Below are positions 1 to 54,354 of a stretch of DNA of 54,354 nucleotides, piece after piece. Each line of letters opens with the position of its first letter. The first letter of the stretch is position 1. The stretch is from a virus (taxonomy: Duplodnaviria > Caudoviricetes). A model generated the notes under the pieces. It searched no databases. It saw only the letters and a program-made list of their open reading frames with translations, and was not told the DNA's origin. The stretch spans positions 1 to 54,354 of IMG/VR virus record IMGVR_UViG_3300035180_000153; one strand, 5' to 3'. Position numbers and translations under genes: made by a program.

Positions 1-127
1 GTGCTCCCAGGTGTAACCAGAAGCCAAGCCCAAAGAAAAGAAGCCCAAAGCAAATAGCAGTGCAGTAGCGATGGTTGAGAATGGATTCAAGGCTATTCTC
101 CTACTCCAATATGTAACCGGAAACAAA
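1..127. repeat. Terminal direct repeat (assembly overlap of a circular contig), copy 1
   Basis: 1-127 is identical to 54228-54354; 127 nt is a typical assembler k-mer. Confidence 0.95.
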
Positions 128-676
128 GCCAAAAACAAAAAGCAGCTCGGCGGAGATGATTGGTAACGGGTTCAAAGCTGTTTTATCTCCTACACACATT
201 TTATATTCTGCCTGTCGGCGCTTGGTAAGCCCTGGCAATTCACGCCCACCAGCACTGTTCCATTTCAGCAATTCCTTGCACGCACCAGCATAGTCTGGCG
301 GTGTCTGCTTGAGCTTCTTCACTAGCGAGGAATGACAAGCATTTCCCACGCCGACGTTATAAGCCCACGAAACATAAGCATCCCATTCGCCCTTGCTAAG
401 AGGAACATCGCCGATGCAACCAGCCAGCACTTTAGCGTGAGCGTCTGCATCGAGCTGGAGTGTTATCACCGCACGTACAGGATCGGTTTTATCCCCGCGT
501 TTGACAGGCCCGGATGTTGTCTGGGTAGCGCCAAACCCTATTGTCTGAACTCCAACACCATCGTCGTATGCATCGCCACGGTATCCTTCATACGCAGCAA
601 GTGACGCAATGACGGCAGCCGTTGCGCCGACGGCCTTCCATGTCGATGCAGGAATGCGCGGTTGCTCAGGCATCAT
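101..676 (-). CDS. SAR-type endolysin (GH24 lysozyme)
   Basis: E-x8-D-x5-T catalytic triad (EGYRGDAYDDGVGVQT), YNVG and GLTKRR motifs, Ala/Gly-rich N-terminal SAR helix. Confidence 0.92.
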   Translation of the reverse strand: MMPEQPRIPASTWKAVGATAAVIASLAAYEGYRGDAYDDGVGVQTIGFGATQTTSGPVKRGDKTDPVRAVITLQLDADAHAKVLAGCIGDVPLSKGEWDAYVSWAYNVGVGNACHSSLVKKLKQTPPDYAGACKELLKWNSAGGRELPGLTKRRQAEYKMCVGDKTALNPLPIISAELLFVFGFVSGYILE

Positions 677-887
677 CGTCGCCTAGCGTCTTGGGTTGAC
701 GTACAAGGCGAGAAATCACTACTGCAATGGAAAGCACCACTGTCAAAAATGCGAATAAGCGTGCGTCAATCATACCCATGAATACAGGCATAGCAATGAA
801 CATCCCATTAAGCGCCGCCGTCAACAGGGCGAAGCGCACACTCCAGGCGTGTATTAGAAGATTTTTCCAGTCTGCATATAGTTTCAT
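666..887 (-). CDS. Holin
   Basis: 73 aa, two hydrophobic segments, charged C-terminus, overlaps the endolysin start. Confidence 0.8.
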   Translation of the reverse strand: MKLYADWKNLLIHAWSVRFALLTAALNGMFIAMPVFMGMIDARLFAFLTVVLSIAVVISRLVRQPKTLGDDDA

Positions 888-1279
888 CGTTCTTTCTCCT
901 TTACATCATGTACTTTAACCCATGCGCTTATATCACTAACATCTTTCTTGATTGTGACGATCTCGTTGAATGCAAAACTTATCAGCACAATTGCAATGGC
1001 CTGTACGGCCCCAAGCACACGGGCCGCAACTCGCCACATTCCCTTTCCCTGGTTCAGCAGCAATTGCTCTCGCTCGGTGTAGGCTTCATAAGCAGTCAAG
1101 TGGTTGTCGAGTTTTTCCGCTACTTCGTTGATGATCTGAGTGTTGGCGATCAGTGATTCGTTGATCTGCTGGAGTACGATCAGAAACGCCCGATCTTTAG
1201 GATCGTTTGCCTGCTCGATAAGAACAAGAATCTTATCTTGTGACACGTCAGTGGCCCTTCTATTATGTAATTCTGTCAT
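884..1279 (-). CDS. Membrane protein of lysis cassette (holin/antiholin-like)
   Basis: Coiled-coil followed by a single TM segment; coupled to the holin. Confidence 0.6.
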   Translation of the reverse strand: MTELHNRRATDVSQDKILVLIEQANDPKDRAFLIVLQQINESLIANTQIINEVAEKLDNHLTAYEAYTEREQLLLNQGKGMWRVAARVLGAVQAIAIVLISFAFNEIVTIKKDVSDISAWVKVHDVKEKER

Positions 1280-1536
1280 TGCCGATACTCAGGAGGTAGT
1301 TGTGTACCACGTAACTCTGACTCAAAGCTCAATTTACAGTGATCGCGCTCAAACGGGCTAAACAGCACATCAACCAATGGCCGCAACAGCTTTCCAGATG
1401 GCCTTCCCTCACGCTCCATGCGGTATAACGCCGCACTAATAGTTTCATCAGGCATACCCTCACCAAACGTTAGAGTAACCCATATTAGCTGATCGACAGC
1501 GATGAGTAGATTAAGAAGTCGTTGCTTAATAACCAT
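1276..1536 (-). CDS. Conserved phage protein (DQL...PDETIS...DHC family)
   Basis: Motif pattern commonly seen next to tail fibre/lysis genes; translational coupling. Confidence 0.65.
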   Translation of the reverse strand: MVIKQRLLNLLIAVDQLIWVTLTFGEGMPDETISAALYRMEREGRPSGKLLRPLVDVLFSPFERDHCKLSFESELRGTQLPPEYRQ

Positions 1537-1542
1537 GTTTAC

Positions 1543-1896
1543 TTACGCAAGAATCTCGGCTGAACGACCAGTAGCAAGCAGTCCTGCAGATTCCAATGCC
1601 TGCAATCCGGCGATTGTTGATGGATCATCGAGGTTTATTTCCTCTGCGAGTTTGAACTTGTCTAGCCAGACTTCAACCTGCACATTCGATTTGGCTGCCG
1701 TATAAATTGCAGCAAGTTCAGAATCTGTAAAGCGGTTCATATATGCAAGTTTTGTCAGTATGCGAACGCTCGGAATAGTCACGATGGATTCCTCGACCAG
1801 CCTATAAAATGGATAGTGCTCTGCACAAAAATCTTCACTAGCCTCAATTGTATTGACTACATTACCGTTTACCGCATCAAGAATTTCGTATCGCAT
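1543..1896 (-). CDS. Putative tail fibre assembly/chaperone protein
   Basis: RFTDSE...LLATGRSAEIL pattern; directly follows the Gly-rich fibre gene. Confidence 0.55.
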   Translation of the reverse strand: MRYEILDAVNGNVVNTIEASEDFCAEHYPFYRLVEESIVTIPSVRILTKLAYMNRFTDSELAAIYTAAKSNVQVEVWLDKFKLAEEINLDDPSTIAGLQALESAGLLATGRSAEILA

Positions 1897-1897
1897 T

Positions 1898-2851
1898 TTA
1901 ATACTCCAGAATCACTATGCCATTGCCGCCAGCACCGGAGGTTGCTGTGTAGGAATTACTAGTATTGAAGCAGCCTCCACCGCCAGCCCCTACACCGCCT
2001 TTGCCAGCGGTGCCGGCAGCGGATGCGGTGGAACCACAAGCTCCTCCGCCAGCACCAAATCCGCCAGCTCCTCCTGAGGCTGTTCCGGAGCCGCCTCCGC
2101 CACCATCACTTCCAGCTGATCCAGTGCCTGATCCGGCACCACCGGAGCCGAATATAGGGATTGCGGCAAAAGCTACTGATGTAGGATAACCTGTTGCACC
2201 AAGTATATTCAGCCCACCAGTAGCACCACTATTTGGCCCGCCAGCACCGGAGCCACCACCACTCGAAGCAGATATTGAAGCTGCTAATGGGGATGCGCCA
2301 CCGCTCACATATCCACTGGTTCCAACACTTCCACTGGCAAAAGCACCAAAACCAACATTTATTGCGCCGCCGCCTGTTGCACCAGTACCGGATACAGTAA
2401 CTGCACCGCTGCCACCGCCTGTCAGGTTTATGTCGCCACCAGAAGCAGTACCGCCGGACGCACCTGAAACCGCACCAGCAGCTTGTAGCCCGCCTCCGCC
2501 CCCATTGGCTGTCAAAGTCGTAGAACCAATAACAACTGTTGTATTTCCGCCTGCATTGCCGTTAGCAGCACCACCAGCTACTGGAGCAGCAGCCGCACCG
2601 CCAGCCCCAATTGTACAAACAATAGATGTCCCCGCAGCGATATACATTTCCTTGATGCACGTTCCGCCTGCCGCACCACCAGAAGCGTTATTAGGACTGG
2701 CCGCAGACTTTGCCGCACCGCTCCCACCTGCGCCGATTGCTGTAATACGATACATTCCAGAAAATTGTGCGGTAATAGTCTGGCTACCCCGTACATACAT
2801 AACAGACCGACGACCGAGACTGGTGTTAAGAAATTGCTTCAGATCACTCAT
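1898..2851 (-). CDS. Glycine-rich tail fibre/adhesin protein
   Basis: GAGGSG...GGNGIVILEY glycine-rich domain. Confidence 0.7.
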   Translation of the reverse strand: MSDLKQFLNTSLGRRSVMYVRGSQTITAQFSGMYRITAIGAGGSGAAKSAASPNNASGGAAGGTCIKEMYIAAGTSIVCTIGAGGAAAAPVAGGAANGNAGGNTTVVIGSTTLTANGGGGGLQAAGAVSGASGGTASGGDINLTGGGSGAVTVSGTGATGGGAINVGFGAFASGSVGTSGYVSGGASPLAASISASSGGGSGAGGPNSGATGGLNILGATGYPTSVAFAAIPIFGSGGAGSGTGSAGSDGGGGGSGTASGGAGGFGAGGGACGSTASAAGTAGKGGVGAGGGGCFNTSNSYTATSGAGGNGIVILEY

Positions 2852-3216
2852 TAATAGATTCTCCAGGTAGTTCCGCTGTAGACAAGGCCAACACTGACAT
2901 TGTTTGTGGATAGCGTCATGTCTTCTGAAAGGCCCATGATGGTGCTGCCGTTTCGACCGATTGTCAGGTTGTTGGTTTGAAAAGCGCCACCACCGTCAGA
3001 AAACTCAACATAATTCCCAGCCGAAGGAGAGGATGGGAGAGTGACCGTAAATGCGCCGCTGGACGTGTTTGCTGCAATTCTGTCGCCGGATACGGCTGTG
3101 TAGTTAGCCGTCTTAATCTTCCAATCGTTGGAGATGTACGAGCCTGGGATCGTGTCCCCGGCAGACAGTTCTTGTACCGTCCCGGCATAATTAGCCAGTG
3201 GTTTTTTTGTCGCCAT
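2851..3216 (-). CDS. Tail fibre-associated protein (T4 gp9/gp10-like domain)
   Basis: YTAVSGD...FTVTLPSSPSAG...NNLTIGRNGSTI...LVYSGTTW pattern. Confidence 0.6.
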   Translation of the reverse strand: MATKKPLANYAGTVQELSAGDTIPGSYISNDWKIKTANYTAVSGDRIAANTSSGAFTVTLPSSPSAGNYVEFSDGGGAFQTNNLTIGRNGSTIMGLSEDMTLSTNNVSVGLVYSGTTWRIY

Positions 3217-3219
3217 GAC

Positions 3220-3735
3220 TTAGGCCAAAACGAGCACGTCTCCGGGATTGAATGATAGTGTAGTCGCATTGATCGCAACCCCCACGGGCTGCACTACGTT
3301 GCCTGAACCTGACGGTGCTGTTGCGGAAACTCCACCCGCTGTCGTTGCCAAGAAATACTTTGCCCCCGGAGTAAGTCCAGACATCTGCGTGTTGGACTGC
3401 GATGTGCGGTACACTGTGGCGTTTCCAGGTGCGGTAACGGCGGCCAGCACAAAACCCATGGCCTCTTTTCCTGCGGTTGTAGCATCGGCTTTTCTGGCGT
3501 TTGCGGCACCCGAGTTCGACCATATATTAACCAAATCTCCCGCTGCCAGGTTCTCGGATGCTGGAATTACATCAGCTTCTACGCCAGAACCAACCGGCAT
3601 CATGCTGGTGTCGAGTCTGCCCGACGAGTCAAGCGCGGGGATTTTTCCAGCATCGGCTGCGCCCGCCGATGTTTGATTCGCTGCGACTTCTTGCCATACG
3701 CCAGCGTTGTATTTGATGTATTTGTTTCCAGCCAT
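3220..3735 (-). CDS. Virion structural protein (head fibre/cement-like)
   Basis: ASENLAAGDLV...GLTPGAKYFL...VQPVGVA fold pattern; structural module. Confidence 0.6.
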   Translation of the reverse strand: MAGNKYIKYNAGVWQEVAANQTSAGAADAGKIPALDSSGRLDTSMMPVGSGVEADVIPASENLAAGDLVNIWSNSGAANARKADATTAGKEAMGFVLAAVTAPGNATVYRTSQSNTQMSGLTPGAKYFLATTAGGVSATAPSGSGNVVQPVGVAINATTLSFNPGDVLVLA

Positions 3736-3745
3736 GATGTTTCTC

Positions 3746-4234
3746 CTAGTTCAAAATTATCGGTTCGCGTAAATTGATGAATATCTTTGTAGCAGTGATC
3801 GGGAATGCGACTATCAGGCTGAATCCAGTTACCGGCGCAACCTGCGTCAGCATCCCTGACAACGATAGCCAGATAGGCGTATCGAGCACCCACGACCAAG
3901 ACGGCTCTGTCATTTCACCGCCAGTCTGGATCGTCGCAGTATCTCCCATAGAGGCCGCCCCGGTTGTCATGCCAAGCACCTTGTTTGCGTGGCTGAGCAC
4001 CGTGTTATCGGCGTAGATGGCTTTCCCAGTGTCATCCAGCACCACCATGCGGTGTCCGCCGAGCGCTTCACCTGCTTGGTATTGCAGCGCAATCCCGCCT
4101 GTTGGGCCTGGAGACCCAGGCGGCCCTGGCGGCCCTTGTTCCCCTACGAATATAACCTGCCTGTCAACCAGCTCAACTACCGATACCTGTTTCTCATCAA
4201 TCACTACAGGGTGTACTTCAATAACCTCGATCAC
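3746..4234 (-). CDS. Virion protein with short collagen-like GPP repeat and cement-like domain
   Basis: GEQGPPGPPGSPGPTG; C-terminal domain resembles 3220-3735. Confidence 0.6.
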   Translation of the reverse strand: MIEVIEVHPVVIDEKQVSVVELVDRQVIFVGEQGPPGPPGSPGPTGGIALQYQAGEALGGHRMVVLDDTGKAIYADNTVLSHANKVLGMTTGAASMGDTATIQTGGEMTEPSWSWVLDTPIWLSLSGMLTQVAPVTGFSLIVAFPITATKIFINLREPIILN

Positions 4235-4848
4235 GTTGTAATCTCTCCAAGCACTACAACATCTTCAATCGGGTTTCCGCTATCCGCCATGATCTTGCTT
4301 ACATAGCCGGAAGCAGTCGTTACTAACTCGATGTCGCTGACGCCCTTTCGCCATGTAATCGCTGCGGTATCTACTGCCGATATTGTCTCGGTGATGGTAT
4401 GGTTCACGTTGTCGATTGTCAGCCCACCGTTTTCCGTCGTCAGACTGAGCAACACCGTTCCGCCTTCTTTGTCCTTGATGCTGCGACGTGCAGTGCATCC
4501 CGACATGTCGATTGGCGTGAAGTATTGCAGATAGCCGCCCGATGTGTATGCGCCGAAGTCAGATGCGTTAACGTCATTGATCGTTATCGTATTCGCATCC
4601 ACTACCGTAACCTTACGATACGCATTCAACTTCGGCTCGCCCTTTGAGTCCAGTTCAGCGTTTATCTCACGCATGCCCTTGACGGAAACGACTGCGACAA
4701 ATTGCCCTGTTACAAGCCCATGTCCAAGTGCTGTAATTCTTACGGGCGCGGAATTAGTGATAGCCGTGATTGGGATGTAGATATACGGCTTTGCGGTTGG
4801 CCTAAGCACTCGGCTGTATGTTTCTCCCCTGATTATCGTGATTGTCAT
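4231..4848 (-). CDS. Virion structural protein (E1-FCCH-like beta-barrel)
   Basis: ITAITNSAPVRIT..HGL.TG..V..VKGMREIN pattern; ATG 4848 chosen. Confidence 0.6.
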   Translation of the reverse strand: MTITIIRGETYSRVLRPTAKPYIYIPITAITNSAPVRITALGHGLVTGQFVAVVSVKGMREINAELDSKGEPKLNAYRKVTVVDANTITINDVNASDFGAYTSGGYLQYFTPIDMSGCTARRSIKDKEGGTVLLSLTTENGGLTIDNVNHTITETISAVDTAAITWRKGVSDIELVTTASGYVSKIMADSGNPIEDVVVLGEITT

Positions 4849-4856
4849 GTCTTCAC

Positions 4857-5522
4857 CTAAAACCATACGGCACGATTCCCGCGCCGTGTCCGTGTACGGT
4901 TCGCGCGTTCTTGGTGCGCATTGATAGGCTGTCCGAATTCTTGAATGAATAGCGCCGCCTGTGTGCGGCTCTTGTTCGGATCGTATGTGTCCACATCCTG
5001 TTTGAGATAAGCCAGTTCAAGGGCATGATGAATCAGTTTTACGTGATAACGGCCTTCTATCTCCGGCTCGTCTCCATCGTCAACCAACTCCGCCATCGGC
5101 ATTCTGTACACGCCGAAATTCATGCTCCCATTGGCGTCAGGCGTATGAATAAGCTGGATGTACCCTGATTTTGCATCGACGGAAAAGAATTCAGGGAATA
5201 GCTGCGTTGAATTCCAGTAATCTCCATATATATGCTGTGCATCCTGAATCGAGATCATTTCCAAGTGTTTATCATCCAGCGTTACCGTATCTTCCCGAAT
5301 GCGTAGAATTGATGGGTGAAGCTTGTAAAGTGCTTCTCCGGCAGCCACGTCTATATGGCATACTTCCGGCGTTTCATTATCGGCAATGAGGTATGCACGG
5401 CGCACGGCTTCGAAATAGGCTAGGTTGATGTAGCCGTTCACCTCATCGTCACCCCACAGGTATTTCTTCTTGGTGTCATCGGAGCGAAGGCGGAATAACT
5501 GGCGAAGATCGTATAGATTCAT
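4857..5522 (-). CDS. Head-tail adaptor protein
   Basis: YLWGDDEVNGYINLA...EPEI..RYH pattern; position after the capsid genes. Confidence 0.65.
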   Translation of the reverse strand: MNLYDLRQLFRLRSDDTKKKYLWGDDEVNGYINLAYFEAVRRAYLIADNETPEVCHIDVAAGEALYKLHPSILRIREDTVTLDDKHLEMISIQDAQHIYGDYWNSTQLFPEFFSVDAKSGYIQLIHTPDANGSMNFGVYRMPMAELVDDGDEPEIEGRYHVKLIHHALELAYLKQDVDTYDPNKSRTQAALFIQEFGQPINAHQERANRTRTRRGNRAVWF

Positions 5523-5525
5523 AGA

Positions 5526-5798
5526 CTATTCAGCAGGTTGCGTGTTTTCTTCTGGCGATTGCGTGTTTTCTTCTTGAATCTGTTCTTCTGTAGCGGACTT
5601 CCTGCCCCGCTTTTGCTTTACATCGGAAACAACCTCATAAGCTTCTTCGATAGAAATGAGACGTAGAACATGATCGTCGTTATCTACCAGGCAAACCTGC
5701 TCGCCTTTGTCATTGTCATTGAATTCGTAAATGGCATCTCCAATTGAGACGGTAAATCCGCCATGACGGTTGCGCAGTTTGCTTCGAATCAGTGGCAT
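5526..5798 (-). CDS. Hypothetical phage protein
   Basis: GGAGG RBS; fits the operon. Confidence 0.65.
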   Translation of the reverse strand: MPLIRSKLRNRHGGFTVSIGDAIYEFNDNDKGEQVCLVDNDDHVLRLISIEEAYEVVSDVKQKRGRKSATEEQIQEENTQSPEENTQPAE

Positions 5799-5814
5799 GT
5801 TTCCTCCTGTGACA

Positions 5815-5840
5815 GAAAAAACCCCGCCGGAGCGGGGTGG
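5815..5840 (-). terminator. Rho-independent terminator
   Basis: ACCCCGC-TCCG-GCGGGGT stem followed by a T run on the minus strand. Confidence 0.8.
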
Positions 5841-5844
5841 ATTG

Positions 5845-6300
5845 TTATGCGCCGTAGGTAGAAGGGCGGTACAGCATAGTCAGGCCGATCGTTCCAGATG
5901 TAGCTCCGGTTGCGGGGCCAGTTGCAACCTTGATGGCAACCATGCGATCACTGTCTGATGGTGCTATGCGGAATGCAGATATGGCAGTCGGGCGCGACAC
6001 GCCACCGGCTTGGGCAACGTTAGAAGCTGAAAATACTTCATGGCCGACATTGCCGTTAGTGTCAATCAAACCTACATCAAGAGTAATCGTAGGAACTCCG
6101 CCAGAGTCAAGATCGTCAGAATCAAGAACGAAATCGACTGGCACGAAACCGGAAGGCAGCGGCATCATTTGCACGATGTCGCCTGCAGACAATGCCGCGG
6201 CCAGCGCGTAAGTGGCACGGACAGAAAGAACCTCCGCTCCATCTGCGTTTGTCGGAATGGGGCGGAAGTTTTGCGCGGAAGCGCTATACAGAGTAGTCAT
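5845..6300 (-). CDS. Capsid decoration/cement protein
   Basis: Directly after the MCP; DDLDSGG..TITLDVG pattern. Confidence 0.65.
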   Translation of the reverse strand: MTTLYSASAQNFRPIPTNADGAEVLSVRATYALAAALSAGDIVQMMPLPSGFVPVDFVLDSDDLDSGGVPTITLDVGLIDTNGNVGHEVFSASNVAQAGGVSRPTAISAFRIAPSDSDRMVAIKVATGPATGATSGTIGLTMLYRPSTYGA

Positions 6301-6347
6301 AATGCTTGTTCCTCAAGGAATGGCCCCAAGTTCATGGGGCCGTTGGA

Positions 6348-7457
6348 TTACGCGGTAGGATCAGTGGCGGCGGTATCGACAGCGATAATTCCGAAGTCTT
6401 TGCCATTGAATTGTGTCTTTTTGACGCCGAAGATAGAGCTTGTGGAAATCACAATCTCGTTGCCCTGATCGCGGGTTTCCTCATACCAGTCGAAGCGCAG
6501 ATTGGTGCCTGGCGAACCGAAAGCGATCACGCCTGCTTGGGAACCCATGAACAGCGCACGCGCGGCGGACACGTTGGAACCTGCTCCATAGTCGTTGAAG
6601 CGGATACCCGCCTTATGACTGTGCAGGATAACGTTGTTGTACATACCAAGGCCGCCCTTGAAGATGGGATTGTTCTTCCCTTCGCTCAGTGTCAACGCCT
6701 TCTGGATGTCAAGCCATTGTCCTGCGCTGGTGTTGGTGCGCAAGTCGTACTCCTGCCACGGATTCATCACCATGACATAGTGCTCTTCGCCGTCGATCAT
6801 AACAGGCTGAATCTGCGGCGTTTCCTGTGTACCACCGCCCATCATGGAAGCCCGCGCAACACACTTGTCGATAACTGCCAAGCTCATCTTGTCAGTGCTA
6901 GTCATGCTGGCCTTGCTGACAGCTGCGCCGCCATACATGATATGTTGAGTATCAGGTGCTTGCAGCGGGTTGTTGGCGAATCCGGTATATGTGGTAGGGA
7001 ACACAAACTCAGTGTTCACGCCACGCGCACCGGCCAAATACATGAAGAACAACTCATCGAACACGCGGCTCCACCATTCGGACTGACGCTTTTTGGCAAC
7101 CGCGCGCAAGTCGTGAATCGTGCGCTTACGTGTCATGCGGCCACCTGTGTTCACGCCGCCGCGCATCTGATCGATGTAGAGCGTATCGGTGTAGAACTTG
7201 AGCGCTTCCTCATTATTGGTGAGAATTTGATCGCCCTCGATCGGCTGCATCTTCAACTGCATAGACAAGTCAAAATTAACCTTGTCACCAGCGTCAGACT
7301 GCAAGTCTGTCAATGCCTGTATAGGCGTCATGGCATCAGGGCCGATACCAATGAACTTCTTGTTGAAATAACTGGTACGTCCAATATCAACGGCCAGCAT
7401 AGACGAATAGCGGCGTACCGCCTTTGGATCATTCAATCCTACGACTGTCTTAGACAT
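6348..7457 (-). CDS. Major capsid protein (N4-gp56 family)
   Basis: DAGDKVNFDL, IDQMR, QEYDLR, NPIFKGGLGMYNNVILH, GVKKTQFN motifs; AAGGA RBS 8 nt upstream of ATG 7457. Confidence 0.9.
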   Translation of the reverse strand: MSKTVVGLNDPKAVRRYSSMLAVDIGRTSYFNKKFIGIGPDAMTPIQALTDLQSDAGDKVNFDLSMQLKMQPIEGDQILTNNEEALKFYTDTLYIDQMRGGVNTGGRMTRKRTIHDLRAVAKKRQSEWWSRVFDELFFMYLAGARGVNTEFVFPTTYTGFANNPLQAPDTQHIMYGGAAVSKASMTSTDKMSLAVIDKCVARASMMGGGTQETPQIQPVMIDGEEHYVMVMNPWQEYDLRTNTSAGQWLDIQKALTLSEGKNNPIFKGGLGMYNNVILHSHKAGIRFNDYGAGSNVSAARALFMGSQAGVIAFGSPGTNLRFDWYEETRDQGNEIVISTSSIFGVKKTQFNGKDFGIIAVDTAATDPTA

Positions 7458-7460
7458 ATC

Positions 7461-7513
7461 GTGCTTCCTTCGGGAAAGCACTCTTGCGCGGATAACAGCC
7501 GCTCTTGCAGCCG
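7461..7513 (-). promoter_or_regulatory. Structured MCP 5' leader: two AAGA-loop hairpins and an SD-sequestering hairpin
   Basis: CGGCUGC-AAGA-GCGGCUG; GCGC-AAGA-GUGC; GUGCUUUC-CCGAA-GGAAGCAC. Confidence 0.6.
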
Positions 7514-7515
7514 AT

Positions 7516-7535
7516 AAAAAAGGCCATTATGGCCT
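7516..7535 (-). terminator. Terminator-like hairpin between the csrA-like gene and MCP
   Basis: AGGCCA-TAA-TGGCCT followed by TTTTT. Confidence 0.6.
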
Positions 7536-7542
7536 GAACTTG

Positions 7543-7725
7543 CTACCTTCCTGGCGGCATCGCCAATGTAGGCCTTGTTTCTAGGTACGTTTTGCTGATA
7601 CTCACAGAAGGAGGCGCATCAATCTTGACGCGCACCACTTCCCTGCCCTTCATGCTATCAATCACGACACGAGCCTGCCCTACGTCTATGGCCTGCCCGA
7701 CTTTCATGTCAACAAACAGGGCCAC
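7543..7725 (-). CDS. Divergent CsrA/RsmA-like RNA-binding protein
   Basis: KVGQAIDVG...KG..VRVKIDAPPSVSI matches the CsrA pattern KVGESI.IG...VRIGIDAP..V.I. Confidence 0.6.
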   Translation of the reverse strand: MALFVDMKVGQAIDVGQARVVIDSMKGREVVRVKIDAPPSVSISKTYLETRPTLAMPPGR

Positions 7726-7729
7726 GTAG

Positions 7730-8566
7730 TTAGCCCATCATCAGGTATTTCTTCTGCTTCGCCGGAGACAGTTGCGCGAGCGCGGCTTCTAGTTCCAGGC
7801 CGCTCATCTTGTCGAGCGATGCAAATTCGTCGCTATCGTTCTCTGCAGCAGTTGGCGTATCTGCAAGCGTCTTTGGAATTTTTGCTTTCTGCAAGGCATT
7901 TCCGCGCTTGCCGTCTTTAATTGGCGTCACATTGTCAGACGGATTGGCAATATTGAAGCGCTCGCGCACCAGCTTCCCGGCTTCGCGCAGGTATTCGAGT
8001 TCTGAATATCCGCGCTTTTCCGGATCGGCATATAGCATCTTAAGTTGCGCATCGAGCGCGGCGAACATAATGGGATCCTTTGGAACTCCGTCCGCATTCG
8101 TACCGAACTCCGGCATCGCCTTGAAAAATTCCTTCTGCGACCAATCCCACCGCTGTGCACGAATTTCTTTCGCTGTCTCCGCAGCAGTCTCAGCCTTGGC
8201 CTGCGCCACGCTGATCCGATTCATCTCAACAGCGAATTCCTTGGTGCCGATCTCGCCTTTCTCGAACTTGTCGGAAAGTTCTTCTAGTTGCTTGGAGAAA
8301 TCCACAGCCGCAGCAGTCGCTGGTTCGTAAACGAACCCTGCTCCAGTCTTATTTTCTGAATCGGTAGAATTTTCTTCTGCTTCATCTTCTGCTTCATTAG
8401 ATTCTGAATCGTCGCCATGCGCTTCTACTCCATCGCTATCAGTCGAGTTTGTATCATCGCTTTCGGTTTCTTCACCGCCTTCGTTTTCTGGCGAGTCCTC
8501 TTTTTCTTCTTCGAGTGCTGCGCGTTCCTCGTCGCTTAGTGCTGCAAGTTCGGCTTCTGTGTACAT
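7730..8566 (-). CDS. Capsid scaffolding protein
   Basis: Acidic N-terminus, helical, lies between portal and MCP. Confidence 0.75.
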   Translation of the reverse strand: MYTEAELAALSDEERAALEEEKEDSPENEGGEETESDDTNSTDSDGVEAHGDDSESNEAEDEAEENSTDSENKTGAGFVYEPATAAAVDFSKQLEELSDKFEKGEIGTKEFAVEMNRISVAQAKAETAAETAKEIRAQRWDWSQKEFFKAMPEFGTNADGVPKDPIMFAALDAQLKMLYADPEKRGYSELEYLREAGKLVRERFNIANPSDNVTPIKDGKRGNALQKAKIPKTLADTPTAAENDSDEFASLDKMSGLELEAALAQLSPAKQKKYLMMG

Positions 8567-8567
8567 A

Positions 8568-10823
8568 TCATGCTCCTTGTAGGTTGTCTGTTCCGGTAGG
8601 CGTTTCTATCCCTGCGTTCTGCCCGACATTCGGATCGTGCGGAACTGCATTGTGCGGCAATGGCTGTTGCTGCTGCTGACTCATTGGTGACTGCTGGCGC
8701 AACGGAACAGTTTCCCCATAATCTCCATATTTGGCGTTATGCAATATCTCATCAGCAGCAGGTGCTACGTGGGGCGCAGCAGAAACCTGCATTCCAGCCT
8801 GCATCGCCGCATATGCCGCATCGACACGCTTGTTAGTGGCGTCTGCTCGCAATTTCTCGACTTCTGCCGCGAGTTTCTCAAGCTGCAATCGCATCTGTTC
8901 TTGCTGCATTTGCGCGGCATTGTTCTTTGCTTGCTCCTGTTCTGGAGTCAGCTTGTTGTCTTCGCCGTATCCATTGATTTTGCGGATTCGGCTGACGATC
9001 TCGTCCTTGCCAGGCACATCTGCCATTTCAAATACCAAGTCCAGCAGTTGCAGCGAAACGTCAGGAGGCAACGCCCGAACCATGTCAGTCATCTGCTCGA
9101 ACATCGCTTGTCGCATGGATTCGCGGAAGTCTTGCTCTGACACAACGAAATCGTCCTGGCTCGCGGTAATGTCGTTCTCGAACACGAATGTTCCGCTCGA
9201 AGGATCGAAGCGCGGTATGTTGATAGAAGTCCAGTCTGGCTTGTTTCCTTCTCCCAGAATGCGCAAGTCCATTTGCTGATCGTAAAACTGTTCTATTAAA
9301 CTCAACTGAATCTCACCCTGGTGCTGCACTGCGAAGCGCAGGTTGTCAAATAGCTCAGCAGTCACCACGCTTCCTTGTGTCTGCTTGGCAAGTATGGCCT
9401 TGCCGCTCTGTGCGTTGGTATCGCGCCCGAGATTTTCGCTAGTGACACCAGATATTTCCTGAATGTGCAGGCCGTCCTGCTGCATCAGTGCGATATGTTC
9501 TTGCGCCAGATTACGATCCACGTTGATGTCGAAGCGCTTTCCCGGGCGAACACGGATAATTCCGTCTGGACGCGCCACCTCGTTCATGGCCTCGTCCCAA
9601 TCGACAACCGCGTCCTCGTCAGCGATCACTTTCGCGCTAGAAAGGATGTATTGCGCTTTGCTGTACCTCTTATTCAGATCGTCCTGGGCGTCTCGACAAC
9701 CTCGCACAACTCCGTATGGCGCATTGTCTCGATTGCGTCTGAACCCCCAGACAGGTGTGAATGGGAATCTATTATGACGGTACGGAGATTCCTGATCTTG
9801 CAGTAGAATGTCATCGCAGAATATCGCAACTCGCACCTGCATTACCACGGAATCGTATACGCTGCTGAACTCTTCCTGAACCGCTTTGAGGTGCAATAGA
9901 TTGGATGGATCGAATATTGCCCCATGCAGATCACCGCCCTGTAGCTTTTGCACCGTCTTAGGCTCTCGATACCAGCACTCTACAAGTTTTATACGTTCTC
10001 TCGTTGATGGCAGGTAAGTAGGAAACTCCGAACCATAAGAAAGGTTTCCGATCACGCGGCCATTGTTGTCAACGCGCTGGAAATGAAGTCCGAGGTAGTA
10101 TTCGTCCTCGTTTCTCACAGTCATTTGCACCGACTTCGCTGCGGATTTCAGCTCGTCAGCACGATCAGGAAACATGGCCTGCGCAATGTCCAAATCTACC
10201 CACTTGCTGCGGAATATATAGCGCGAATCGGACAAATCCCGCTCGCGCGAGAACGGATCATACCAGATATTGCGCCAGCTCTCGGCCCTCACGAATATCG
10301 GATTTTCCGACTCATCCCCTCGGATACCAGTCTCGATCCAGCCAACTCCGACGATAGCGGCGTCCTTGAACGCCTCGGATCGTGCGAATGGCGCTTTACT
10401 GGTGTCGCTCACGTACTTCATAATTTGCGTCTTTGCTACTGCCGCTTCCACGCCGTCCTTTCTGCGCGGGAGAACCACGCTATCAACGCGCGTCCGGCGC
10501 TCGGTGCCAACGATCCAGTCCATAGTAGGCTTGATCTTGTTATAGACTAATGCCGGTTGTTCTCTGTCCTCAAGTTGCTTTCTGTCCTCGTCGCTCCACT
10601 GCTCGTGATCGTAATAGCTGTAGTCTATATCCTGCTCGATGCGAATACTTGATTCCGCTTCGTGAGACTGCATGAACCACTCTTGCAGCTTGTGCAGCCG
10701 CTTCAGCATTTCAGGCGTTTTCAGCGGATTCAGCGATTCTACAGTCTCAAGCTCTTCGCTTCCTGCCGTCCAGCCATCCAGACTATGCTTGACTGTCGCG
10801 TCAGTGAACTTCGATGTAATCAT
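8568..10823 (-). CDS. Portal protein (P22-like)
   Basis: YYDHEQW, YNKIKP, GVGWIE, PYGVVR..RDAQD..NKR, SGKAI motifs. Confidence 0.92.
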   Translation of the reverse strand: MITSKFTDATVKHSLDGWTAGSEELETVESLNPLKTPEMLKRLHKLQEWFMQSHEAESSIRIEQDIDYSYYDHEQWSDEDRKQLEDREQPALVYNKIKPTMDWIVGTERRTRVDSVVLPRRKDGVEAAVAKTQIMKYVSDTSKAPFARSEAFKDAAIVGVGWIETGIRGDESENPIFVRAESWRNIWYDPFSRERDLSDSRYIFRSKWVDLDIAQAMFPDRADELKSAAKSVQMTVRNEDEYYLGLHFQRVDNNGRVIGNLSYGSEFPTYLPSTRERIKLVECWYREPKTVQKLQGGDLHGAIFDPSNLLHLKAVQEEFSSVYDSVVMQVRVAIFCDDILLQDQESPYRHNRFPFTPVWGFRRNRDNAPYGVVRGCRDAQDDLNKRYSKAQYILSSAKVIADEDAVVDWDEAMNEVARPDGIIRVRPGKRFDINVDRNLAQEHIALMQQDGLHIQEISGVTSENLGRDTNAQSGKAILAKQTQGSVVTAELFDNLRFAVQHQGEIQLSLIEQFYDQQMDLRILGEGNKPDWTSINIPRFDPSSGTFVFENDITASQDDFVVSEQDFRESMRQAMFEQMTDMVRALPPDVSLQLLDLVFEMADVPGKDEIVSRIRKINGYGEDNKLTPEQEQAKNNAAQMQQEQMRLQLEKLAAEVEKLRADATNKRVDAAYAAMQAGMQVSAAPHVAPAADEILHNAKYGDYGETVPLRQQSPMSQQQQQPLPHNAVPHDPNVGQNAGIETPTGTDNLQGA

Positions 10824-11203
10824 TCAGCGCATTCCAAGCTGACGGAGTTGCCGTTGATGCTGACGCCAATGTCTGGAGTTTTCTTCTCGATGACTGGCTC
10901 GGGCGGCATAGCGCACAAATCCACCAGCGCATCGTTGATTGCATCGGCAATACGATGAATCACGAATTTGTCGCGCCCCATGCCCATCACGTCGGCAGCC
11001 TTGTGAGATTGTGCGATCAAGTAATCATCATCGGTGTACTGGTGCGCTGCGCTCAGGCAAACCACGAAAGCGCCCGATCCGGTGCGACGGAACAACGGGA
11101 ACAACACGATTGCAGGTTCTCCGTTCACCCAGCGCAGGTGTATACCAATGTCGCCCTTGATAAATGCTTTGTGCGCGCCCTGTGGATTAAATTCGACTGG
11201 CAT
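10820..11203 (-). CDS. Hypothetical protein between terL and portal
   Basis: Coupled ORF in the packaging operon. Confidence 0.7.
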   Translation of the reverse strand: MPVEFNPQGAHKAFIKGDIGIHLRWVNGEPAIVLFPLFRRTGSGAFVVCLSAAHQYTDDDYLIAQSHKAADVMGMGRDKFVIHRIADAINDALVDLCAMPPEPVIEKKTPDIGVSINGNSVSLECAE

Positions 11204-12601
11204 TTACTTGGTTCTCCACGATCCGCTCTCGCGCTTGATGCGCTGGCGTGGTTTCGATGAGACGCCTCCGCCTACGGCCAGCGTCATGTTCCACGCATCG
11301 GCCAAGTCTGGAGAGGTAACGCCGCGTTTTTTCATTTCGTCCTTGCTTTCAACTTGGATTTTTCCGTTGCTCTGGTATTTGTATTTCGGCAACGTCAACT
11401 CTGCCACAAGAGCATCGTCGCACAACTTGCAGTCGCGTGAGGCCAGCCATTCCCTGCTCTTGAACCACAACTCATCGCGGAGCCGCATATACCGCTCTTG
11501 TATTGCTGGCTGCTCTCCCACGTTGATGCCTACAACTGGCAGGCCCATTTCTGCAAGACGATCATAGACACCCGCTCCTAATCCAATGATGTCTACAGCG
11601 ATTGCCTCTGGCTTGTCTTTGTCTGGAGTATCCTCATACGCAGAAACCACGCGCCCAGCAGTTTGCATCAAGTCCAGCCCCTGCCATGACACCACCTTTT
11701 CTAGCTGCGTATTTCCCTTTCGCTTCGCTAGTGCGGTGCGATCGCTGCCGTAGCGAGCAACGTCCAGTCCCCAGATCACGCTGGAGCCAATAGTCTCAAT
11801 ATCGCGCTCCAGCGCACTTTCCGCAAGCTCTAGCGGTATTACAGTATCGTCCTCGCTCAGCGGGAAGTCGCCAAGCACCCGGACACGGAAGACGTTCGAA
11901 TCGCGCCCATAGCGCTCGGACATTGAATCAATAAAGTCCTTGGTGACGCGACTAGATTCTTCGCACCCGACGCGCTTCGTCCACCAATGTTCACGCGCTG
12001 CGTGAAACGCGTCATAGAAATACCCGCTGGTGCGCGTAGGGTTGCCAACCATGAGTGTTTTCGCGCCTGGCGTGGACATTGCGCCCTCGCCAACCTCGAA
12101 GATTATATCCTCAACGCCGCTGGCTTCGTCCGCCAGGAACAGCATATTAGTTGAGTGGAAACCCTGAAACGCTTCGGGGTTTTCCTTGCGAGCAGTACGC
12201 GCAACCGCGAACGATTCGTTCGCCGCGCCAACTATCTCCACCCTATCACTCTTGATGAGAACGAGTCGCTTAAAGTAGTCGATTACGATATTGCGCTGCC
12301 ACTTCGACAACTCGCCCCACAGCACATCCTGCAATTGGTGCGCAGTCGGGGCGGTAATGGCGACTTTTGCCGGGTAGCGCGTCATCAGCCACCAATAGAC
12401 TATCCAGCTAAGCAATGCAGATTTTCCGACTCCGTGGCCGGAGCGGATTGCGATCTTGTCCTGCGACACAAGCGCACTCATTACATCAACCTGCCACTGC
12501 TCGGGTGTCGCGCCAATCACCTGCCGAACAAATAGATCGGGCCGGTAGTAATATTGCTCGATAGCGTCCGCGAGACTAGATATGCGCCGCAATGCGAGCA
12601 T
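11204..12601 (-). CDS. terL: Terminase large subunit
   Basis: Walker A SGHGVGKS, Walker B LADEASG, GNPTR, nuclease GLDVAR..SD and SPDLAD; ATG 12601 with AGGA RBS. Confidence 0.95.
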   Translation of the reverse strand: MLALRRISSLADAIEQYYYRPDLFVRQVIGATPEQWQVDVMSALVSQDKIAIRSGHGVGKSALLSWIVYWWLMTRYPAKVAITAPTAHQLQDVLWGELSKWQRNIVIDYFKRLVLIKSDRVEIVGAANESFAVARTARKENPEAFQGFHSTNMLFLADEASGVEDIIFEVGEGAMSTPGAKTLMVGNPTRTSGYFYDAFHAAREHWWTKRVGCEESSRVTKDFIDSMSERYGRDSNVFRVRVLGDFPLSEDDTVIPLELAESALERDIETIGSSVIWGLDVARYGSDRTALAKRKGNTQLEKVVSWQGLDLMQTAGRVVSAYEDTPDKDKPEAIAVDIIGLGAGVYDRLAEMGLPVVGINVGEQPAIQERYMRLRDELWFKSREWLASRDCKLCDDALVAELTLPKYKYQSNGKIQVESKDEMKKRGVTSPDLADAWNMTLAVGGGVSSKPRQRIKRESGSWRTK

Positions 12602-13232
12602 TTGCTTCCTGGATTGCACGGATTGCAGCACCTACATCGCTGTCGCTGGTTTCCTCGCTCTTGATGCCGTATGCCTCGCGCTCCAGCGATACAAGCACCC
12701 GTAGCGTATCTGCAAGCTTGCGAACGCCGTCGATGCGTGATGGCAATTCAATCACTTTGCGGTATATCTCATAGCGCTTGTCGTTGCCCTTGTCGTCCGG
12801 GGCTTGAAGCAAATCGCCCAACTGCGAATACAACTCACGGTTGTCTGTTACCTCCTCCAGCTCCCCAAGCATCCGCATGGCCAGATTGCGATTGCGCTGT
12901 ATGTCCTTTCGGTGCGCCAGCCGAATACGGGCCTGCACCTCGGCTTCCACCTCAATTACAGTCGCTTCTGCAATTTCAGTTTGCGCGTTAACTTCGCCGT
13001 TAACCTCGGCGGCGTCATTAACTAAGGTATCATTAACTAAGGCGGCACTAACTTTCGCATCAGCCTTGGCTTTGATCCTCGCGCTTAAGTCTCGCGTCCA
13101 GCCGTCCTTCCTTGCACGCTTCAGGATGCCAGCGCCGGAGACGCCGAACTCCGCACCGATGTCATGGAGTGATCGGATACCGGCTCGATACTGTATCTCT
13201 ACCGCCTCCCAATCAATTGCTTTACGTGTCAT
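12576..13232 (-). CDS. terS: Terminase small subunit
   Basis: DWEAVE..YRAG..S...IG..GVS...I.KRA...GWTRDL HTH; directly upstream of terL. Confidence 0.85.
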   Translation of the reverse strand: MTRKAIDWEAVEIQYRAGIRSLHDIGAEFGVSGAGILKRARKDGWTRDLSARIKAKADAKVSAALVNDTLVNDAAEVNGEVNAQTEIAEATVIEVEAEVQARIRLAHRKDIQRNRNLAMRMLGELEEVTDNRELYSQLGDLLQAPDDKGNDKRYEIYRKVIELPSRIDGVRKLADTLRVLVSLEREAYGIKSEETSDSDVGAAIRAIQEANARIAAHI

Positions 13233-13247
13233 TTCGTCTGTGCCAAT

Positions 13248-13275
13248 TAAAAAGCCCACCAATTATTAGCGGGCT
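13248..13275 (-). terminator. Late-leader terminator (tR'-like)
   Basis: AGCCCGCTAA-TAA-TTGGTGGGCT followed by TTTT, just upstream of terS. Confidence 0.7.
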
Positions 13276-13316
13276 CCTATGTGCGGTAGAAACAAAACCG
13301 CACTCTATCAAAAGCA

Positions 13317-13345
13317 CTTATACACCAGTTCCCGACTTTCCGCAA
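13317..13345 (-). promoter_or_regulatory. Putative late promoter (pR'-like)
   Basis: TTGCGG-17 nt-TATAAG, followed by hairpin GTGCGGT..ACCGCAC (13281-13303) and a terminator. Confidence 0.55.
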
Positions 13346-13378
13346 CATAACCTCACAAAAATATCTTTTGAAAAAGTG

Positions 13379-13406
13379 TTGCTTTTTCTTTCGATGTATG
13401 TATAAT
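13379..13406 (+). promoter_or_regulatory. Sigma70-like promoter for the plus-strand cassette
   Basis: TTGCTT-16 nt-TATAAT with an A/T-rich upstream tract. Confidence 0.65.
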
Positions 13407-13459
13407 GCAAGTCATGGGATGCAATAACGCAGCCCGCAACCAACAATAAGGAGTAAATC

Positions 13460-13729
13460 ATGAAAAAGATCACGAAAGATGCAAAGCTGGGAATCTTCAG
13501 CGGGCAATACGTTGCCAATATCTACAAAGACAAGATAGTCGTGGTAACCCCATATGTAACATGGATAGGCGACGCAGGAAGGTATGCAGAACACAAGGAT
13601 ACTATCCGCGATCAGTCTGTAGTGTCCGACGTCTTGGCGGATTTGGCGGACGGCAGAGAGGCGGATGCTTGGCGGAGGATCTGCAACCACCTTGCGGACG
13701 AGTGGATGGCGTACTCCGGCATGACGTAG
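13460..13729 (+). CDS. Hypothetical protein (moron-like)
   Basis: AAGGAG RBS; downstream of the promoter. Confidence 0.75.
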   Translation: MKKITKDAKLGIFSGQYVANIYKDKIVVVTPYVTWIGDAGRYAEHKDTIRDQSVVSDVLADLADGREADAWRRICNHLADEWMAYSGMT

Positions 13730-13762
13730 CCCGCCGGATGCATGGCATAAGGAGTAGATATC

Positions 13763-13999
13763 ATGAAACTAGGAAGGATAAGTGCGGATCAGATTCTGGA
13801 TGAACTGGAGTTGCTCCAGGGAACCGCATCGAAATCACTGATCCGCGCCGTTGCGCGGGCCGGTGATGACACCGGACTGATCGGGCCGCATGCGGCAATG
13901 GAGTTTTACGGGCCAGGCTTCCCTAGGAAGCACACATACACGGACGTGCGCCGTGTCCTACTGGATATGGGCTGCGTTCCACGCTCCAAGTTGGATTAG
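13763..13999 (+). CDS. Hypothetical protein (moron-like)
   Basis: AAGGAG RBS. Confidence 0.7.
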   Translation: MKLGRISADQILDELELLQGTASKSLIRAVARAGDDTGLIGPHAAMEFYGPGFPRKHTYTDVRRVLLDMGCVPRSKLD

Positions 14000-14063
14000 A
14001 ACACAAACGCCCGTGGCAGCCATGCCTTGGGATTGCATTTTACCACATGCAAAGGAGTAGAAA

Positions 14064-14309
14064 ATGAATGCCATCAAAAATTTTGAAATCGCAGCAAAAT
14101 CCATAATTGATGAAGCCCCAACAGAAAAGGCGCGCATTTTCGCCGAAAGGCTCGCCGCAAAAATCCGCGCCAAAGGAGAAGATTGGATCGCGGCTCGCAT
14201 TTCCGCTCTACACATATCAGACTCCGAGGTTTCGGACGCCTCTATCTGCCCGATAGAGGACAACGCGTTGTTATACTTGATAGATTGGCAACGCGCTCTG
14301 GCGAAATAA
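14064..14309 (+). CDS. Hypothetical protein (moron-like)
   Basis: AAGGAG RBS. Confidence 0.7.
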   Translation: MNAIKNFEIAAKSIIDEAPTEKARIFAERLAAKIRAKGEDWIAARISALHISDSEVSDASICPIEDNALLYLIDWQRALAK

Positions 14310-14337
14310 TCAATAACCACGGCATAGCAGGTGTTTA

Positions 14338-14601
14338 ATGCAAGGAATAGAAAAAATGTCTATGAATCAAGAAAACCTCAAAAACGCATCCCAATCAAAA
14401 GAACTAATCAGCTTCGTTGTCGATCATGCAATTGAGCACTTGCGGAAGCAAGCGGCAGACAAAGGCGCGATCGTGACAAAATCTGATCTGCTGACTGCTA
14501 TCATGCACGATCCAGAAGGCAACGTGGCAAAGCGTTTCTCCGAACTTTTCTCCATCGGGTTCAGTGAGATTGTAAAAAGCCAAAGGCTAGTCAACAAATA
14601 G
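14338..14601 (+). CDS. Hypothetical protein (moron-like)
   Basis: AAGGA RBS before an internal ATG; converges on the Q-like gene. Confidence 0.6.
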   Translation: MQGIEKMSMNQENLKNASQSKELISFVVDHAIEHLRKQAADKGAIVTKSDLLTAIMHDPEGNVAKRFSELFSIGFSEIVKSQRLVNK

Positions 14602-15084
14602 GTATTTCGGTTCCGCATCTCTGATCCGTGATACAGCGCGCTCCAGCACCGCATCTAGCGCACGGTATGCGCCGCGCCGCGTCTCCAGCGCTGTCGATTT
14701 ACGACATTGCAGTGCCCGGCGCAATTCCTCAACGCCGCGATTGCGCCCGCAATATGCGTTGACAATATCCTCAATGGCGCGTTGCGAGTGTATCCCTGCC
14801 GGGAGCGCCGCCACGACGATCGGAACAAGATACGCGCTAACATCCGCCGCGTCTGCTATTCCGTACAACGCCCTCAGCAGAACCATGCTAGGCTTGTCTG
14901 TTGCTCTCGACGCCTGATCTATAATCATAGCGGCGTATGCGTGCCTGTCATGCGATGTAAGCTCTCCGTGCGACATTCCGCCGCCGCCCATCATCGACTT
15001 TGAAACCGAAGATGTTTTAATGATCGCCGTGGATTCCACCCGGAAGGCCCAGGCAAGCGCATGCTCTACGCTCTTAAATTTCAT
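14587..15084 (-). CDS. Putative late antiterminator (Q-like position)
   Basis: Last gene of the early operon before the late promoter/terminator; C-terminal HTH-like segment; ATGA coupling. Confidence 0.55.
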   Translation of the reverse strand: MKFKSVEHALAWAFRVESTAIIKTSSVSKSMMGGGGMSHGELTSHDRHAYAAMIIDQASRATDKPSMVLLRALYGIADAADVSAYLVPIVVAALPAGIHSQRAIEDIVNAYCGRNRGVEELRRALQCRKSTALETRRGAYRALDAVLERAVSRIRDAEPKYLFVD

Positions 15085-15314
15085 CGCAGCCCCTGTTTTT
15101 CCGCTTCCCGTTTTGCGTCTTCTGGAGAGTCGAAAGTCCTGATCATGATCCAGTATTTTGTCGCGTTCTGGAAAAGCGTATATCTGTATTTCTCGCCAAC
15201 CTTTGCCGCCGCGATACGGTATTTCCCGGATTCCCAGGCTGTAGGCCCGATGCGAACCCACTGCATGGGGGGGGAGTTACCCGTCGTAACATCCGCAGTG
15301 CGGATCATCGTCAC
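15081..15314 (-). CDS. Hypothetical protein
   Basis: Coupled ORF. Confidence 0.55.
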   Translation of the reverse strand: MTMIRTADVTTGNSPPMQWVRIGPTAWESGKYRIAAAKVGEKYRYTLFQNATKYWIMIRTFDSPEDAKREAEKQGLR

Positions 15315-16002
15315 TCAAGCGGCCTCCGTCGTAAAATATATCGCCCTGTCTAGCCCGTTCGCGCCAGTAGCTCGCTGGCTTGTCGCCCCATTGTGTGCGC
15401 GGCTGGCCGTCCGGTTGCGGCCCGTGTGTCGCCGTGGCGATGTCCTCAAGCCGAGCGATCCGCTCAAACTTGCATGGATCAACTTTCGCCAACCGGATCA
15501 CTTCTCCCGCCCGCATGAAGGGGCAACACCAGCAACCGCTTTTCCCTGGAGACGGCAGCCCTTCTGCCTTTATGATTGCTTCGCATCCGTCTCTGTCAAT
15601 ATCTAGATCAACCAATGGCCTAACCCTGTCCGGCATCCGGTGAGCCTCTCCGGCATCCACCCCGATCAACTGCACGCCACCGCCGTTCGCCGCAACGTGC
15701 CGCTCTATCGGCTTGATCTTGCCTTCCACCGTGCATCCGCGAAGCAGGCGGCTTCCGGTAACTTTCAGTCGCTCCCATCGCTCAAGGATTGTTTCTTCAG
15801 GCCTTACCACTTCGAGAGTTTTCCCATGCCTTTCCAACCACGGATTAAAGTGATCGCGAATGTAAGCGTATGTTTCCTGGCGCTCCTCTCCGGTGTCTGA
15901 GAAAACAATCCGCCACGGCTCATACTGAGGAAGCTTACCACTCATCAACAACACGGCCAGCGCAGTGCTATTTACACCACCGCCATAACTCAACCAGAAC
16001 AT
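15277..16002 (-). CDS. PAPS-reductase-like / adenine nucleotide alpha-hydrolase (PP-loop) protein
   Basis: SYGGGVNST PP-loop, FSDTGEE, KSGCWCCPF; GGAGGAGG RBS. Confidence 0.8.
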   Translation of the reverse strand: MFWLSYGGGVNSTALAVLLMSGKLPQYEPWRIVFSDTGEERQETYAYIRDHFNPWLERHGKTLEVVRPEETILERWERLKVTGSRLLRGCTVEGKIKPIERHVAANGGGVQLIGVDAGEAHRMPDRVRPLVDLDIDRDGCEAIIKAEGLPSPGKSGCWCCPFMRAGEVIRLAKVDPCKFERIARLEDIATATHGPQPDGQPRTQWGDKPASYWRERARQGDIFYDGGRLSDDDPHCGCYDG

Positions 16003-16076
16003 TTAATCCTCCTCCGAAGAACGGATAAATCTGCGTTGCTGTGTTTCTCGTTCATGTTTTTTCTATTCGCGCCACT

Positions 16077-16268
16077 TCACGCTGTTCTGGCCTGATTTAT
16101 TTCTTTCCTCCGCCGTCTTGCGATATCGGCGCAATCGGCGCACTTGTATCCTCTGATGCTTCCTGTTTTGCTCCGCAGGACAGGAGTCCTTCCTTCTATC
16201 GGTTTCTCCATTCTGCAATACCAGCAGAAAAACTTGTTCATGCCGCTTCCATATAATGCTTCCTGCAC
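16077..16268 (-). CDS. Small Zn-finger-like protein
   Basis: CWYC...CADC. Confidence 0.55.
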   Translation of the reverse strand: MQEALYGSGMNKFFCWYCRMEKPIEGRTPVLRSKTGSIRGYKCADCADIARRRRKEINQARTA

Positions 16269-16441
16269 CGAACCGGGTAGCTTTTCATCCCTTTTGCGCA
16301 GTACGCCCTGCCGAACGCTTTTCCGACATGGATACAGCCCTTGCAGGTAGATGCTTCCTTGCGCTCATACGCAATAGCCGGATCGCCGTAACACACCGCT
16401 GGAAGAGCATTGCTTTTTTCTCTCATGGCTTCCATTTGCAC
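16238..16441 (-). CDS. Small Cys-rich hypothetical protein
   Basis: YGDP...CKGC.H...C...C..Y pattern. Confidence 0.6.
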   Translation of the reverse strand: MQMEAMREKSNALPAVCYGDPAIAYERKEASTCKGCIHVGKAFGRAYCAKGMKSYPVRCRKHYMEAA

Positions 16442-16728
16442 CCACTACATGCATACCAAGGTGTCGTCTTACCGCCAGCGGAGTCGCACAATTTCCTGAC
16501 ATGGGCATTTCCGCCAGGTTTCCAATGCTGACAGTTGCGAGTCATGCGGAATTTGTACCACTTGCCCGGAAACTCTTCGGAGTATACGTTCCGCACGAAT
16601 GCAGGGCGATTATAGCAGCTTGGGCGCTCAATTACTTCGGGCGCTTGGGTGCGCTGAAACCACATTTGCCGCACGTCTCCCAAGTCGCTTTCGATTTTTA
16701 TTACCCCTTTTTCCATTTTGTTACCCAT
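16423..16728 (-). CDS. Hypothetical Cys-containing protein
   Basis: CYNRP...CQH...CSGC. Confidence 0.6.
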   Translation of the reverse strand: MGNKMEKGVIKIESDLGDVRQMWFQRTQAPEVIERPSCYNRPAFVRNVYSEEFPGKWYKFRMTRNCQHWKPGGNAHVRKLCDSAGGKTTPWYACSGCKWKP

Positions 16729-16738
16729 TTTCTGGTGC

Positions 16739-16993
16739 TTATTCTGCGTTGGGCGTCACCCGCTGCTTGCAGATAAACGCGCCGTCCTTCGCAAATCCTT
16801 TGAAAAATTCCCCGCTAATCAACGTTTGTGCCGGAATCGTGAATGGCATCAGCGCCTCGGCGACCTTATGGAATTGTTCCATCGAAATATCGAACCTTTC
16901 GTACAGCGCCTGCTCAATGGCATTACTGTCTGCCGTCTCTTCGTCCATCCCTAGTACAACCACCGCGAGTTCTTCAGCGTCCATCCAGTCCAT
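16739..16993 (-). CDS. Hypothetical protein (cassette-like)
   Basis: AGGAG RBS before ATG 16993; ends in an attC-like motif. Confidence 0.65.
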   Translation of the reverse strand: MDWMDAEELAVVVLGMDEETADSNAIEQALYERFDISMEQFHKVAEALMPFTIPAQTLISGEFFKGFAKDGAFICKQRVTPNAE

Positions 16994-17016
16994 TTCAATC
17001 TCCTGTAAAAAGTGCC

Positions 17017-17075
17017 GCACAACCCAGCGGCCAATCGATAGTCGATAGATCAGCCACCTTACCTATGCGTTAGGC
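17017..17075 (-). repeat. attC-like 59-bp imperfect inverted repeat
   Basis: GCCTAAC ... GGCTGATC/GATTGGCC inner stem ... GTTGTGC. Confidence 0.45.
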
Positions 17076-17401
17076 CCAGCCGCTTTCGACGCCCTTAACG
17101 CAGCAAGCACACCCCGTGTCATAGCGGCAATGTTGCGCCCATTGTCCCGATACATCAGTGTCAGTCGCCGTATAGCAGTCAGTGCATCCGCCTCGGACAG
17201 ATTGGAAAGTCCGCCGAAGTGCGCAATGTCTGCGATCTGCCTTAGCGTTTTATTTTCCTCCGCTACGCCGGTTTCTCGACGCGTTCTCAGTTCGCGCAGC
17301 CATCGCGCAAGCTCCGCATGTTCATTGCCGCAGTCCGTACCGCGGAACTTGTAAGCCTGCGCGTCTGCGTGTGCTATCGCTTCGTCAATTGTCAAATTCA
17401 T
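17063..17401 (-). CDS. Hypothetical protein (cassette-like)
   Basis: LTIDEAIAHA...C..EH..LA.WL.EL pattern common in phage accessory genes; GGAG RBS. Confidence 0.7.
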   Translation of the reverse strand: MNLTIDEAIAHADAQAYKFRGTDCGNEHAELARWLRELRTRRETGVAEENKTLRQIADIAHFGGLSNLSEADALTAIRRLTLMYRDNGRNIAAMTRGVLAALRASKAAGPNA

Positions 17402-17463
17402 GTCTCCGTAGTGCGCTCTAACACAACAGTCCGCGCGGACGTTTTGGCAATGAAGGGTTACTA

Positions 17464-17541
17464 TGGTGGGCCGTGCAGGATTCGAACCTGACTTCCTCCC
17501 AATTATGAGTTGGGTGCTCTAACCGATTGAGCTACCGGCCC
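17464..17541 (-). tRNA. tRNA with CAT anticodon (probably Ile2, possibly Met), encoded CCA
   Basis: GGGCCGG acceptor, GCTC/GAGC D-arm, CCCAA-CTCATAA-TTGGG anticodon arm, GGTTCGAATCC T-loop, ACCA end; C4-G69 and C5-G68 pairs. Confidence 0.85.
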
Positions 17542-17568
17542 GTGTTTTCAGATTTTGCTCTTCAGGCG

Positions 17569-17865
17569 TTATCCGTCAATACACCCATACCCAAAGCAAT
17601 CATGTGCAGGGGAAGCACATTTTCCACTCGGGCATCCCGAATCGTTTTGTGCCGCCATGTTCCGCACATGACGCGCAATTTGCAGCAGCCTGTTATGCGC
17701 CTTTTTGTCTGGTGCATATTCAAGTTCGATCAACGTTGCCGCATCTTCAAGTGCGGCAGCAGCAACAGCTTGCCCAAACTTGGCAAGATCGGGCCACCAT
17801 TCTGCCGAAGGTTCGGCAGCACAGGATTGGAAGAAAATTCGCTTCAATGCATTATAATCAATCAT
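17569..17865 (-). CDS. Hypothetical protein
   Basis: AAGGAG RBS; ALEDAA..E pattern. Confidence 0.6.
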   Translation of the reverse strand: MIDYNALKRIFFQSCAAEPSAEWWPDLAKFGQAVAAAALEDAATLIELEYAPDKKAHNRLLQIARHVRNMAAQNDSGCPSGKCASPAHDCFGYGCIDG

Positions 17866-17869
17866 TGCA

Positions 17870-18601
17870 TTACTCCTTACATTCGGCGTTGTGCGTCACC
17901 GCCCGCAGTAGCTCGTAAGCTACTTGCGGAACTATTGCGTTACCGATGGCGCGGTATCTAGCCACCCTGTCGGGTATCCCATCAGCCACAAGGCAAATTC
18001 CGGGTTCAGTTTTTGCCCACCGTGCAGCGCCCCAACTTGCGCTGCAAGCGTCACCGTCTGCCCTTTTGCCTTCAACTTCCCTGCGTATTCCGGGTCTTTC
18101 GAGCGGGCCTGATTTATCATCCCTACCGTTGGCGTTCGCCACCACCCAAACCCGCTCCCGGATGTGTAAGGCTCCGACGGCACAAGCCGGAATAACAACC
18201 GCCCTCGCGGCGTAGTCGAGGTTTTCCAGGTCAGAGAGCACATCGTCGAGGCCCATCGTGATGTGACCAGCAACATTTTCAGATACCACCCAAGTTGGTC
18301 TTGCTTGCTCAATAATTCGGCGCATTTCCGGCCAGAGGTGACGGTCATCTTCTGTGCCTCTCCTTTTGCCAACAAGGCTGAATGGTTGGCACGGGTATCC
18401 ACCGGAAATAAGCTCGACGCCTCGAAACAATCGTCCATCTAAATCCCTCACATCGTTATGTATAGGCACACCAGGCCACCGTGCCGCCAGCACCGACTTA
18501 CAAAAATCATCTTTCTCACAGAATCCAACTGTTTCAAACCCTGCCCACTTCGCGGCTAGTGCAAAACCGCCGATTCCTGAAAAAATGTCTAGGTGTCTCA
18601 T
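17870..18601 (-). CDS. DNA cytosine-C5 methyltransferase (large subunit; lacks motif IX)
   Basis: Motifs I FSGIGG, IV GYPCQPFS, VI ENV, VIII RER, X GNAIVP. Confidence 0.92.
   Translation of the reverse strand: MRHLDIFSGIGGFALAAKWAGFETVGFCEKDDFCKSVLAARWPGVPIHNDVRDLDGRLFRGVELISGGYPCQPFSLVGKRRGTEDDRHLWPEMRRIIEQARPTWVVSENVAGHITMGLDDVLSDLENLDYAARAVVIPACAVGALHIRERVWVVANANGRDDKSGPLERPGIRREVEGKRADGDACSASWGAARWAKTEPGICLVADGIPDRVARYRAIGNAIVPQVAYELLRAVTHNAECKE
17932..18438 (-). CDS. Nested alternative-frame small subunit of the C5 methyltransferase (motif IX)
   Basis: LNPEFALWLMGYPTGW resembles motif IX; GAGGGA RBS; +1 frame inside the MTase gene. Confidence 0.7.
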   Translation of the reverse strand: MDDCFEASSLFPVDTRANHSALLAKGEAQKMTVTSGRKCAELLSKQDQLGWYLKMLLVTSRWASTMCSLTWKTSTTPRGRLLFRLVPSEPYTSGSGFGWWRTPTVGMINQARSKDPEYAGKLKAKGQTVTLAAQVGALHGGQKLNPEFALWLMGYPTGWLDTAPSVTQ

Positions 18602-18638
18602 AGTCAAAAACGCATAACACTGGTACGGCCATTCAACT

Positions 18639-19361
18639 TTATGCCCCAAACATCGCCGCTTGCCGTTGTGCATCCTCAACCCGCTGACAGGCCATATCAA
18701 AGTAGCGGGGTTCAATCTCAATGCCAACAAACCTACGCCCCAAACTTACTGCCGCCACCCCGGTAGTTCCGCTACCCATAAACGGATCGAGCGCAACGCC
18801 TCCAGGCTTCACGATCGAAGCAACTATCTTTTCCATCATCGGCAACCATTTTTGTGTTGGATGATCGCACTTTTCTTTTGATCTTATACCGTTGCGGTAG
18901 CTATCCGCTACAACAACATTGCAGCGTTTTGTGTCGGTATCTCCAAACCACGCGCCTGGCTTGTAGCCGTACATTGCAAGTTCAAACCCAGAAGGCCACC
19001 AGTTTCCCGGCATTGCAACAGGAGGGCATAATTTCACCTTTGCGAATGGCTTCGGTGTCATTCCTGCGCCACGCGCTGCCGCCGCAATCCCCGCGTATTG
19101 TTCGCAAGAACAAAAAACATGGAAAGATTGAGCAATTCCAAAAGCTAAAGATAAAGCCGGGATAACAACCGCGTCCGTTATGCCTTCCGTGTCAAAATGG
19201 AACTCCATACGCCTGGTTCCGTCAAAATCGCTCGTGCCAAACTTGTTGAGTATCTCGTATGGAGGATCTGCCACCACAGAGTCAACCGCTTCCAGTGTTG
19301 GCAATACATCTAGGCAATCCCCTAGGTAAAGTGTTGCAAGCCCTATTTTCTCAACTCTCAT
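18639..19361 (-). CDS. DNA N6-adenine/N4-cytosine methyltransferase (beta class)
   Basis: DPPY ... HPTQK ... DPFMGSGTTG. Confidence 0.9.
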   Translation of the reverse strand: MRVEKIGLATLYLGDCLDVLPTLEAVDSVVADPPYEILNKFGTSDFDGTRRMEFHFDTEGITDAVVIPALSLAFGIAQSFHVFCSCEQYAGIAAAARGAGMTPKPFAKVKLCPPVAMPGNWWPSGFELAMYGYKPGAWFGDTDTKRCNVVVADSYRNGIRSKEKCDHPTQKWLPMMEKIVASIVKPGGVALDPFMGSGTTGVAAVSLGRRFVGIEIEPRYFDMACQRVEDAQRQAAMFGA

Positions 19362-19560
19362 TACCGTCAATCATCTCGTTAACATTGGCATCGATTGCAC
19401 AGTCTATCCGATCCCGCACCCATCTAGCACCTCCCAAGAGGCGCAACTTCTCCCGCTGCGCCGCCGTCACCCGCAGGGAAAGCGTTACAGTCTGCTCTCC
19501 ATTTTTTATCGGCTTACGGCCCTGCCCACGGCCTGGGCCGCCTCGCTTTTTTTCTGCCAT
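19351..19560 (-). CDS. Small DNA-binding protein (GGxRxGxGRK, RHH-like)
   Basis: RGGPGRGQGRKP...LSLRVT...LGGARWVR. Confidence 0.65.
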   Translation of the reverse strand: MAEKKRGGPGRGQGRKPIKNGEQTVTLSLRVTAAQREKLRLLGGARWVRDRIDCAIDANVNEMIDGNES

Positions 19561-19608
19561 GCTTCTGGATTCCACTAATCGTTATTAGATGTTTATAGTA
19601 GCACAAAA

Positions 19609-20169
19609 TCAAACAACTCGCAAGCACTTTTTGGCGACTTCGGTTTGCGCGCGAACCTCCTTAGCTTTGTGCGTGTATTCCGCTTTAATGGCCTTGATTT
19701 CCTCAATGGTGTATTTCTTTGCCGCATGATTGCCTTCCAGCCATTCGACTCGATCAATTCCGATTCGCTCAATCAAGCCTCTCCGGTACTCGACAATATT
19801 CCCGCTTAGGTGATCGTTGCACGGAGCACACTGCTTATGTACGTTCAATTCATCGAACCTTAGCTCGGGGCATGCGCCTACACTTCTATAGTGTCCTGCG
19901 TGCCATTGTCCCTGATGTTGCCTGCCGCATGATATGCAAGGCTTGTCGTGATCGCGCATGCGAATGTACCGATTGAAAGCTGCTTGTGCTTCTTTTAGCC
20001 AATCTGCGCGGCTTTTCAGCTTATGTTTTGCCGCCCGGTGTTCCTTGCGAATCCGCTTCGCTTTGGCGGTTTCAGCCGCTATAACGGCGCACTCTAAACT
20101 GCATACGGATTGCAATGGCCTGACTGGCTGGAATGGTGCGCGGCAGACTGAGCATTTTTTCTGCCTCAT
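19609..20169 (-). CDS. ninG: NinG/Rap recombination endonuclease
   Basis: AQAAFNRYIR.RD, CISCG, HAGHYRS, N.H.QC..CN..LSGN. Confidence 0.9.
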   Translation of the reverse strand: MRQKKCSVCRAPFQPVRPLQSVCSLECAVIAAETAKAKRIRKEHRAAKHKLKSRADWLKEAQAAFNRYIRMRDHDKPCISCGRQHQGQWHAGHYRSVGACPELRFDELNVHKQCAPCNDHLSGNIVEYRRGLIERIGIDRVEWLEGNHAAKKYTIEEIKAIKAEYTHKAKEVRAQTEVAKKCLRVV

Positions 20170-20657
20170 ACTTCGCACCACAAAACCGTCAATCCACCAT
20201 CAGGAAGAGGATTACTAACCTCCGCAACAACCCTTACTACCTGTCTATCGTTATGCCATGCAACGCCTTTGAGCGCGTCTCTGACAGCTTCTATTGTGTC
20301 GATGTCGATTCTTGACTTGCTTGGCTGTCCGTCCTTTTTAGCCCTTGGGTGCAGCATGATGGTTAGCGATATCGGCTTGTCCGAAATCTTCACGCCAGCT
20401 TCTTTTGCTTTCGATGCGGCTTTGATCTTCCAATACCTTGATTCTGGTGACGGGCGACTGGTGCTGGGCGAGTAAGGCAAACTCAAAGATTGCATTGCTG
20501 GTATTTTTACCAGCTTCCTGAGCGTTTCCAGTTCGTCGATCACGGCATGGATCGCCATGCCGATTTCGCGCTGAGATGGAAGCGAGATTTCTTCGCCTCT
20601 GCGCCACTTGTTGAAATTACGCAAAACTTCAAGAGCGTCTTTGTCAATGTTGTTCAT
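20166..20657 (-). CDS. RusA-like resolvase, degenerate or fused
   Basis: LSLPYSPS...DID....DAL.G..W.NDRQV; conserved N/K/D positions altered. Confidence 0.55.
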   Translation of the reverse strand: MNNIDKDALEVLRNFNKWRRGEEISLPSQREIGMAIHAVIDELETLRKLVKIPAMQSLSLPYSPSTSRPSPESRYWKIKAASKAKEAGVKISDKPISLTIMLHPRAKKDGQPSKSRIDIDTIEAVRDALKGVAWHNDRQVVRVVAEVSNPLPDGGLTVLWCEV

Positions 20658-20660
20658 GCG

Positions 20661-21326
20661 TTATTCCCCAAACATTGCCAGTTGCGCAGTGGCCTGTTCA
20701 AAACGTTTTTTTGCTGCGTTGTAATAGTCTGTGTCAATCTCACAACCTACAAAATCAACACCAAAATAGTGCGCGGCTATCGCGCTACTGCCACTACCAA
20801 GGTGTGTATCAAGTATCCGCTGACCAGGTTTGGCGTAGTTCGTGAAAATCCATTCGTACAACTTTACGGGCTTTTGTGTTGGGTGTATCTTGCCTTTCTC
20901 AGCAAGCACTGAACGCCTCCACAGTTTTGCCGGAGTTTGTATGCTGCTCCATGCCAGTTCGCACATCGCCAAACTAAAATCATGGGGCTGCACCTTGTCC
21001 CATATCAAAAACCCTTGTGTCGCGCCAAGGTAGTCGAGGAAGTAGTTACCTCCCCAAATAATTTGATTACGGCTCGCGCGCATCAGTTCGGAAAAGTATT
21101 CTGCGTCTGGTGTCTCGTCATCCCAAGACTTTCTAGTATGCTGCTGTCGCACAGGTTTCGAGCTAATCCCAATCCCATAAGGCGGGTCAACACAAGAAAG
21201 ATCAAATTCTCCATCGTTGATATGTTTCATTACCTCCATGCAATCCGAGTTTATCAGCAAGACGTTTCCGCTTCTGTAATGAACAGGAAACAGCGCTTGC
21301 AGCCTGTCTTGAATTAAATCCGACAT
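20661..21326 (-). CDS. DNA N6-adenine/N4-cytosine methyltransferase (beta class)
   Basis: DPPYG, IWGGNYF, HPTQKP, DTHLGSGS. Confidence 0.9.
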   Translation of the reverse strand: MSDLIQDRLQALFPVHYRSGNVLLINSDCMEVMKHINDGEFDLSCVDPPYGIGISSKPVRQQHTRKSWDDETPDAEYFSELMRASRNQIIWGGNYFLDYLGATQGFLIWDKVQPHDFSLAMCELAWSSIQTPAKLWRRSVLAEKGKIHPTQKPVKLYEWIFTNYAKPGQRILDTHLGSGSSAIAAHYFGVDFVGCEIDTDYYNAAKKRFEQATAQLAMFGE

Positions 21327-21483
21327 AATCAATCCTCGTCGATAAGGCCGCGTCAGTCGACTGACTTTATGCTTTAGACGCCTCGATCTCGCCTGCCCAT
21401 TGCCTTGCGTCTGCTACGTAAAATATTAAATTTTTATTATTTGCTTTGTTATAAGCAAACTGTAGATGCACTATTACAGTGCT

Positions 21484-21939
21484 TTAACACTTATAATATT
21501 TTTTCGGGTCAGCGCTAAATTTAACCCCGCGTTCAATGCCGAACGTTTCGATTAGAATTATTAAATCATTCATTTCTTTTATGCTCATCTTGCTGGTTCT
21601 TCTTCCTAAAATAACAAACCCTGTTCCTTGTATGTTTGGAACAACTTTAGACTGAACAAGTCCCGCTGTAAGAAGATCTTTGAATTCCTCATCAGAAAGC
21701 TTTATCCCATGCCAATCTGTTTGTTTCGCAATATCGCCTAACAAAACCCACATAAGCGCATTTTGCTCAAGGCTCCTGGTACGCTTCTTAGGCGTCCAAG
21801 TCAACTCACCGGCCAGGCCGTCATCCAGTGCTGCGGTAGCTGCATCCCATACTTTTCGGAATGCAGCGCTCGCCATCGCTGGCGCGGTGATTACCTCGCA
21901 AACCTGCTCGTGGATGATGGTTTCGTTTCCTAAAATCAA
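21484..21939 (-). CDS. ninB: NinB/Orf recombination protein
   Basis: RSLEQNALMW..L.DIA.Q..W.G, G.RTSKMS..EM..LI. Confidence 0.88.
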   Translation of the reverse strand: MILGNETIIHEQVCEVITAPAMASAAFRKVWDAATAALDDGLAGELTWTPKKRTRSLEQNALMWVLLGDIAKQTDWHGIKLSDEEFKDLLTAGLVQSKVVPNIQGTGFVILGRRTSKMSIKEMNDLIILIETFGIERGVKFSADPKKYYKC

Positions 21940-22254
21940 TCAAGACCTCAATCTATCGGCCACGCGGGTTGCGTATCCTGCAATATCCACCCATGAATCA
22001 TCATAGTTAGGATCGCCGCACAAGATTCTGCTGATCTTGTGCGCATTCATTTCCAATGCCTCTTTCATGTCGGCATCCAGCGATTCCCAATTCGGGCCGC
22101 TTCGCATTACAGCCTTAAGTGCTTGTGACAATTTTGCGTTGTCCGCGAATGCGCCATACCTTGATCCACGAAGAGCAAGCAGCGGATCGGAGTGTTGTCC
22201 TGGGTTAAGTGGATCGTACGTTTCTACCTGGTGTTGTTGTTCGGCGGCGTTCAT
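21940..22254 (-). CDS. DUF6378-like (nucleotide-modification-associated helical) protein
   Basis: RG..YG.F ... KISRI..GD....DSWVDIAGYA. Confidence 0.7.
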   Translation of the reverse strand: MNAAEQQHQVETYDPLNPGQHSDPLLALRGSRYGAFADNAKLSQALKAVMRSGPNWESLDADMKEALEMNAHKISRILCGDPNYDDSWVDIAGYATRVADRLRS

Positions 22255-22255
22255 C

Positions 22256-22567
22256 TCAGTAAATTTCCCTCACTCTTGGCACTTTTCGTAGGTTGTTAAA
22301 TCCATCCGTGATCGAGCGCTTTTTATCGCGTCGGTTTATGCCTTTTCGGATCGCCTGGTAATCATAACCTGCCACTTCGCAACACCACCGGAACGACCAC
22401 GGCTCGTCTTCATCGTGGTTTATCCATGAGGATGCGTCTTCCCATAAATTGTTTTCGGTACTTCCTTTCTTTGCATTACTGAATTTCTCGTAATCGTCGA
22501 TAGATAGAACAAGCACCTGAACGACCAGGTTCACGTAGTTTTGTAGTTCATCACCTGATGCGGCCAT
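22256..22567 (-). CDS. Hypothetical protein
   Basis: TAATG coupling; DA..W....SF.WCC pattern. Confidence 0.6.
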   Translation of the reverse strand: MAASGDELQNYVNLVVQVLVLSIDDYEKFSNAKKGSTENNLWEDASSWINHDEDEPWSFRWCCEVAGYDYQAIRKGINRRDKKRSITDGFNNLRKVPRVREIY

Positions 22568-23250
22568 TATGCGGACACCCCCAATGCTTCTTTTGCGAAC
22601 GCTATCGAGATTGCGGGGTACACGGCTGGCGATTCTAGAATATTCCTTGCCCACGCTTTCGGCTCTTTCCGTTTTGGATCGAGGCCCAACTCCTTCACTC
22701 TCATAGCGGCCTCTTCCTTGCTAATTGATTGTTTCCCTGGGGCGGGTAATGCCTCTCGGCTCGGAGGTATCTCTGGCAGTTCACCGTCTTCCAGTAATTC
22801 GTCAATCGCTTTCGTCCATCGGTTTTTCATCTTAGCGTACGGATCGTTTCGCACCTCGAACGATCCGACATATTGTGTCGCCCAATACGCAAGCTTGTTT
22901 TCCCACTTCCCCGTTGAGACGCTTACCGCCGCGCCAGCAAACAAGTTTTCGTAATCAATAGGCGGCTTGCATGCTTTGATAAATTCGGGAAGGCTTGGAG
23001 GCCAATCGTATCTTTTCCTGCAGGCCTTGAGTCCTACCGCAATGTCTTGCGGCGTGATGCGCTCATCCTCGAATGCCTCGGCCCAAGATTCGCGCCAGTT
23101 CTGGATACTTGTTGCGCTGGGGAAATTAGCCTTCCAGCGCTGTGGATACATGCCCTCCATGCGGTTGTAGAGGTGATCCATGAGGCTAATTCCAAGTACT
23201 GCATGGACTTCAAGCCACACGCCGCGCCTCCCCGTTGATAAATCCATCAT
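22567..23250 (-). CDS. Replication protein P-like (helicase loader)
   Basis: GL.AC....WPPSLPEF...C; follows the initiator gene. Confidence 0.7.
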   Translation of the reverse strand: MMDLSTGRRGVWLEVHAVLGISLMDHLYNRMEGMYPQRWKANFPSATSIQNWRESWAEAFEDERITPQDIAVGLKACRKRYDWPPSLPEFIKACKPPIDYENLFAGAAVSVSTGKWENKLAYWATQYVGSFEVRNDPYAKMKNRWTKAIDELLEDGELPEIPPSREALPAPGKQSISKEEAAMRVKELGLDPKRKEPKAWARNILESPAVYPAISIAFAKEALGVSA

Positions 23251-23968
23251 TTCCTCCGCCAGTTGATTTCCTGCCCCTGTTTACAAACTCAGTTGGGTCG
23301 AACTTTTCCTGTTTCGCAGGTGATGCCCTGGCTGTTTGTCGTCGAACCCAATTCCTCCAAGTTGCAGGCCAATCCTGCTTTTTACCCTTCGCGCCAGGAA
23401 CTGAAATCCAGTAATCGCGGAATTCGTCAGCAATGTCCCTGACGTTCAAGTCCGGGCGTTTCGTTTTGCAAAATGCAATATCGTCGTCGGATGGTTCCCA
23501 ATCTGCTGGCAAGCGCGAAGCGATTGCACAGTGTTTTTGATCTTTCTTAGTGACGGTTGTGGTTAAAGTGACGGTTGTAGTTAGTGGTGATTCATGTCCG
23601 GCAGATTCTGCCGCTGGGTTTGGAAAAATCTGCCGCTGGGTTTTGGCAGATTCTGCCGCTGGCAGATTCTGCCGCTGGCAGATTTTGCCGCTGGGAACAG
23701 CCCCAATATTCAGCTTAAAAAGGTCGGTGGTAAATGATCCATTTACTCTTTTACGAGAAACTCTTGAGATAATTCCCAAACTCTCAAGTGTTGCAAGATG
23801 GGTGCGAATTGCGCGTTCGCATAGGCATGTTTTGATAGCCACTGCCTTCTGGCTTGGGTAAGCCTCTCCGGATTCATTGGAGTAGTTAGCAAGCGCCAAC
23901 AACGTAAGTTTCGCGCCAGGGCTTGGTAGTTCTAGATTAAAAGCCCATGAAAGTGCTTCGATGCTCAT
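23210..23968 (-). CDS. Replication initiator (lambda O-like, N-terminal wHTH)
   Basis: KLTLLALANY....AYPSQ..A..T..ER.IR..L..LE; C-terminal F.DYW...DW.ATWRNW; internal iterons. Confidence 0.85.
   Translation of the reverse strand: MSIEALSWAFNLELPSPGAKLTLLALANYSNESGEAYPSQKAVAIKTCLCERAIRTHLATLESLGIISRVSRKRVNGSFTTDLFKLNIGAVPSGKICQRQNLPAAESAKTQRQIFPNPAAESAGHESPLTTTVTLTTTVTKKDQKHCAIASRLPADWEPSDDDIAFCKTKRPDLNVRDIADEFRDYWISVPGAKGKKQDWPATWRNWVRRQTARASPAKQEKFDPTEFVNRGRKSTGGGNDGFINGEARRVA
23600..23694. repeat. Iterons, probable replication origin
   Basis: Five copies of (GGCAGATT)CTGCCGCTGG with internal palindrome GGCAG-ATT-CTGCC. Confidence 0.8.
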
Positions 23969-24387
23969 TTTTCCACCCTCAAACGTGATTTGTTATCAAC
24001 GTAAGCCTTGATTTTCTCGATTGCGCGTCGAAGTGTTAAATCGGCTTTTTTTGGTGTAACCCATTTTCCGTTGAACCGAACTGTTCTGACAATCATGTTT
24101 GCAAAATCAATGTCATTTCCATCAGGCGTATAGTGATCTGCAATAATCGCGTAAGAATAGCGACTAGGCGGGAAGTGTGTCGCGTCACAAAGCCGTTGGA
24201 TAGCGAGCATCTGCCCATGTTGGACAACCGCACCTCCAAATTTTCCCTCAACCAAAACAAACAGCTTGTCCCCGAAATCCAGAAATGCGTCTATGTCTGT
24301 TGGTGTTATATTACCCCACCGTAGTCCGCTCATATCGGCAACTTGATTCTTTAGTGCTCGATTTTTAATAACCCCACGATCAACCAT
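23965..24387 (-). CDS. Putative PD-(D/E)XK nuclease-fold protein
   Basis: PTDID...LVEGK...GQ pattern. Confidence 0.5.
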   Translation of the reverse strand: MVDRGVIKNRALKNQVADMSGLRWGNITPTDIDAFLDFGDKLFVLVEGKFGGAVVQHGQMLAIQRLCDATHFPPSRYSYAIIADHYTPDGNDIDFANMIVRTVRFNGKWVTPKKADLTLRRAIEKIKAYVDNKSRLRVEK

Positions 24388-25453
24388 TGACGAGAACCTT
24401 ACCTTCAGTCTCGAAGGCTTCTTTGAATGCGGATACATTCTTGCCCATGTAAATGATTGCCTGGCCCTGCAATGGAGCACCAGGATTGCCATCCGGGTCG
24501 AGAAACCTGATACGGGCTTTTGGAAAGCAAACAGCGGATGCCGACGATAACATGCGCTGGAACCACTGCGTTTCCGTTGCGTTGTTCACCAGGATGCAAG
24601 CCTGATCTATCTCTCCCGATTCGTACTTGATCGAAACAGCCTCCGCAAAGTCGGTGATGAGTGGTTGCGCATAAGGGGGATTCATCCAAACTCGCCCGCG
24701 CCACTTCTGCTTCCTGCCATCTTCTTCTGCCGTATAAATCAATTCGGCTTTTACTGTTCGGTTTGCGATATCTGATGTTGCTGGATCGGTGTCAATTCCG
24801 CCCATGACTGCGCGCGCCATATCAATATGGCGTTGTGGCGTGTACCATTCGTTGTTGCCTGAATTGTTGGCGACATGAGCGCGTACAACCTCCTTTGCGA
24901 CTGCCCTCATTTCTTCTACTGGAGCAGATTCTACTATCTCCCTTTCGTCATCAGGAAGGCAGACTACCTGGGCGGAAAGATGCGCAGATATGTCGCCGGA
25001 CTTCATTGCCGCGAATATCTCTGGCGATTCTTCTTTAACTTTTTCCGCTGTTGCGACCGACCTTGTCGATACGTTTAGCAGGGCGGCGGCTTCGGTTTTC
25101 GAAACGAGGGTCTGCAAATTTGCAGACCCTCCATGTTGATTATCGCCAAGTCGCATATTCGCCAACTCAGCGGCAATGGCACTCCGTTGTGTTGCGTCCA
25201 GGTGGCGACGCTTAAGGTTCATCGACACAACAAAACCGCGAGGGTCTGATCCCGTATACTCACGGAATACAGGCGTTACGCTAGTTTCCTGGCAGGCGAA
25301 GTACCGATGCCTGCCATCCAGCACTTTGCCTTCGTATAACCATATCGGCTCAAGCAAACCGTTGGTTTTTATGTCTGTCTTGAGCGCCGCGAATTCTTCA
25401 CCAGGCATTCGCGGGAATATGTCGGCCAATTCGTGTATTTGATAGTGTGTCAC
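24380..25453 (-). CDS. ParB-like domain fused to a phage Dam-type adenine methyltransferase
   Basis: N-terminal GLLEPI...LDGRHRY; C-terminal NEWYTP, DPA, WMNPPY, RIRF. Confidence 0.85.
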   Translation of the reverse strand: MTHYQIHELADIFPRMPGEEFAALKTDIKTNGLLEPIWLYEGKVLDGRHRYFACQETSVTPVFREYTGSDPRGFVVSMNLKRRHLDATQRSAIAAELANMRLGDNQHGGSANLQTLVSKTEAAALLNVSTRSVATAEKVKEESPEIFAAMKSGDISAHLSAQVVCLPDDEREIVESAPVEEMRAVAKEVVRAHVANNSGNNEWYTPQRHIDMARAVMGGIDTDPATSDIANRTVKAELIYTAEEDGRKQKWRGRVWMNPPYAQPLITDFAEAVSIKYESGEIDQACILVNNATETQWFQRMLSSASAVCFPKARIRFLDPDGNPGAPLQGQAIIYMGKNVSAFKEAFETEGKVLVNG

Positions 25454-25644
25454 TTGGATTTCCTGGCCTTCGCTAGGAAGATTTTTGGGAAATCCAGCTT
25501 AATACGGGCCGGGATGCCGCGCCTTTTCCAGTTATTAACCCGCTGTGTCCCGATTTCCTTTGGAAAACCAAGCATGCGAGATACCTTTGTTGAACCGCCA
25601 AGGCGATCAATCGTTTCTGCGTCTTTTTTAATTTGTTCATTCAT
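25450..25644 (-). CDS. cro: Cro-like HTH repressor
   Basis: IDRLGGSTKVSRMLG....QRV.NW..RGIP; first gene of the replication operon. Confidence 0.8.
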   Translation of the reverse strand: MNEQIKKDAETIDRLGGSTKVSRMLGFPKEIGTQRVNNWKRRGIPARIKLDFPKIFLAKARKSK

Positions 25645-25651
25645 GCGTATA

Positions 25652-25680
25652 ATAATAAACGCCGTGTTTGTGAAAGTCAA
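25652..25680 (-). promoter_or_regulatory. pR-like promoter, probably giving a leaderless cro mRNA
   Basis: TTGACT-17-TATTAT, then 7 nt to the ATG; contains operator-like AAACGCCGTGTTT. Confidence 0.7.
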
Positions 25681-25703
25681 TATTGTTTTTCCAGTGCGGG
25701 GTA

Positions 25704-25732
25704 TTGACTTGAATATGAACATCGTGTTTAAT
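25704..25732 (+). promoter_or_regulatory. pL-like promoter
   Basis: TTGACT-17-TTTAAT; contains operator-like GAACATCGTGTTT. Confidence 0.7.
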
Positions 25733-25887
25733 GTATCCCATGCCGCAAACAAAATAGCGGCCACAGAACAAGCGCACTACCGGAAATTTCCAGTCTTTTA
25801 GGAAACAGCCCACGGGTAGCCAGTCCGACAGGCGACAAAGCGCGAAGATTGCAAGGGTAACGGCTCTCCTTATGAGTCGTGACGATG

Positions 25888-26021
25888 CCGGAGAGACGGG
25901 GAACACCGTAGCAAATTGGGCTGTGTGAATCCCGCCCAGCACCCCGCGAGACGGGAAGATGCGGGTAAAAAAGCACCGCAACGATGGCGAAATATTCGTG
26001 ACAGCCCGGAGAGACGGGCGC
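25888..26021 (+). repeat. Three repeated hairpins in the early leader
   Basis: CCG-GAGAGA-CGG, CCCG-CGAGA-CGGG, GCCCG-GAGAGA-CGGGC. Confidence 0.6.
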
Positions 26022-26039
26022 CGACATAAGGAGAATAAA

Positions 26040-26822
26040 ATGAGGATAGAAATTAGAGACAGTTTCTATGGAAAAATTCTGTTCGCGCACGATCAAGAAG
26101 AAAACAGCATAAAAGCAACGCTTGAGGCTGGTGTTAAGGTAAGTGCATACCTGGGCGGTGCCGACCTGAGCGGTGCCGACATTAGCAGTGCAGAACTGGT
26201 CGGTGCCGATATGGGCGGCGCAGACATGGGCGGTTCCGACTTAGGCGGTTCCAACATGAGATGCTCCAACCTGAGAAGTGCTAACCTTGGTGGTGCTAAC
26301 CTTTGTGGTGCCAACCTGTACGGTGCCGACCTGAGCACTGCCTACCTGGGAGGTTCAAACATGAGCGGTGCCTACCTAAGCGCTGCAGACCTTGGCGGTG
26401 CCCACTTGAGCGGTGCAGACCTGTACGGGGCCGACCTGAGCGGTGCCGACCTAGGCGGAGCCAACTTGAGCGGGGCCTACCTGAGAGGCTCCAACCTTGG
26501 CGGCGCTAAACTGAGAGGTGCAGACCTGAGAGGCGCTGACCTGGACGGTGCCACCCTGGACGGCGCAACATACGGAGAAGGCGTTATTATTGGTAATAAC
26601 CCGCAGTTCATTTTGGGACTAACATGGCCTGTTTATATATTTAAGGATCACATAAAAATAGGATGCAAAATCCACACCAAGCAGGAATGGCTTAATTTCA
26701 GTGATGCTGATATTGCAAAGATGGAATCACGAGCACCGGAGTTCTGGGCGAAGTGGAAGAAACACATTCTATGGATGGCTTTCGAAGGAGCAGAACAAAC
26801 CCAAGGCCGGATAAGTGGGTAA
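26040..26822 (+). CDS. Pentapeptide repeat protein
   Basis: Long A(D/N/Y)L(S/G/R)G repeat tract; C-terminal IGC..H...EW domain; AAGGAG RBS. Confidence 0.9.
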
Positions 26823-26890
26823 AAACCCGGCAGCAGGTGGATTGGTTATCCTACTCCGACAAGGCCATCTGCAACTACAAGGAGAAGAAT

Positions 26891-27136
26891 GTGAAACCAT
26901 CAAACAAATTGCGTTCCTGCCCGAACTGCGGGAAAACGATAAAGCGGAGATCCCACGAGAGTTGGCCTAGTTATGCCAAAAAAACCGCGTGCTCGATAAA
27001 GTGCGCGGCGCTTATCAGGAATGCAAAGGAGCGCGAACGCAACGAAAATGAGCGCGAACGCAACGCCAAGGAAAGCGACGCAGAGAACGCAGGGCGCGCA
27101 TTGGAAATGGCGCTTAGAAATTGGAGGTTAGCATGA
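26891..27136 (+). CDS. Small Zn-finger protein
   Basis: CPNCG...CSIKC; AAGGAG RBS before GTG. Confidence 0.65.
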   Translation: MKPSNKLRSCPNCGKTIKRRSHESWPSYAKKTACSIKCAALIRNAKERERNENERERNAKESDAENAGRALEMALRNWRLA

Positions 27137-27369
27137 AATTAAATTTAGAAGATTGGCTGCTTGGCGGCGTTGTTGTGGCGCTGATCTGCTTGGCGCTGTG
27201 GATTGTCGCCATAGTAGATAAATATGCGGCAGCAAATGACGCTGCTGCTCGCGCAGTGCATCGCGCAGATGTTGCCGAGCAGGCGCTTGTGGCTTGTCTG
27301 AACAAACACCCAATCGTGGGAGACGACAGAACGGTAACGTTTTGCGAACCGATAACCAGCAGTCTGTGA
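27133..27369 (+). CDS. Small membrane protein
   Basis: N-terminal TM; GGAGG RBS; ATGA coupling. Confidence 0.65.
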   Translation: MKLNLEDWLLGGVVVALICLALWIVAIVDKYAAANDAAARAVHRADVAEQALVACLNKHPIVGDDRTVTFCEPITSSL

Positions 27370-27456
27370 GGCGAAACATGGACGCTCAAGAAGATTATGA
27401 GCGCGACGACAGCGCGTTAGCATGGTGGGAACAAGTTGGAAAACAAGGAGAATGGG

Positions 27457-28176
27457 ATGAACAAATCGGAAATAAAAGAACAAACAAAACCGGAAGGTCT
27501 GGCGCTACTTCGAGCACCGTTCCCGCCGAATCAGATCAGTCGTCTGCCGAAGCCAACTAAGGCACAGACTGATGAAGTAAGGGCTAATTTCAAGTCGGGA
27601 ATTAGATGTGAAATTTGCGGTGGGTGGCACCATCCGAAAGTTGTGCACCTTGACTACGTAGGACACGCGGCGCTGACAGACCGTCTGCTAGACGCAGACC
27701 CATTCTGGACGTGGGAGCCATTGGCGGTTGGAAATGATGGGTTGCCTGTAATTGATAAAGATGGCGGCCTGTGGATACGACTCACAGTCTGCGGTGTGAC
27801 GCGTCTTGGATACGGAGACGCACAAGGGAAGACAGGTGGGGACGCGATGAAGGAGCGTATTGGTGATGCGCTTAGGAACGCCGCGATGCGGTTTGGGGCA
27901 GCACTGGATTTGTGGCACAAGGGCGATTTACACGTAGCCGCGGATGATGATGACGTGGATGTAGGCGCAAATGCCCATACCAAACGGACTAATCCTGAAT
28001 ACGAGCGAGCCGCGCTTGTAAAAAAACTCAACGCAGCAGCTCGGCGTGGTTCTGTCTCGCTACGGGACGCATGGGAAGCACTGACTCCAGAGCAACGTCG
28101 AGAAATGGCAGACATGAAGGATGATCTGAAATCCGCCGCTGCCATGCAAGACGAAGCGATCGCAACGCAAGCATAG
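27457..28176 (+). CDS. Rad52/Sak-like single-strand annealing protein
   Basis: LRAPF, LDYV.HA..TDRL, LTVCGVTR..YG, KE.I.DAL..AAMRFG..LDLW. Confidence 0.75.
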   Translation: MNKSEIKEQTKPEGLALLRAPFPPNQISRLPKPTKAQTDEVRANFKSGIRCEICGGWHHPKVVHLDYVGHAALTDRLLDADPFWTWEPLAVGNDGLPVIDKDGGLWIRLTVCGVTRLGYGDAQGKTGGDAMKERIGDALRNAAMRFGAALDLWHKGDLHVAADDDDVDVGANAHTKRTNPEYERAALVKKLNAAARRGSVSLRDAWEALTPEQRREMADMKDDLKSAAAMQDEAIATQA

Positions 28177-28191
28177 GAAGGGGATTTAATC

Positions 28192-28698
28192 ATGAGCATC
28201 ACTCTGTACGACATAGCAGATAAATACACGCAGGCATTCTACGCGCTTGCCGATTCCGATCTCGACAACGAAACAATTAACGATACGCTTGAAGGGCTAG
28301 AAGGAGAGTTGGTAGAGAAGGGGAAAGCTGTCACCGCTTTCTGCCTCAATCTGGACGCCGAAATAGAAGCGGCAAAATCGGCAGAAAAGCGTATTTCCGC
28401 CCGCCGCAAAGCAATGGAGAACAAGCTCGACAGGCTTAAGGAATACCTGAAACAGAACATGGCGCGATGTGGTATTAGTGAGATTAAAGCAAACGATGGA
28501 TCGTTTATTGCGAGGCTGTATATCGGGCGCGATGAGTCTGTTGTGATTGACGACGAATCGGCGATCCCGATGGATTACAAGCGAGAAATTCCGGCCAGTT
28601 ACGAACCGGAAAAAATGCTCATCAAGAAGGCAATAAAGGAAGGTTTTGCGGTGCCTGGTGTGCATATCGAGAAGAAAGACAGGCTGGAAATAAAATGA
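28192..28698 (+). CDS. Siphovirus Gp157-family protein
   Basis: TLY.I...DTLE.L...K...L..YL..M...SV.I.DE..IP..Y...K..IK.A.K.G..VPG. Confidence 0.85.
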   Translation: MSITLYDIADKYTQAFYALADSDLDNETINDTLEGLEGELVEKGKAVTAFCLNLDAEIEAAKSAEKRISARRKAMENKLDRLKEYLKQNMARCGISEIKANDGSFIARLYIGRDESVVIDDESAIPMDYKREIPASYEPEKMLIKKAIKEGFAVPGVHIEKKDRLEIK

Positions 28699-28934
28699 GC
28701 CACTACACAGGTGCGCAACCAGACGAGGTTTTCGTTGGTAACACGCATACGAAAAATGGAGTTCCGGAATATTTGAGCGGCTTAAAAACGATGCGGATCG
28801 GAGATCAGGCGCTTGACATCGAAGGCAAGAAGATAGATCAGGAGTACATGCGCCCTTTGTTCGTAGGACGCGCAGAGGTGGACGAATACAACAGGATCAT
28901 GACGCGAAGGACGTTTCCAGGACAGTTATGGTAA
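28695..28934 (+). CDS. Hypothetical protein
   Basis: ATGA coupling; EVFVGN...R.G.QA.D..G...PLF. Confidence 0.7.
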   Translation: MSHYTGAQPDEVFVGNTHTKNGVPEYLSGLKTMRIGDQALDIEGKKIDQEYMRPLFVGRAEVDEYNRIMTRRTFPGQLW

Positions 28935-28956
28935 CGCACGACAAAGGTTTTTTAAC

Positions 28957-29790
28957 TTGGAGACGATGATGAGATTTGCAAGATCGCTGGCGGAAGCCAC
29001 TGTGATGGACATAACACCGGAGGTTGCTAAAGAAATGCTCGAAACCAGCCCAGGAAATAGACGCTTGCGAGGATGGTACGTTGACATGCTCGCAGCCGCG
29101 ATGAAGCGCGGAGAGTGGCGCGTTACGAGCCAAGGGATCGGTTTCGACGTGCTCGGTCGGCTGCGTGATGCTCACCACAGGCTGAACGCTTGCATTCAAT
29201 CAGGCGTTTCGTTTCCGTCCGTGGTGGTTTTTGGCATGAGAACAGATGCCTATGAAGTTACCGACACCGGCATGGTGCGCACATACGCCGACCGACTTGA
29301 CGAAGACCGCGCAGTTGCCGATGTGCTGCGTCTTGGGTGCCAATACGCGCTTGGCACGACAAAACCAACAATAGACCAAATGCGCCCGATTATTGACGCA
29401 GGATTCGGAAACGCTGCACGGTCGTTGATAGAGTTTTGTGGATCAAAGCGGAAATACTACGCGACGGCACCAATGAAACTAGCGGCATGCATCACTATCA
29501 TGAACGGCGGAAATGCTGACTTTGTTCTGCATCAATACCGCGCGATGTGTTCTCTTGATTTTGACGCGATGGCAAAATCCGCGCAGGCGCTGGTTAGGCA
29601 GGTTGATAGCGGTAAAACGCGCGCTAACGACACCCGCGAAGTGCTGGCAAGAGGGTTCCGGGTTTTTGACAAAGATCGGCACGGTATCAGCAAGATTCAG
29701 ATTAGCGATGCCGATATAGATTCGGCGGTTGAACTGGTGCGATCGGTGTTGCGCAACTCTGTCAGCGAAGAACCGAAGGCGCAAAAGTAG
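28957..29790 (+). CDS. ParB-like (DGQHR-type) domain protein
   Basis: ITPE.A...L...NR.L....V...A..M..GEW....I.F...G.L.DAHHRL.A. Confidence 0.7.
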   Translation: METMMRFARSLAEATVMDITPEVAKEMLETSPGNRRLRGWYVDMLAAAMKRGEWRVTSQGIGFDVLGRLRDAHHRLNACIQSGVSFPSVVVFGMRTDAYEVTDTGMVRTYADRLDEDRAVADVLRLGCQYALGTTKPTIDQMRPIIDAGFGNAARSLIEFCGSKRKYYATAPMKLAACITIMNGGNADFVLHQYRAMCSLDFDAMAKSAQALVRQVDSGKTRANDTREVLARGFRVFDKDRHGISKIQISDADIDSAVELVRSVLRNSVSEEPKAQK

Positions 29791-29853
29791 GCACTCGCAT
29801 GATGGCGGCAAGCAGGCACGTGTATGAACTGATGGAGTTTTGACGGAGGAAAT

Positions 29854-30276
29854 ATGCACTTAGCAAATTGCAATGAACATCCAAATGCAAACGACAGATC
29901 ATTACCGTGCTGGGCAATTAGGAACGCCGACGGTAGGCGCGTGACACCAGATGAATTGATGGATGAAATAAATCGGCTACGTATGCTTTGCACATGGACA
30001 CCAGTAACCGACAGATTGCCTGAAAGCGGAAAGCCTGTTCTGGTTGCATGTGGTAAGAAAGTGCTGCGTGCCGCTTACGCAGCAAAGCATGCGCTTGACG
30101 AGGAAAATTTTGGATGGTGGAACGATGGAGAGTGCATCGACTACGACGAAACAACCGGCAAGACGTACTGGCATGAAGGCTGGTATGAGTGGAATGAGTA
30201 CGAAGAATACCATTGGGCGCTTGATACTGCTCCCACTCACTGGATGCCGTTACCGGATGTTCCTAATGAAAATTGA
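29854..30276 (+). CDS. DUF551-family (Eaa-like) protein
   Basis: W.PV.DRLPE....VLV ... THWMPLP. Confidence 0.8.
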   Translation: MHLANCNEHPNANDRSLPCWAIRNADGRRVTPDELMDEINRLRMLCTWTPVTDRLPESGKPVLVACGKKVLRAAYAAKHALDEENFGWWNDGECIDYDETTGKTYWHEGWYEWNEYEEYHWALDTAPTHWMPLPDVPNEN

Positions 30277-30318
30277 AGATAAAACAGAGTTTGCCGGAAC
30301 ACCGAATAGGAGGACCGA

Positions 30319-30594
30319 ATGCACATTGAAGAAGACATGGACTGGTATAAATTGGTAGACGAAACGCTAGAAATAATTAGTATGCCGTTTCCGCAAACTA
30401 CCCAAGATAGATGCCCACACTGTGGCTTTATGTTTCGCCGTCTGATAATGGTGATGCGTAGCGACTTGGTATTATTCGAGAAAATTATGCAATCTGCGTA
30501 CTCTGTGATGACGATGCACGGAATCACGGCGAATCTACCGGCAGACATTCGTACTGAGCTACTGATCGCGTTAGCAAAGAATCAAAGCGCATGA
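30319..30594 (+). CDS. Hypothetical protein
   Basis: ORF with CPHC; start uncertain. Confidence 0.5.
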   Translation: MHIEEDMDWYKLVDETLEIISMPFPQTTQDRCPHCGFMFRRLIMVMRSDLVLFEKIMQSAYSVMTMHGITANLPADIRTELLIALAKNQSA

Positions 30595-30628
30595 GTGAAA
30601 TCCCAGCATCAAATGATAGGAGAACGAA

Positions 30629-30799
30629 ATGGCGTTTGACAGCACACCAGAAGACAAAGAACCTAGTTTCCTGTGTGACTGTGGTGGAAACATTAAAAAG
30701 CGCAACGGGAAGTGGGAGTGCGATTCCTTGGACTGTGATTCCTGCGACTTGAGGTGGAATTGTGATGACATCGGGCAATGGCCTGGTGCGAAGATATAA
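30629..30799 (+). CDS. Small Cys-rich protein (56 aa, not in the ORF track)
   Basis: AGGAG RBS; MAFDSTPEDKEPSFLCDCGG...WECDSLDCDSCD. Confidence 0.55.
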   Translation: MAFDSTPEDKEPSFLCDCGGNIKKRNGKWECDSLDCDSCDLRWNCDDIGQWPGAKI

Positions 30800-30816
30800 A
30801 CAACAAGGAGAACGAA

Positions 30817-31428
30817 ATGGAATGGAGAAAAGACAAAGCACCGAATTCAATTGGTGAAGTATTGTTTCTTGGGCCTTGGAACGTTGGAGGTGTTCATTAT
30901 GACATTATATGTTCTAAGGACGACGTAATGAAATATACCGCTACGTGCAAATTGCCTGGTGTCAAATGGCCTGGGAAATTTCAGACGGTAAAGGAAGCAA
31001 AAGCGGCGGTTGAATATTCCGTCAAGCATTGGCTTAGTCAACTACAGAAACAAGAGGAAAAGCCAAGAGTAATCGAATATGAACGTATGATAGAGAGAAA
31101 TGGAGAAGTGTTCGTGGTTGCGAAGGAACTCGAGGATAGCAAACTTAATATAGGCAGAGGATTGCTCGGTATAGGAAAAGAACTGCTTGATCTAGTCATA
31201 GAATTACTTAATGTTGGAAACAAACATCTTCGGCAAGAGACGCGAATTATTCCACAAGATACGGTAAAAGAGCTGCTCGGAGCACGTAAATATGTCAAAC
31301 ATGTACATGACGAAGCGGAATATATGCACGACAACGGTGGAGAAGGTTATATGGAGGTGATTCAAGACACCGAAGCTCTGATTGAGCGCATAGACAATGC
31401 AATAAGGGGCCATTGTTCACAGCCATAA
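30817..31428 (+). CDS. Hypothetical protein
   Basis: AAGGAG RBS; last gene of the plus-strand arm. Confidence 0.7.
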   Translation: MEWRKDKAPNSIGEVLFLGPWNVGGVHYDIICSKDDVMKYTATCKLPGVKWPGKFQTVKEAKAAVEYSVKHWLSQLQKQEEKPRVIEYERMIERNGEVFVVAKELEDSKLNIGRGLLGIGKELLDLVIELLNVGNKHLRQETRIIPQDTVKELLGARKYVKHVHDEAEYMHDNGGEGYMEVIQDTEALIERIDNAIRGHCSQP

Positions 31429-31566
31429 AGTACGGTGTTTCTTGAAGCAAACAGCGCAGCGATGATACGCTGAAATTTAGAATTGAAGCCGCCCGTTTGA
31501 TCATCAAGAACAAACGTGCAGCACAGCCAATTCCAATACAGGATATTAAAGGCCGCAATTCAGATT

Positions 31567-34500
31567 CTATGGCGACAATCTTCTTGCTATCTGATCCTGT
31601 TGCTGACGTAGCGCATTGATCCTTTCCTTCTTCTCGTCTGCATCCATGATGTCGCTGCGCTCGATAAACTTAATGCGGTTGTTTAGCATCGTTTCCTGGC
31701 GCTTTATCGCCTCTACTCGCCTGTACTTGGATAGCTCATCCTGATGTTCGTCGCGGTATGCCGCCGCCTCTTCTTGCTTACCTTCCTTCATGAGTTCGTG
31801 CCAAGTTGCATAAGCCTGCTCGATCTCGCGCGCCTGATCGTACATCATTGTCACATATCGGCTTGGCGCGCCGTCCAACTCGGAAACCATGCTGCCGGTA
31901 ATTGTTTTCCAATAGTCCAGCGCGGGCCGTGTAGGCTCGTTGCTGGCGGATCGAACCGCAATATCTGCCGTGCCAACGGCGAATGCGCCCAGCCAGCCAA
32001 AGTACGATCTGATTAAATGATCTACTTGGACTGGCGACAAGAAATGATCTCCGGTAATGGTATTCCCGGCGGTGCTGATACCGCGCCCGATCATGCTGGT
32101 ATTTTGGTTAAAGCGATAGTCTGGGGCTAGGCGTTCCATGCCCATCGTTTCAATCGGCCTTTCGGTGAAGCTATCATGGTTTGCGTATACATCAATTATA
32201 GGTTTGAATAGCTGCGGAACAGGGTTCATTGAAAGCTGATTATCGATGTTATTCAACACCACCCCAGAGAACCTTTTGAACGTCATTTCATCATCAAACG
32301 CAAGCTCTGCTGTTCTTTCTGCCAGGTTGCTGATTGCGCCAATCTCGAACGGTTTAGGAATCCTGAATGCCTCGTCTCCGATTTTGAACCACCAGTAATT
32401 ATCCCGATCCCAATCCTCGCGTTTCTTCCAGTCGTCGTCATCGCCGTATGCGGCAAGCAGCGCCAGCGATGCCAACGCCACGCCACCTATCACGATGGCG
32501 AACCGCGCCGGGTCTTCTTTCGCCGCTCGGCCAAGTTTGTAAAGTCCCTGCAAACGCGCGTTCATGAATGGGACAATCTGCGTGAGGAAGCGGATCGTTT
32601 TCCAAGTCCCACGCATGGAGAAATCCATCAGGTCGCGCGCCATAAGCGATGCGGTTGCATGGTCTACGCCTTTCCTGATTAGCGAGTCGTATAGCGCCAT
32701 GCGGTTGATTTCCTCGCCTCGATTTCCGAGTTCTTCATATGCAGAAATCAATGGTTCTGCGTACTTGTCGTAGAATGCACGCACTTTGCTCTCGTTATCC
32801 AGAATGTGCTGATCGCTCGCGCCATTCTTGATGAGTTGACGCACGCGGCTTGCCTCGTTTCCTTCCAGCATTGTGCCGAATCGAATCAAGCCTCCGCCAG
32901 CCAGTGCCGAGACATACTCCTGCGCCGCGCGGTCAGTCAGTTTGTATCCTTTCATCACGTTACTAAGCGGGTTATAACCCATGTCAGCGGTTGCAATCGA
33001 CTGAATGGAGTCGCGGATCAGGTTGCGCACCTTGAAGAATGGCGATGCCGTGACGCCTACCGTCAGCCAGTGCTTCATGGTGGACATGGCGTCCATTGCC
33101 GGGCCTCGCAGTCCGGCATACTCCAGGCCGTTGATTGCGTCCAGCAGGTAGGGGTCGTCAACCTTGTATTCGACTTTTTTTCCTCCACTCATGTGCCATA
33201 CTGTTTTCTTATCTCCGGGTAATGCAAGTCTTGCAGCTCCGACTTTAACAGCAGCTTGCAGAGTAGCGGTTGCCGCGCGATTCTTGGCGCTGGCATCTAT
33301 CAGGTGCGCCCAATTCATCAGGGTATTGGCGAGTAAATCGTTCAACTTCTCGTCGCCGCCCTTGAGTTTCTTGAATGCTTCTTGGCGCACGACTCCTTGC
33401 TTGATATTCATTCCGCGAATGCCGCCGTCATTTTCGTCTACCGTGCGGTAGAACGGAACGTAGAACTCATGCTCCCACAGGTGGCGACTTTCTGGATCAA
33501 TAAGCCCTGACTGTTCTGCCATGTCCAGCACGTTCTTGTTGAACTCATTGAACTTCCTGAGCGAGTCGCGGTAAATCAATATCCGTTTGCGTGTGACGTT
33601 ACCGTTCGGCATGGTGTAGTCAAAATCGGTATCGCCATTTGCAAGCGATTTGAACGCGTTAATATCGTCAAGCGTGAACAGGTTTTCCCTATCTTCTTTC
33701 GCCAGTCTCTCGGCGCGGTTGCCTGCTACCCAGCGCAAGAAGTCGGTGGATTCCTTCCCAAGCGGGTAAAACACCTTCTCCAGCGCGCCTCCGCTGGTAT
33801 CTGCATCATAAGCGCCATCGCGCAACAATAGCTTTCCGTGGCGCATGAACGCCTCGAATGCTCCTGACGCGCCGCTGGACAGACGCATCAGTGTATAAGC
33901 ATGCGATGACAGATCGCGCACGGGTCTGAACTGGTCGAATACGCCCTGGGCGAGCTTCTTACCAGCGTCCTGCCAGAGCGACTTGACGGTTTCCTGGATG
34001 GTTTTCTTGGTGACGACAGAGCCGGTGCGCTCCATCGCAGCAAGTTGCTCTGGGGTGTAGGCGCGACCAGATGCTCCAATGATGGAAGATTTGCTAAACC
34101 GTGTATTTATGTCTGCATTGTTCTGTGCATTTTGAAGCGCCGTAGGCGCGTTGCGAGTGGCCTGGGTAGCCATATAAACAATATCCGATTCATTCAGCCT
34201 GTTTGCCCACTGAACCCATTGCAATTTCTGGATTCCTTTGAGTTTATCTCCAAGCTTGCGAAGGGCGTCGCGGAACCATGCGATGACTCTCTGAGAAAAT
34301 GTCAGGTCTGGATTGGCTTCAAGAAAATACCCCAGGCTTTCTTCGTCAACTAAATGCGCTGGCGTTCCTTCCGGGACTCGCGCTTGCGCTTCTATAACCT
34401 TCTCGTTTCCGGCCTTGCCCATCATCTTGAACTGGCGCAGTATCTTCTTGAATTCTGCATCAGAGCGTCCGAGCATCAGAGCGTGATCGCCAAGCTCGTG

Positions 34501-37500
34501 CAGCAACAAACCCTTCACACTATCGCCTGTCTGGCTAATGTTGTCGTGAACGAAGAATGTTTCTCCGTTTCTGACAAATGCCAGGATTCTTCCGTCTTTG
34601 GAGTAGCGAATATCTGGGTTGGTTTGGTTGAAGGTATCTGTTTGCGATGCCTTGCTGAAATTCTTCCCTTCCCCAAGATACTTCCCAATATCCTCGCTCC
34701 CGATAATGTGGAACTTTCTAGTTGCAATCAGCGCGTCCGCAAAGTTCTTAGTCCCTTGGAATGCCGAATTGATTGCCTCTCGAAGCGTGGATTCGGTGTG
34801 CGGATTGCGGGTGAGTGTTGCTGATCGGCTGTACTTGGTAGACTCGTCCAGCGCATCGCCAAACCCAAGTTCTCGCAGTTTCGCCTTCTGCTGCTCAATA
34901 CCTGAAACCACAGCGACTTTCTGTTCAACAGGAACTTCTGGCCCTTTCGCCATAAGCGCACGCTGGACTTTCTTGTAATCCTCTCGTGCTCTCTCCAAGT
35001 CTGCGGCTTGCGGGAATGGCTGCTTGGCAAGTTCGCGCATCGAGGCGGAATCCTTTTTCGATTTCTCGATGCTGGCAAGCGTATCATCCAGCATGGCAGG
35101 CAGCCGGTCAATGTAGTTCTTTAGGCGCTGCACCATACCAGACGGGGAGAACTGATCGGTCGCTCCCCACATGCCGCCCATGCCGGTAGGTGTGCGCATG
35201 ATGACGTTACCGGCAACGTACTCAAGCTCGAATGCAAGGCCACGATATTGAATTGAAGCCTTGTCGATCATGTGGCTGCGCACGTTTTCGAATACGGAAG
35301 CCAGCGCCTTGTTGGCCGAATCCTTGTCGGTCAGCGCCTTTCCTCCCTGAACGCTGATTGGCGAGAATCCATCCTTATCTACAGGGTGCTTGGCAATGGT
35401 TTCCAGATTCTTCCTGATCTCTCGCACGAATGCCGGCCCAGATGTATCTGCGTACTCCTGCGCACTACGGGCCTTGCGCGTCATGGCCAGCACTTCGTCG
35501 GCGTACGCTGCCTGCAAATTCTCCAGGCGTCGAACGTCAGTGCGCAGCTTGGTTTCCTCAAGGATCAGAGGGTCTCCGGATGCGGCGGCCTTCATGTCGG
35601 CGGCATTCGCTGCTTCGCCCTCTATGTCGTCGATTTCGTTGAGCGTTCCGTCGTAGTTGCGTAACTGTTCGATCCCACGCGCCTTGTGCTCAAGAATCTG
35701 CCAGCGCCGGGTGTCGTAGGTTTGCGCGGTGGCGTAGCGCCCGATGAAAACCTCGAAGTTTTCCGGATCGCGTTCATACAGTTTGTTACCGCGGCGGATG
35801 ATTCGCCCTTCGCGCTGCTCAAGATCAGAAGGACGCCACGGCGCATCAATGTGATGCAGGCCAACCAAGCGCTCTTGCACGTTGGTTCCGGCTCCCATCT
35901 TTGGCGTAGAACCCAGCAAGAAGCGCACACTTCCATGATTCACGGCTTTGAACAGCTTGTCTTTGGCCGTGGGGGTGTTGTAGTCATGTATGAAAGCGAT
36001 CTCATTCTCCGGAACGCCCTTATCCATCAGCTTGGATTTAATGTCGTCGTACACCGAGAAATTGGCCGCGCCAGAAATTCCAGCCACATCATCCCGTGTG
36101 AAGAATAGGGACGGATCATCAACATCTATGTCGTTTTCGTTGTTGTACTCGTCGATTTCGCTTTGCTCGATTTCGCCGGTTGATTCGCGTGCATTGATCC
36201 ACTTCTGCCGCTTGGCCTCGTCGCCAAGTAATCCACTAGTAGCGTCGATGGCGTCCTGCTTGCTGCGGAAATCGGATTTCAGGCCCTGGCCGGAGGCGGC
36301 GTCATACACGTCGAATCGCTTTGATTCCTTATCGCCGCGCTGCACTACGAAGAACGGCAAATCCTCGTAACCAGGAATGGCGTGCATGGTGCCGCGCTTC
36401 ATCTCGATTCCGCCCGCATCGTCGCGAACGTATAGGCGGCGCGATTTGTTGGAGTAGCTGGAACGGGCAGACAGCGGAATAGACAGATCGCAGAACACCA
36501 GTTGCGTGCCTTTGTCCGCATCCCACTGCTTGTAAATGCGCATCATGTTGTCCACGGCCAGATTGATCTTGGAGCCTGGAAAGTCGGGCGCTTTCGGATC
36601 AATCAGGCGATAATCCAGCCCTGCCTTATTGGCTTCGCCTGTCAGCGATAGCGCATTTACCTTGCCCTTAGTTTCCTTGGTAAGCTGGCGTAGGCGTCCA
36701 AACCTACCAAGTATGGAGTCAGGATCGACCGATACCGATGGCGTCAGCGCACTCTCAACAACCTTGAGACGGGCATCTTCGGCGGTATCGTACAGTCCCA
36801 GATACTTATCGCCAACTCTGGCAGTCCATTTGCCTGATTTCTCGTCCTGCTTGATTTGAATATCGTCGTCAAGATTTGCGTTGAACAGGATGTTTCCGGA
36901 CTCGTCTGTCTGCGCCTTTGGCATGCCCATCAGAGCAGCCACGTATGGCGAGCGTTCGGCAACCACCAGAACTGGCCGACCGCCTACCATCTTTGGCACC
37001 GGGAACCGATTTCCTTGTGCTTCTTCTTGCGCTTTCAGGTCGTCTAGGGTGACGGTATCGGCAAACGTGTTATAGAGGCTCATTAACGCCGGAAGATTGG
37101 TGAACTTGGAAAAGCGGGTCGATTGCCGGTAGCCCGATCCGGATGGTGCAACCTCGTATACGTTTTCCACGCTGCCGAACTGCCTAGCCCATGCGTCGAA
37201 CACGTTCAGCCCCAGACGTTTCAAAGTCGGGTACTGCATGTACCGCTGCATGTTGAACATCTCCACCAGCGAGTTTGAAATCGGCGTACCTGTTGCTGAT
37301 ATGAACGGAGTCTTGTCGCCGAAGGTATCGAACATCCAGCGGGTTTTTACGAATAGATCGAATGCTTTTGCAGAACCAGCAGGATTGCCCATGCCGGGGT
37401 TGCGATCCATCGTCGTGTTGTAAGCCAGGTTCTTGAACTCGTGCATTTCGTCGATGAACATGGCGTCAACACCCAATTCGTCGAACGTAACCATCTTGCT

Positions 37501-40500
37501 GCGCTTACCCAATGCGGACAGTTTGTCCTTCATCTTGGCATCCAGATTCTTGCGGATACGCTCCATGTCGGCGGTGATTCGCTTGTCGCCGCGTGCTCGC
37601 TTCATGTCCTCGATGGCATCAGCCAATTCGTCAACCTGTTCTTGCAGGACGGCAATCTCGGTTTTCTCTGGCAGGCCGATTTTCTTCAGTGAAGAATGTC
37701 CGACCACCACAGCATCCCAGTCTCCTGTAGTTATCTTTGCAAACAGGCGCTCCCGGTTGTCCTTACTGAAATCCTCTGGTGCGGCAGCCAGAATGTTAGA
37801 GCCTGGGTAAAGGCGGGTGAAATCACTGCGCCATTGCAGAGTTAGGTGGTTTGGCACCACTATCAACGGCTTGCGTGCGATGCCAAGGCGGCGCATCTCC
37901 ATTGCCAGCGTTACCATCTCGAATGTCTTTCCAGCCCCAACGACATGATCGTATAGCACCTGATAGGTCTGCAAGCCACGCCAAACTCCGTTCTTCTGGT
38001 GCGCCAGCAGTGAGTAGGACGGATTCATCCCCGGGAAACTCATGTGCGAGCCGTCATATTTACGCTCGACAATCCGGTTCATTTTGTCGTTGTAGATTGA
38101 GGCGATGCGATCAGCACGCTCTGGGTCTTGCCATAGCCATTTCTGCCACTCTGCCTTGATGGCGTTCTGTTTTTCGCGGGCGGCTTCGGTTTTATCCTCA
38201 AGCAGGATCGTTGTGGTGGAACCGTCGTGATTGCGCAGCGTCTTTTTCACAACAGCGCCACGGCCCATCATTGTTAGTTGGAACAGTTCTTGAGCAGACA
38301 TGTCTGACGTTCCGAAGCGCCCACTATTCAGGGCCGGATCGTTGCCATTGTCGAAAGCCATCAGCCACTGTCCTGTTGACTTGATGTAGCTTGCGGTCGC
38401 GCTACCACCCGAGATGTGCTTGGCGAATTGCTCATAAACATCTGCAGGAACGAATTCGGCACCGATGCTCACGGAAATCTCGCTAGGCGTCTTGTCCTTC
38501 GGGACGATCTTTTCAAGCGCCTCCACGTTTCTGCGGTACTTGTCATTTCCCTGCGCGGCATACTTTGCCTCATCCAGCTTGGTTTTTACATCGCCAGAAA
38601 GGTACTCGTCGGCGGTCACGATGCCATTTTGCGGATCGTCGAACACAACGTCGCCAAGTTCCTTGACGATCTCATCCATTGGTTTGCCATAGACTTCGGC
38701 CATGTAGTCAGGATCAACCTTGCCGCGGTAATTCAGTGATGCCAGCAGCGCATCCTTGGCCGTGGTTACGGTCATGTGATCCTGCGGAGGGAAGGCGACA
38801 CGGCGCTTAAAAATGTCGGCCTTGGTAGCGCTGGCTTCACGTTGCTCAATTCCTTCCTTCTCGGCGGTCGCCTTGCCAATCCCCTTGTCGTAGTCAAATT
38901 CCAGCGCCTGAATAAGATGGGATTCTGGGTCATCAAGGAAGATGCTTCGGTTGGTGGTGCTGTTAAGATGCTTGTACTTCTTGAGGAAGTCGTCATAAAG
39001 CCGGTTTAGTTCGGCACGGTTGGCTTCGATGTCCTGCTCGGTTGCGTCAACGGATCGCTCCAGGCGCATCTGCTTACGCAACGCGTCACGAATGGCGATC
39101 ATGCCCTTCATGCGCCCGATCTGCGACTCATAGCGTGGTTCCCATGCAACAGCGGTTTTGTTGCCCATCAGGTCATTGCCACGTTGCATTACCTTATCAT
39201 CTGCATCGACGTAGTACGATCCCACCTTGATTCCATCTGGCACGGCCATATCCACCACGGCGGCATCGCTTGCACGGTCTATGTTGTCGAACATGTTTTC
39301 CGGAAGCGACTTTGCCCACTTAGCCAATTCGTTCTTGAGATCACCGTCTTGTTCAACGGTGTATTCATTTGCAGAATACATGGAGCCGCCCGCCGATGGC
39401 TTGCCAAGCACGTACTGCTGGTTTGCTACGAAGAACTGATTGACGTTGTGGGTTACGTGTTCCCCTGTCTTGGGGTTGATGTTGATCTGCTCAACTACGT
39501 CCTGCCACGGGGCGATAGAATCCGGAAATCCGTTGTTGTCGTGTTTCTGGAATATCAGGATGTCGGTCACAACCTCGGTGCCAGCATTATCCTTGAATGC
39601 TGTGTTTGGTAGGCGCACTCCGCCGATCAATCCAGCGCGTTCTCCGATCCACTTGCGCACGCGGGTGTCCTGTGCATCAAGGAAATTATGAGAGACGACA
39701 ACGGCCATGATTCCGCCTGGCCGTAACTTATCAATGGATTTGGCTAGGAAATAGTTGTGAATGCTGAACCCTGAATACGGGCTGCGCTCCTTATCAACCA
39801 ACGGATACGATCCGAACGGAGGGTTGCCGATCACCACGTCGAAGTATTCGGATGGTATCTCGAAGTCCTGGAAGCCTGTAGCCTCGGCGATTTTGGCTTT
39901 CGGATACAACGCAGACACCAGGCGGCTGGTCAGCGAGTCGAGTTCCACGCCGTAAAGCTGCGAGGCGTTGCGCATCTCTCGCGGCATCAGGCCGAAGAAG
40001 TTGCCCACACCAACAGACGGTTCGAGCACGCGGCCAGACTTGAATCCCAAGCGGGCCAGCGCATCGTACATGCCTTTCACGACTTCCGGGCTGGTGTAGT
40101 GCGCATCCAGGGTGGAGGCGCGGGCAGCACGGAATTCCTCGTCGGTCAGCAATTCCTTGAGTTCATTATGCTGCTTGGCCCATGCCTTGTTGTTGGGGTC
40201 GAACGCGCCTTTCATGGCACCCCATCCAACGTACTTTGACAGCGCCTTGCGCTCTTCTGGTGTTGCGTCTCGCCCCTCGGTTTCGAGTGTCTTGAGAATC
40301 TTGATGGCCGCTACGTTGTCGCGGAACTTCTTGCCAAGTCCGCCTTTGCCGATCTCGTCGGCGTCAATTACGTGGTCTGTTCCTTCTTCGGTAGGGGCAT
40401 CGTGTCGATTGACGCCGCTGGCGGGTTCTGACTCAGGCCGTACACCTCTGCCTTCTCCCAACTCGATAGATGGTTCAGTCCTGGCTCCAGTTTCACCTTG

Positions 40501-43371
40501 ATTTCCTCGCGTTCCTGCGCCTTGAGTGCCTCCAGATACTCCCCGGTTGTGATCAAGTCCTTGACTGTGCTCGGCCAGCCCAGCGCCCAACGGTTGGCGA
40601 TCTCGATGGCCGTTGGCGACATATGACTGATCTTCGTCCGAAGCTCTTTGGGATACTGGCTTGGTTTGTACAGAGTTTGCATTTTGCGATTCCTTGTTTG
40701 CTGATTGATCTGACTTGGTGTCTTTATACGGTTCTTCTGCTGACTTCCCGGGTTCTTGCGCTGTATTTACGTTTTCTGATTCGGGTGTTGATGGTTCGGT
40801 ATGGGTGTTGTTGTTTTCCGTTTCCGGGATGGATGGTTGTCCGGCATGGCCTTCTTTCTTATCCTGCTTGGATGCTATCAGCGCCTTGGCTACGCTAACC
40901 GCTTCGCTCTCTGTCTTGAACGTTCCGATTTCTTTTGTGGGTAAAGCGTTTCCGCCAAATGGAGAATTGAAATACCCGCCAGTCGTAACGGTGAAACCTC
41001 CCTTCCACGGCCTGACTGTTACGCTGTCGTATGCATCGCCGTCAACATTCCCTTTCCATCGCCAAGAATCTCCAGACCGAACCATCCCGATCTTCTCAAA
41101 TTCTGACTGATTTGCTGTTGCGCGCTTGTTCGCCGCGTCACGTTCAGCCTTGATCTTTGCAATCTCGGCTTCGTGTTCCGCTTGTGCGGCAGCGTTTATT
41201 TCTTCGTTGGTTTGTCCTGCAAGGCCAAACGCTTTGCCGCCCGTTTCTTGAGCGCCAGCAGTGCCGTTATCCGCAATTCCTCCGGCGTCATTTTCTCTAG
41301 TCTCTTGCGCTGTTCTTTGCTGATCATTTCCATATTCCTTATTTTCTGCGGGTTCAGCGAAAGGTTTATCTGCTTCTTCTGCCATCTTGGCCGCATCGCG
41401 TGACTTGTATGGCGTTTCTGGCTTTGGAGTGTTGATAGGTGCCTGCTCACCAGCCGATTGGCTTGCAGTCTTAATGACCGCATCGGGTGCGCCCTGTTGC
41501 TGCGGCGTAGGCGTGATGGGTTCAGTATGATTGATGACTGGTTGGTTTTCTTGCTTGATTGCTGTTTGCGGGTGCTGGACAGGCGCGATAGTGTTTTGCG
41601 CACTGGTTTGATTCGCTACTGGATTTGCTGCGTTGTCAGCGGTAATGCCAGAAGACTCAGCCGTTCCGCTTCCGGCCACACTTCTTCCGGTAGTTCCACC
41701 CACCCCGTTTCCATCGACTGCTGGCTGTACCATAGCATCAGGTAAGCCTTGCTGACTGATATTGCCTGCGCTCCCACCGCTATCCGTAGCCAACGTGGGA
41801 GTTTGTTGTCCTGTCGCGCCATTGTCTTCATCCTGTGGTAATACTGGACGCGGCAGCGCTGGTTGCGTAAGCGTTCCTTGCTGGCTTAATTGTTTATTTG
41901 ACGCAACTGTCCATGGCGCGCTCAATGCGCCGCTTGCCATTGCCGCGCGCGTCATTACACCCATCGTATTCTGTGGCTGTTCTGGTTGCGCCGGTATGTT
42001 TTCTCCCACCGTTGCCTGGTTGAGGCTGGGGATGTTCTTATACTGGTACGGTTCTGTCTGTATTGGCGCGGTTGAAGTCGTTGCTTCTGGCGTAGCCGTT
42101 GACGATTCTATCGAAGGAGTTGCTTCTGGCGAAACAGTTGATGCCACTGTAGTAGCAGTTGCTTCAGGCGTAACTTCCGCCGCTTCTGGCGTATTTACCG
42201 GCGGAGTATTTTCCGGCATTGTTGCTGGCGTAACTACAGGAGTAGCAGTCAGTACCGGTCCGGGCTGATTTCCATCAGGTGTGTTTACGGGCTGTGAGAT
42301 TCCTGTATCTGCGCCTGGCTGCCCAGGCTGCACGACATGGTTAGCATTCCGAGCTGTTAGTCCATGTACGCTGCCGCCAAGTAAGGCCAGCAACGCGCCA
42401 GAAAGCCCGCCCTCCACTGACGAGTTAAGCACGCCATCGCCTATCGACTGCGTAGGATCGGCATAGTTACGCATGGCTAGATTTTGGACAAGCTGCTCTT
42501 CGCCAGACTGCCCGAACTCCTGCGCTGCTTCTGGAATAATTCCGCCGAGGATTTCCTTGATGACACTCTTGCGCGCTTTTCGCGCCATCTGTCCCAGGAT
42601 TCCGCCGCCCGTAGCGGCAGAGATTCCGCCTGTAAGCGGTATGGTACGGGCGATGATCTCCTTCTCTGCGCTATCCTTAACCTTCTCAAGCGCCTGCTGG
42701 CGGCGTTCCTGCTCTGGAAGTGTCGGGTCTGTAGCCGCATAGGCACTCTGGTAGAAGGGTGACGCCTGCAACTTGTCCTGCGGTAACTGATCGATTTCCT
42801 GCGCCGTCTGCGCGGCATTTTGCAAACCGGAAAACACGCCTTCCGATGCGGCCATGCCGATGGATGACGGCGCATGTTCACCTATCCACTTGGCGCGATC
42901 TGCGTTCACGCCAAGATTTCCAAGCCCTTTCTCGATAGCCTCTCCAGCGCCTACTCCCTCCAGCGCTCTTGTTGCCTTCGTGCCAGGTACTGCCATCACC
43001 AAATTGCTCGGAATGGATTGCAGTGTGCTAAGTACAGTCGATGCGATCGGAGTCGGGCCGAACGACAAGTCGTCTTTGATTACCGGAGCCGTTAGCGAAA
43101 ACTTACCTCCTGGCGTCAGCGTATTGTTCCAGTAATCCGAGGCGTTGTCTCCAAGGCTGCGTATCCCCTTCCCAATCTCCTCACCCTCCGGAACGCCGAG
43201 CAGTTGAGAACCCTGTTTGATGCCCTCTCCAATACCCGATGCTGCTGCCCCTACGCCTGACGCTAGTGTCTTTGCGTAATCTAGCAATGTCGGAGACTTG
43301 AGTGGCACGGAACGCGCCAGCATCGCTTTCAAATCGTCTTGTGCTGGTGGTGCTGTCAGGGTTTGATCCAT
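31567..43371 (-). CDS. Giant polyvalent/ejection protein: DarB-like N6-MTase + SNF2 helicase, HExxxH segment, LPD38-like C-terminus
   Basis: AHYT, LEPSVGVGNF, GNPPF (~39820); GAGKT (~37930), DEMH (~37445), ATGTP, QREGR; HELGDH (~34490); FRIPKPFE (~32355). Confidence 0.88.
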   Translation of the reverse strand: MDQTLTAPPAQDDLKAMLARSVPLKSPTLLDYAKTLASGVGAAASGIGEGIKQGSQLLGVPEGEEIGKGIRSLGDNASDYWNNTLTPGGKFSLTAPVIKDDLSFGPTPIASTVLSTLQSIPSNLVMAVPGTKATRALEGVGAGEAIEKGLGNLGVNADRAKWIGEHAPSSIGMAASEGVFSGLQNAAQTAQEIDQLPQDKLQASPFYQSAYAATDPTLPEQERRQQALEKVKDSAEKEIIARTIPLTGGISAATGGGILGQMARKARKSVIKEILGGIIPEAAQEFGQSGEEQLVQNLAMRNYADPTQSIGDGVLNSSVEGGLSGALLALLGGSVHGLTARNANHVVQPGQPGADTGISQPVNTPDGNQPGPVLTATPVVTPATMPENTPPVNTPEAAEVTPEATATTVASTVSPEATPSIESSTATPEATTSTAPIQTEPYQYKNIPSLNQATVGENIPAQPEQPQNTMGVMTRAAMASGALSAPWTVASNKQLSQQGTLTQPALPRPVLPQDEDNGATGQQTPTLATDSGGSAGNISQQGLPDAMVQPAVDGNGVGGTTGRSVAGSGTAESSGITADNAANPVANQTSAQNTIAPVQHPQTAIKQENQPVINHTEPITPTPQQQGAPDAVIKTASQSAGEQAPINTPKPETPYKSRDAAKMAEEADKPFAEPAENKEYGNDQQRTAQETRENDAGGIADNGTAGAQETGGKAFGLAGQTNEEINAAAQAEHEAEIAKIKAERDAANKRATANQSEFEKIGMVRSGDSWRWKGNVDGDAYDSVTVRPWKGGFTVTTGGYFNSPFGGNALPTKEIGTFKTESEAVSVAKALIASKQDKKEGHAGQPSIPETENNNTHTEPSTPESENVNTAQEPGKSAEEPYKDTKSDQSANKESQNANSVQTKPVSQRASDEDQSYVANGHRDRQPLGAGLAEHSQGLDHNRGVSGGTQGAGTRGNQGETGARTEPSIELGEGRGVRPESEPASGVNRHDAPTEEGTDHVIDADEIGKGGLGKKFRDNVAAIKILKTLETEGRDATPEERKALSKYVGWGAMKGAFDPNNKAWAKQHNELKELLTDEEFRAARASTLDAHYTSPEVVKGMYDALARLGFKSGRVLEPSVGVGNFFGLMPREMRNASQLYGVELDSLTSRLVSALYPKAKIAEATGFQDFEIPSEYFDVVIGNPPFGSYPLVDKERSPYSGFSIHNYFLAKSIDKLRPGGIMAVVVSHNFLDAQDTRVRKWIGERAGLIGGVRLPNTAFKDNAGTEVVTDILIFQKHDNNGFPDSIAPWQDVVEQININPKTGEHVTHNVNQFFVANQQYVLGKPSAGGSMYSANEYTVEQDGDLKNELAKWAKSLPENMFDNIDRASDAAVVDMAVPDGIKVGSYYVDADDKVMQRGNDLMGNKTAVAWEPRYESQIGRMKGMIAIRDALRKQMRLERSVDATEQDIEANRAELNRLYDDFLKKYKHLNSTTNRSIFLDDPESHLIQALEFDYDKGIGKATAEKEGIEQREASATKADIFKRRVAFPPQDHMTVTTAKDALLASLNYRGKVDPDYMAEVYGKPMDEIVKELGDVVFDDPQNGIVTADEYLSGDVKTKLDEAKYAAQGNDKYRRNVEALEKIVPKDKTPSEISVSIGAEFVPADVYEQFAKHISGGSATASYIKSTGQWLMAFDNGNDPALNSGRFGTSDMSAQELFQLTMMGRGAVVKKTLRNHDGSTTTILLEDKTEAAREKQNAIKAEWQKWLWQDPERADRIASIYNDKMNRIVERKYDGSHMSFPGMNPSYSLLAHQKNGVWRGLQTYQVLYDHVVGAGKTFEMVTLAMEMRRLGIARKPLIVVPNHLTLQWRSDFTRLYPGSNILAAAPEDFSKDNRERLFAKITTGDWDAVVVGHSSLKKIGLPEKTEIAVLQEQVDELADAIEDMKRARGDKRITADMERIRKNLDAKMKDKLSALGKRSKMVTFDELGVDAMFIDEMHEFKNLAYNTTMDRNPGMGNPAGSAKAFDLFVKTRWMFDTFGDKTPFISATGTPISNSLVEMFNMQRYMQYPTLKRLGLNVFDAWARQFGSVENVYEVAPSGSGYRQSTRFSKFTNLPALMSLYNTFADTVTLDDLKAQEEAQGNRFPVPKMVGGRPVLVVAERSPYVAALMGMPKAQTDESGNILFNANLDDDIQIKQDEKSGKWTARVGDKYLGLYDTAEDARLKVVESALTPSVSVDPDSILGRFGRLRQLTKETKGKVNALSLTGEANKAGLDYRLIDPKAPDFPGSKINLAVDNMMRIYKQWDADKGTQLVFCDLSIPLSARSSYSNKSRRLYVRDDAGGIEMKRGTMHAIPGYEDLPFFVVQRGDKESKRFDVYDAASGQGLKSDFRSKQDAIDATSGLLGDEAKRQKWINARESTGEIEQSEIDEYNNENDIDVDDPSLFFTRDDVAGISGAANFSVYDDIKSKLMDKGVPENEIAFIHDYNTPTAKDKLFKAVNHGSVRFLLGSTPKMGAGTNVQERLVGLHHIDAPWRPSDLEQREGRIIRRGNKLYERDPENFEVFIGRYATAQTYDTRRWQILEHKARGIEQLRNYDGTLNEIDDIEGEAANAADMKAAASGDPLILEETKLRTDVRRLENLQAAYADEVLAMTRKARSAQEYADTSGPAFVREIRKNLETIAKHPVDKDGFSPISVQGGKALTDKDSANKALASVFENVRSHMIDKASIQYRGLAFELEYVAGNVIMRTPTGMGGMWGATDQFSPSGMVQRLKNYIDRLPAMLDDTLASIEKSKKDSASMRELAKQPFPQAADLERAREDYKKVQRALMAKGPEVPVEQKVAVVSGIEQQKAKLRELGFGDALDESTKYSRSATLTRNPHTESTLREAINSAFQGTKNFADALIATRKFHIIGSEDIGKYLGEGKNFSKASQTDTFNQTNPDIRYSKDGRILAFVRNGETFFVHDNISQTGDSVKGLLLHELGDHALMLGRSDAEFKKILRQFKMMGKAGNEKVIEAQARVPEGTPAHLVDEESLGYFLEANPDLTFSQRVIAWFRDALRKLGDKLKGIQKLQWVQWANRLNESDIVYMATQATRNAPTALQNAQNNADINTRFSKSSIIGASGRAYTPEQLAAMERTGSVVTKKTIQETVKSLWQDAGKKLAQGVFDQFRPVRDLSSHAYTLMRLSSGASGAFEAFMRHGKLLLRDGAYDADTSGGALEKVFYPLGKESTDFLRWVAGNRAERLAKEDRENLFTLDDINAFKSLANGDTDFDYTMPNGNVTRKRILIYRDSLRKFNEFNKNVLDMAEQSGLIDPESRHLWEHEFYVPFYRTVDENDGGIRGMNIKQGVVRQEAFKKLKGGDEKLNDLLANTLMNWAHLIDASAKNRAATATLQAAVKVGAARLALPGDKKTVWHMSGGKKVEYKVDDPYLLDAINGLEYAGLRGPAMDAMSTMKHWLTVGVTASPFFKVRNLIRDSIQSIATADMGYNPLSNVMKGYKLTDRAAQEYVSALAGGGLIRFGTMLEGNEASRVRQLIKNGASDQHILDNESKVRAFYDKYAEPLISAYEELGNRGEEINRMALYDSLIRKGVDHATASLMARDLMDFSMRGTWKTIRFLTQIVPFMNARLQGLYKLGRAAKEDPARFAIVIGGVALASLALLAAYGDDDDWKKREDWDRDNYWWFKIGDEAFRIPKPFEIGAISNLAERTAELAFDDEMTFKRFSGVVLNNIDNQLSMNPVPQLFKPIIDVYANHDSFTERPIETMGMERLAPDYRFNQNTSMIGRGISTAGNTITGDHFLSPVQVDHLIRSYFGWLGAFAVGTADIAVRSASNEPTRPALDYWKTITGSMVSELDGAPSRYVTMMYDQAREIEQAYATWHELMKEGKQEEAAAYRDEHQDELSKYRRVEAIKRQETMLNNRIKFIERSDIMDADEKKERINALRQQQDQIARRLSP
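40368..40682 (-). CDS. Overprinted gene (+1 frame) inside the giant gene, 104 aa
   Basis: AAGGA RBS; globular composition (EIANRWALGWP..VK.LI..GEYLEAL) where the main frame is a low-complexity linker. Confidence 0.65.
   Translation of the reverse strand: MQTLYKPSQYPKELRTKISHMSPTAIEIANRWALGWPSTVKDLITTGEYLEALKAQEREEIKVKLEPGLNHLSSWEKAEVYGLSQNPPAASIDTMPLPKKEQTT
41196..41327 (-). CDS. Overprinted gene (+1 frame), 43 aa basic helix
   Basis: AAGGA 8 nt upstream; MISKEQRKRLEKMTPEELRITALLALKKR. Confidence 0.4.
   Translation of the reverse strand: MISKEQRKRLEKMTPEELRITALLALKKRAAKRLALQDKPTKK
41616..41822 (-). CDS. Overprinted gene (+1 frame), 68 aa
   Basis: AGGA upstream; LPRWLRIAVGAQAISVSKAYLMLW...VELPEEVWPEAERLSLL is globular-like. 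Confidence 0.5.
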   Translation of the reverse strand: MARQDNKLPRWLRIAVGAQAISVSKAYLMLWYSQQSMETGWVELPEEVWPEAERLSLLALPLTTQQIQ

Positions 43372-43381
43372 GTCATATACC

Positions 43382-44827
43382 TCAATTCAAAAGAGTGGCT
43401 TCGCCGTTCACGACTTTCATTGCCTTTCCGGTTACAGGATCAATCCGAATGCCGTCTTTAATCGGTTGTTGTTGATCCTGTGACGGAGGCGGTGTTAGCC
43501 AACGTCCGGAATCAGTGTCATAGAGATAATCAACAGGAACTGGATTTCCTGCCTGATCCCTAGTGACTGTACGGACGCGCTCATAATTGCGCCTGGTAGG
43601 GCTTTTTCCGGTGTATAGCATAATTTCCCTTGCAATCTTGCTTTGGCGATCCGGATCAGCATTCAGATATTCTTTTTGCAGATCGTCGATACGCTGCTTC
43701 TGCGCCAAGTCAATATTTGCGGATTGTCCTTGCGTGTTAAGGAGATTCATTTCTGCATTTGCCTTTGTGTTCGCATTGGCTTGCTGCGTGTTCGCATTGG
43801 CTTGCTGCTCGGATGCGAGTTGATTCTTGAACATCCTGTTCGCGGTGTTGTTCGCGGCAATCTGGTTTGCGGCATTACCAGCCTGGTTAACAAATCCAGC
43901 CATTGCGCTCATTATACCGCCTGATGTATTCAATGATGGCATAGTTGGAGAGGAGAGTTGCGGAGTAGATGGATTTGCAACAATCCTCTGATGAGACATC
44001 TGCGGCTGAGGCTGCGCGGAAATCATGGTTGTCTTGCCGGTACTGTTATTTGTGATCCAGCCTGTACCGGGAGCAGGAATGTCGCTCTCGTCGAACGATG
44101 TTTGTTGATTATCGGGAGAAACATAAACAGGCGCGGACTGTGATGTTCTTGTCGGCGGTGTAAGTTGTGCCTGATTCGTGGAATGTACACGATTCGATGA
44201 ATGTTCAGCGATCACTTGTTCAGGTGTCTTTCCGCCGAGGTTTACCTGTACGCCAGAATTAGGTAGCTGGCCGAGCTTGTCCAATCCCCATTTGTAGACG
44301 GATTCCGGTATCAAGTCTGCCGCTGTCATACCAACCGCAACCGGGCGCGCAAACTGCGCTACTCCTGGGATGAACGATCCGGCCCCAACGGCGGTACGAA
44401 TTACGTTATCGGCTGTCGATGCCGGTTCGTATCTTCGATCTGGCGTTACCATTCCGGTGTTTGCGGCCAGTCCGTATCCTCCCCTGGCGAGTTGATCTAA
44501 CCCGGCCATTTTACCGGCCCATCCTTGCAAGGTATTATTTGCCATATCAGCCGCGCGTGATACCATCGGAGCCTTTGGTGCTGCGCTTGCCGTTGCTTCA
44601 TTTTCTATTGTCGCAGAACCTGGTGCGGGCGCATCCGACGATCCTGATGCTGCCGCAGAACCTGGCGCAGATGCTGGCGCTGCCCCATCAACAGGCATCG
44701 AATCTATGGCCGCCATTTTGGTTGCAGTGTCATTTGCGATTTTTTGTTTGGCACGATCAAGGCTGTACTTAAAGTAATTATCATCTTGATTCATGTTTGG
44801 AGGCGTCAAAGTAGCCATTCTAATCAC
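43382..44827 (-). CDS. Putative DNA ejection/pilot protein
   Basis: Ala/Gln/Asn-rich, helical; lies upstream of the giant protein. Confidence 0.6.
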   Translation of the reverse strand: MIRMATLTPPNMNQDDNYFKYSLDRAKQKIANDTATKMAAIDSMPVDGAAPASAPGSAAASGSSDAPAPGSATIENEATASAAPKAPMVSRAADMANNTLQGWAGKMAGLDQLARGGYGLAANTGMVTPDRRYEPASTADNVIRTAVGAGSFIPGVAQFARPVAVGMTAADLIPESVYKWGLDKLGQLPNSGVQVNLGGKTPEQVIAEHSSNRVHSTNQAQLTPPTRTSQSAPVYVSPDNQQTSFDESDIPAPGTGWITNNSTGKTTMISAQPQPQMSHQRIVANPSTPQLSSPTMPSLNTSGGIMSAMAGFVNQAGNAANQIAANNTANRMFKNQLASEQQANANTQQANANTKANAEMNLLNTQGQSANIDLAQKQRIDDLQKEYLNADPDRQSKIAREIMLYTGKSPTRRNYERVRTVTRDQAGNPVPVDYLYDTDSGRWLTPPPSQDQQQPIKDGIRIDPVTGKAMKVVNGEATLLN

Positions 44828-46650
44828 TCCGATTTGGTTTGTACTGCCAGGGCGTTGATGCTATTCAGCGCCGCCGTAATCATGCTGGAGTAGACATTAA
44901 CACCAGCGGTTGCAGCGCCTAAATTCAAGTCTGCCTGCTTGGATGCTTTCTCCAATTCTAGTTTCGCTTTTCCAAGATTGTTCTGCAAAGACAACGAATT
45001 TCCATCTATGTTTACGCGCTCACTAGATACAGCGAGATCGCCAATGGCCTGCTGCGATCTGACGCGCGATTCATAAGCCTGTATGTCTGCACCATAAACG
45101 CGCTCTTTTAGTCCCTCCACCTGCAATATGGTTTCTAGCGTTGTCCTATATTGTGTGATCTGCGAGTTGTACTTGTCCAATTCCGCCCTTGCCTTCTCGA
45201 TCTCTGATTTTAGCACCAGCGATTCGACTTCTGTCTTGGCCTTGGCGGCCTCCACGGTTCCGGTATAAGCTCGTACTTGAGCGTCGAATATCTGCGCCTT
45301 GCCAAGCTCGCCACGCACCTTCGCCTCGAAGGCGTTGAACTCCGCGCTCTTGGCTTGCACTTGTGATACATAGGCTTCGACTTGGGCGCGGAATGCGTCT
45401 AGATTAAGTTTTTCTACGTTTGCCTTGACGTTCGCCGCCTCGACTTGTGTTCTGTACAGATTGACAAGTGTTTCGTGCGCCTCAATTCCTGCCTTGTACT
45501 GGTTGATGCGCGTCATGTTCACATCGGCGCGAATCTTCTCAACATCTGCCGTATTGCGGTACTGCTCCAACAGCAAGCTATTGGCGCGTAACTTCGACTC
45601 GAACACCTGGGCTTCTGTCTTGTACCCGTCCAGCATCGCGTTATACGCCGTCACCCGTGCGTTATATGACGCGATGGCAGCGTCAATCAGATACTTGCTG
45701 GCATTCAGCAAACGCTCCATCATGGAGCCGTGGTACTGGATCAGAACGCCCTCAAGCTGACTCCCCTGCTGAATGGTGAACTGGCGATTCTGTACGTACA
45801 AGTCGGCGCGTTTCAGCGCAACCTCTCGGTTGAATGTAGAAGATGCGTCTTGGAGCGCCTGACGTGATTTCTCCAGCGCACCGAAGAATGTCCCTGGAGG
45901 AACGCTGAATCGACGCGCTGAAAACTCTCGCTCTATCTCGTCTATAGACTGATTGGCATTAGCCATTTCACGATCACGTGCGCGATCCCACAGCTTCAAT
46001 TCGTCGTTTGTTTCGATTCCATACCCGCCATTTGTCAAATCTGCCTGCAATTTAAGCCGCAACAGATTCAGCAATTCGGATGAGTAATCCTGCTCGTTGA
46101 AGCTAAATACTTCGCTTGGCGGTGTCAGCGTTGCGCCGGATGGAGCGACTGCCGTGAAGTCGATAGTAGGAAGATTAGGTTGTGACGGGATATGGATGTC
46201 ATCCAGTGCCGGAACGTTGCCAAAACTGGCTAGGTTGATGTCAGGGCCGTTGCCGATTGTCGGTGCGGTAAAGTTTGGCGCAGCGCCGAAACCCTTGTCA
46301 GGGAACACCAAAGACGGCGCGTTACCGACATCCAGCGACGGCGCGCTACCTGCGAACGGTGAGATTGATACCTTGTCTGGAGCCGTGAAGTCAGAAATGC
46401 CTGGCGCAACAGGCGGAGTAACGTTTTCCGGGAAACTGAAGTTCGGCCTGGCTGGAATATCTTTCTGGATGTTGTCGATGTACTGCTTCACCAAATCTTG
46501 GTAGAAATACCCACTCCACATACTGAAGTCATCGCCACCCAATTTTGCAAATGCAAATTGCCCGATGCGATTTACTAAAGCCTGCGCTTGATCTACCCAC
46601 CCGTCTGCGAACTTGACGGAATTATCAATAATTGATGGAACGTCTGCCAT
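44824..46650 (-). CDS. Putative internal virion/ejection protein (long coiled-coil)
   Basis: Pro-rich N-terminus followed by extended heptad repeats. Confidence 0.6.
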   Translation of the reverse strand: MADVPSIIDNSVKFADGWVDQAQALVNRIGQFAFAKLGGDDFSMWSGYFYQDLVKQYIDNIQKDIPARPNFSFPENVTPPVAPGISDFTAPDKVSISPFAGSAPSLDVGNAPSLVFPDKGFGAAPNFTAPTIGNGPDINLASFGNVPALDDIHIPSQPNLPTIDFTAVAPSGATLTPPSEVFSFNEQDYSSELLNLLRLKLQADLTNGGYGIETNDELKLWDRARDREMANANQSIDEIEREFSARRFSVPPGTFFGALEKSRQALQDASSTFNREVALKRADLYVQNRQFTIQQGSQLEGVLIQYHGSMMERLLNASKYLIDAAIASYNARVTAYNAMLDGYKTEAQVFESKLRANSLLLEQYRNTADVEKIRADVNMTRINQYKAGIEAHETLVNLYRTQVEAANVKANVEKLNLDAFRAQVEAYVSQVQAKSAEFNAFEAKVRGELGKAQIFDAQVRAYTGTVEAAKAKTEVESLVLKSEIEKARAELDKYNSQITQYRTTLETILQVEGLKERVYGADIQAYESRVRSQQAIGDLAVSSERVNIDGNSLSLQNNLGKAKLELEKASKQADLNLGAATAGVNVYSSMITAALNSINALAVQTKSE

Positions 46651-46662
46651 GACAATGCCCCA

Positions 46663-46688
46663 ATAAAAATCCCACCTGGTGGTGGGCT
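46663..46688 (-). terminator. Rho-independent terminator
   Basis: CCCACC-ACCA-GGTGGG followed by ATTTTT. Confidence 0.6.
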
Positions 46689-46743
46689 TATGAATCTAAA
46701 AATACGGGAATTGATATACTATGTATTTTATATATCGGCGTTA

Positions 46744-48336
46744 TCAAACCCGTCTGGAATAAGTTTCTGCTACAACCTCCAGCGCATCCAACTCCATATC
46801 CGATCCTCCCGTGTTGGCGATGGTGAACTGGTAATAGCGCGACTTCATACCGCGCCCCATGTCGGCTTTGTGCTGGCGCATCGTCGTACTATCTTCCGGG
46901 TGTATGTCGTAGTCGTAGGATTCGTGCTCATCCATTTCCACCGTCAGCATTACCTGCTCTGAGGACTTGCAAGATAGGTAAGCGTCCGTCAGTCGCTTCA
47001 TGCTGTTGGCCCCGAAGTCTGACTTGCCTGTTGTGATGCTGGCCTGAATTTCTGCCCCGTTGTCACTCGCTCCGTCCAGGAAGAACAGCCCTGATGCGCT
47101 TGCGCCGATCATGCGCCCGTTGAACTCCGCCATTGAATTGAACGGATAGCCCTGATACTCGGTGATTGCGCCAGTCTTTAGGTTCATCGCCAAGACATGC
47201 CATTGATCCGCCTGGCCCACCGCTCCAGAAATGAACGCCGTCATCGGCTTGATCTTGGTGTCTATCGTTCCGTAATAGGCCAGATACCCGGTGAATGACG
47301 ACGAGATCAATCCAAGCGTGGCGCTTATGCTTCCTCCAACACCATTCGCACCGGTTATCTCGCCTGAAATCACTGGCAATCTGGAATTAATACTGCCGGT
47401 GATTTCTATAACTCCGGTAATACTTCCAGTCAAGACAGGAAGCGCGGCATCAATTGATCCGATAGCGCCTGTCTGCCCGACGATGCTTCCAGTAATCGCC
47501 GGAATCGTTGCATCAATGGAACCTGACGCGCCTACATAACCCGTGATCTGCGCAGTTATGAGAGGAAGGACTGCATTGAAGCTCTCTATCCCACCTGTGA
47601 TATTGCTGGTAATTACCGGCAAGCTGGCGTCGAGTGATCCTGTTACGCCAACAAGTCCAGCGATCGATGACTCCATGCGCCTCAAGGTTGCATCAAGCGA
47701 TCCCGCGACACCAACAAGTACATCAAAAGAAGACTCCATGCCAGGCAATGCGGAATCTAGCGATCCTATGACGCCTATATCGCCAGTAATATCGCTGGTG
47801 ATCACTGGCAATTCAGCAGATATAGTACCGCCTAAAGCATTCGTGCTTTCAACGATAGCCGAGCCGCCAACCTTTACCCCGCCGCTGGAGACATAGAAGT
47901 TATCGCTGACAATTGCAGAACCAGTAACCTTCACGCCACCATGTCCAAAGACTGTCAGCGAGGTAACGTTGTAGCTTGCATCTATCGCGGAGCCGCCTAC
48001 CTTAACACCACCGCTTCCGGACATTATCAGCGGAATATTCTGAATGTACGTAACATCAGCGGTTCCGCCTACCTTAACCCCGCCGCGTCCAGTTATTATC
48101 AGCGGATCATTGGCTATATCTGCCATTCCGCCTACCTTAACACCACCGCTTCCAGTTATTATCAGCGGAGGATTTGGGATATACGTAACGCCAGCTGTTC
48201 CGCTTACCTTAACCCCGCCACTTGTCGTCATAGAGTACGTTGACGGCCCTGACTCTCCGAACTGGAATGAAGGCAGCATTACACCAGCTGTCGGTGTCTT
48301 ATATCCGAATTGGAATGAAGGTAGTGTAAAAGACAT
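46744..48336 (-). CDS. Repetitive virion/tail protein
   Basis: Six GGVKV(G/S/T)G repeats, GSIDAxLP repeats, C-terminal globular domain. Confidence 0.7.
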   Translation of the reverse strand: MSFTLPSFQFGYKTPTAGVMLPSFQFGESGPSTYSMTTSGGVKVSGTAGVTYIPNPPLIITGSGGVKVGGMADIANDPLIITGRGGVKVGGTADVTYIQNIPLIMSGSGGVKVGGSAIDASYNVTSLTVFGHGGVKVTGSAIVSDNFYVSSGGVKVGGSAIVESTNALGGTISAELPVITSDITGDIGVIGSLDSALPGMESSFDVLVGVAGSLDATLRRMESSIAGLVGVTGSLDASLPVITSNITGGIESFNAVLPLITAQITGYVGASGSIDATIPAITGSIVGQTGAIGSIDAALPVLTGSITGVIEITGSINSRLPVISGEITGANGVGGSISATLGLISSSFTGYLAYYGTIDTKIKPMTAFISGAVGQADQWHVLAMNLKTGAITEYQGYPFNSMAEFNGRMIGASASGLFFLDGASDNGAEIQASITTGKSDFGANSMKRLTDAYLSCKSSEQVMLTVEMDEHESYDYDIHPEDSTTMRQHKADMGRGMKSRYYQFTIANTGGSDMELDALEVVAETYSRRV

Positions 48337-48339
48337 GGT

Positions 48340-49170
48340 TTAACTGAGCGTGATAGTGGCTTCTGTCAGGGTTACGGCATGCCCTGACGTGATGGTAAGA
48401 TTATCCAGGATGAAGTCCGCATTGGAAGTCCCGACTGATCCCTGAATGGTATAATTACCCTTCACCCATCGAATGTATCCAGCCGTTCCGCTCGCGGATG
48501 CGTTGGCCGATAGGTTGGTAGTGAGCGATGCAGCGCCACCTGTAGACGCCCCCCACGGAGAATTAGAGCCTGTAGGAATAGTAGCCAGCAACGTTCCGGT
48601 AGCTGCCATGTCTGCGTTTGCTGGCGCTGATCCAGAATACACAAGGATCGAACCGTTGATCCCCATCTGCATCGCCGAACCGTCGATTCCAGCAACCATT
48701 GAGACTAGATGATTAACCACGTCAGAATTGAGTTGCAGCGTGCCGCCGTTGGTATATGGCATCTTCACGTCAAGGTTAGTGACTGTGATAGGACTGTCTT
48801 TAGTCGCTGATAGTGATGACAGGATGCAGCCAGCGCCAGAGCCTGCCACACCAACCGTGGTGTCTATAGACGCTATATTCCCGTCGTTGCTGATTCTGGC
48901 GAACCCGATTGTTCCATTTGATGCGGCATTTGCAGATACGGATGTAGAAAGCCTGCAGACACCACTAGCAGCAGCAGAATAATTCCCATTCAATAATAAT
49001 GATGCAGAACTTGTAAGCTGCGATCCAGATGGTGTTGTGCTTGGATTAGCTGGTTGCGATCCACTGTAAAAATCAACTGAATAGCACGGAACACTACTAA
49101 TCGCTGTTGATCCTACAATACAATCAACAATCGGATTCAGGAAGTATGTGGCATCGAAAGTTGTTGGCAT
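48340..49170 (-). CDS. Virion protein, tandem two-domain paralog of 49594-50046
   Basis: YSGS.PA... and (D/Q)(T/G)(T/S)VG motifs occur twice. Confidence 0.7.
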   Translation of the reverse strand: MPTTFDATYFLNPIVDCIVGSTAISSVPCYSVDFYSGSQPANPSTTPSGSQLTSSASLLLNGNYSAAASGVCRLSTSVSANAASNGTIGFARISNDGNIASIDTTVGVAGSGAGCILSSLSATKDSPITVTNLDVKMPYTNGGTLQLNSDVVNHLVSMVAGIDGSAMQMGINGSILVYSGSAPANADMAATGTLLATIPTGSNSPWGASTGGAASLTTNLSANASASGTAGYIRWVKGNYTIQGSVGTSNADFILDNLTITSGHAVTLTEATITLS

Positions 49171-49173
49171 ATC

Positions 49174-49581
49174 TTACACCTTAGACAGGGTGATTTGTGG
49201 TGTAATCTTGATGGTGTCTCCGGCGTTCTGTACCACCTTGGCAGAGCCAAACAATTCCGAAAACAGCAAGGTTCCGCTTGCCGCGCCAACCACGTAGTAA
49301 CCGTACACCGTTACAGCTGCACCTGCCGAGAACGTCCATGTCTGTTGAGCGAAGGAACCCTGCGCAACACCACCATTCTGCGTTATAGTCCAGTTCCCCT
49401 TTGAAAGCGTCTTCGCCGTATATCCTAGCGTGGACATTTCTGTATAGGTTGACGCAACGTCTGTATCTGCTGGTGTTACGTTATTCACGAACAGCTTTAG
49501 CAAGAAATCCTCCTGGGCATTGAATCCCAAGGCCATGCCTAGCAGCATGTTCTCACCTACTGATGGGACGAGCATTGTCAT
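49174..49581 (-). CDS. Virion/tail protein
   Basis: AAGGAG RBS; LKLF.N...GY....L....W...F......VYGY. Confidence 0.7.
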   Translation of the reverse strand: MTMLVPSVGENMLLGMALGFNAQEDFLLKLFVNNVTPADTDVASTYTEMSTLGYTAKTLSKGNWTITQNGGVAQGSFAQQTWTFSAGAAVTVYGYYVVGAASGTLLFSELFGSAKVVQNAGDTIKITPQITLSKV

Positions 49582-49593
49582 GGTGTTCTCCTT

Positions 49594-50046
49594 TTATGCG
49601 CTTGGTAGCGTGAATTGTGCAGCACTGATAGTTAGCGGAGCACCAGCGGCGAACGAAGTCGATGTAAGGTTCATATCCGCACCAGAAGTCCCGACTGTGC
49701 CATCTACCCGACAGGCAGTAGTGCTGCTCGACGTTCCTGGATCACTCGCCTCACGCAAGCGGAACCAGTATGCAGTGCCGTCAGCAAATATTGATGAGCA
49801 CGACCATGTTTCTGCAGGGTTCTTTGTCAGCACACCGCCGGTAGCGTTGGTTTCGAAAGTTAGTCCATTCGATGTTCCATTCGAATAGACAGTAGCGAGC
49901 TTGATCGCGCCAGAAGGCGGTGCATCATCCGCAGCAGTAGGGCGTGTGCCAGAGTAAATATCAATGAATCCACCCGCGAACAATGTCTTGAACGGGGATG
50001 TATCCATGAGCTTGTTGACTGTACCAGTCGATAGACGCAGGGACAT
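49594..50046 (-). CDS. Virion/tail protein
   Basis: GGAGG RBS; IYSGTRP..AD...GTAYWFRL...RVDGTVGTSGADM. Confidence 0.7.
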   Translation of the reverse strand: MSLRLSTGTVNKLMDTSPFKTLFAGGFIDIYSGTRPTAADDAPPSGAIKLATVYSNGTSNGLTFETNATGGVLTKNPAETWSCSSIFADGTAYWFRLREASDPGTSSSTTACRVDGTVGTSGADMNLTSTSFAAGAPLTISAAQFTLPSA

Positions 50047-50062
50047 TTCATAACCTCCAAAT

Positions 50063-50110
50063 AAAAAAACCCGCAATCAGCGGGTGTAAAAAAACCCGCC
50101 GAAGTGGGTT
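50063..50110 (-). terminator. Two tandem Rho-independent terminators
   Basis: ACCCAC-TTCG-GCGGGT plus T run, then ACCCGC-TGATT-GCGGGT plus T run. Confidence 0.75.
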
Positions 50111-50126
50111 TGGTGGGGAACTTGTA

Positions 50127-51302
50127 TTACCTGAGCGCGGCAATGTACTGATTCATGCCTGGCTTTATTCGCGCTACCGCAGCGCCATCATGCGTTACAG
50201 GATAGACATATCTGTCAACGGTGATATTCTGGAACGATCCTCCATCTCCGATGACGCAAATTCCTTTGTTTGACGCGAACACGCCCACGACGCCTTGCAT
50301 CCCTGAAAGAACCATTGATCCGTCCACATAGGCCAGGGTGTGCGGTATGACGCCATAGCTTGCCTTCTTGTCATGCTGCGCCTGGGTGATGTCGTCCCCG
50401 GCTAGGAACACAATGGACTTTTCTGTTCCAATGAACACACCGCCCTGTACTGGCGCAATCATGTTGATGCGAGAATCGAAAGCGTAGGACTGGCGCACCG
50501 GATCGAAGCGCTGGAAGTACAGGTAATCCGAATACAGCAAGAACTCATGGACGGCTATCAATGCATGGCCGTTGAACATTGAGACATGCTCGCCTACCGG
50601 AGCGTGCTGGTAGAATTGCGTTTGCAGGGATATTCCCAGATTCACCGCATCGCCAGCGTAAATTGCGCTGGTAGCGCTATTCGGTATCTGGAGCGCAAGG
50701 TACATGGTTTTTCCATCCGGTGCCGTAACGTAGATGCGTTTCCTGTCTATGCTTGGATCGGCAGAAACCGGGATGTTGTAGAACTCGATTCCGCCGATTG
50801 TCTCGATGACGCCAGAACCTCCCGTTCCCGATTCCTCGCCATCGTTCCGAAGGAAAGTAAGTGCGAACTGGTACATTCCTTGCGGAAGCAAACCATCGGA
50901 TATGCGTGCCATTGGCTGTTCATTGGGAGGTGTTATGCCCCATTGCGTGACAGTGTTTCCATCCGTGACAAATGATTTCAATCCGTCCGAAAAGTAAACT
51001 TTACCATTGATGCTCTGATAGGAAACGCGATTTCCTGATACGTCTTCCAACAGAACGCTCGAAGTGAAGTCTGGGTGAAGCAGCATCAGGTTAGTCCCGG
51101 TGACATAAAGACAATATTCGCCATTCGAGAACAGCGAATGCGCCGATCCTGGTGATAATTCAGTGAAGCCAGGACGGCGAATAATGCGCTTGCTGTCGTC
51201 GATGTCAACGTTCACAGCCGATGACAATTCAGCAGTACCGATGCGATAGTCTGGGACAGCATTCCTGATGCCATCGAACCCTGCGAAATCAATGCTTGGC
51301 AT
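50127..51302 (-). CDS. Tail tubular/stabilisation-like protein
   Basis: F.G..N...L..AVNVDID....RRPG N-terminus; beta-rich. Confidence 0.65.
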   Translation of the reverse strand: MPSIDFAGFDGIRNAVPDYRIGTAELSSAVNVDIDDSKRIIRRPGFTELSPGSAHSLFSNGEYCLYVTGTNLMLLHPDFTSSVLLEDVSGNRVSYQSINGKVYFSDGLKSFVTDGNTVTQWGITPPNEQPMARISDGLLPQGMYQFALTFLRNDGEESGTGGSGVIETIGGIEFYNIPVSADPSIDRKRIYVTAPDGKTMYLALQIPNSATSAIYAGDAVNLGISLQTQFYQHAPVGEHVSMFNGHALIAVHEFLLYSDYLYFQRFDPVRQSYAFDSRINMIAPVQGGVFIGTEKSIVFLAGDDITQAQHDKKASYGVIPHTLAYVDGSMVLSGMQGVVGVFASNKGICVIGDGGSFQNITVDRYVYPVTHDGAAVARIKPGMNQYIAALR

Positions 51303-51466
51303 TACTTCTTCTTGCCGTTAGCAGAAAGTTTCTGGAACTTCTCGGCTCCATATTTCTTGCGGCCAATAGATGCGGCCAAAGCAGCCGGATCATCCACGCC
51401 TTTCTTGGAAAGAGCGTTTTCGAGAGAAGAGAAGCGCTTACCCGAACCTAATTTTGGTTTTGCCAT
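51302..51466 (-). CDS. Small basic protein (54 aa, not in the ORF track)
   Basis: AAGGAG RBS; MAKPKLGSGKRF...DPAALAASIGRKKYG...; TAATG coupling. Confidence 0.75.
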   Translation of the reverse strand: MAKPKLGSGKRFSSLENALSKKGVDDPAALAASIGRKKYGAEKFQKLSANGKKK

Positions 51467-51481
51467 TTTGAATCTCCTTTT

Positions 51482-53785
51482 TCATAACTGCGGTTTGAAA
51501 GTTCCGAACCAGCCGCATTCATTAAATGTCAGCGACGTATTGTCCGGCGATGGAGGTACTTCTGTTTCTAGCGCCTCCTCAAGTGCGCCATACGGCTCCT
51601 TGTCTAGAAAAACTCTCATATACGGAATAAAAGTATCCTTTGTCACATTATTTACAATTCTCTCGAACCCTAAATACGCCACTTCACTCCCGAAGGTAAG
51701 GCCTGGGAAAATTTCGATTCCGATAATATCCGGATCATCGCGCTCGGCAAATTTACTTGCCACACCGTTGCGCACATCCCATACAGACCACACTCCATCT
51801 ATCTTTGCCGTTATAGTGCGATCTGTCACAAAACCCATTAATACGCCATTCTTCCCTTCAAAAGATACAATTTTCTTTGGGCTAGGATCAAGAGTATATA
51901 CGGTAATCTTTTTATCACTCTCGCGCATAACCAAACGCCCTGCAGATTCAACAACCTTCTCGACATCGCCCGGCAACATAAACCTGTAAGGCGCCCTATC
52001 TTTCACATACATCATGGCGACTATTTTCGGTTTATCTGGGTTTTTCATATCGTAAGCAGCAGCCACAAGGCCGTAAGACGCCATACCAACTTCGTTGAGA
52101 GGATGCTCGGTTGGGCTTTTGTATGTGCGTGGCTCTCCGTCAGCAATTGGCTCAGTGTATGGATACTTCAATGTACGCACGTTGCTTTTTAGTACCACAG
52201 CGCCAGTAAAAGCGTCGATGACATATTCTGTCGTAGACCACGTTTGCCATACTGCACTTTCGTAGATGGTGAACGAAATTAGTCCACCGTTCATTGAGTA
52301 AACAGCATCGGATACTTCAACAGTTAGATTTGGATTCTGTTCATTTACAGGAGGGATACTGAGCAAAAGTTTCCCATCTCTGGAGTACACCATCACAATT
52401 GGTTGTGCGATAATAGTTCCGTCATAAAGTGTCGTTACCCCAGGTAGCTTTGATTTGGGCCTCGCGCTCATCACGAAACCGACACCGTTCATCGCAATGG
52501 AGTTCAAGCTGAGGCTGTAATATAAATCGTAAAACCACTTATCTCCCTGAAAAGCATACTTATCAATAAGAAAAGGAAAGCCTTGTAAAAAAGAAGAAGT
52601 ATGTCCAAGGCCATCGAACGTTATTAACTCATTCACAGCAGATGAATAGTGATCTGAGTCTGCTTTCATGACGGTTTTTATCGGTATTATCAGAGACCGA
52701 TCATGGCTGGCCACCAAACCAAAACCTTGGACATCTATCTTTCCTTGCGATTGCACCAGTCCATCTTTTCCTCCATGAACAATCAAGGATGACAACGCGC
52801 TACATCCGTTATTATTTATAACTGGAGTGTACAGTGTGAGTAATGAAGGCTGATCTGGACTCCAGTTAGCAAATGGCGATCCATATTCTGACCATAGATG
52901 TGATCTGTCTTTCTTTGCAAACACGGGGTGAATTTCTGCTGTAGGACTGGAATTGGCGTTGTTAATGGAGCCTAATAGAACATGAATTACTTTCCCTGTT
53001 TCGTATTCATCTGGAACTAACGAAAAGTCTTTAATAAGGGTGGGTGGTTTTTCCCCGGACGCCGGTCGCACTGTGTAGAAATCCATGACATTTGTGCCAT
53101 CAAGCACAAATATGGCACGGTTAGATGCGTCTACTTCTCTTGGTAGTATTGTAAGTGATTGGTTACTTTCTATCGCTGCGAAGTCATCGGATTTCGACAG
53201 ATAACCAGACTTCGGCCCTATAAACCTATAAGTTACCGGGCTATATTCGACGCCAGGTTGATGGACTACACCAACAACGCTTATTCCTTCTCCACCATCA
53301 TAGTAATCTGCTTCCATCTCCAACTTATCGCTCACCGGGAATAGCAGTATCTGCTCCACGTCATCGACAGTGCGTTTTACTTTCAGAGTCTTGTCATCCT
53401 GCGCCGAAAGAACGTCGCTGCTCAGTGTGTTAATCTCTGTTGGTTTCGAGAAACCATTACCGACTGCATACCGAACATACGTTTTCTCACCATCAGGATT
53501 GTCCTTGGTGGTGGCTGGTACGCGAACCCATACCAGCAATCCATCGTGCTCCATTTTCCTTCCGCAGAGTCCTTCCCAAGGGCCGATACCGCAGTCTATT
53601 ATCTTGGCCCAATGCGCTGGCATAATTGAAATCATGTCAGTCATCATGGACTTAACAAAGATGAGCGCAGCCCCATTTGCAACAATCGCAGGCTTCTTAC
53701 CACCTCCACGGGCTTTTAGCTCGTGCAGCATCTTTCTTCCTATCGGTAGTAAGTGCGTGCATCCTTTTCCTAAGTAGATTGCCAT
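51482..53785 (-). CDS. Large beta-rich tail-associated protein
   Basis: 767-aa ORF following the lysis cassette; looks more AT-rich than its neighbours. Confidence 0.65.
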   Translation of the reverse strand: MAIYLGKGCTHLLPIGRKMLHELKARGGGKKPAIVANGAALIFVKSMMTDMISIMPAHWAKIIDCGIGPWEGLCGRKMEHDGLLVWVRVPATTKDNPDGEKTYVRYAVGNGFSKPTEINTLSSDVLSAQDDKTLKVKRTVDDVEQILLFPVSDKLEMEADYYDGGEGISVVGVVHQPGVEYSPVTYRFIGPKSGYLSKSDDFAAIESNQSLTILPREVDASNRAIFVLDGTNVMDFYTVRPASGEKPPTLIKDFSLVPDEYETGKVIHVLLGSINNANSSPTAEIHPVFAKKDRSHLWSEYGSPFANWSPDQPSLLTLYTPVINNNGCSALSSLIVHGGKDGLVQSQGKIDVQGFGLVASHDRSLIIPIKTVMKADSDHYSSAVNELITFDGLGHTSSFLQGFPFLIDKYAFQGDKWFYDLYYSLSLNSIAMNGVGFVMSARPKSKLPGVTTLYDGTIIAQPIVMVYSRDGKLLLSIPPVNEQNPNLTVEVSDAVYSMNGGLISFTIYESAVWQTWSTTEYVIDAFTGAVVLKSNVRTLKYPYTEPIADGEPRTYKSPTEHPLNEVGMASYGLVAAAYDMKNPDKPKIVAMMYVKDRAPYRFMLPGDVEKVVESAGRLVMRESDKKITVYTLDPSPKKIVSFEGKNGVLMGFVTDRTITAKIDGVWSVWDVRNGVASKFAERDDPDIIGIEIFPGLTFGSEVAYLGFERIVNNVTKDTFIPYMRVFLDKEPYGALEEALETEVPPSPDNTSLTFNECGWFGTFKPQL

Positions 53786-53789
53786 TTAC

Positions 53790-54317
53790 TTAGTGCTTTG
53801 TGCTGTTATCCCACTCTATCAGCGCGTCGATCCGCGCCCTGCACTGCTCGTAGAGATCGGCGGCATCGACGATCCAGGTTGCGACATCGGTGTCCGTGCT
53901 GTCGTTGGTATCTGTGGTAGCGGCGGCATGGGCTGGAGCAACGCCGCCGGAGGATGAGGGCAACTTGACACCGAAAGCGGGGGATTGCTGGAGCAGGCCG
54001 CGAGCGTCAGCAGATAGGCAAGTGCGGCCAGTAGTGGCTGTTTTGATGTCATTTCGGAGTCTCCGGTTGGTAGTTTCTAGATCGGCGAGGCGAGTTTCGC
54101 GTTCTGCCAGCGCCTGATCGGCAGCGTGACTTGCCGTTTCAATACGGCGGCGGGTTTCTTCGGCGGCGGCGGTTTCACGCTTGGCGATATCGGCTTTGAG
54201 CGCTGACACCTCGGCCACCTTTGCGCGGTGCTCCCAGGTGTAACCAGAAGCCAAGCCCAAAGAAAAGAAGCCCAAAGCAAATAGCAGTGCAGTAGCGATG
54301 GTTGAGAATGGATTCAA
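53790..54317 (-). CDS. Rz: i-spanin (Rz-like)
   Basis: N-terminal TM plus coiled coil; TTG start with AGGAG RBS just after the endolysin stop (across the circular junction). Confidence 0.85.
   Translation of the reverse strand: MNPFSTIATALLFALGFFSLGLASGYTWEHRAKVAEVSALKADIAKRETAAAEETRRRIETASHAADQALAERETRLADLETTNRRLRNDIKTATTGRTCLSADARGLLQQSPAFGVKLPSSSGGVAPAHAAATTDTNDSTDTDVATWIVDAADLYEQCRARIDALIEWDNSTKH
53819..54052 (-). CDS. Rz1: o-spanin lipoprotein (Rz1-like), embedded in Rz
   Basis: Lipobox LAAC, Pro-rich mature part, GGAG upstream. Confidence 0.85.
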   Translation of the reverse strand: MTSKQPLLAALAYLLTLAACSSNPPLSVSSCPHPPAALLQPMPPLPQIPTTARTPMSQPGSSMPPISTSSAGRGSTR

Positions 54318-54354
54318 GGCTATTCTCCTACTCCAATATGTAACCGGAAACAAA
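54228..54354. repeat. Terminal direct repeat, copy 2
   Basis: Identical to 1-127. Confidence 0.95.

Follow-up and report, generated by a model that had tools for sequence, protein, structure and literature searches.

ORF C, a small reading frame on the minus strand of the window (the whole stretch of tailed-phage DNA analyzed here, 54,354 nucleotides long), is very probably a real protein-coding gene that lies out of frame (+1) inside a DarB-like gene, directly upstream of its LPD36-methylase-helicase module. Over this interval, comparison shows amino-acid constraint on the +1 reading, whereas the host frame just stays clear of stops and reads as a fast-changing linker. A sequence-only reading of the window had proposed three overprinted genes in this linker, ORFs A, B, and C (Table 1). 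ORF C stands firmly, its +1 reading being conserved and shaped by purifying selection. ORF A is retained as a possibility on one pairwise signature, and ORF B, which has no homologue beyond the related contig L002 and whose long form is broken in that contig, is dropped.

Table 1. Positions of the host gene, its domains and linker, the nested reading frames and their ribosome-binding motifs.
Feature	Positions	Strand	Basis
Host gene, 3934 aa, DarB-like polyvalent protein	31567..43371	minus	ORF, Pfam and tblastn
N6 adenine methyltransferase domain of host protein (aa 1082–1280)	39532..40128	minus	Pfam
Low-complexity main-frame linker, ~aa 330–1001, holding ORFs A, B and C	40369..42384	minus	read from translation; boundaries approximate
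ORF C, nested gene, frame +1, 104 aa from first ATG, conserved core residues 1–88	40368..40682	minus	comparison, selection, model
AGGA ribosome-binding motif, 9 nt upstream of ORF C start	40692..40695	minus	sequence
ORF A, 68 aa with start at ATG 41822, candidate nested gene restricted to this lineage	41616..41822	minus	one pairwise comparison
AGGA, 8 nt upstream of ATG 41822	41831..41834	minus	sequence
ORF B, 43-aa form, internal ATG at 41327	41196..41327	minus	unsupported

The host gene, its linker and ORFs A and B

The host protein comprises an N-terminal part, a long low-complexity linker, an LPD36-like/N6-methylase/SF2-helicase module and a C-terminal LPD38 (PLxRFG). The Pfam scan of this protein matched LPD38 (aa 3645–3814) and N6_Mtase as well as Eco57I, ResIII, SNF2, and Helicase_C, and gave no match to LPD36. 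LPD36 is defined in PMC5512222, and a motif of the GXGU type, YVGWG, is found in the conserved main-frame region after ORF C. The conserved main-frame module, including this motif region, begins directly after the end of ORF C. With the host protein as the query, tblastn detected DarB-like proteins in 128 phage records, among them darB of P1 and P7 (E = 2e-18 to 3e-18). The host gene encodes a DarB-like polyvalent protein with an LPD36-adenine methylase-SF2 helicase module. Upstream of it, at 43382..53785, are virion structural, internal virion, and head-closure genes.

As had been read from its translation, the main frame over the region is a linker rich in P, Q, T, E, and G. The three ORFs share the minus strand and frame +1 of the host gene, (43371 - start) mod 3 being 1 for each. 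It also held that each starts at an ATG within a main-frame AAT-Gxx pair (GAC-AAT-GGC for A, GGA-AAT-GAT for B and CAA-AAT-GCA for C), with AGGA 8, 8, and 9 nt upstream, respectively. AGGA, GGAG, or GAGG at positions -15 to -5 was found for 7 of the 101 +1-frame ATGs of the giant gene, and the starts of all three ORFs were among the seven. The AGGA contexts of A and B are a selection effect, because internal ATGs had been chosen for both. The longest form of ORF A (41831..41616) has 71 aa, 41822 being its second ATG, and the 43-aa form of ORF B is enclosed in an open frame of 135 aa with a GTG start (41603..41196). Moreover, the giant gene contains nine +1-frame ATG ORFs of at least 40 aa. When the codons of the linker (aa 331–1010) were shuffled (n = 2000), at least three ORFs of at least 43 aa appeared in 37% of the shuffles, and the longest ORF reached at least 104 aa in 17%. 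The ORF lengths by themselves are within chance. Neither promoter-like sites near the ORFs nor terminator-like sites on the gene strand were found. The description of the products as ordered, helical proteins held for ORF C only, by its structure model; the single-sequence AlphaFold model of ORF A (pLDDT 54) was uninformative.

The main-frame segments beneath ORFs A and B were matched only in contig L002. Likewise, no relative of either ORF was found beyond this contig among INPHARED phages (tblastn), IMG/VR, metagenome contigs and 5.8 billion protein clusters (near-length proteins only). Between the window and the L002-type haplotype, a single related haplotype, ORF A had 20 substitutions among the variants listed, distributed over host positions 1/2/3 as 11/5/4; the list is partly incomplete, with 72 differences not shown over 1601 bases and ~2 unaccounted for in the contig covering ORF A. 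Ten of these 20 changes were silent in the +1 frame and three in the host frame. The nulls gave means of 4.7 changes silent in the +1 frame (P = 0.007) and, with the spectrum preserved, 5.7 (P = 0.022), and under the most relaxed null, in which host positions 1 and 3 are equally variable, P was ~0.03–0.06. Between the haplotypes, the ORF A protein was 88% identical and the host frame 77%. In addition, AGGA of ORF A is changed to AGGAGG in the L002-type haplotype, and the same change destroys the upstream ATG at 41831. ORF A may be a young, lineage-restricted second nested gene.

For ORF B, the substitutions at host positions 1/2/3 were 11/3/10, a pattern that fits a relaxed main-frame linker and not +1 selection. 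Over all of ORF B, 10 of 24 changes were silent in the +1 frame (P = 0.026), and its AGGA is AGGAG in the L002-type haplotype. The sequence-only reading had named stops in the +1 frame of close relatives as evidence against its proposal, and such stops were found: the long ORF B is interrupted in L002 by an insertion that carries them. ORF B is in all likelihood a chance ORF.

Conservation and selection at ORF C

A relative of ORF C was found in Pseudomonas stutzeri phage 8P (51% identity, E = 7e-21), where it also lies inside a giant CDS in frame +1. It encodes 90 aa within 8P_023, at approximately 31545–31817 of MT152150.1. IMG/VR contained 13 loci with relatives of 51–92% identity. In 14 of 14 loci, the match was +1 to an open frame of 2011–3514 codons. 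At 28 loci besides the window, relatives are nested in a giant methylase-helicase gene, again in its +1 frame. The possibility that ORF C is an in-frame domain displaced by a sequencing error was rejected, since the frame relation is unchanged across 29 independent sequences.

The alignment of ORF C comprises 88 codons and is free of gaps, and the third frame over this region contains 4–9 stops. Mean pairwise differences at nested codon positions 1, 2, and 3 were 0.298, 0.244, and 0.490, respectively. Among 91 pairs, the +1 frame had a pN/pS of 0.44, a median dN/dS of 0.25 and an amino acid identity of 61%, compared with 1.59, 1.84, and 38.5% for the host frame. The giant genes were further compared in ~135 windows of 60 codons for 10 other related pairs. 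At the ORF C site, host position 1 was more variable than position 3 in all 10 pairs; away from it, such an excess was found in one window only, which was saturated. The host frame was stop-free over 25 of 25 nested copies, for which the mean chance after synonymous-codon shuffling was 0.29. The aligned start of ORF C was ATG, GTG, or TTG in 26 of the 29 nested loci, and AGGA, GGAG, or GAGG was present at positions -16 to -5 of the start in 19 of the 29. Thus, the homology and dN/dS checks that had been proposed for the three ORFs favored ORF C: homologues were found in phage 8P, IMG/VR loci and protein clusters, and dN/dS was ~0.25 in the +1 frame vs. ~1.8 in the host frame.

The ORF C family and its sister family

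The ORF C family included 78 cluster representatives at E ≤ 1e-3, 26 of them at E ≤ 1e-10. Most of the 78 are 88–100 aa long, and all are unnamed. An additional search returned 75 relatives, few with a source name, and those were named "hypothetical protein." The AlphaFold2 model of ORF C (pLDDT 91.8, pTM 0.78) has five helices, and the median net charge of the family is -2. None of 37 family members (ORF C and 36 relatives) was matched in Pfam, PHROGs, or NCBIfam, TnpV of Pfam at E ≤ 0.01 included; PADLOC matched one of the 37 (E = 0.007). No Pfam HTH family matched ORF C or its family. Foldseek against PDB and the BFVD fold search each returned no hit to ORF C at E ≤ 1e-3, VIA-align wide gave no significant fold match (best Z 4.8), and ESM Atlas returned unnamed clusters only. 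The ORF C profile had a marginal match in PDB to the HTH region of AlpA (7xya_G, E = 0.031, 38 residues). The predicted complex of ORF C with host residues 1002–1561 scored 0.01, below the mark, which is evidence neither for nor against binding.

The 61 family loci examined comprised 28 nested, 30 free-standing, and 3 unclear ones. Free-standing copies were located in plasmid- or ICE-like DNA, next to relaxase, KfrA, TrfA, ParA-type, and integrase genes, and started at the same residue as nested ORF C. The family tree required at least 8 switches between the nested and the free-standing state. These comparisons show that ORF C is an autonomous unit: it has a start codon and a ribosome-binding motif of its own, both conserved, and it is also found as a free-standing gene in plasmid-/ICE-like DNA. 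In most nested loci, homology between the giant proteins (tblastn) began at residue 849–897, most commonly at 889–897, which corresponds to the ORF C start; in five nested loci (L029, L033, L045, L056, and L057) it began later, at residue 909–993. Given that homology mostly begins at the ORF C start, ORF C and the methylase-helicase behave as one module to which varied N-terminal parts have been fused, and ORF C marks where the conserved LPD36-methylase-helicase (DarB-like) module has its upstream edge. In free-standing copies, the host frame is free of stops more often than would be expected, a hint of moves from the nested to the free state. The earlier suggestion that the giant gene took in small genes as it grew is partly borne out for ORF C, by the free-standing family and the modular fusion.

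A sister nested gene was found in the cultured phages PEp14, SopranoGao, Itty13, VvAW1, and Atu_ph08, also in frame +1 and just upstream of LPD36. Its variability at nested positions 1/2/3 was 0.338/0.298/0.461, with 0.255/0.227/0.561 in the host-frame control, and amino acid identity was 56% in the nested frame vs. 39% in the host frame. Similar to ORF C, its ATG lies inside a main-frame AAT-GAA pair (5 of 5), with an SD-like motif upstream (5 of 5). The net charge of the sister family is -5 to -11, and its profile matched only a designed repeat protein in PDB (E = 0.055). Two of the four members scanned had matches to TnpV (Pfam PF14198) at E ≤ 1 (PEp14, E = 4.3e-4; Itty13, E = 0.015). TnpV of Tn4451-type mobilisable transposons is likewise a small helical mobile-element protein, whose core motif region the sister family shares below threshold: the best score, 20.7 bits for PEp14, is under the Pfam gathering cut-off of 27 bits. 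The ORF C family itself is linked to TnpV only via the sister family (hhalign P = 0.009 over 54 columns), so that the tie depends on one profile comparison and sub-threshold Pfam scores. The literature searched gave no description of a TnpV nested in another gene. The sister gene, divergent and weakly TnpV-like, fills the same slot in many cultured DarB-like phages.

None of the 8 phage records examined contained an annotated nested gene. In two named plasmids the ORF C-type gene is also nested, the methylase frame being open for 306–342 codons upstream of its annotated start, and in both of them the NCBI pipeline called the small gene and truncated the large one instead. The expectation that gene callers would miss such genes thus agrees with the phage records and fails for the two plasmids.

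Explanations, known systems and significance

ORF C would be translated by internal initiation on the mRNA of the giant gene. Its product would be a five-helix, neutral-to-acidic protein of ~12 kDa, which might cooperate with or regulate the methylase-helicase anti-restriction module early after DNA entry. This role as a partner or regulator is somewhat less likely than not, and the reading as a dedicated partner is weakened because a methylase-helicase is absent within 6 kb of roughly half of the family copies. A wider proposal would join several parts: an ancient, distantly TnpV-like small gene, embedded in +1 where the LPD36-methylase-helicase (DarB-like) anti-restriction module begins on its N-terminal side, in tailed phages and conjugative plasmids from many hosts; its division into three or more divergent subfamilies (the ORF C type, the "MNLN.W" type of PEp14, SopranoGao, Itty13, VvAW1, and Atu_ph08, and the BcepIL02/Gerry type); a product that would be an unannotated cofactor or regulator required by this widespread counter-defence machine; and a fast-evolving linker in which further nested genes, young and lineage-specific like ORF A, also arise. 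All parts taken jointly, this proposal is somewhat unlikely.

It is improbable that all three ORFs are genuine genes, making up a nested "operon" that encodes three small proteins. The common frame, start context and AGGA spacing speak for it, as do the motifs kept or strengthened in the L002-type haplotype and the excess of changes silent in +1 for A and for all of B. However, the excess in B is accompanied by a substitution pattern obtainable from the relaxed linker alone, long ORF B is broken in L002, neither A nor B has a homologue in the databases listed above, their starts were chosen among internal ATGs, and more than a third of the codon shuffles contain three such ORFs. That none of the three is a gene, i.e., that they are chance open frames whose conservation is a by-product of host-frame selection, agrees with ORF lengths within chance and with A and B being without homologues. 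For ORF C this explanation is excluded by the host-frame dN/dS, a host-frame identity below that of the +1 frame, free-standing copies without a surrounding host gene, a confident fold model and a signature unique to the ORF C site; as a whole it is scarcely credible.

Frameshift products are common in phage genes, and in the window the 28 codons that precede the ORF C ATG in the +1 frame are free of stops, as would be expected if a programmed +1 ribosomal frameshift produced a shortened N-terminal protein with the C domain at its end. But conservation begins exactly at the ORF C ATG. The +1 stretch ahead of it is not conserved and ranges in length from 5 to 58 codons, whereas the start codon and the SD motif are both conserved. 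Free-standing copies have the same first residue, and the 78 database relatives include no long protein in which an in-frame copy is joined to a methylase-helicase, all of which makes a frameshift very improbable. The small protein could instead be a DNA-binding mobile-element factor of the Xis/TnpV-like or HTH type, acting in excision or as a transcription regulator, independent of the methylase-helicase that grew over it. The neighbors of the free copies, the sub-threshold TnpV matches of the sister family and the marginal match to AlpA point in this direction, and TnpV has been postulated to be Xis-like (PMC3158075). Against it, the neutral-to-acidic charge of both families is unusual for a DNA binder, Pfam HTH families and structure searches gave no significant result, and the close association with the LPD36 border, which recurs in both phages and plasmids, speaks for a link to the module. 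A DNA-binding factor of this kind is rather unlikely.

ORF C lies inside another gene, on the same strand and in another frame, under purifying selection of its own and with its own start and ribosome-binding site, which are the features of an embedded gene. The embedded +1 architecture itself is already known: Rz1 of lambda and its relatives is likewise a small gene with its own start that is fully contained in a larger same-strand gene, Rz, in frame +1. Spanin systems have embedded, overlapped, and separated layouts, the embedded gene being usually missed by gene callers, and no spanin family with both embedded and overlapped or separated members was found in that study (PMC6139136). Unlike spanins, the ORF C family changes repeatedly between nested and free states on its tree. 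Rz and Rz1 are unrelated proteins with a function in lysis, whereas here the host is a giant polyvalent protein with a DarB-like anti-restriction module; moreover, different from Rz1/Rz, the embedded protein is ordered and conserved and the host reading is a disordered linker.

In phiX174, E within D, two proteins are encoded by one DNA stretch in different frames, and in overprinted genes one reading is typically ordered and older and the other disordered. Compared with overprinting of the phiX174 type, ORF C is found in a 54-kb tailed phage, with no obvious size pressure, and the same gene is free-standing in plasmids. The module of the host gene is that of DarB of P1/P7 (PMC5512222), and the nested gene abuts LPD36, its first domain. 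P1 darB starts directly at LPD36, which leaves no room for the nested gene, and it contains none. The terms "overlapping," "frameshift," and "TnpV" are absent from the main text of PMC5512222, and the literature searched gave no description of the nested gene.

DarB-like methylase-helicases belong to the most common means by which phages and conjugative elements counter restriction, and their genes are annotated as single giant ORFs. Annotation pipelines mishandle these loci: the small gene is left out, or the large one is cut short. In cultured phages the matter is open to direct experiment, since mutating the nested ATG to ACG would leave the host protein unchanged (host codon AAT to AAC). 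ORF C would explain the DNA-level conservation of a "disordered linker" and would provide a natural example in which an ordered protein is embedded and the host reading is the overprinted linker. If the nested gene is real, functional and structural studies of DarB-like proteins would be lacking one component, a conserved and separately translated small protein next to the enzymatic module.

The giant host gene and its +1-frame ORFs

The phage genome (54,354 bp) is complete, with direct terminal repeats present. Its largest gene lies after those for virion structure, internal virion proteins and head closure. In its product, Pfam identified N6 adenine methylase and SF2/SNF2-type helicase domains, together with LPD38 at the C-terminus. 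The methylase region matched 128 phage records, P1/P7 darB among them, many of which are annotated as "DarB-like antirestriction". Thus, the giant protein belongs with the DarB-like polyvalent proteins, as that term is used in PMC5512222. Two further DNA methyltransferase genes are found at 17870-18730 and 24380-25453 (-), one of which is fused to a ParB-like region.

The sequence-only reading had proposed three +1-frame genes, ORFs A, B and C, in the linker of this protein. All three were present in the +1 frame, each with an ATG in a main-frame AAT-G pair and AGGA 8–9 nt upstream, but in ORF A (41822) and ORF B (41327) that ATG lies within a longer open frame. Their length was not unusual, as three ORFs of ≥43 amino acid residues (aa) occurred in 37% of 2000 linker codon shuffles. 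The giant gene contains nine +1-frame ATG ORFs of at least 40 aa, and, of the parts that hold the other long ones, the windows compared (host codons 1010–1550, against the closest contig, L002) had an ordinary host-frame pattern.

Coordinates of the giant gene, its +1-frame ORFs and the compared loci
Feature	Position	Strand	Remark
Largest gene	43371..31567	-	3934-aa protein
ORF A	41822-41616	-	+1 frame
ORF B	41327-41196	-	+1 frame; long form 41603..41196
ORF C	40682-40368	-	+1 frame
Other +1-frame ATG ORF	42477-42875	-	132 aa
Other +1-frame ATG ORF	34728-35087	-	119 aa
Other +1-frame ATG ORF	35622-35936	-	104 aa
Other +1-frame ATG ORF	38772-38996	-	74 aa
Sister gene, PEp14	L066 3435-3749	-	
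Sister gene, SopranoGao	L067 3414-3737	-	
Sister gene, Itty13	L068 1124-1444		
Sister gene, VvAW1	L069 1052-1378		
Sister gene, Atu_ph08	L070 611-916		
Open stretch, BcepIL02 (Burkholderia phage)	L071 1037-1447		+1 frame
Open stretch, Gerry (Ralstonia phage)	L072 1070-1462		+1 frame
pACP4.3 (Acidovorax) plasmid locus	L064 6568-7594		annotated "N-6 DNA methylase" start downstream of conserved N-terminal domain
Cupriavidus plasmid locus	L065 1323-2241		annotated "N-6 DNA methylase" start downstream of conserved N-terminal domain

Selection on the nested frames

Judged from comparisons of its sequence, the nested ORF C is a genuine gene. The tblastn search identified a 90-aa ATG ORF of Pseudomonas phage 8P (51% identity, E 7e-21) as a relative, again in the +1 frame inside a giant CDS, and further relatives in 13 IMG/VR contigs were 51–92% identical. 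In 14/14 loci, the match was +1 to an open frame of 2011–3514 codons, and the third frame was full of stops. The alignment of 88 codons was gap-free, and differences at nested-frame positions 1, 2 and 3 were 0.298, 0.244 and 0.490, of which the nested third position is the host first position. The pN/pS, median dN/dS and identity were 0.44, 0.25 and 61% for the nested frame and 1.59, 1.84 and 38.5% for the host frame. Ten other related pairs, compared in 60-codon windows (~135 in total), served as an empirical control: at the site of ORF C, variability of host position 1 exceeded that of position 3 in 10/10 pairs, and elsewhere this occurred in a single window, which was saturated. Moreover, the host frame over nested copies was stop-free in 25/25, where synonymous-codon shuffling of the small gene put the mean chance at 0.29, so the host frame is still selected for openness. 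One DNA stretch at this site has two readings, of which the +1 reading is constrained at the protein level and the host reading only to stay an open frame; the internal start signal is conserved and the small gene is autonomous.

For ORFs A and B, no homolog was found in any collection searched (phage, IMG/VR, metagenome and protein databases), and the host-frame sequence under them was found only in L002. A related haplotype from four metagenome runs (X1–X4) equals L002 where comparable and also spans the N-terminal part of ORF A. Among the differences listed in the variant table, the two haplotypes had 20 in ORF A (host positions 1/2/3: 11/5/4), of which 10 were silent in the +1 frame and 3 in the host frame. 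The silent-in-+1 count was compared with a uniform null (mean 4.7, P 0.007), a spectrum-preserving null (mean 5.7, P 0.022) and a fully relaxed linker (P about 0.03–0.06). The ORF A protein was 88% identical between haplotypes and the host reading 77%. In the same pair, 9/20 differences in ORF C were silent in +1 (P 0.015), the ORF A signal being equally strong, whereas ordinary coding regions had the opposite pattern, with 16/29 and 17/30 differences silent in the host frame. The silent-in-+1 pattern was absent just upstream of ORF A. In addition, a single change in the related haplotype removes the ATG at 41831 and converts the AGGA before 41822 to AGGAGG. ORF A is possibly real, a tentative reading from one lineage and few changes among incompletely listed variants.

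ORF B had 10/24 differences silent in +1, but their distribution over host positions (11/3/10) means that such an excess is expected from weak host-frame constraint alone. Moreover, its long form is broken in L002 by an insertion of ~470 nt carrying +1 stops. ORF B is quite unlikely to be a real gene.

The host-frame reading of this linker insertion (L002 about 307-824; window 41427 to 41383) is an extra ordered-looking segment, and linker modules are thus quickly gained and lost. In some X1/X4 contigs, the match (~90% identity) is confined to window 41588-41759, the C-terminal two thirds of ORF A, and is flanked on both sides by unrelated sequence, suggesting that the haplotypes are mosaic and that ORF A contains a breakpoint.

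The ORF C family, its sister gene and the history of the module

Exhaustive phmmer searches identified 78 cluster representatives of ORF C relatives (E ≤ 1e-3), mostly of 88–100 aa; a second database had 75, of which the few with a source name were all "hypothetical protein". The family alignment contains an invariant tryptophan and an IANRW.LGWP core, AlphaFold2 predicted five helices from it (pLDDT 91.8, pTM 0.78), and the net charge is neutral to mildly acidic. Members matched were 0/37 in Pfam, PHROGs and NCBIfam each, and 1/37 in PADLOC (E 0.007). The sole PDB match of the profile was AlpA (E 0.031), and fold searches and ESM Atlas gave no significant match. In one database protein, P0057, the two termini read as the ORF C family and the segment between them as host-frame linker, suggesting that its source contig has a double frameshift or that the gene call is mixed.

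When the corresponding region of other DarB-like phages was searched by profile in six frames, all matches were weak and fell in stretches, open in the +1 frame, that immediately precede LPD36, the first domain of the methylase-helicase module. The cultured phages PEp14, SopranoGao, Itty13, VvAW1 and Atu_ph08 have in common a conserved, acidic +1-frame protein of ~105 aa at the slot equivalent to ORF C. Its ATG was within a main-frame AAT-GAA pair in 5/5, also with an SD-like motif upstream in 5/5. Variability by nested position was 0.338/0.298/0.461, with a flanking host-frame control of 0.255/0.227/0.561, and the nested reading was 56% identical, the host reading 39%. Of four sister members scanned against Pfam TnpV, two matched at E ≤ 1, both below the cut-off of 27 bits (PEp14, 20.7 bits, E 4.3e-4; Itty13, E 0.015). 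The hhalign comparison of the ORF C and sister families (54 columns, P 0.009) is suggestive, although not conclusive, of a relationship. In BcepIL02 and Gerry, a stretch open in the +1 frame runs as far as the methylase region; reading by eye showed a core common to both, "KAP..Y..MKADGTL..YL", and the stretch may represent a third version of the nested gene. In P1 darB, which begins at LPD36, the nested gene is absent. Separately, both CDSs annotated for the DarB-like region of Pseudomonas phage Itty13 (NC_070969.1 161-8467) are on the strand opposite to the methylase tblastn match; they may be antisense ORFs.

Scanning a single genome for each prokaryotic species added 47 loci, mostly from Beta- and Gammaproteobacteria. 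Among 61 loci, 28 were nested in or overlapped the 5' part of the methylase-helicase gene, 30 were free-standing without such a gene within 6 kb, and 3 were left unclassed. Neighbors of free copies encode a relaxase with LPD7, KfrA, TrfA, integrase, Rv2179c-like exonuclease and metallophosphatase, and short-overlap copies adjoin KfrB and ParA-type genes. In most nested loci, homology to the giant protein began at residue 849–897, most commonly at 889–897, where ORF C starts, and at 909–993 in five (L029, L033, L045, L056 and L057). It continued through the helicase, and everything upstream of the onset differed between loci. Thus, the small gene and the methylase-helicase form one conserved module to which varied N-terminal parts were fused. 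At a Rubrivivax MAG locus (L026), the host frame stops at 6752 and methylase-helicase homology continues to ~11849; the stop may reflect a pseudogene, an assembly error or a read-through site.

The unrooted tree of 53 small proteins (9 duplicate, truncated or unclear rows dropped) had at least 8 switches between nested and free states, 7 of them forced by well-supported branches, and 0/500 label shuffles were as low. The host frame was open in 48% of free copies, against 19% expected, which hints that many descended from nested ancestors, a direction not fixed by the unrooted tree.

The expectation that gene callers miss such genes held for phages, with the nested gene annotated in 0/8 records examined, but not for the two plasmids, where the NCBI pipeline annotated the small gene and placed the "N-6 DNA methylase" start after it. 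The plasmid methylase frame is open for 306–342 codons upstream of that start, across the small gene, and reaches an N-terminal domain conserved between both plasmids. The large gene seems to have been shortened in annotation to avoid the overlap.

Expression and meaning of the nested gene

Given that no promoter-like site was found near the ORFs, ORF C would be translated by internal initiation on the giant mRNA. As phages and plasmids inherit the small gene together with the methylase-helicase, as one unit, the small protein may be tied functionally to that module, and could be an assembly factor, a regulator or an independent DNA-entry function. According to PMC6139136, Rz1/Rz genes occur in embedded, overlapped and separated layouts and are missed by gene callers. 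Similar to Rz1/Rz, the DarB-like case has an embedded architecture, varied layouts and oversight by gene callers. Different from Rz1/Rz, whose proteins are unrelated to these, the ordered protein of the DarB-like case is the embedded one. The literature consulted, including the main text of PMC5512222, contained no account of a small gene embedded in a DarB-like one. The nested gene is of note because it is widespread, sits within the gene of a major counter-defence protein and is open to experimental test.
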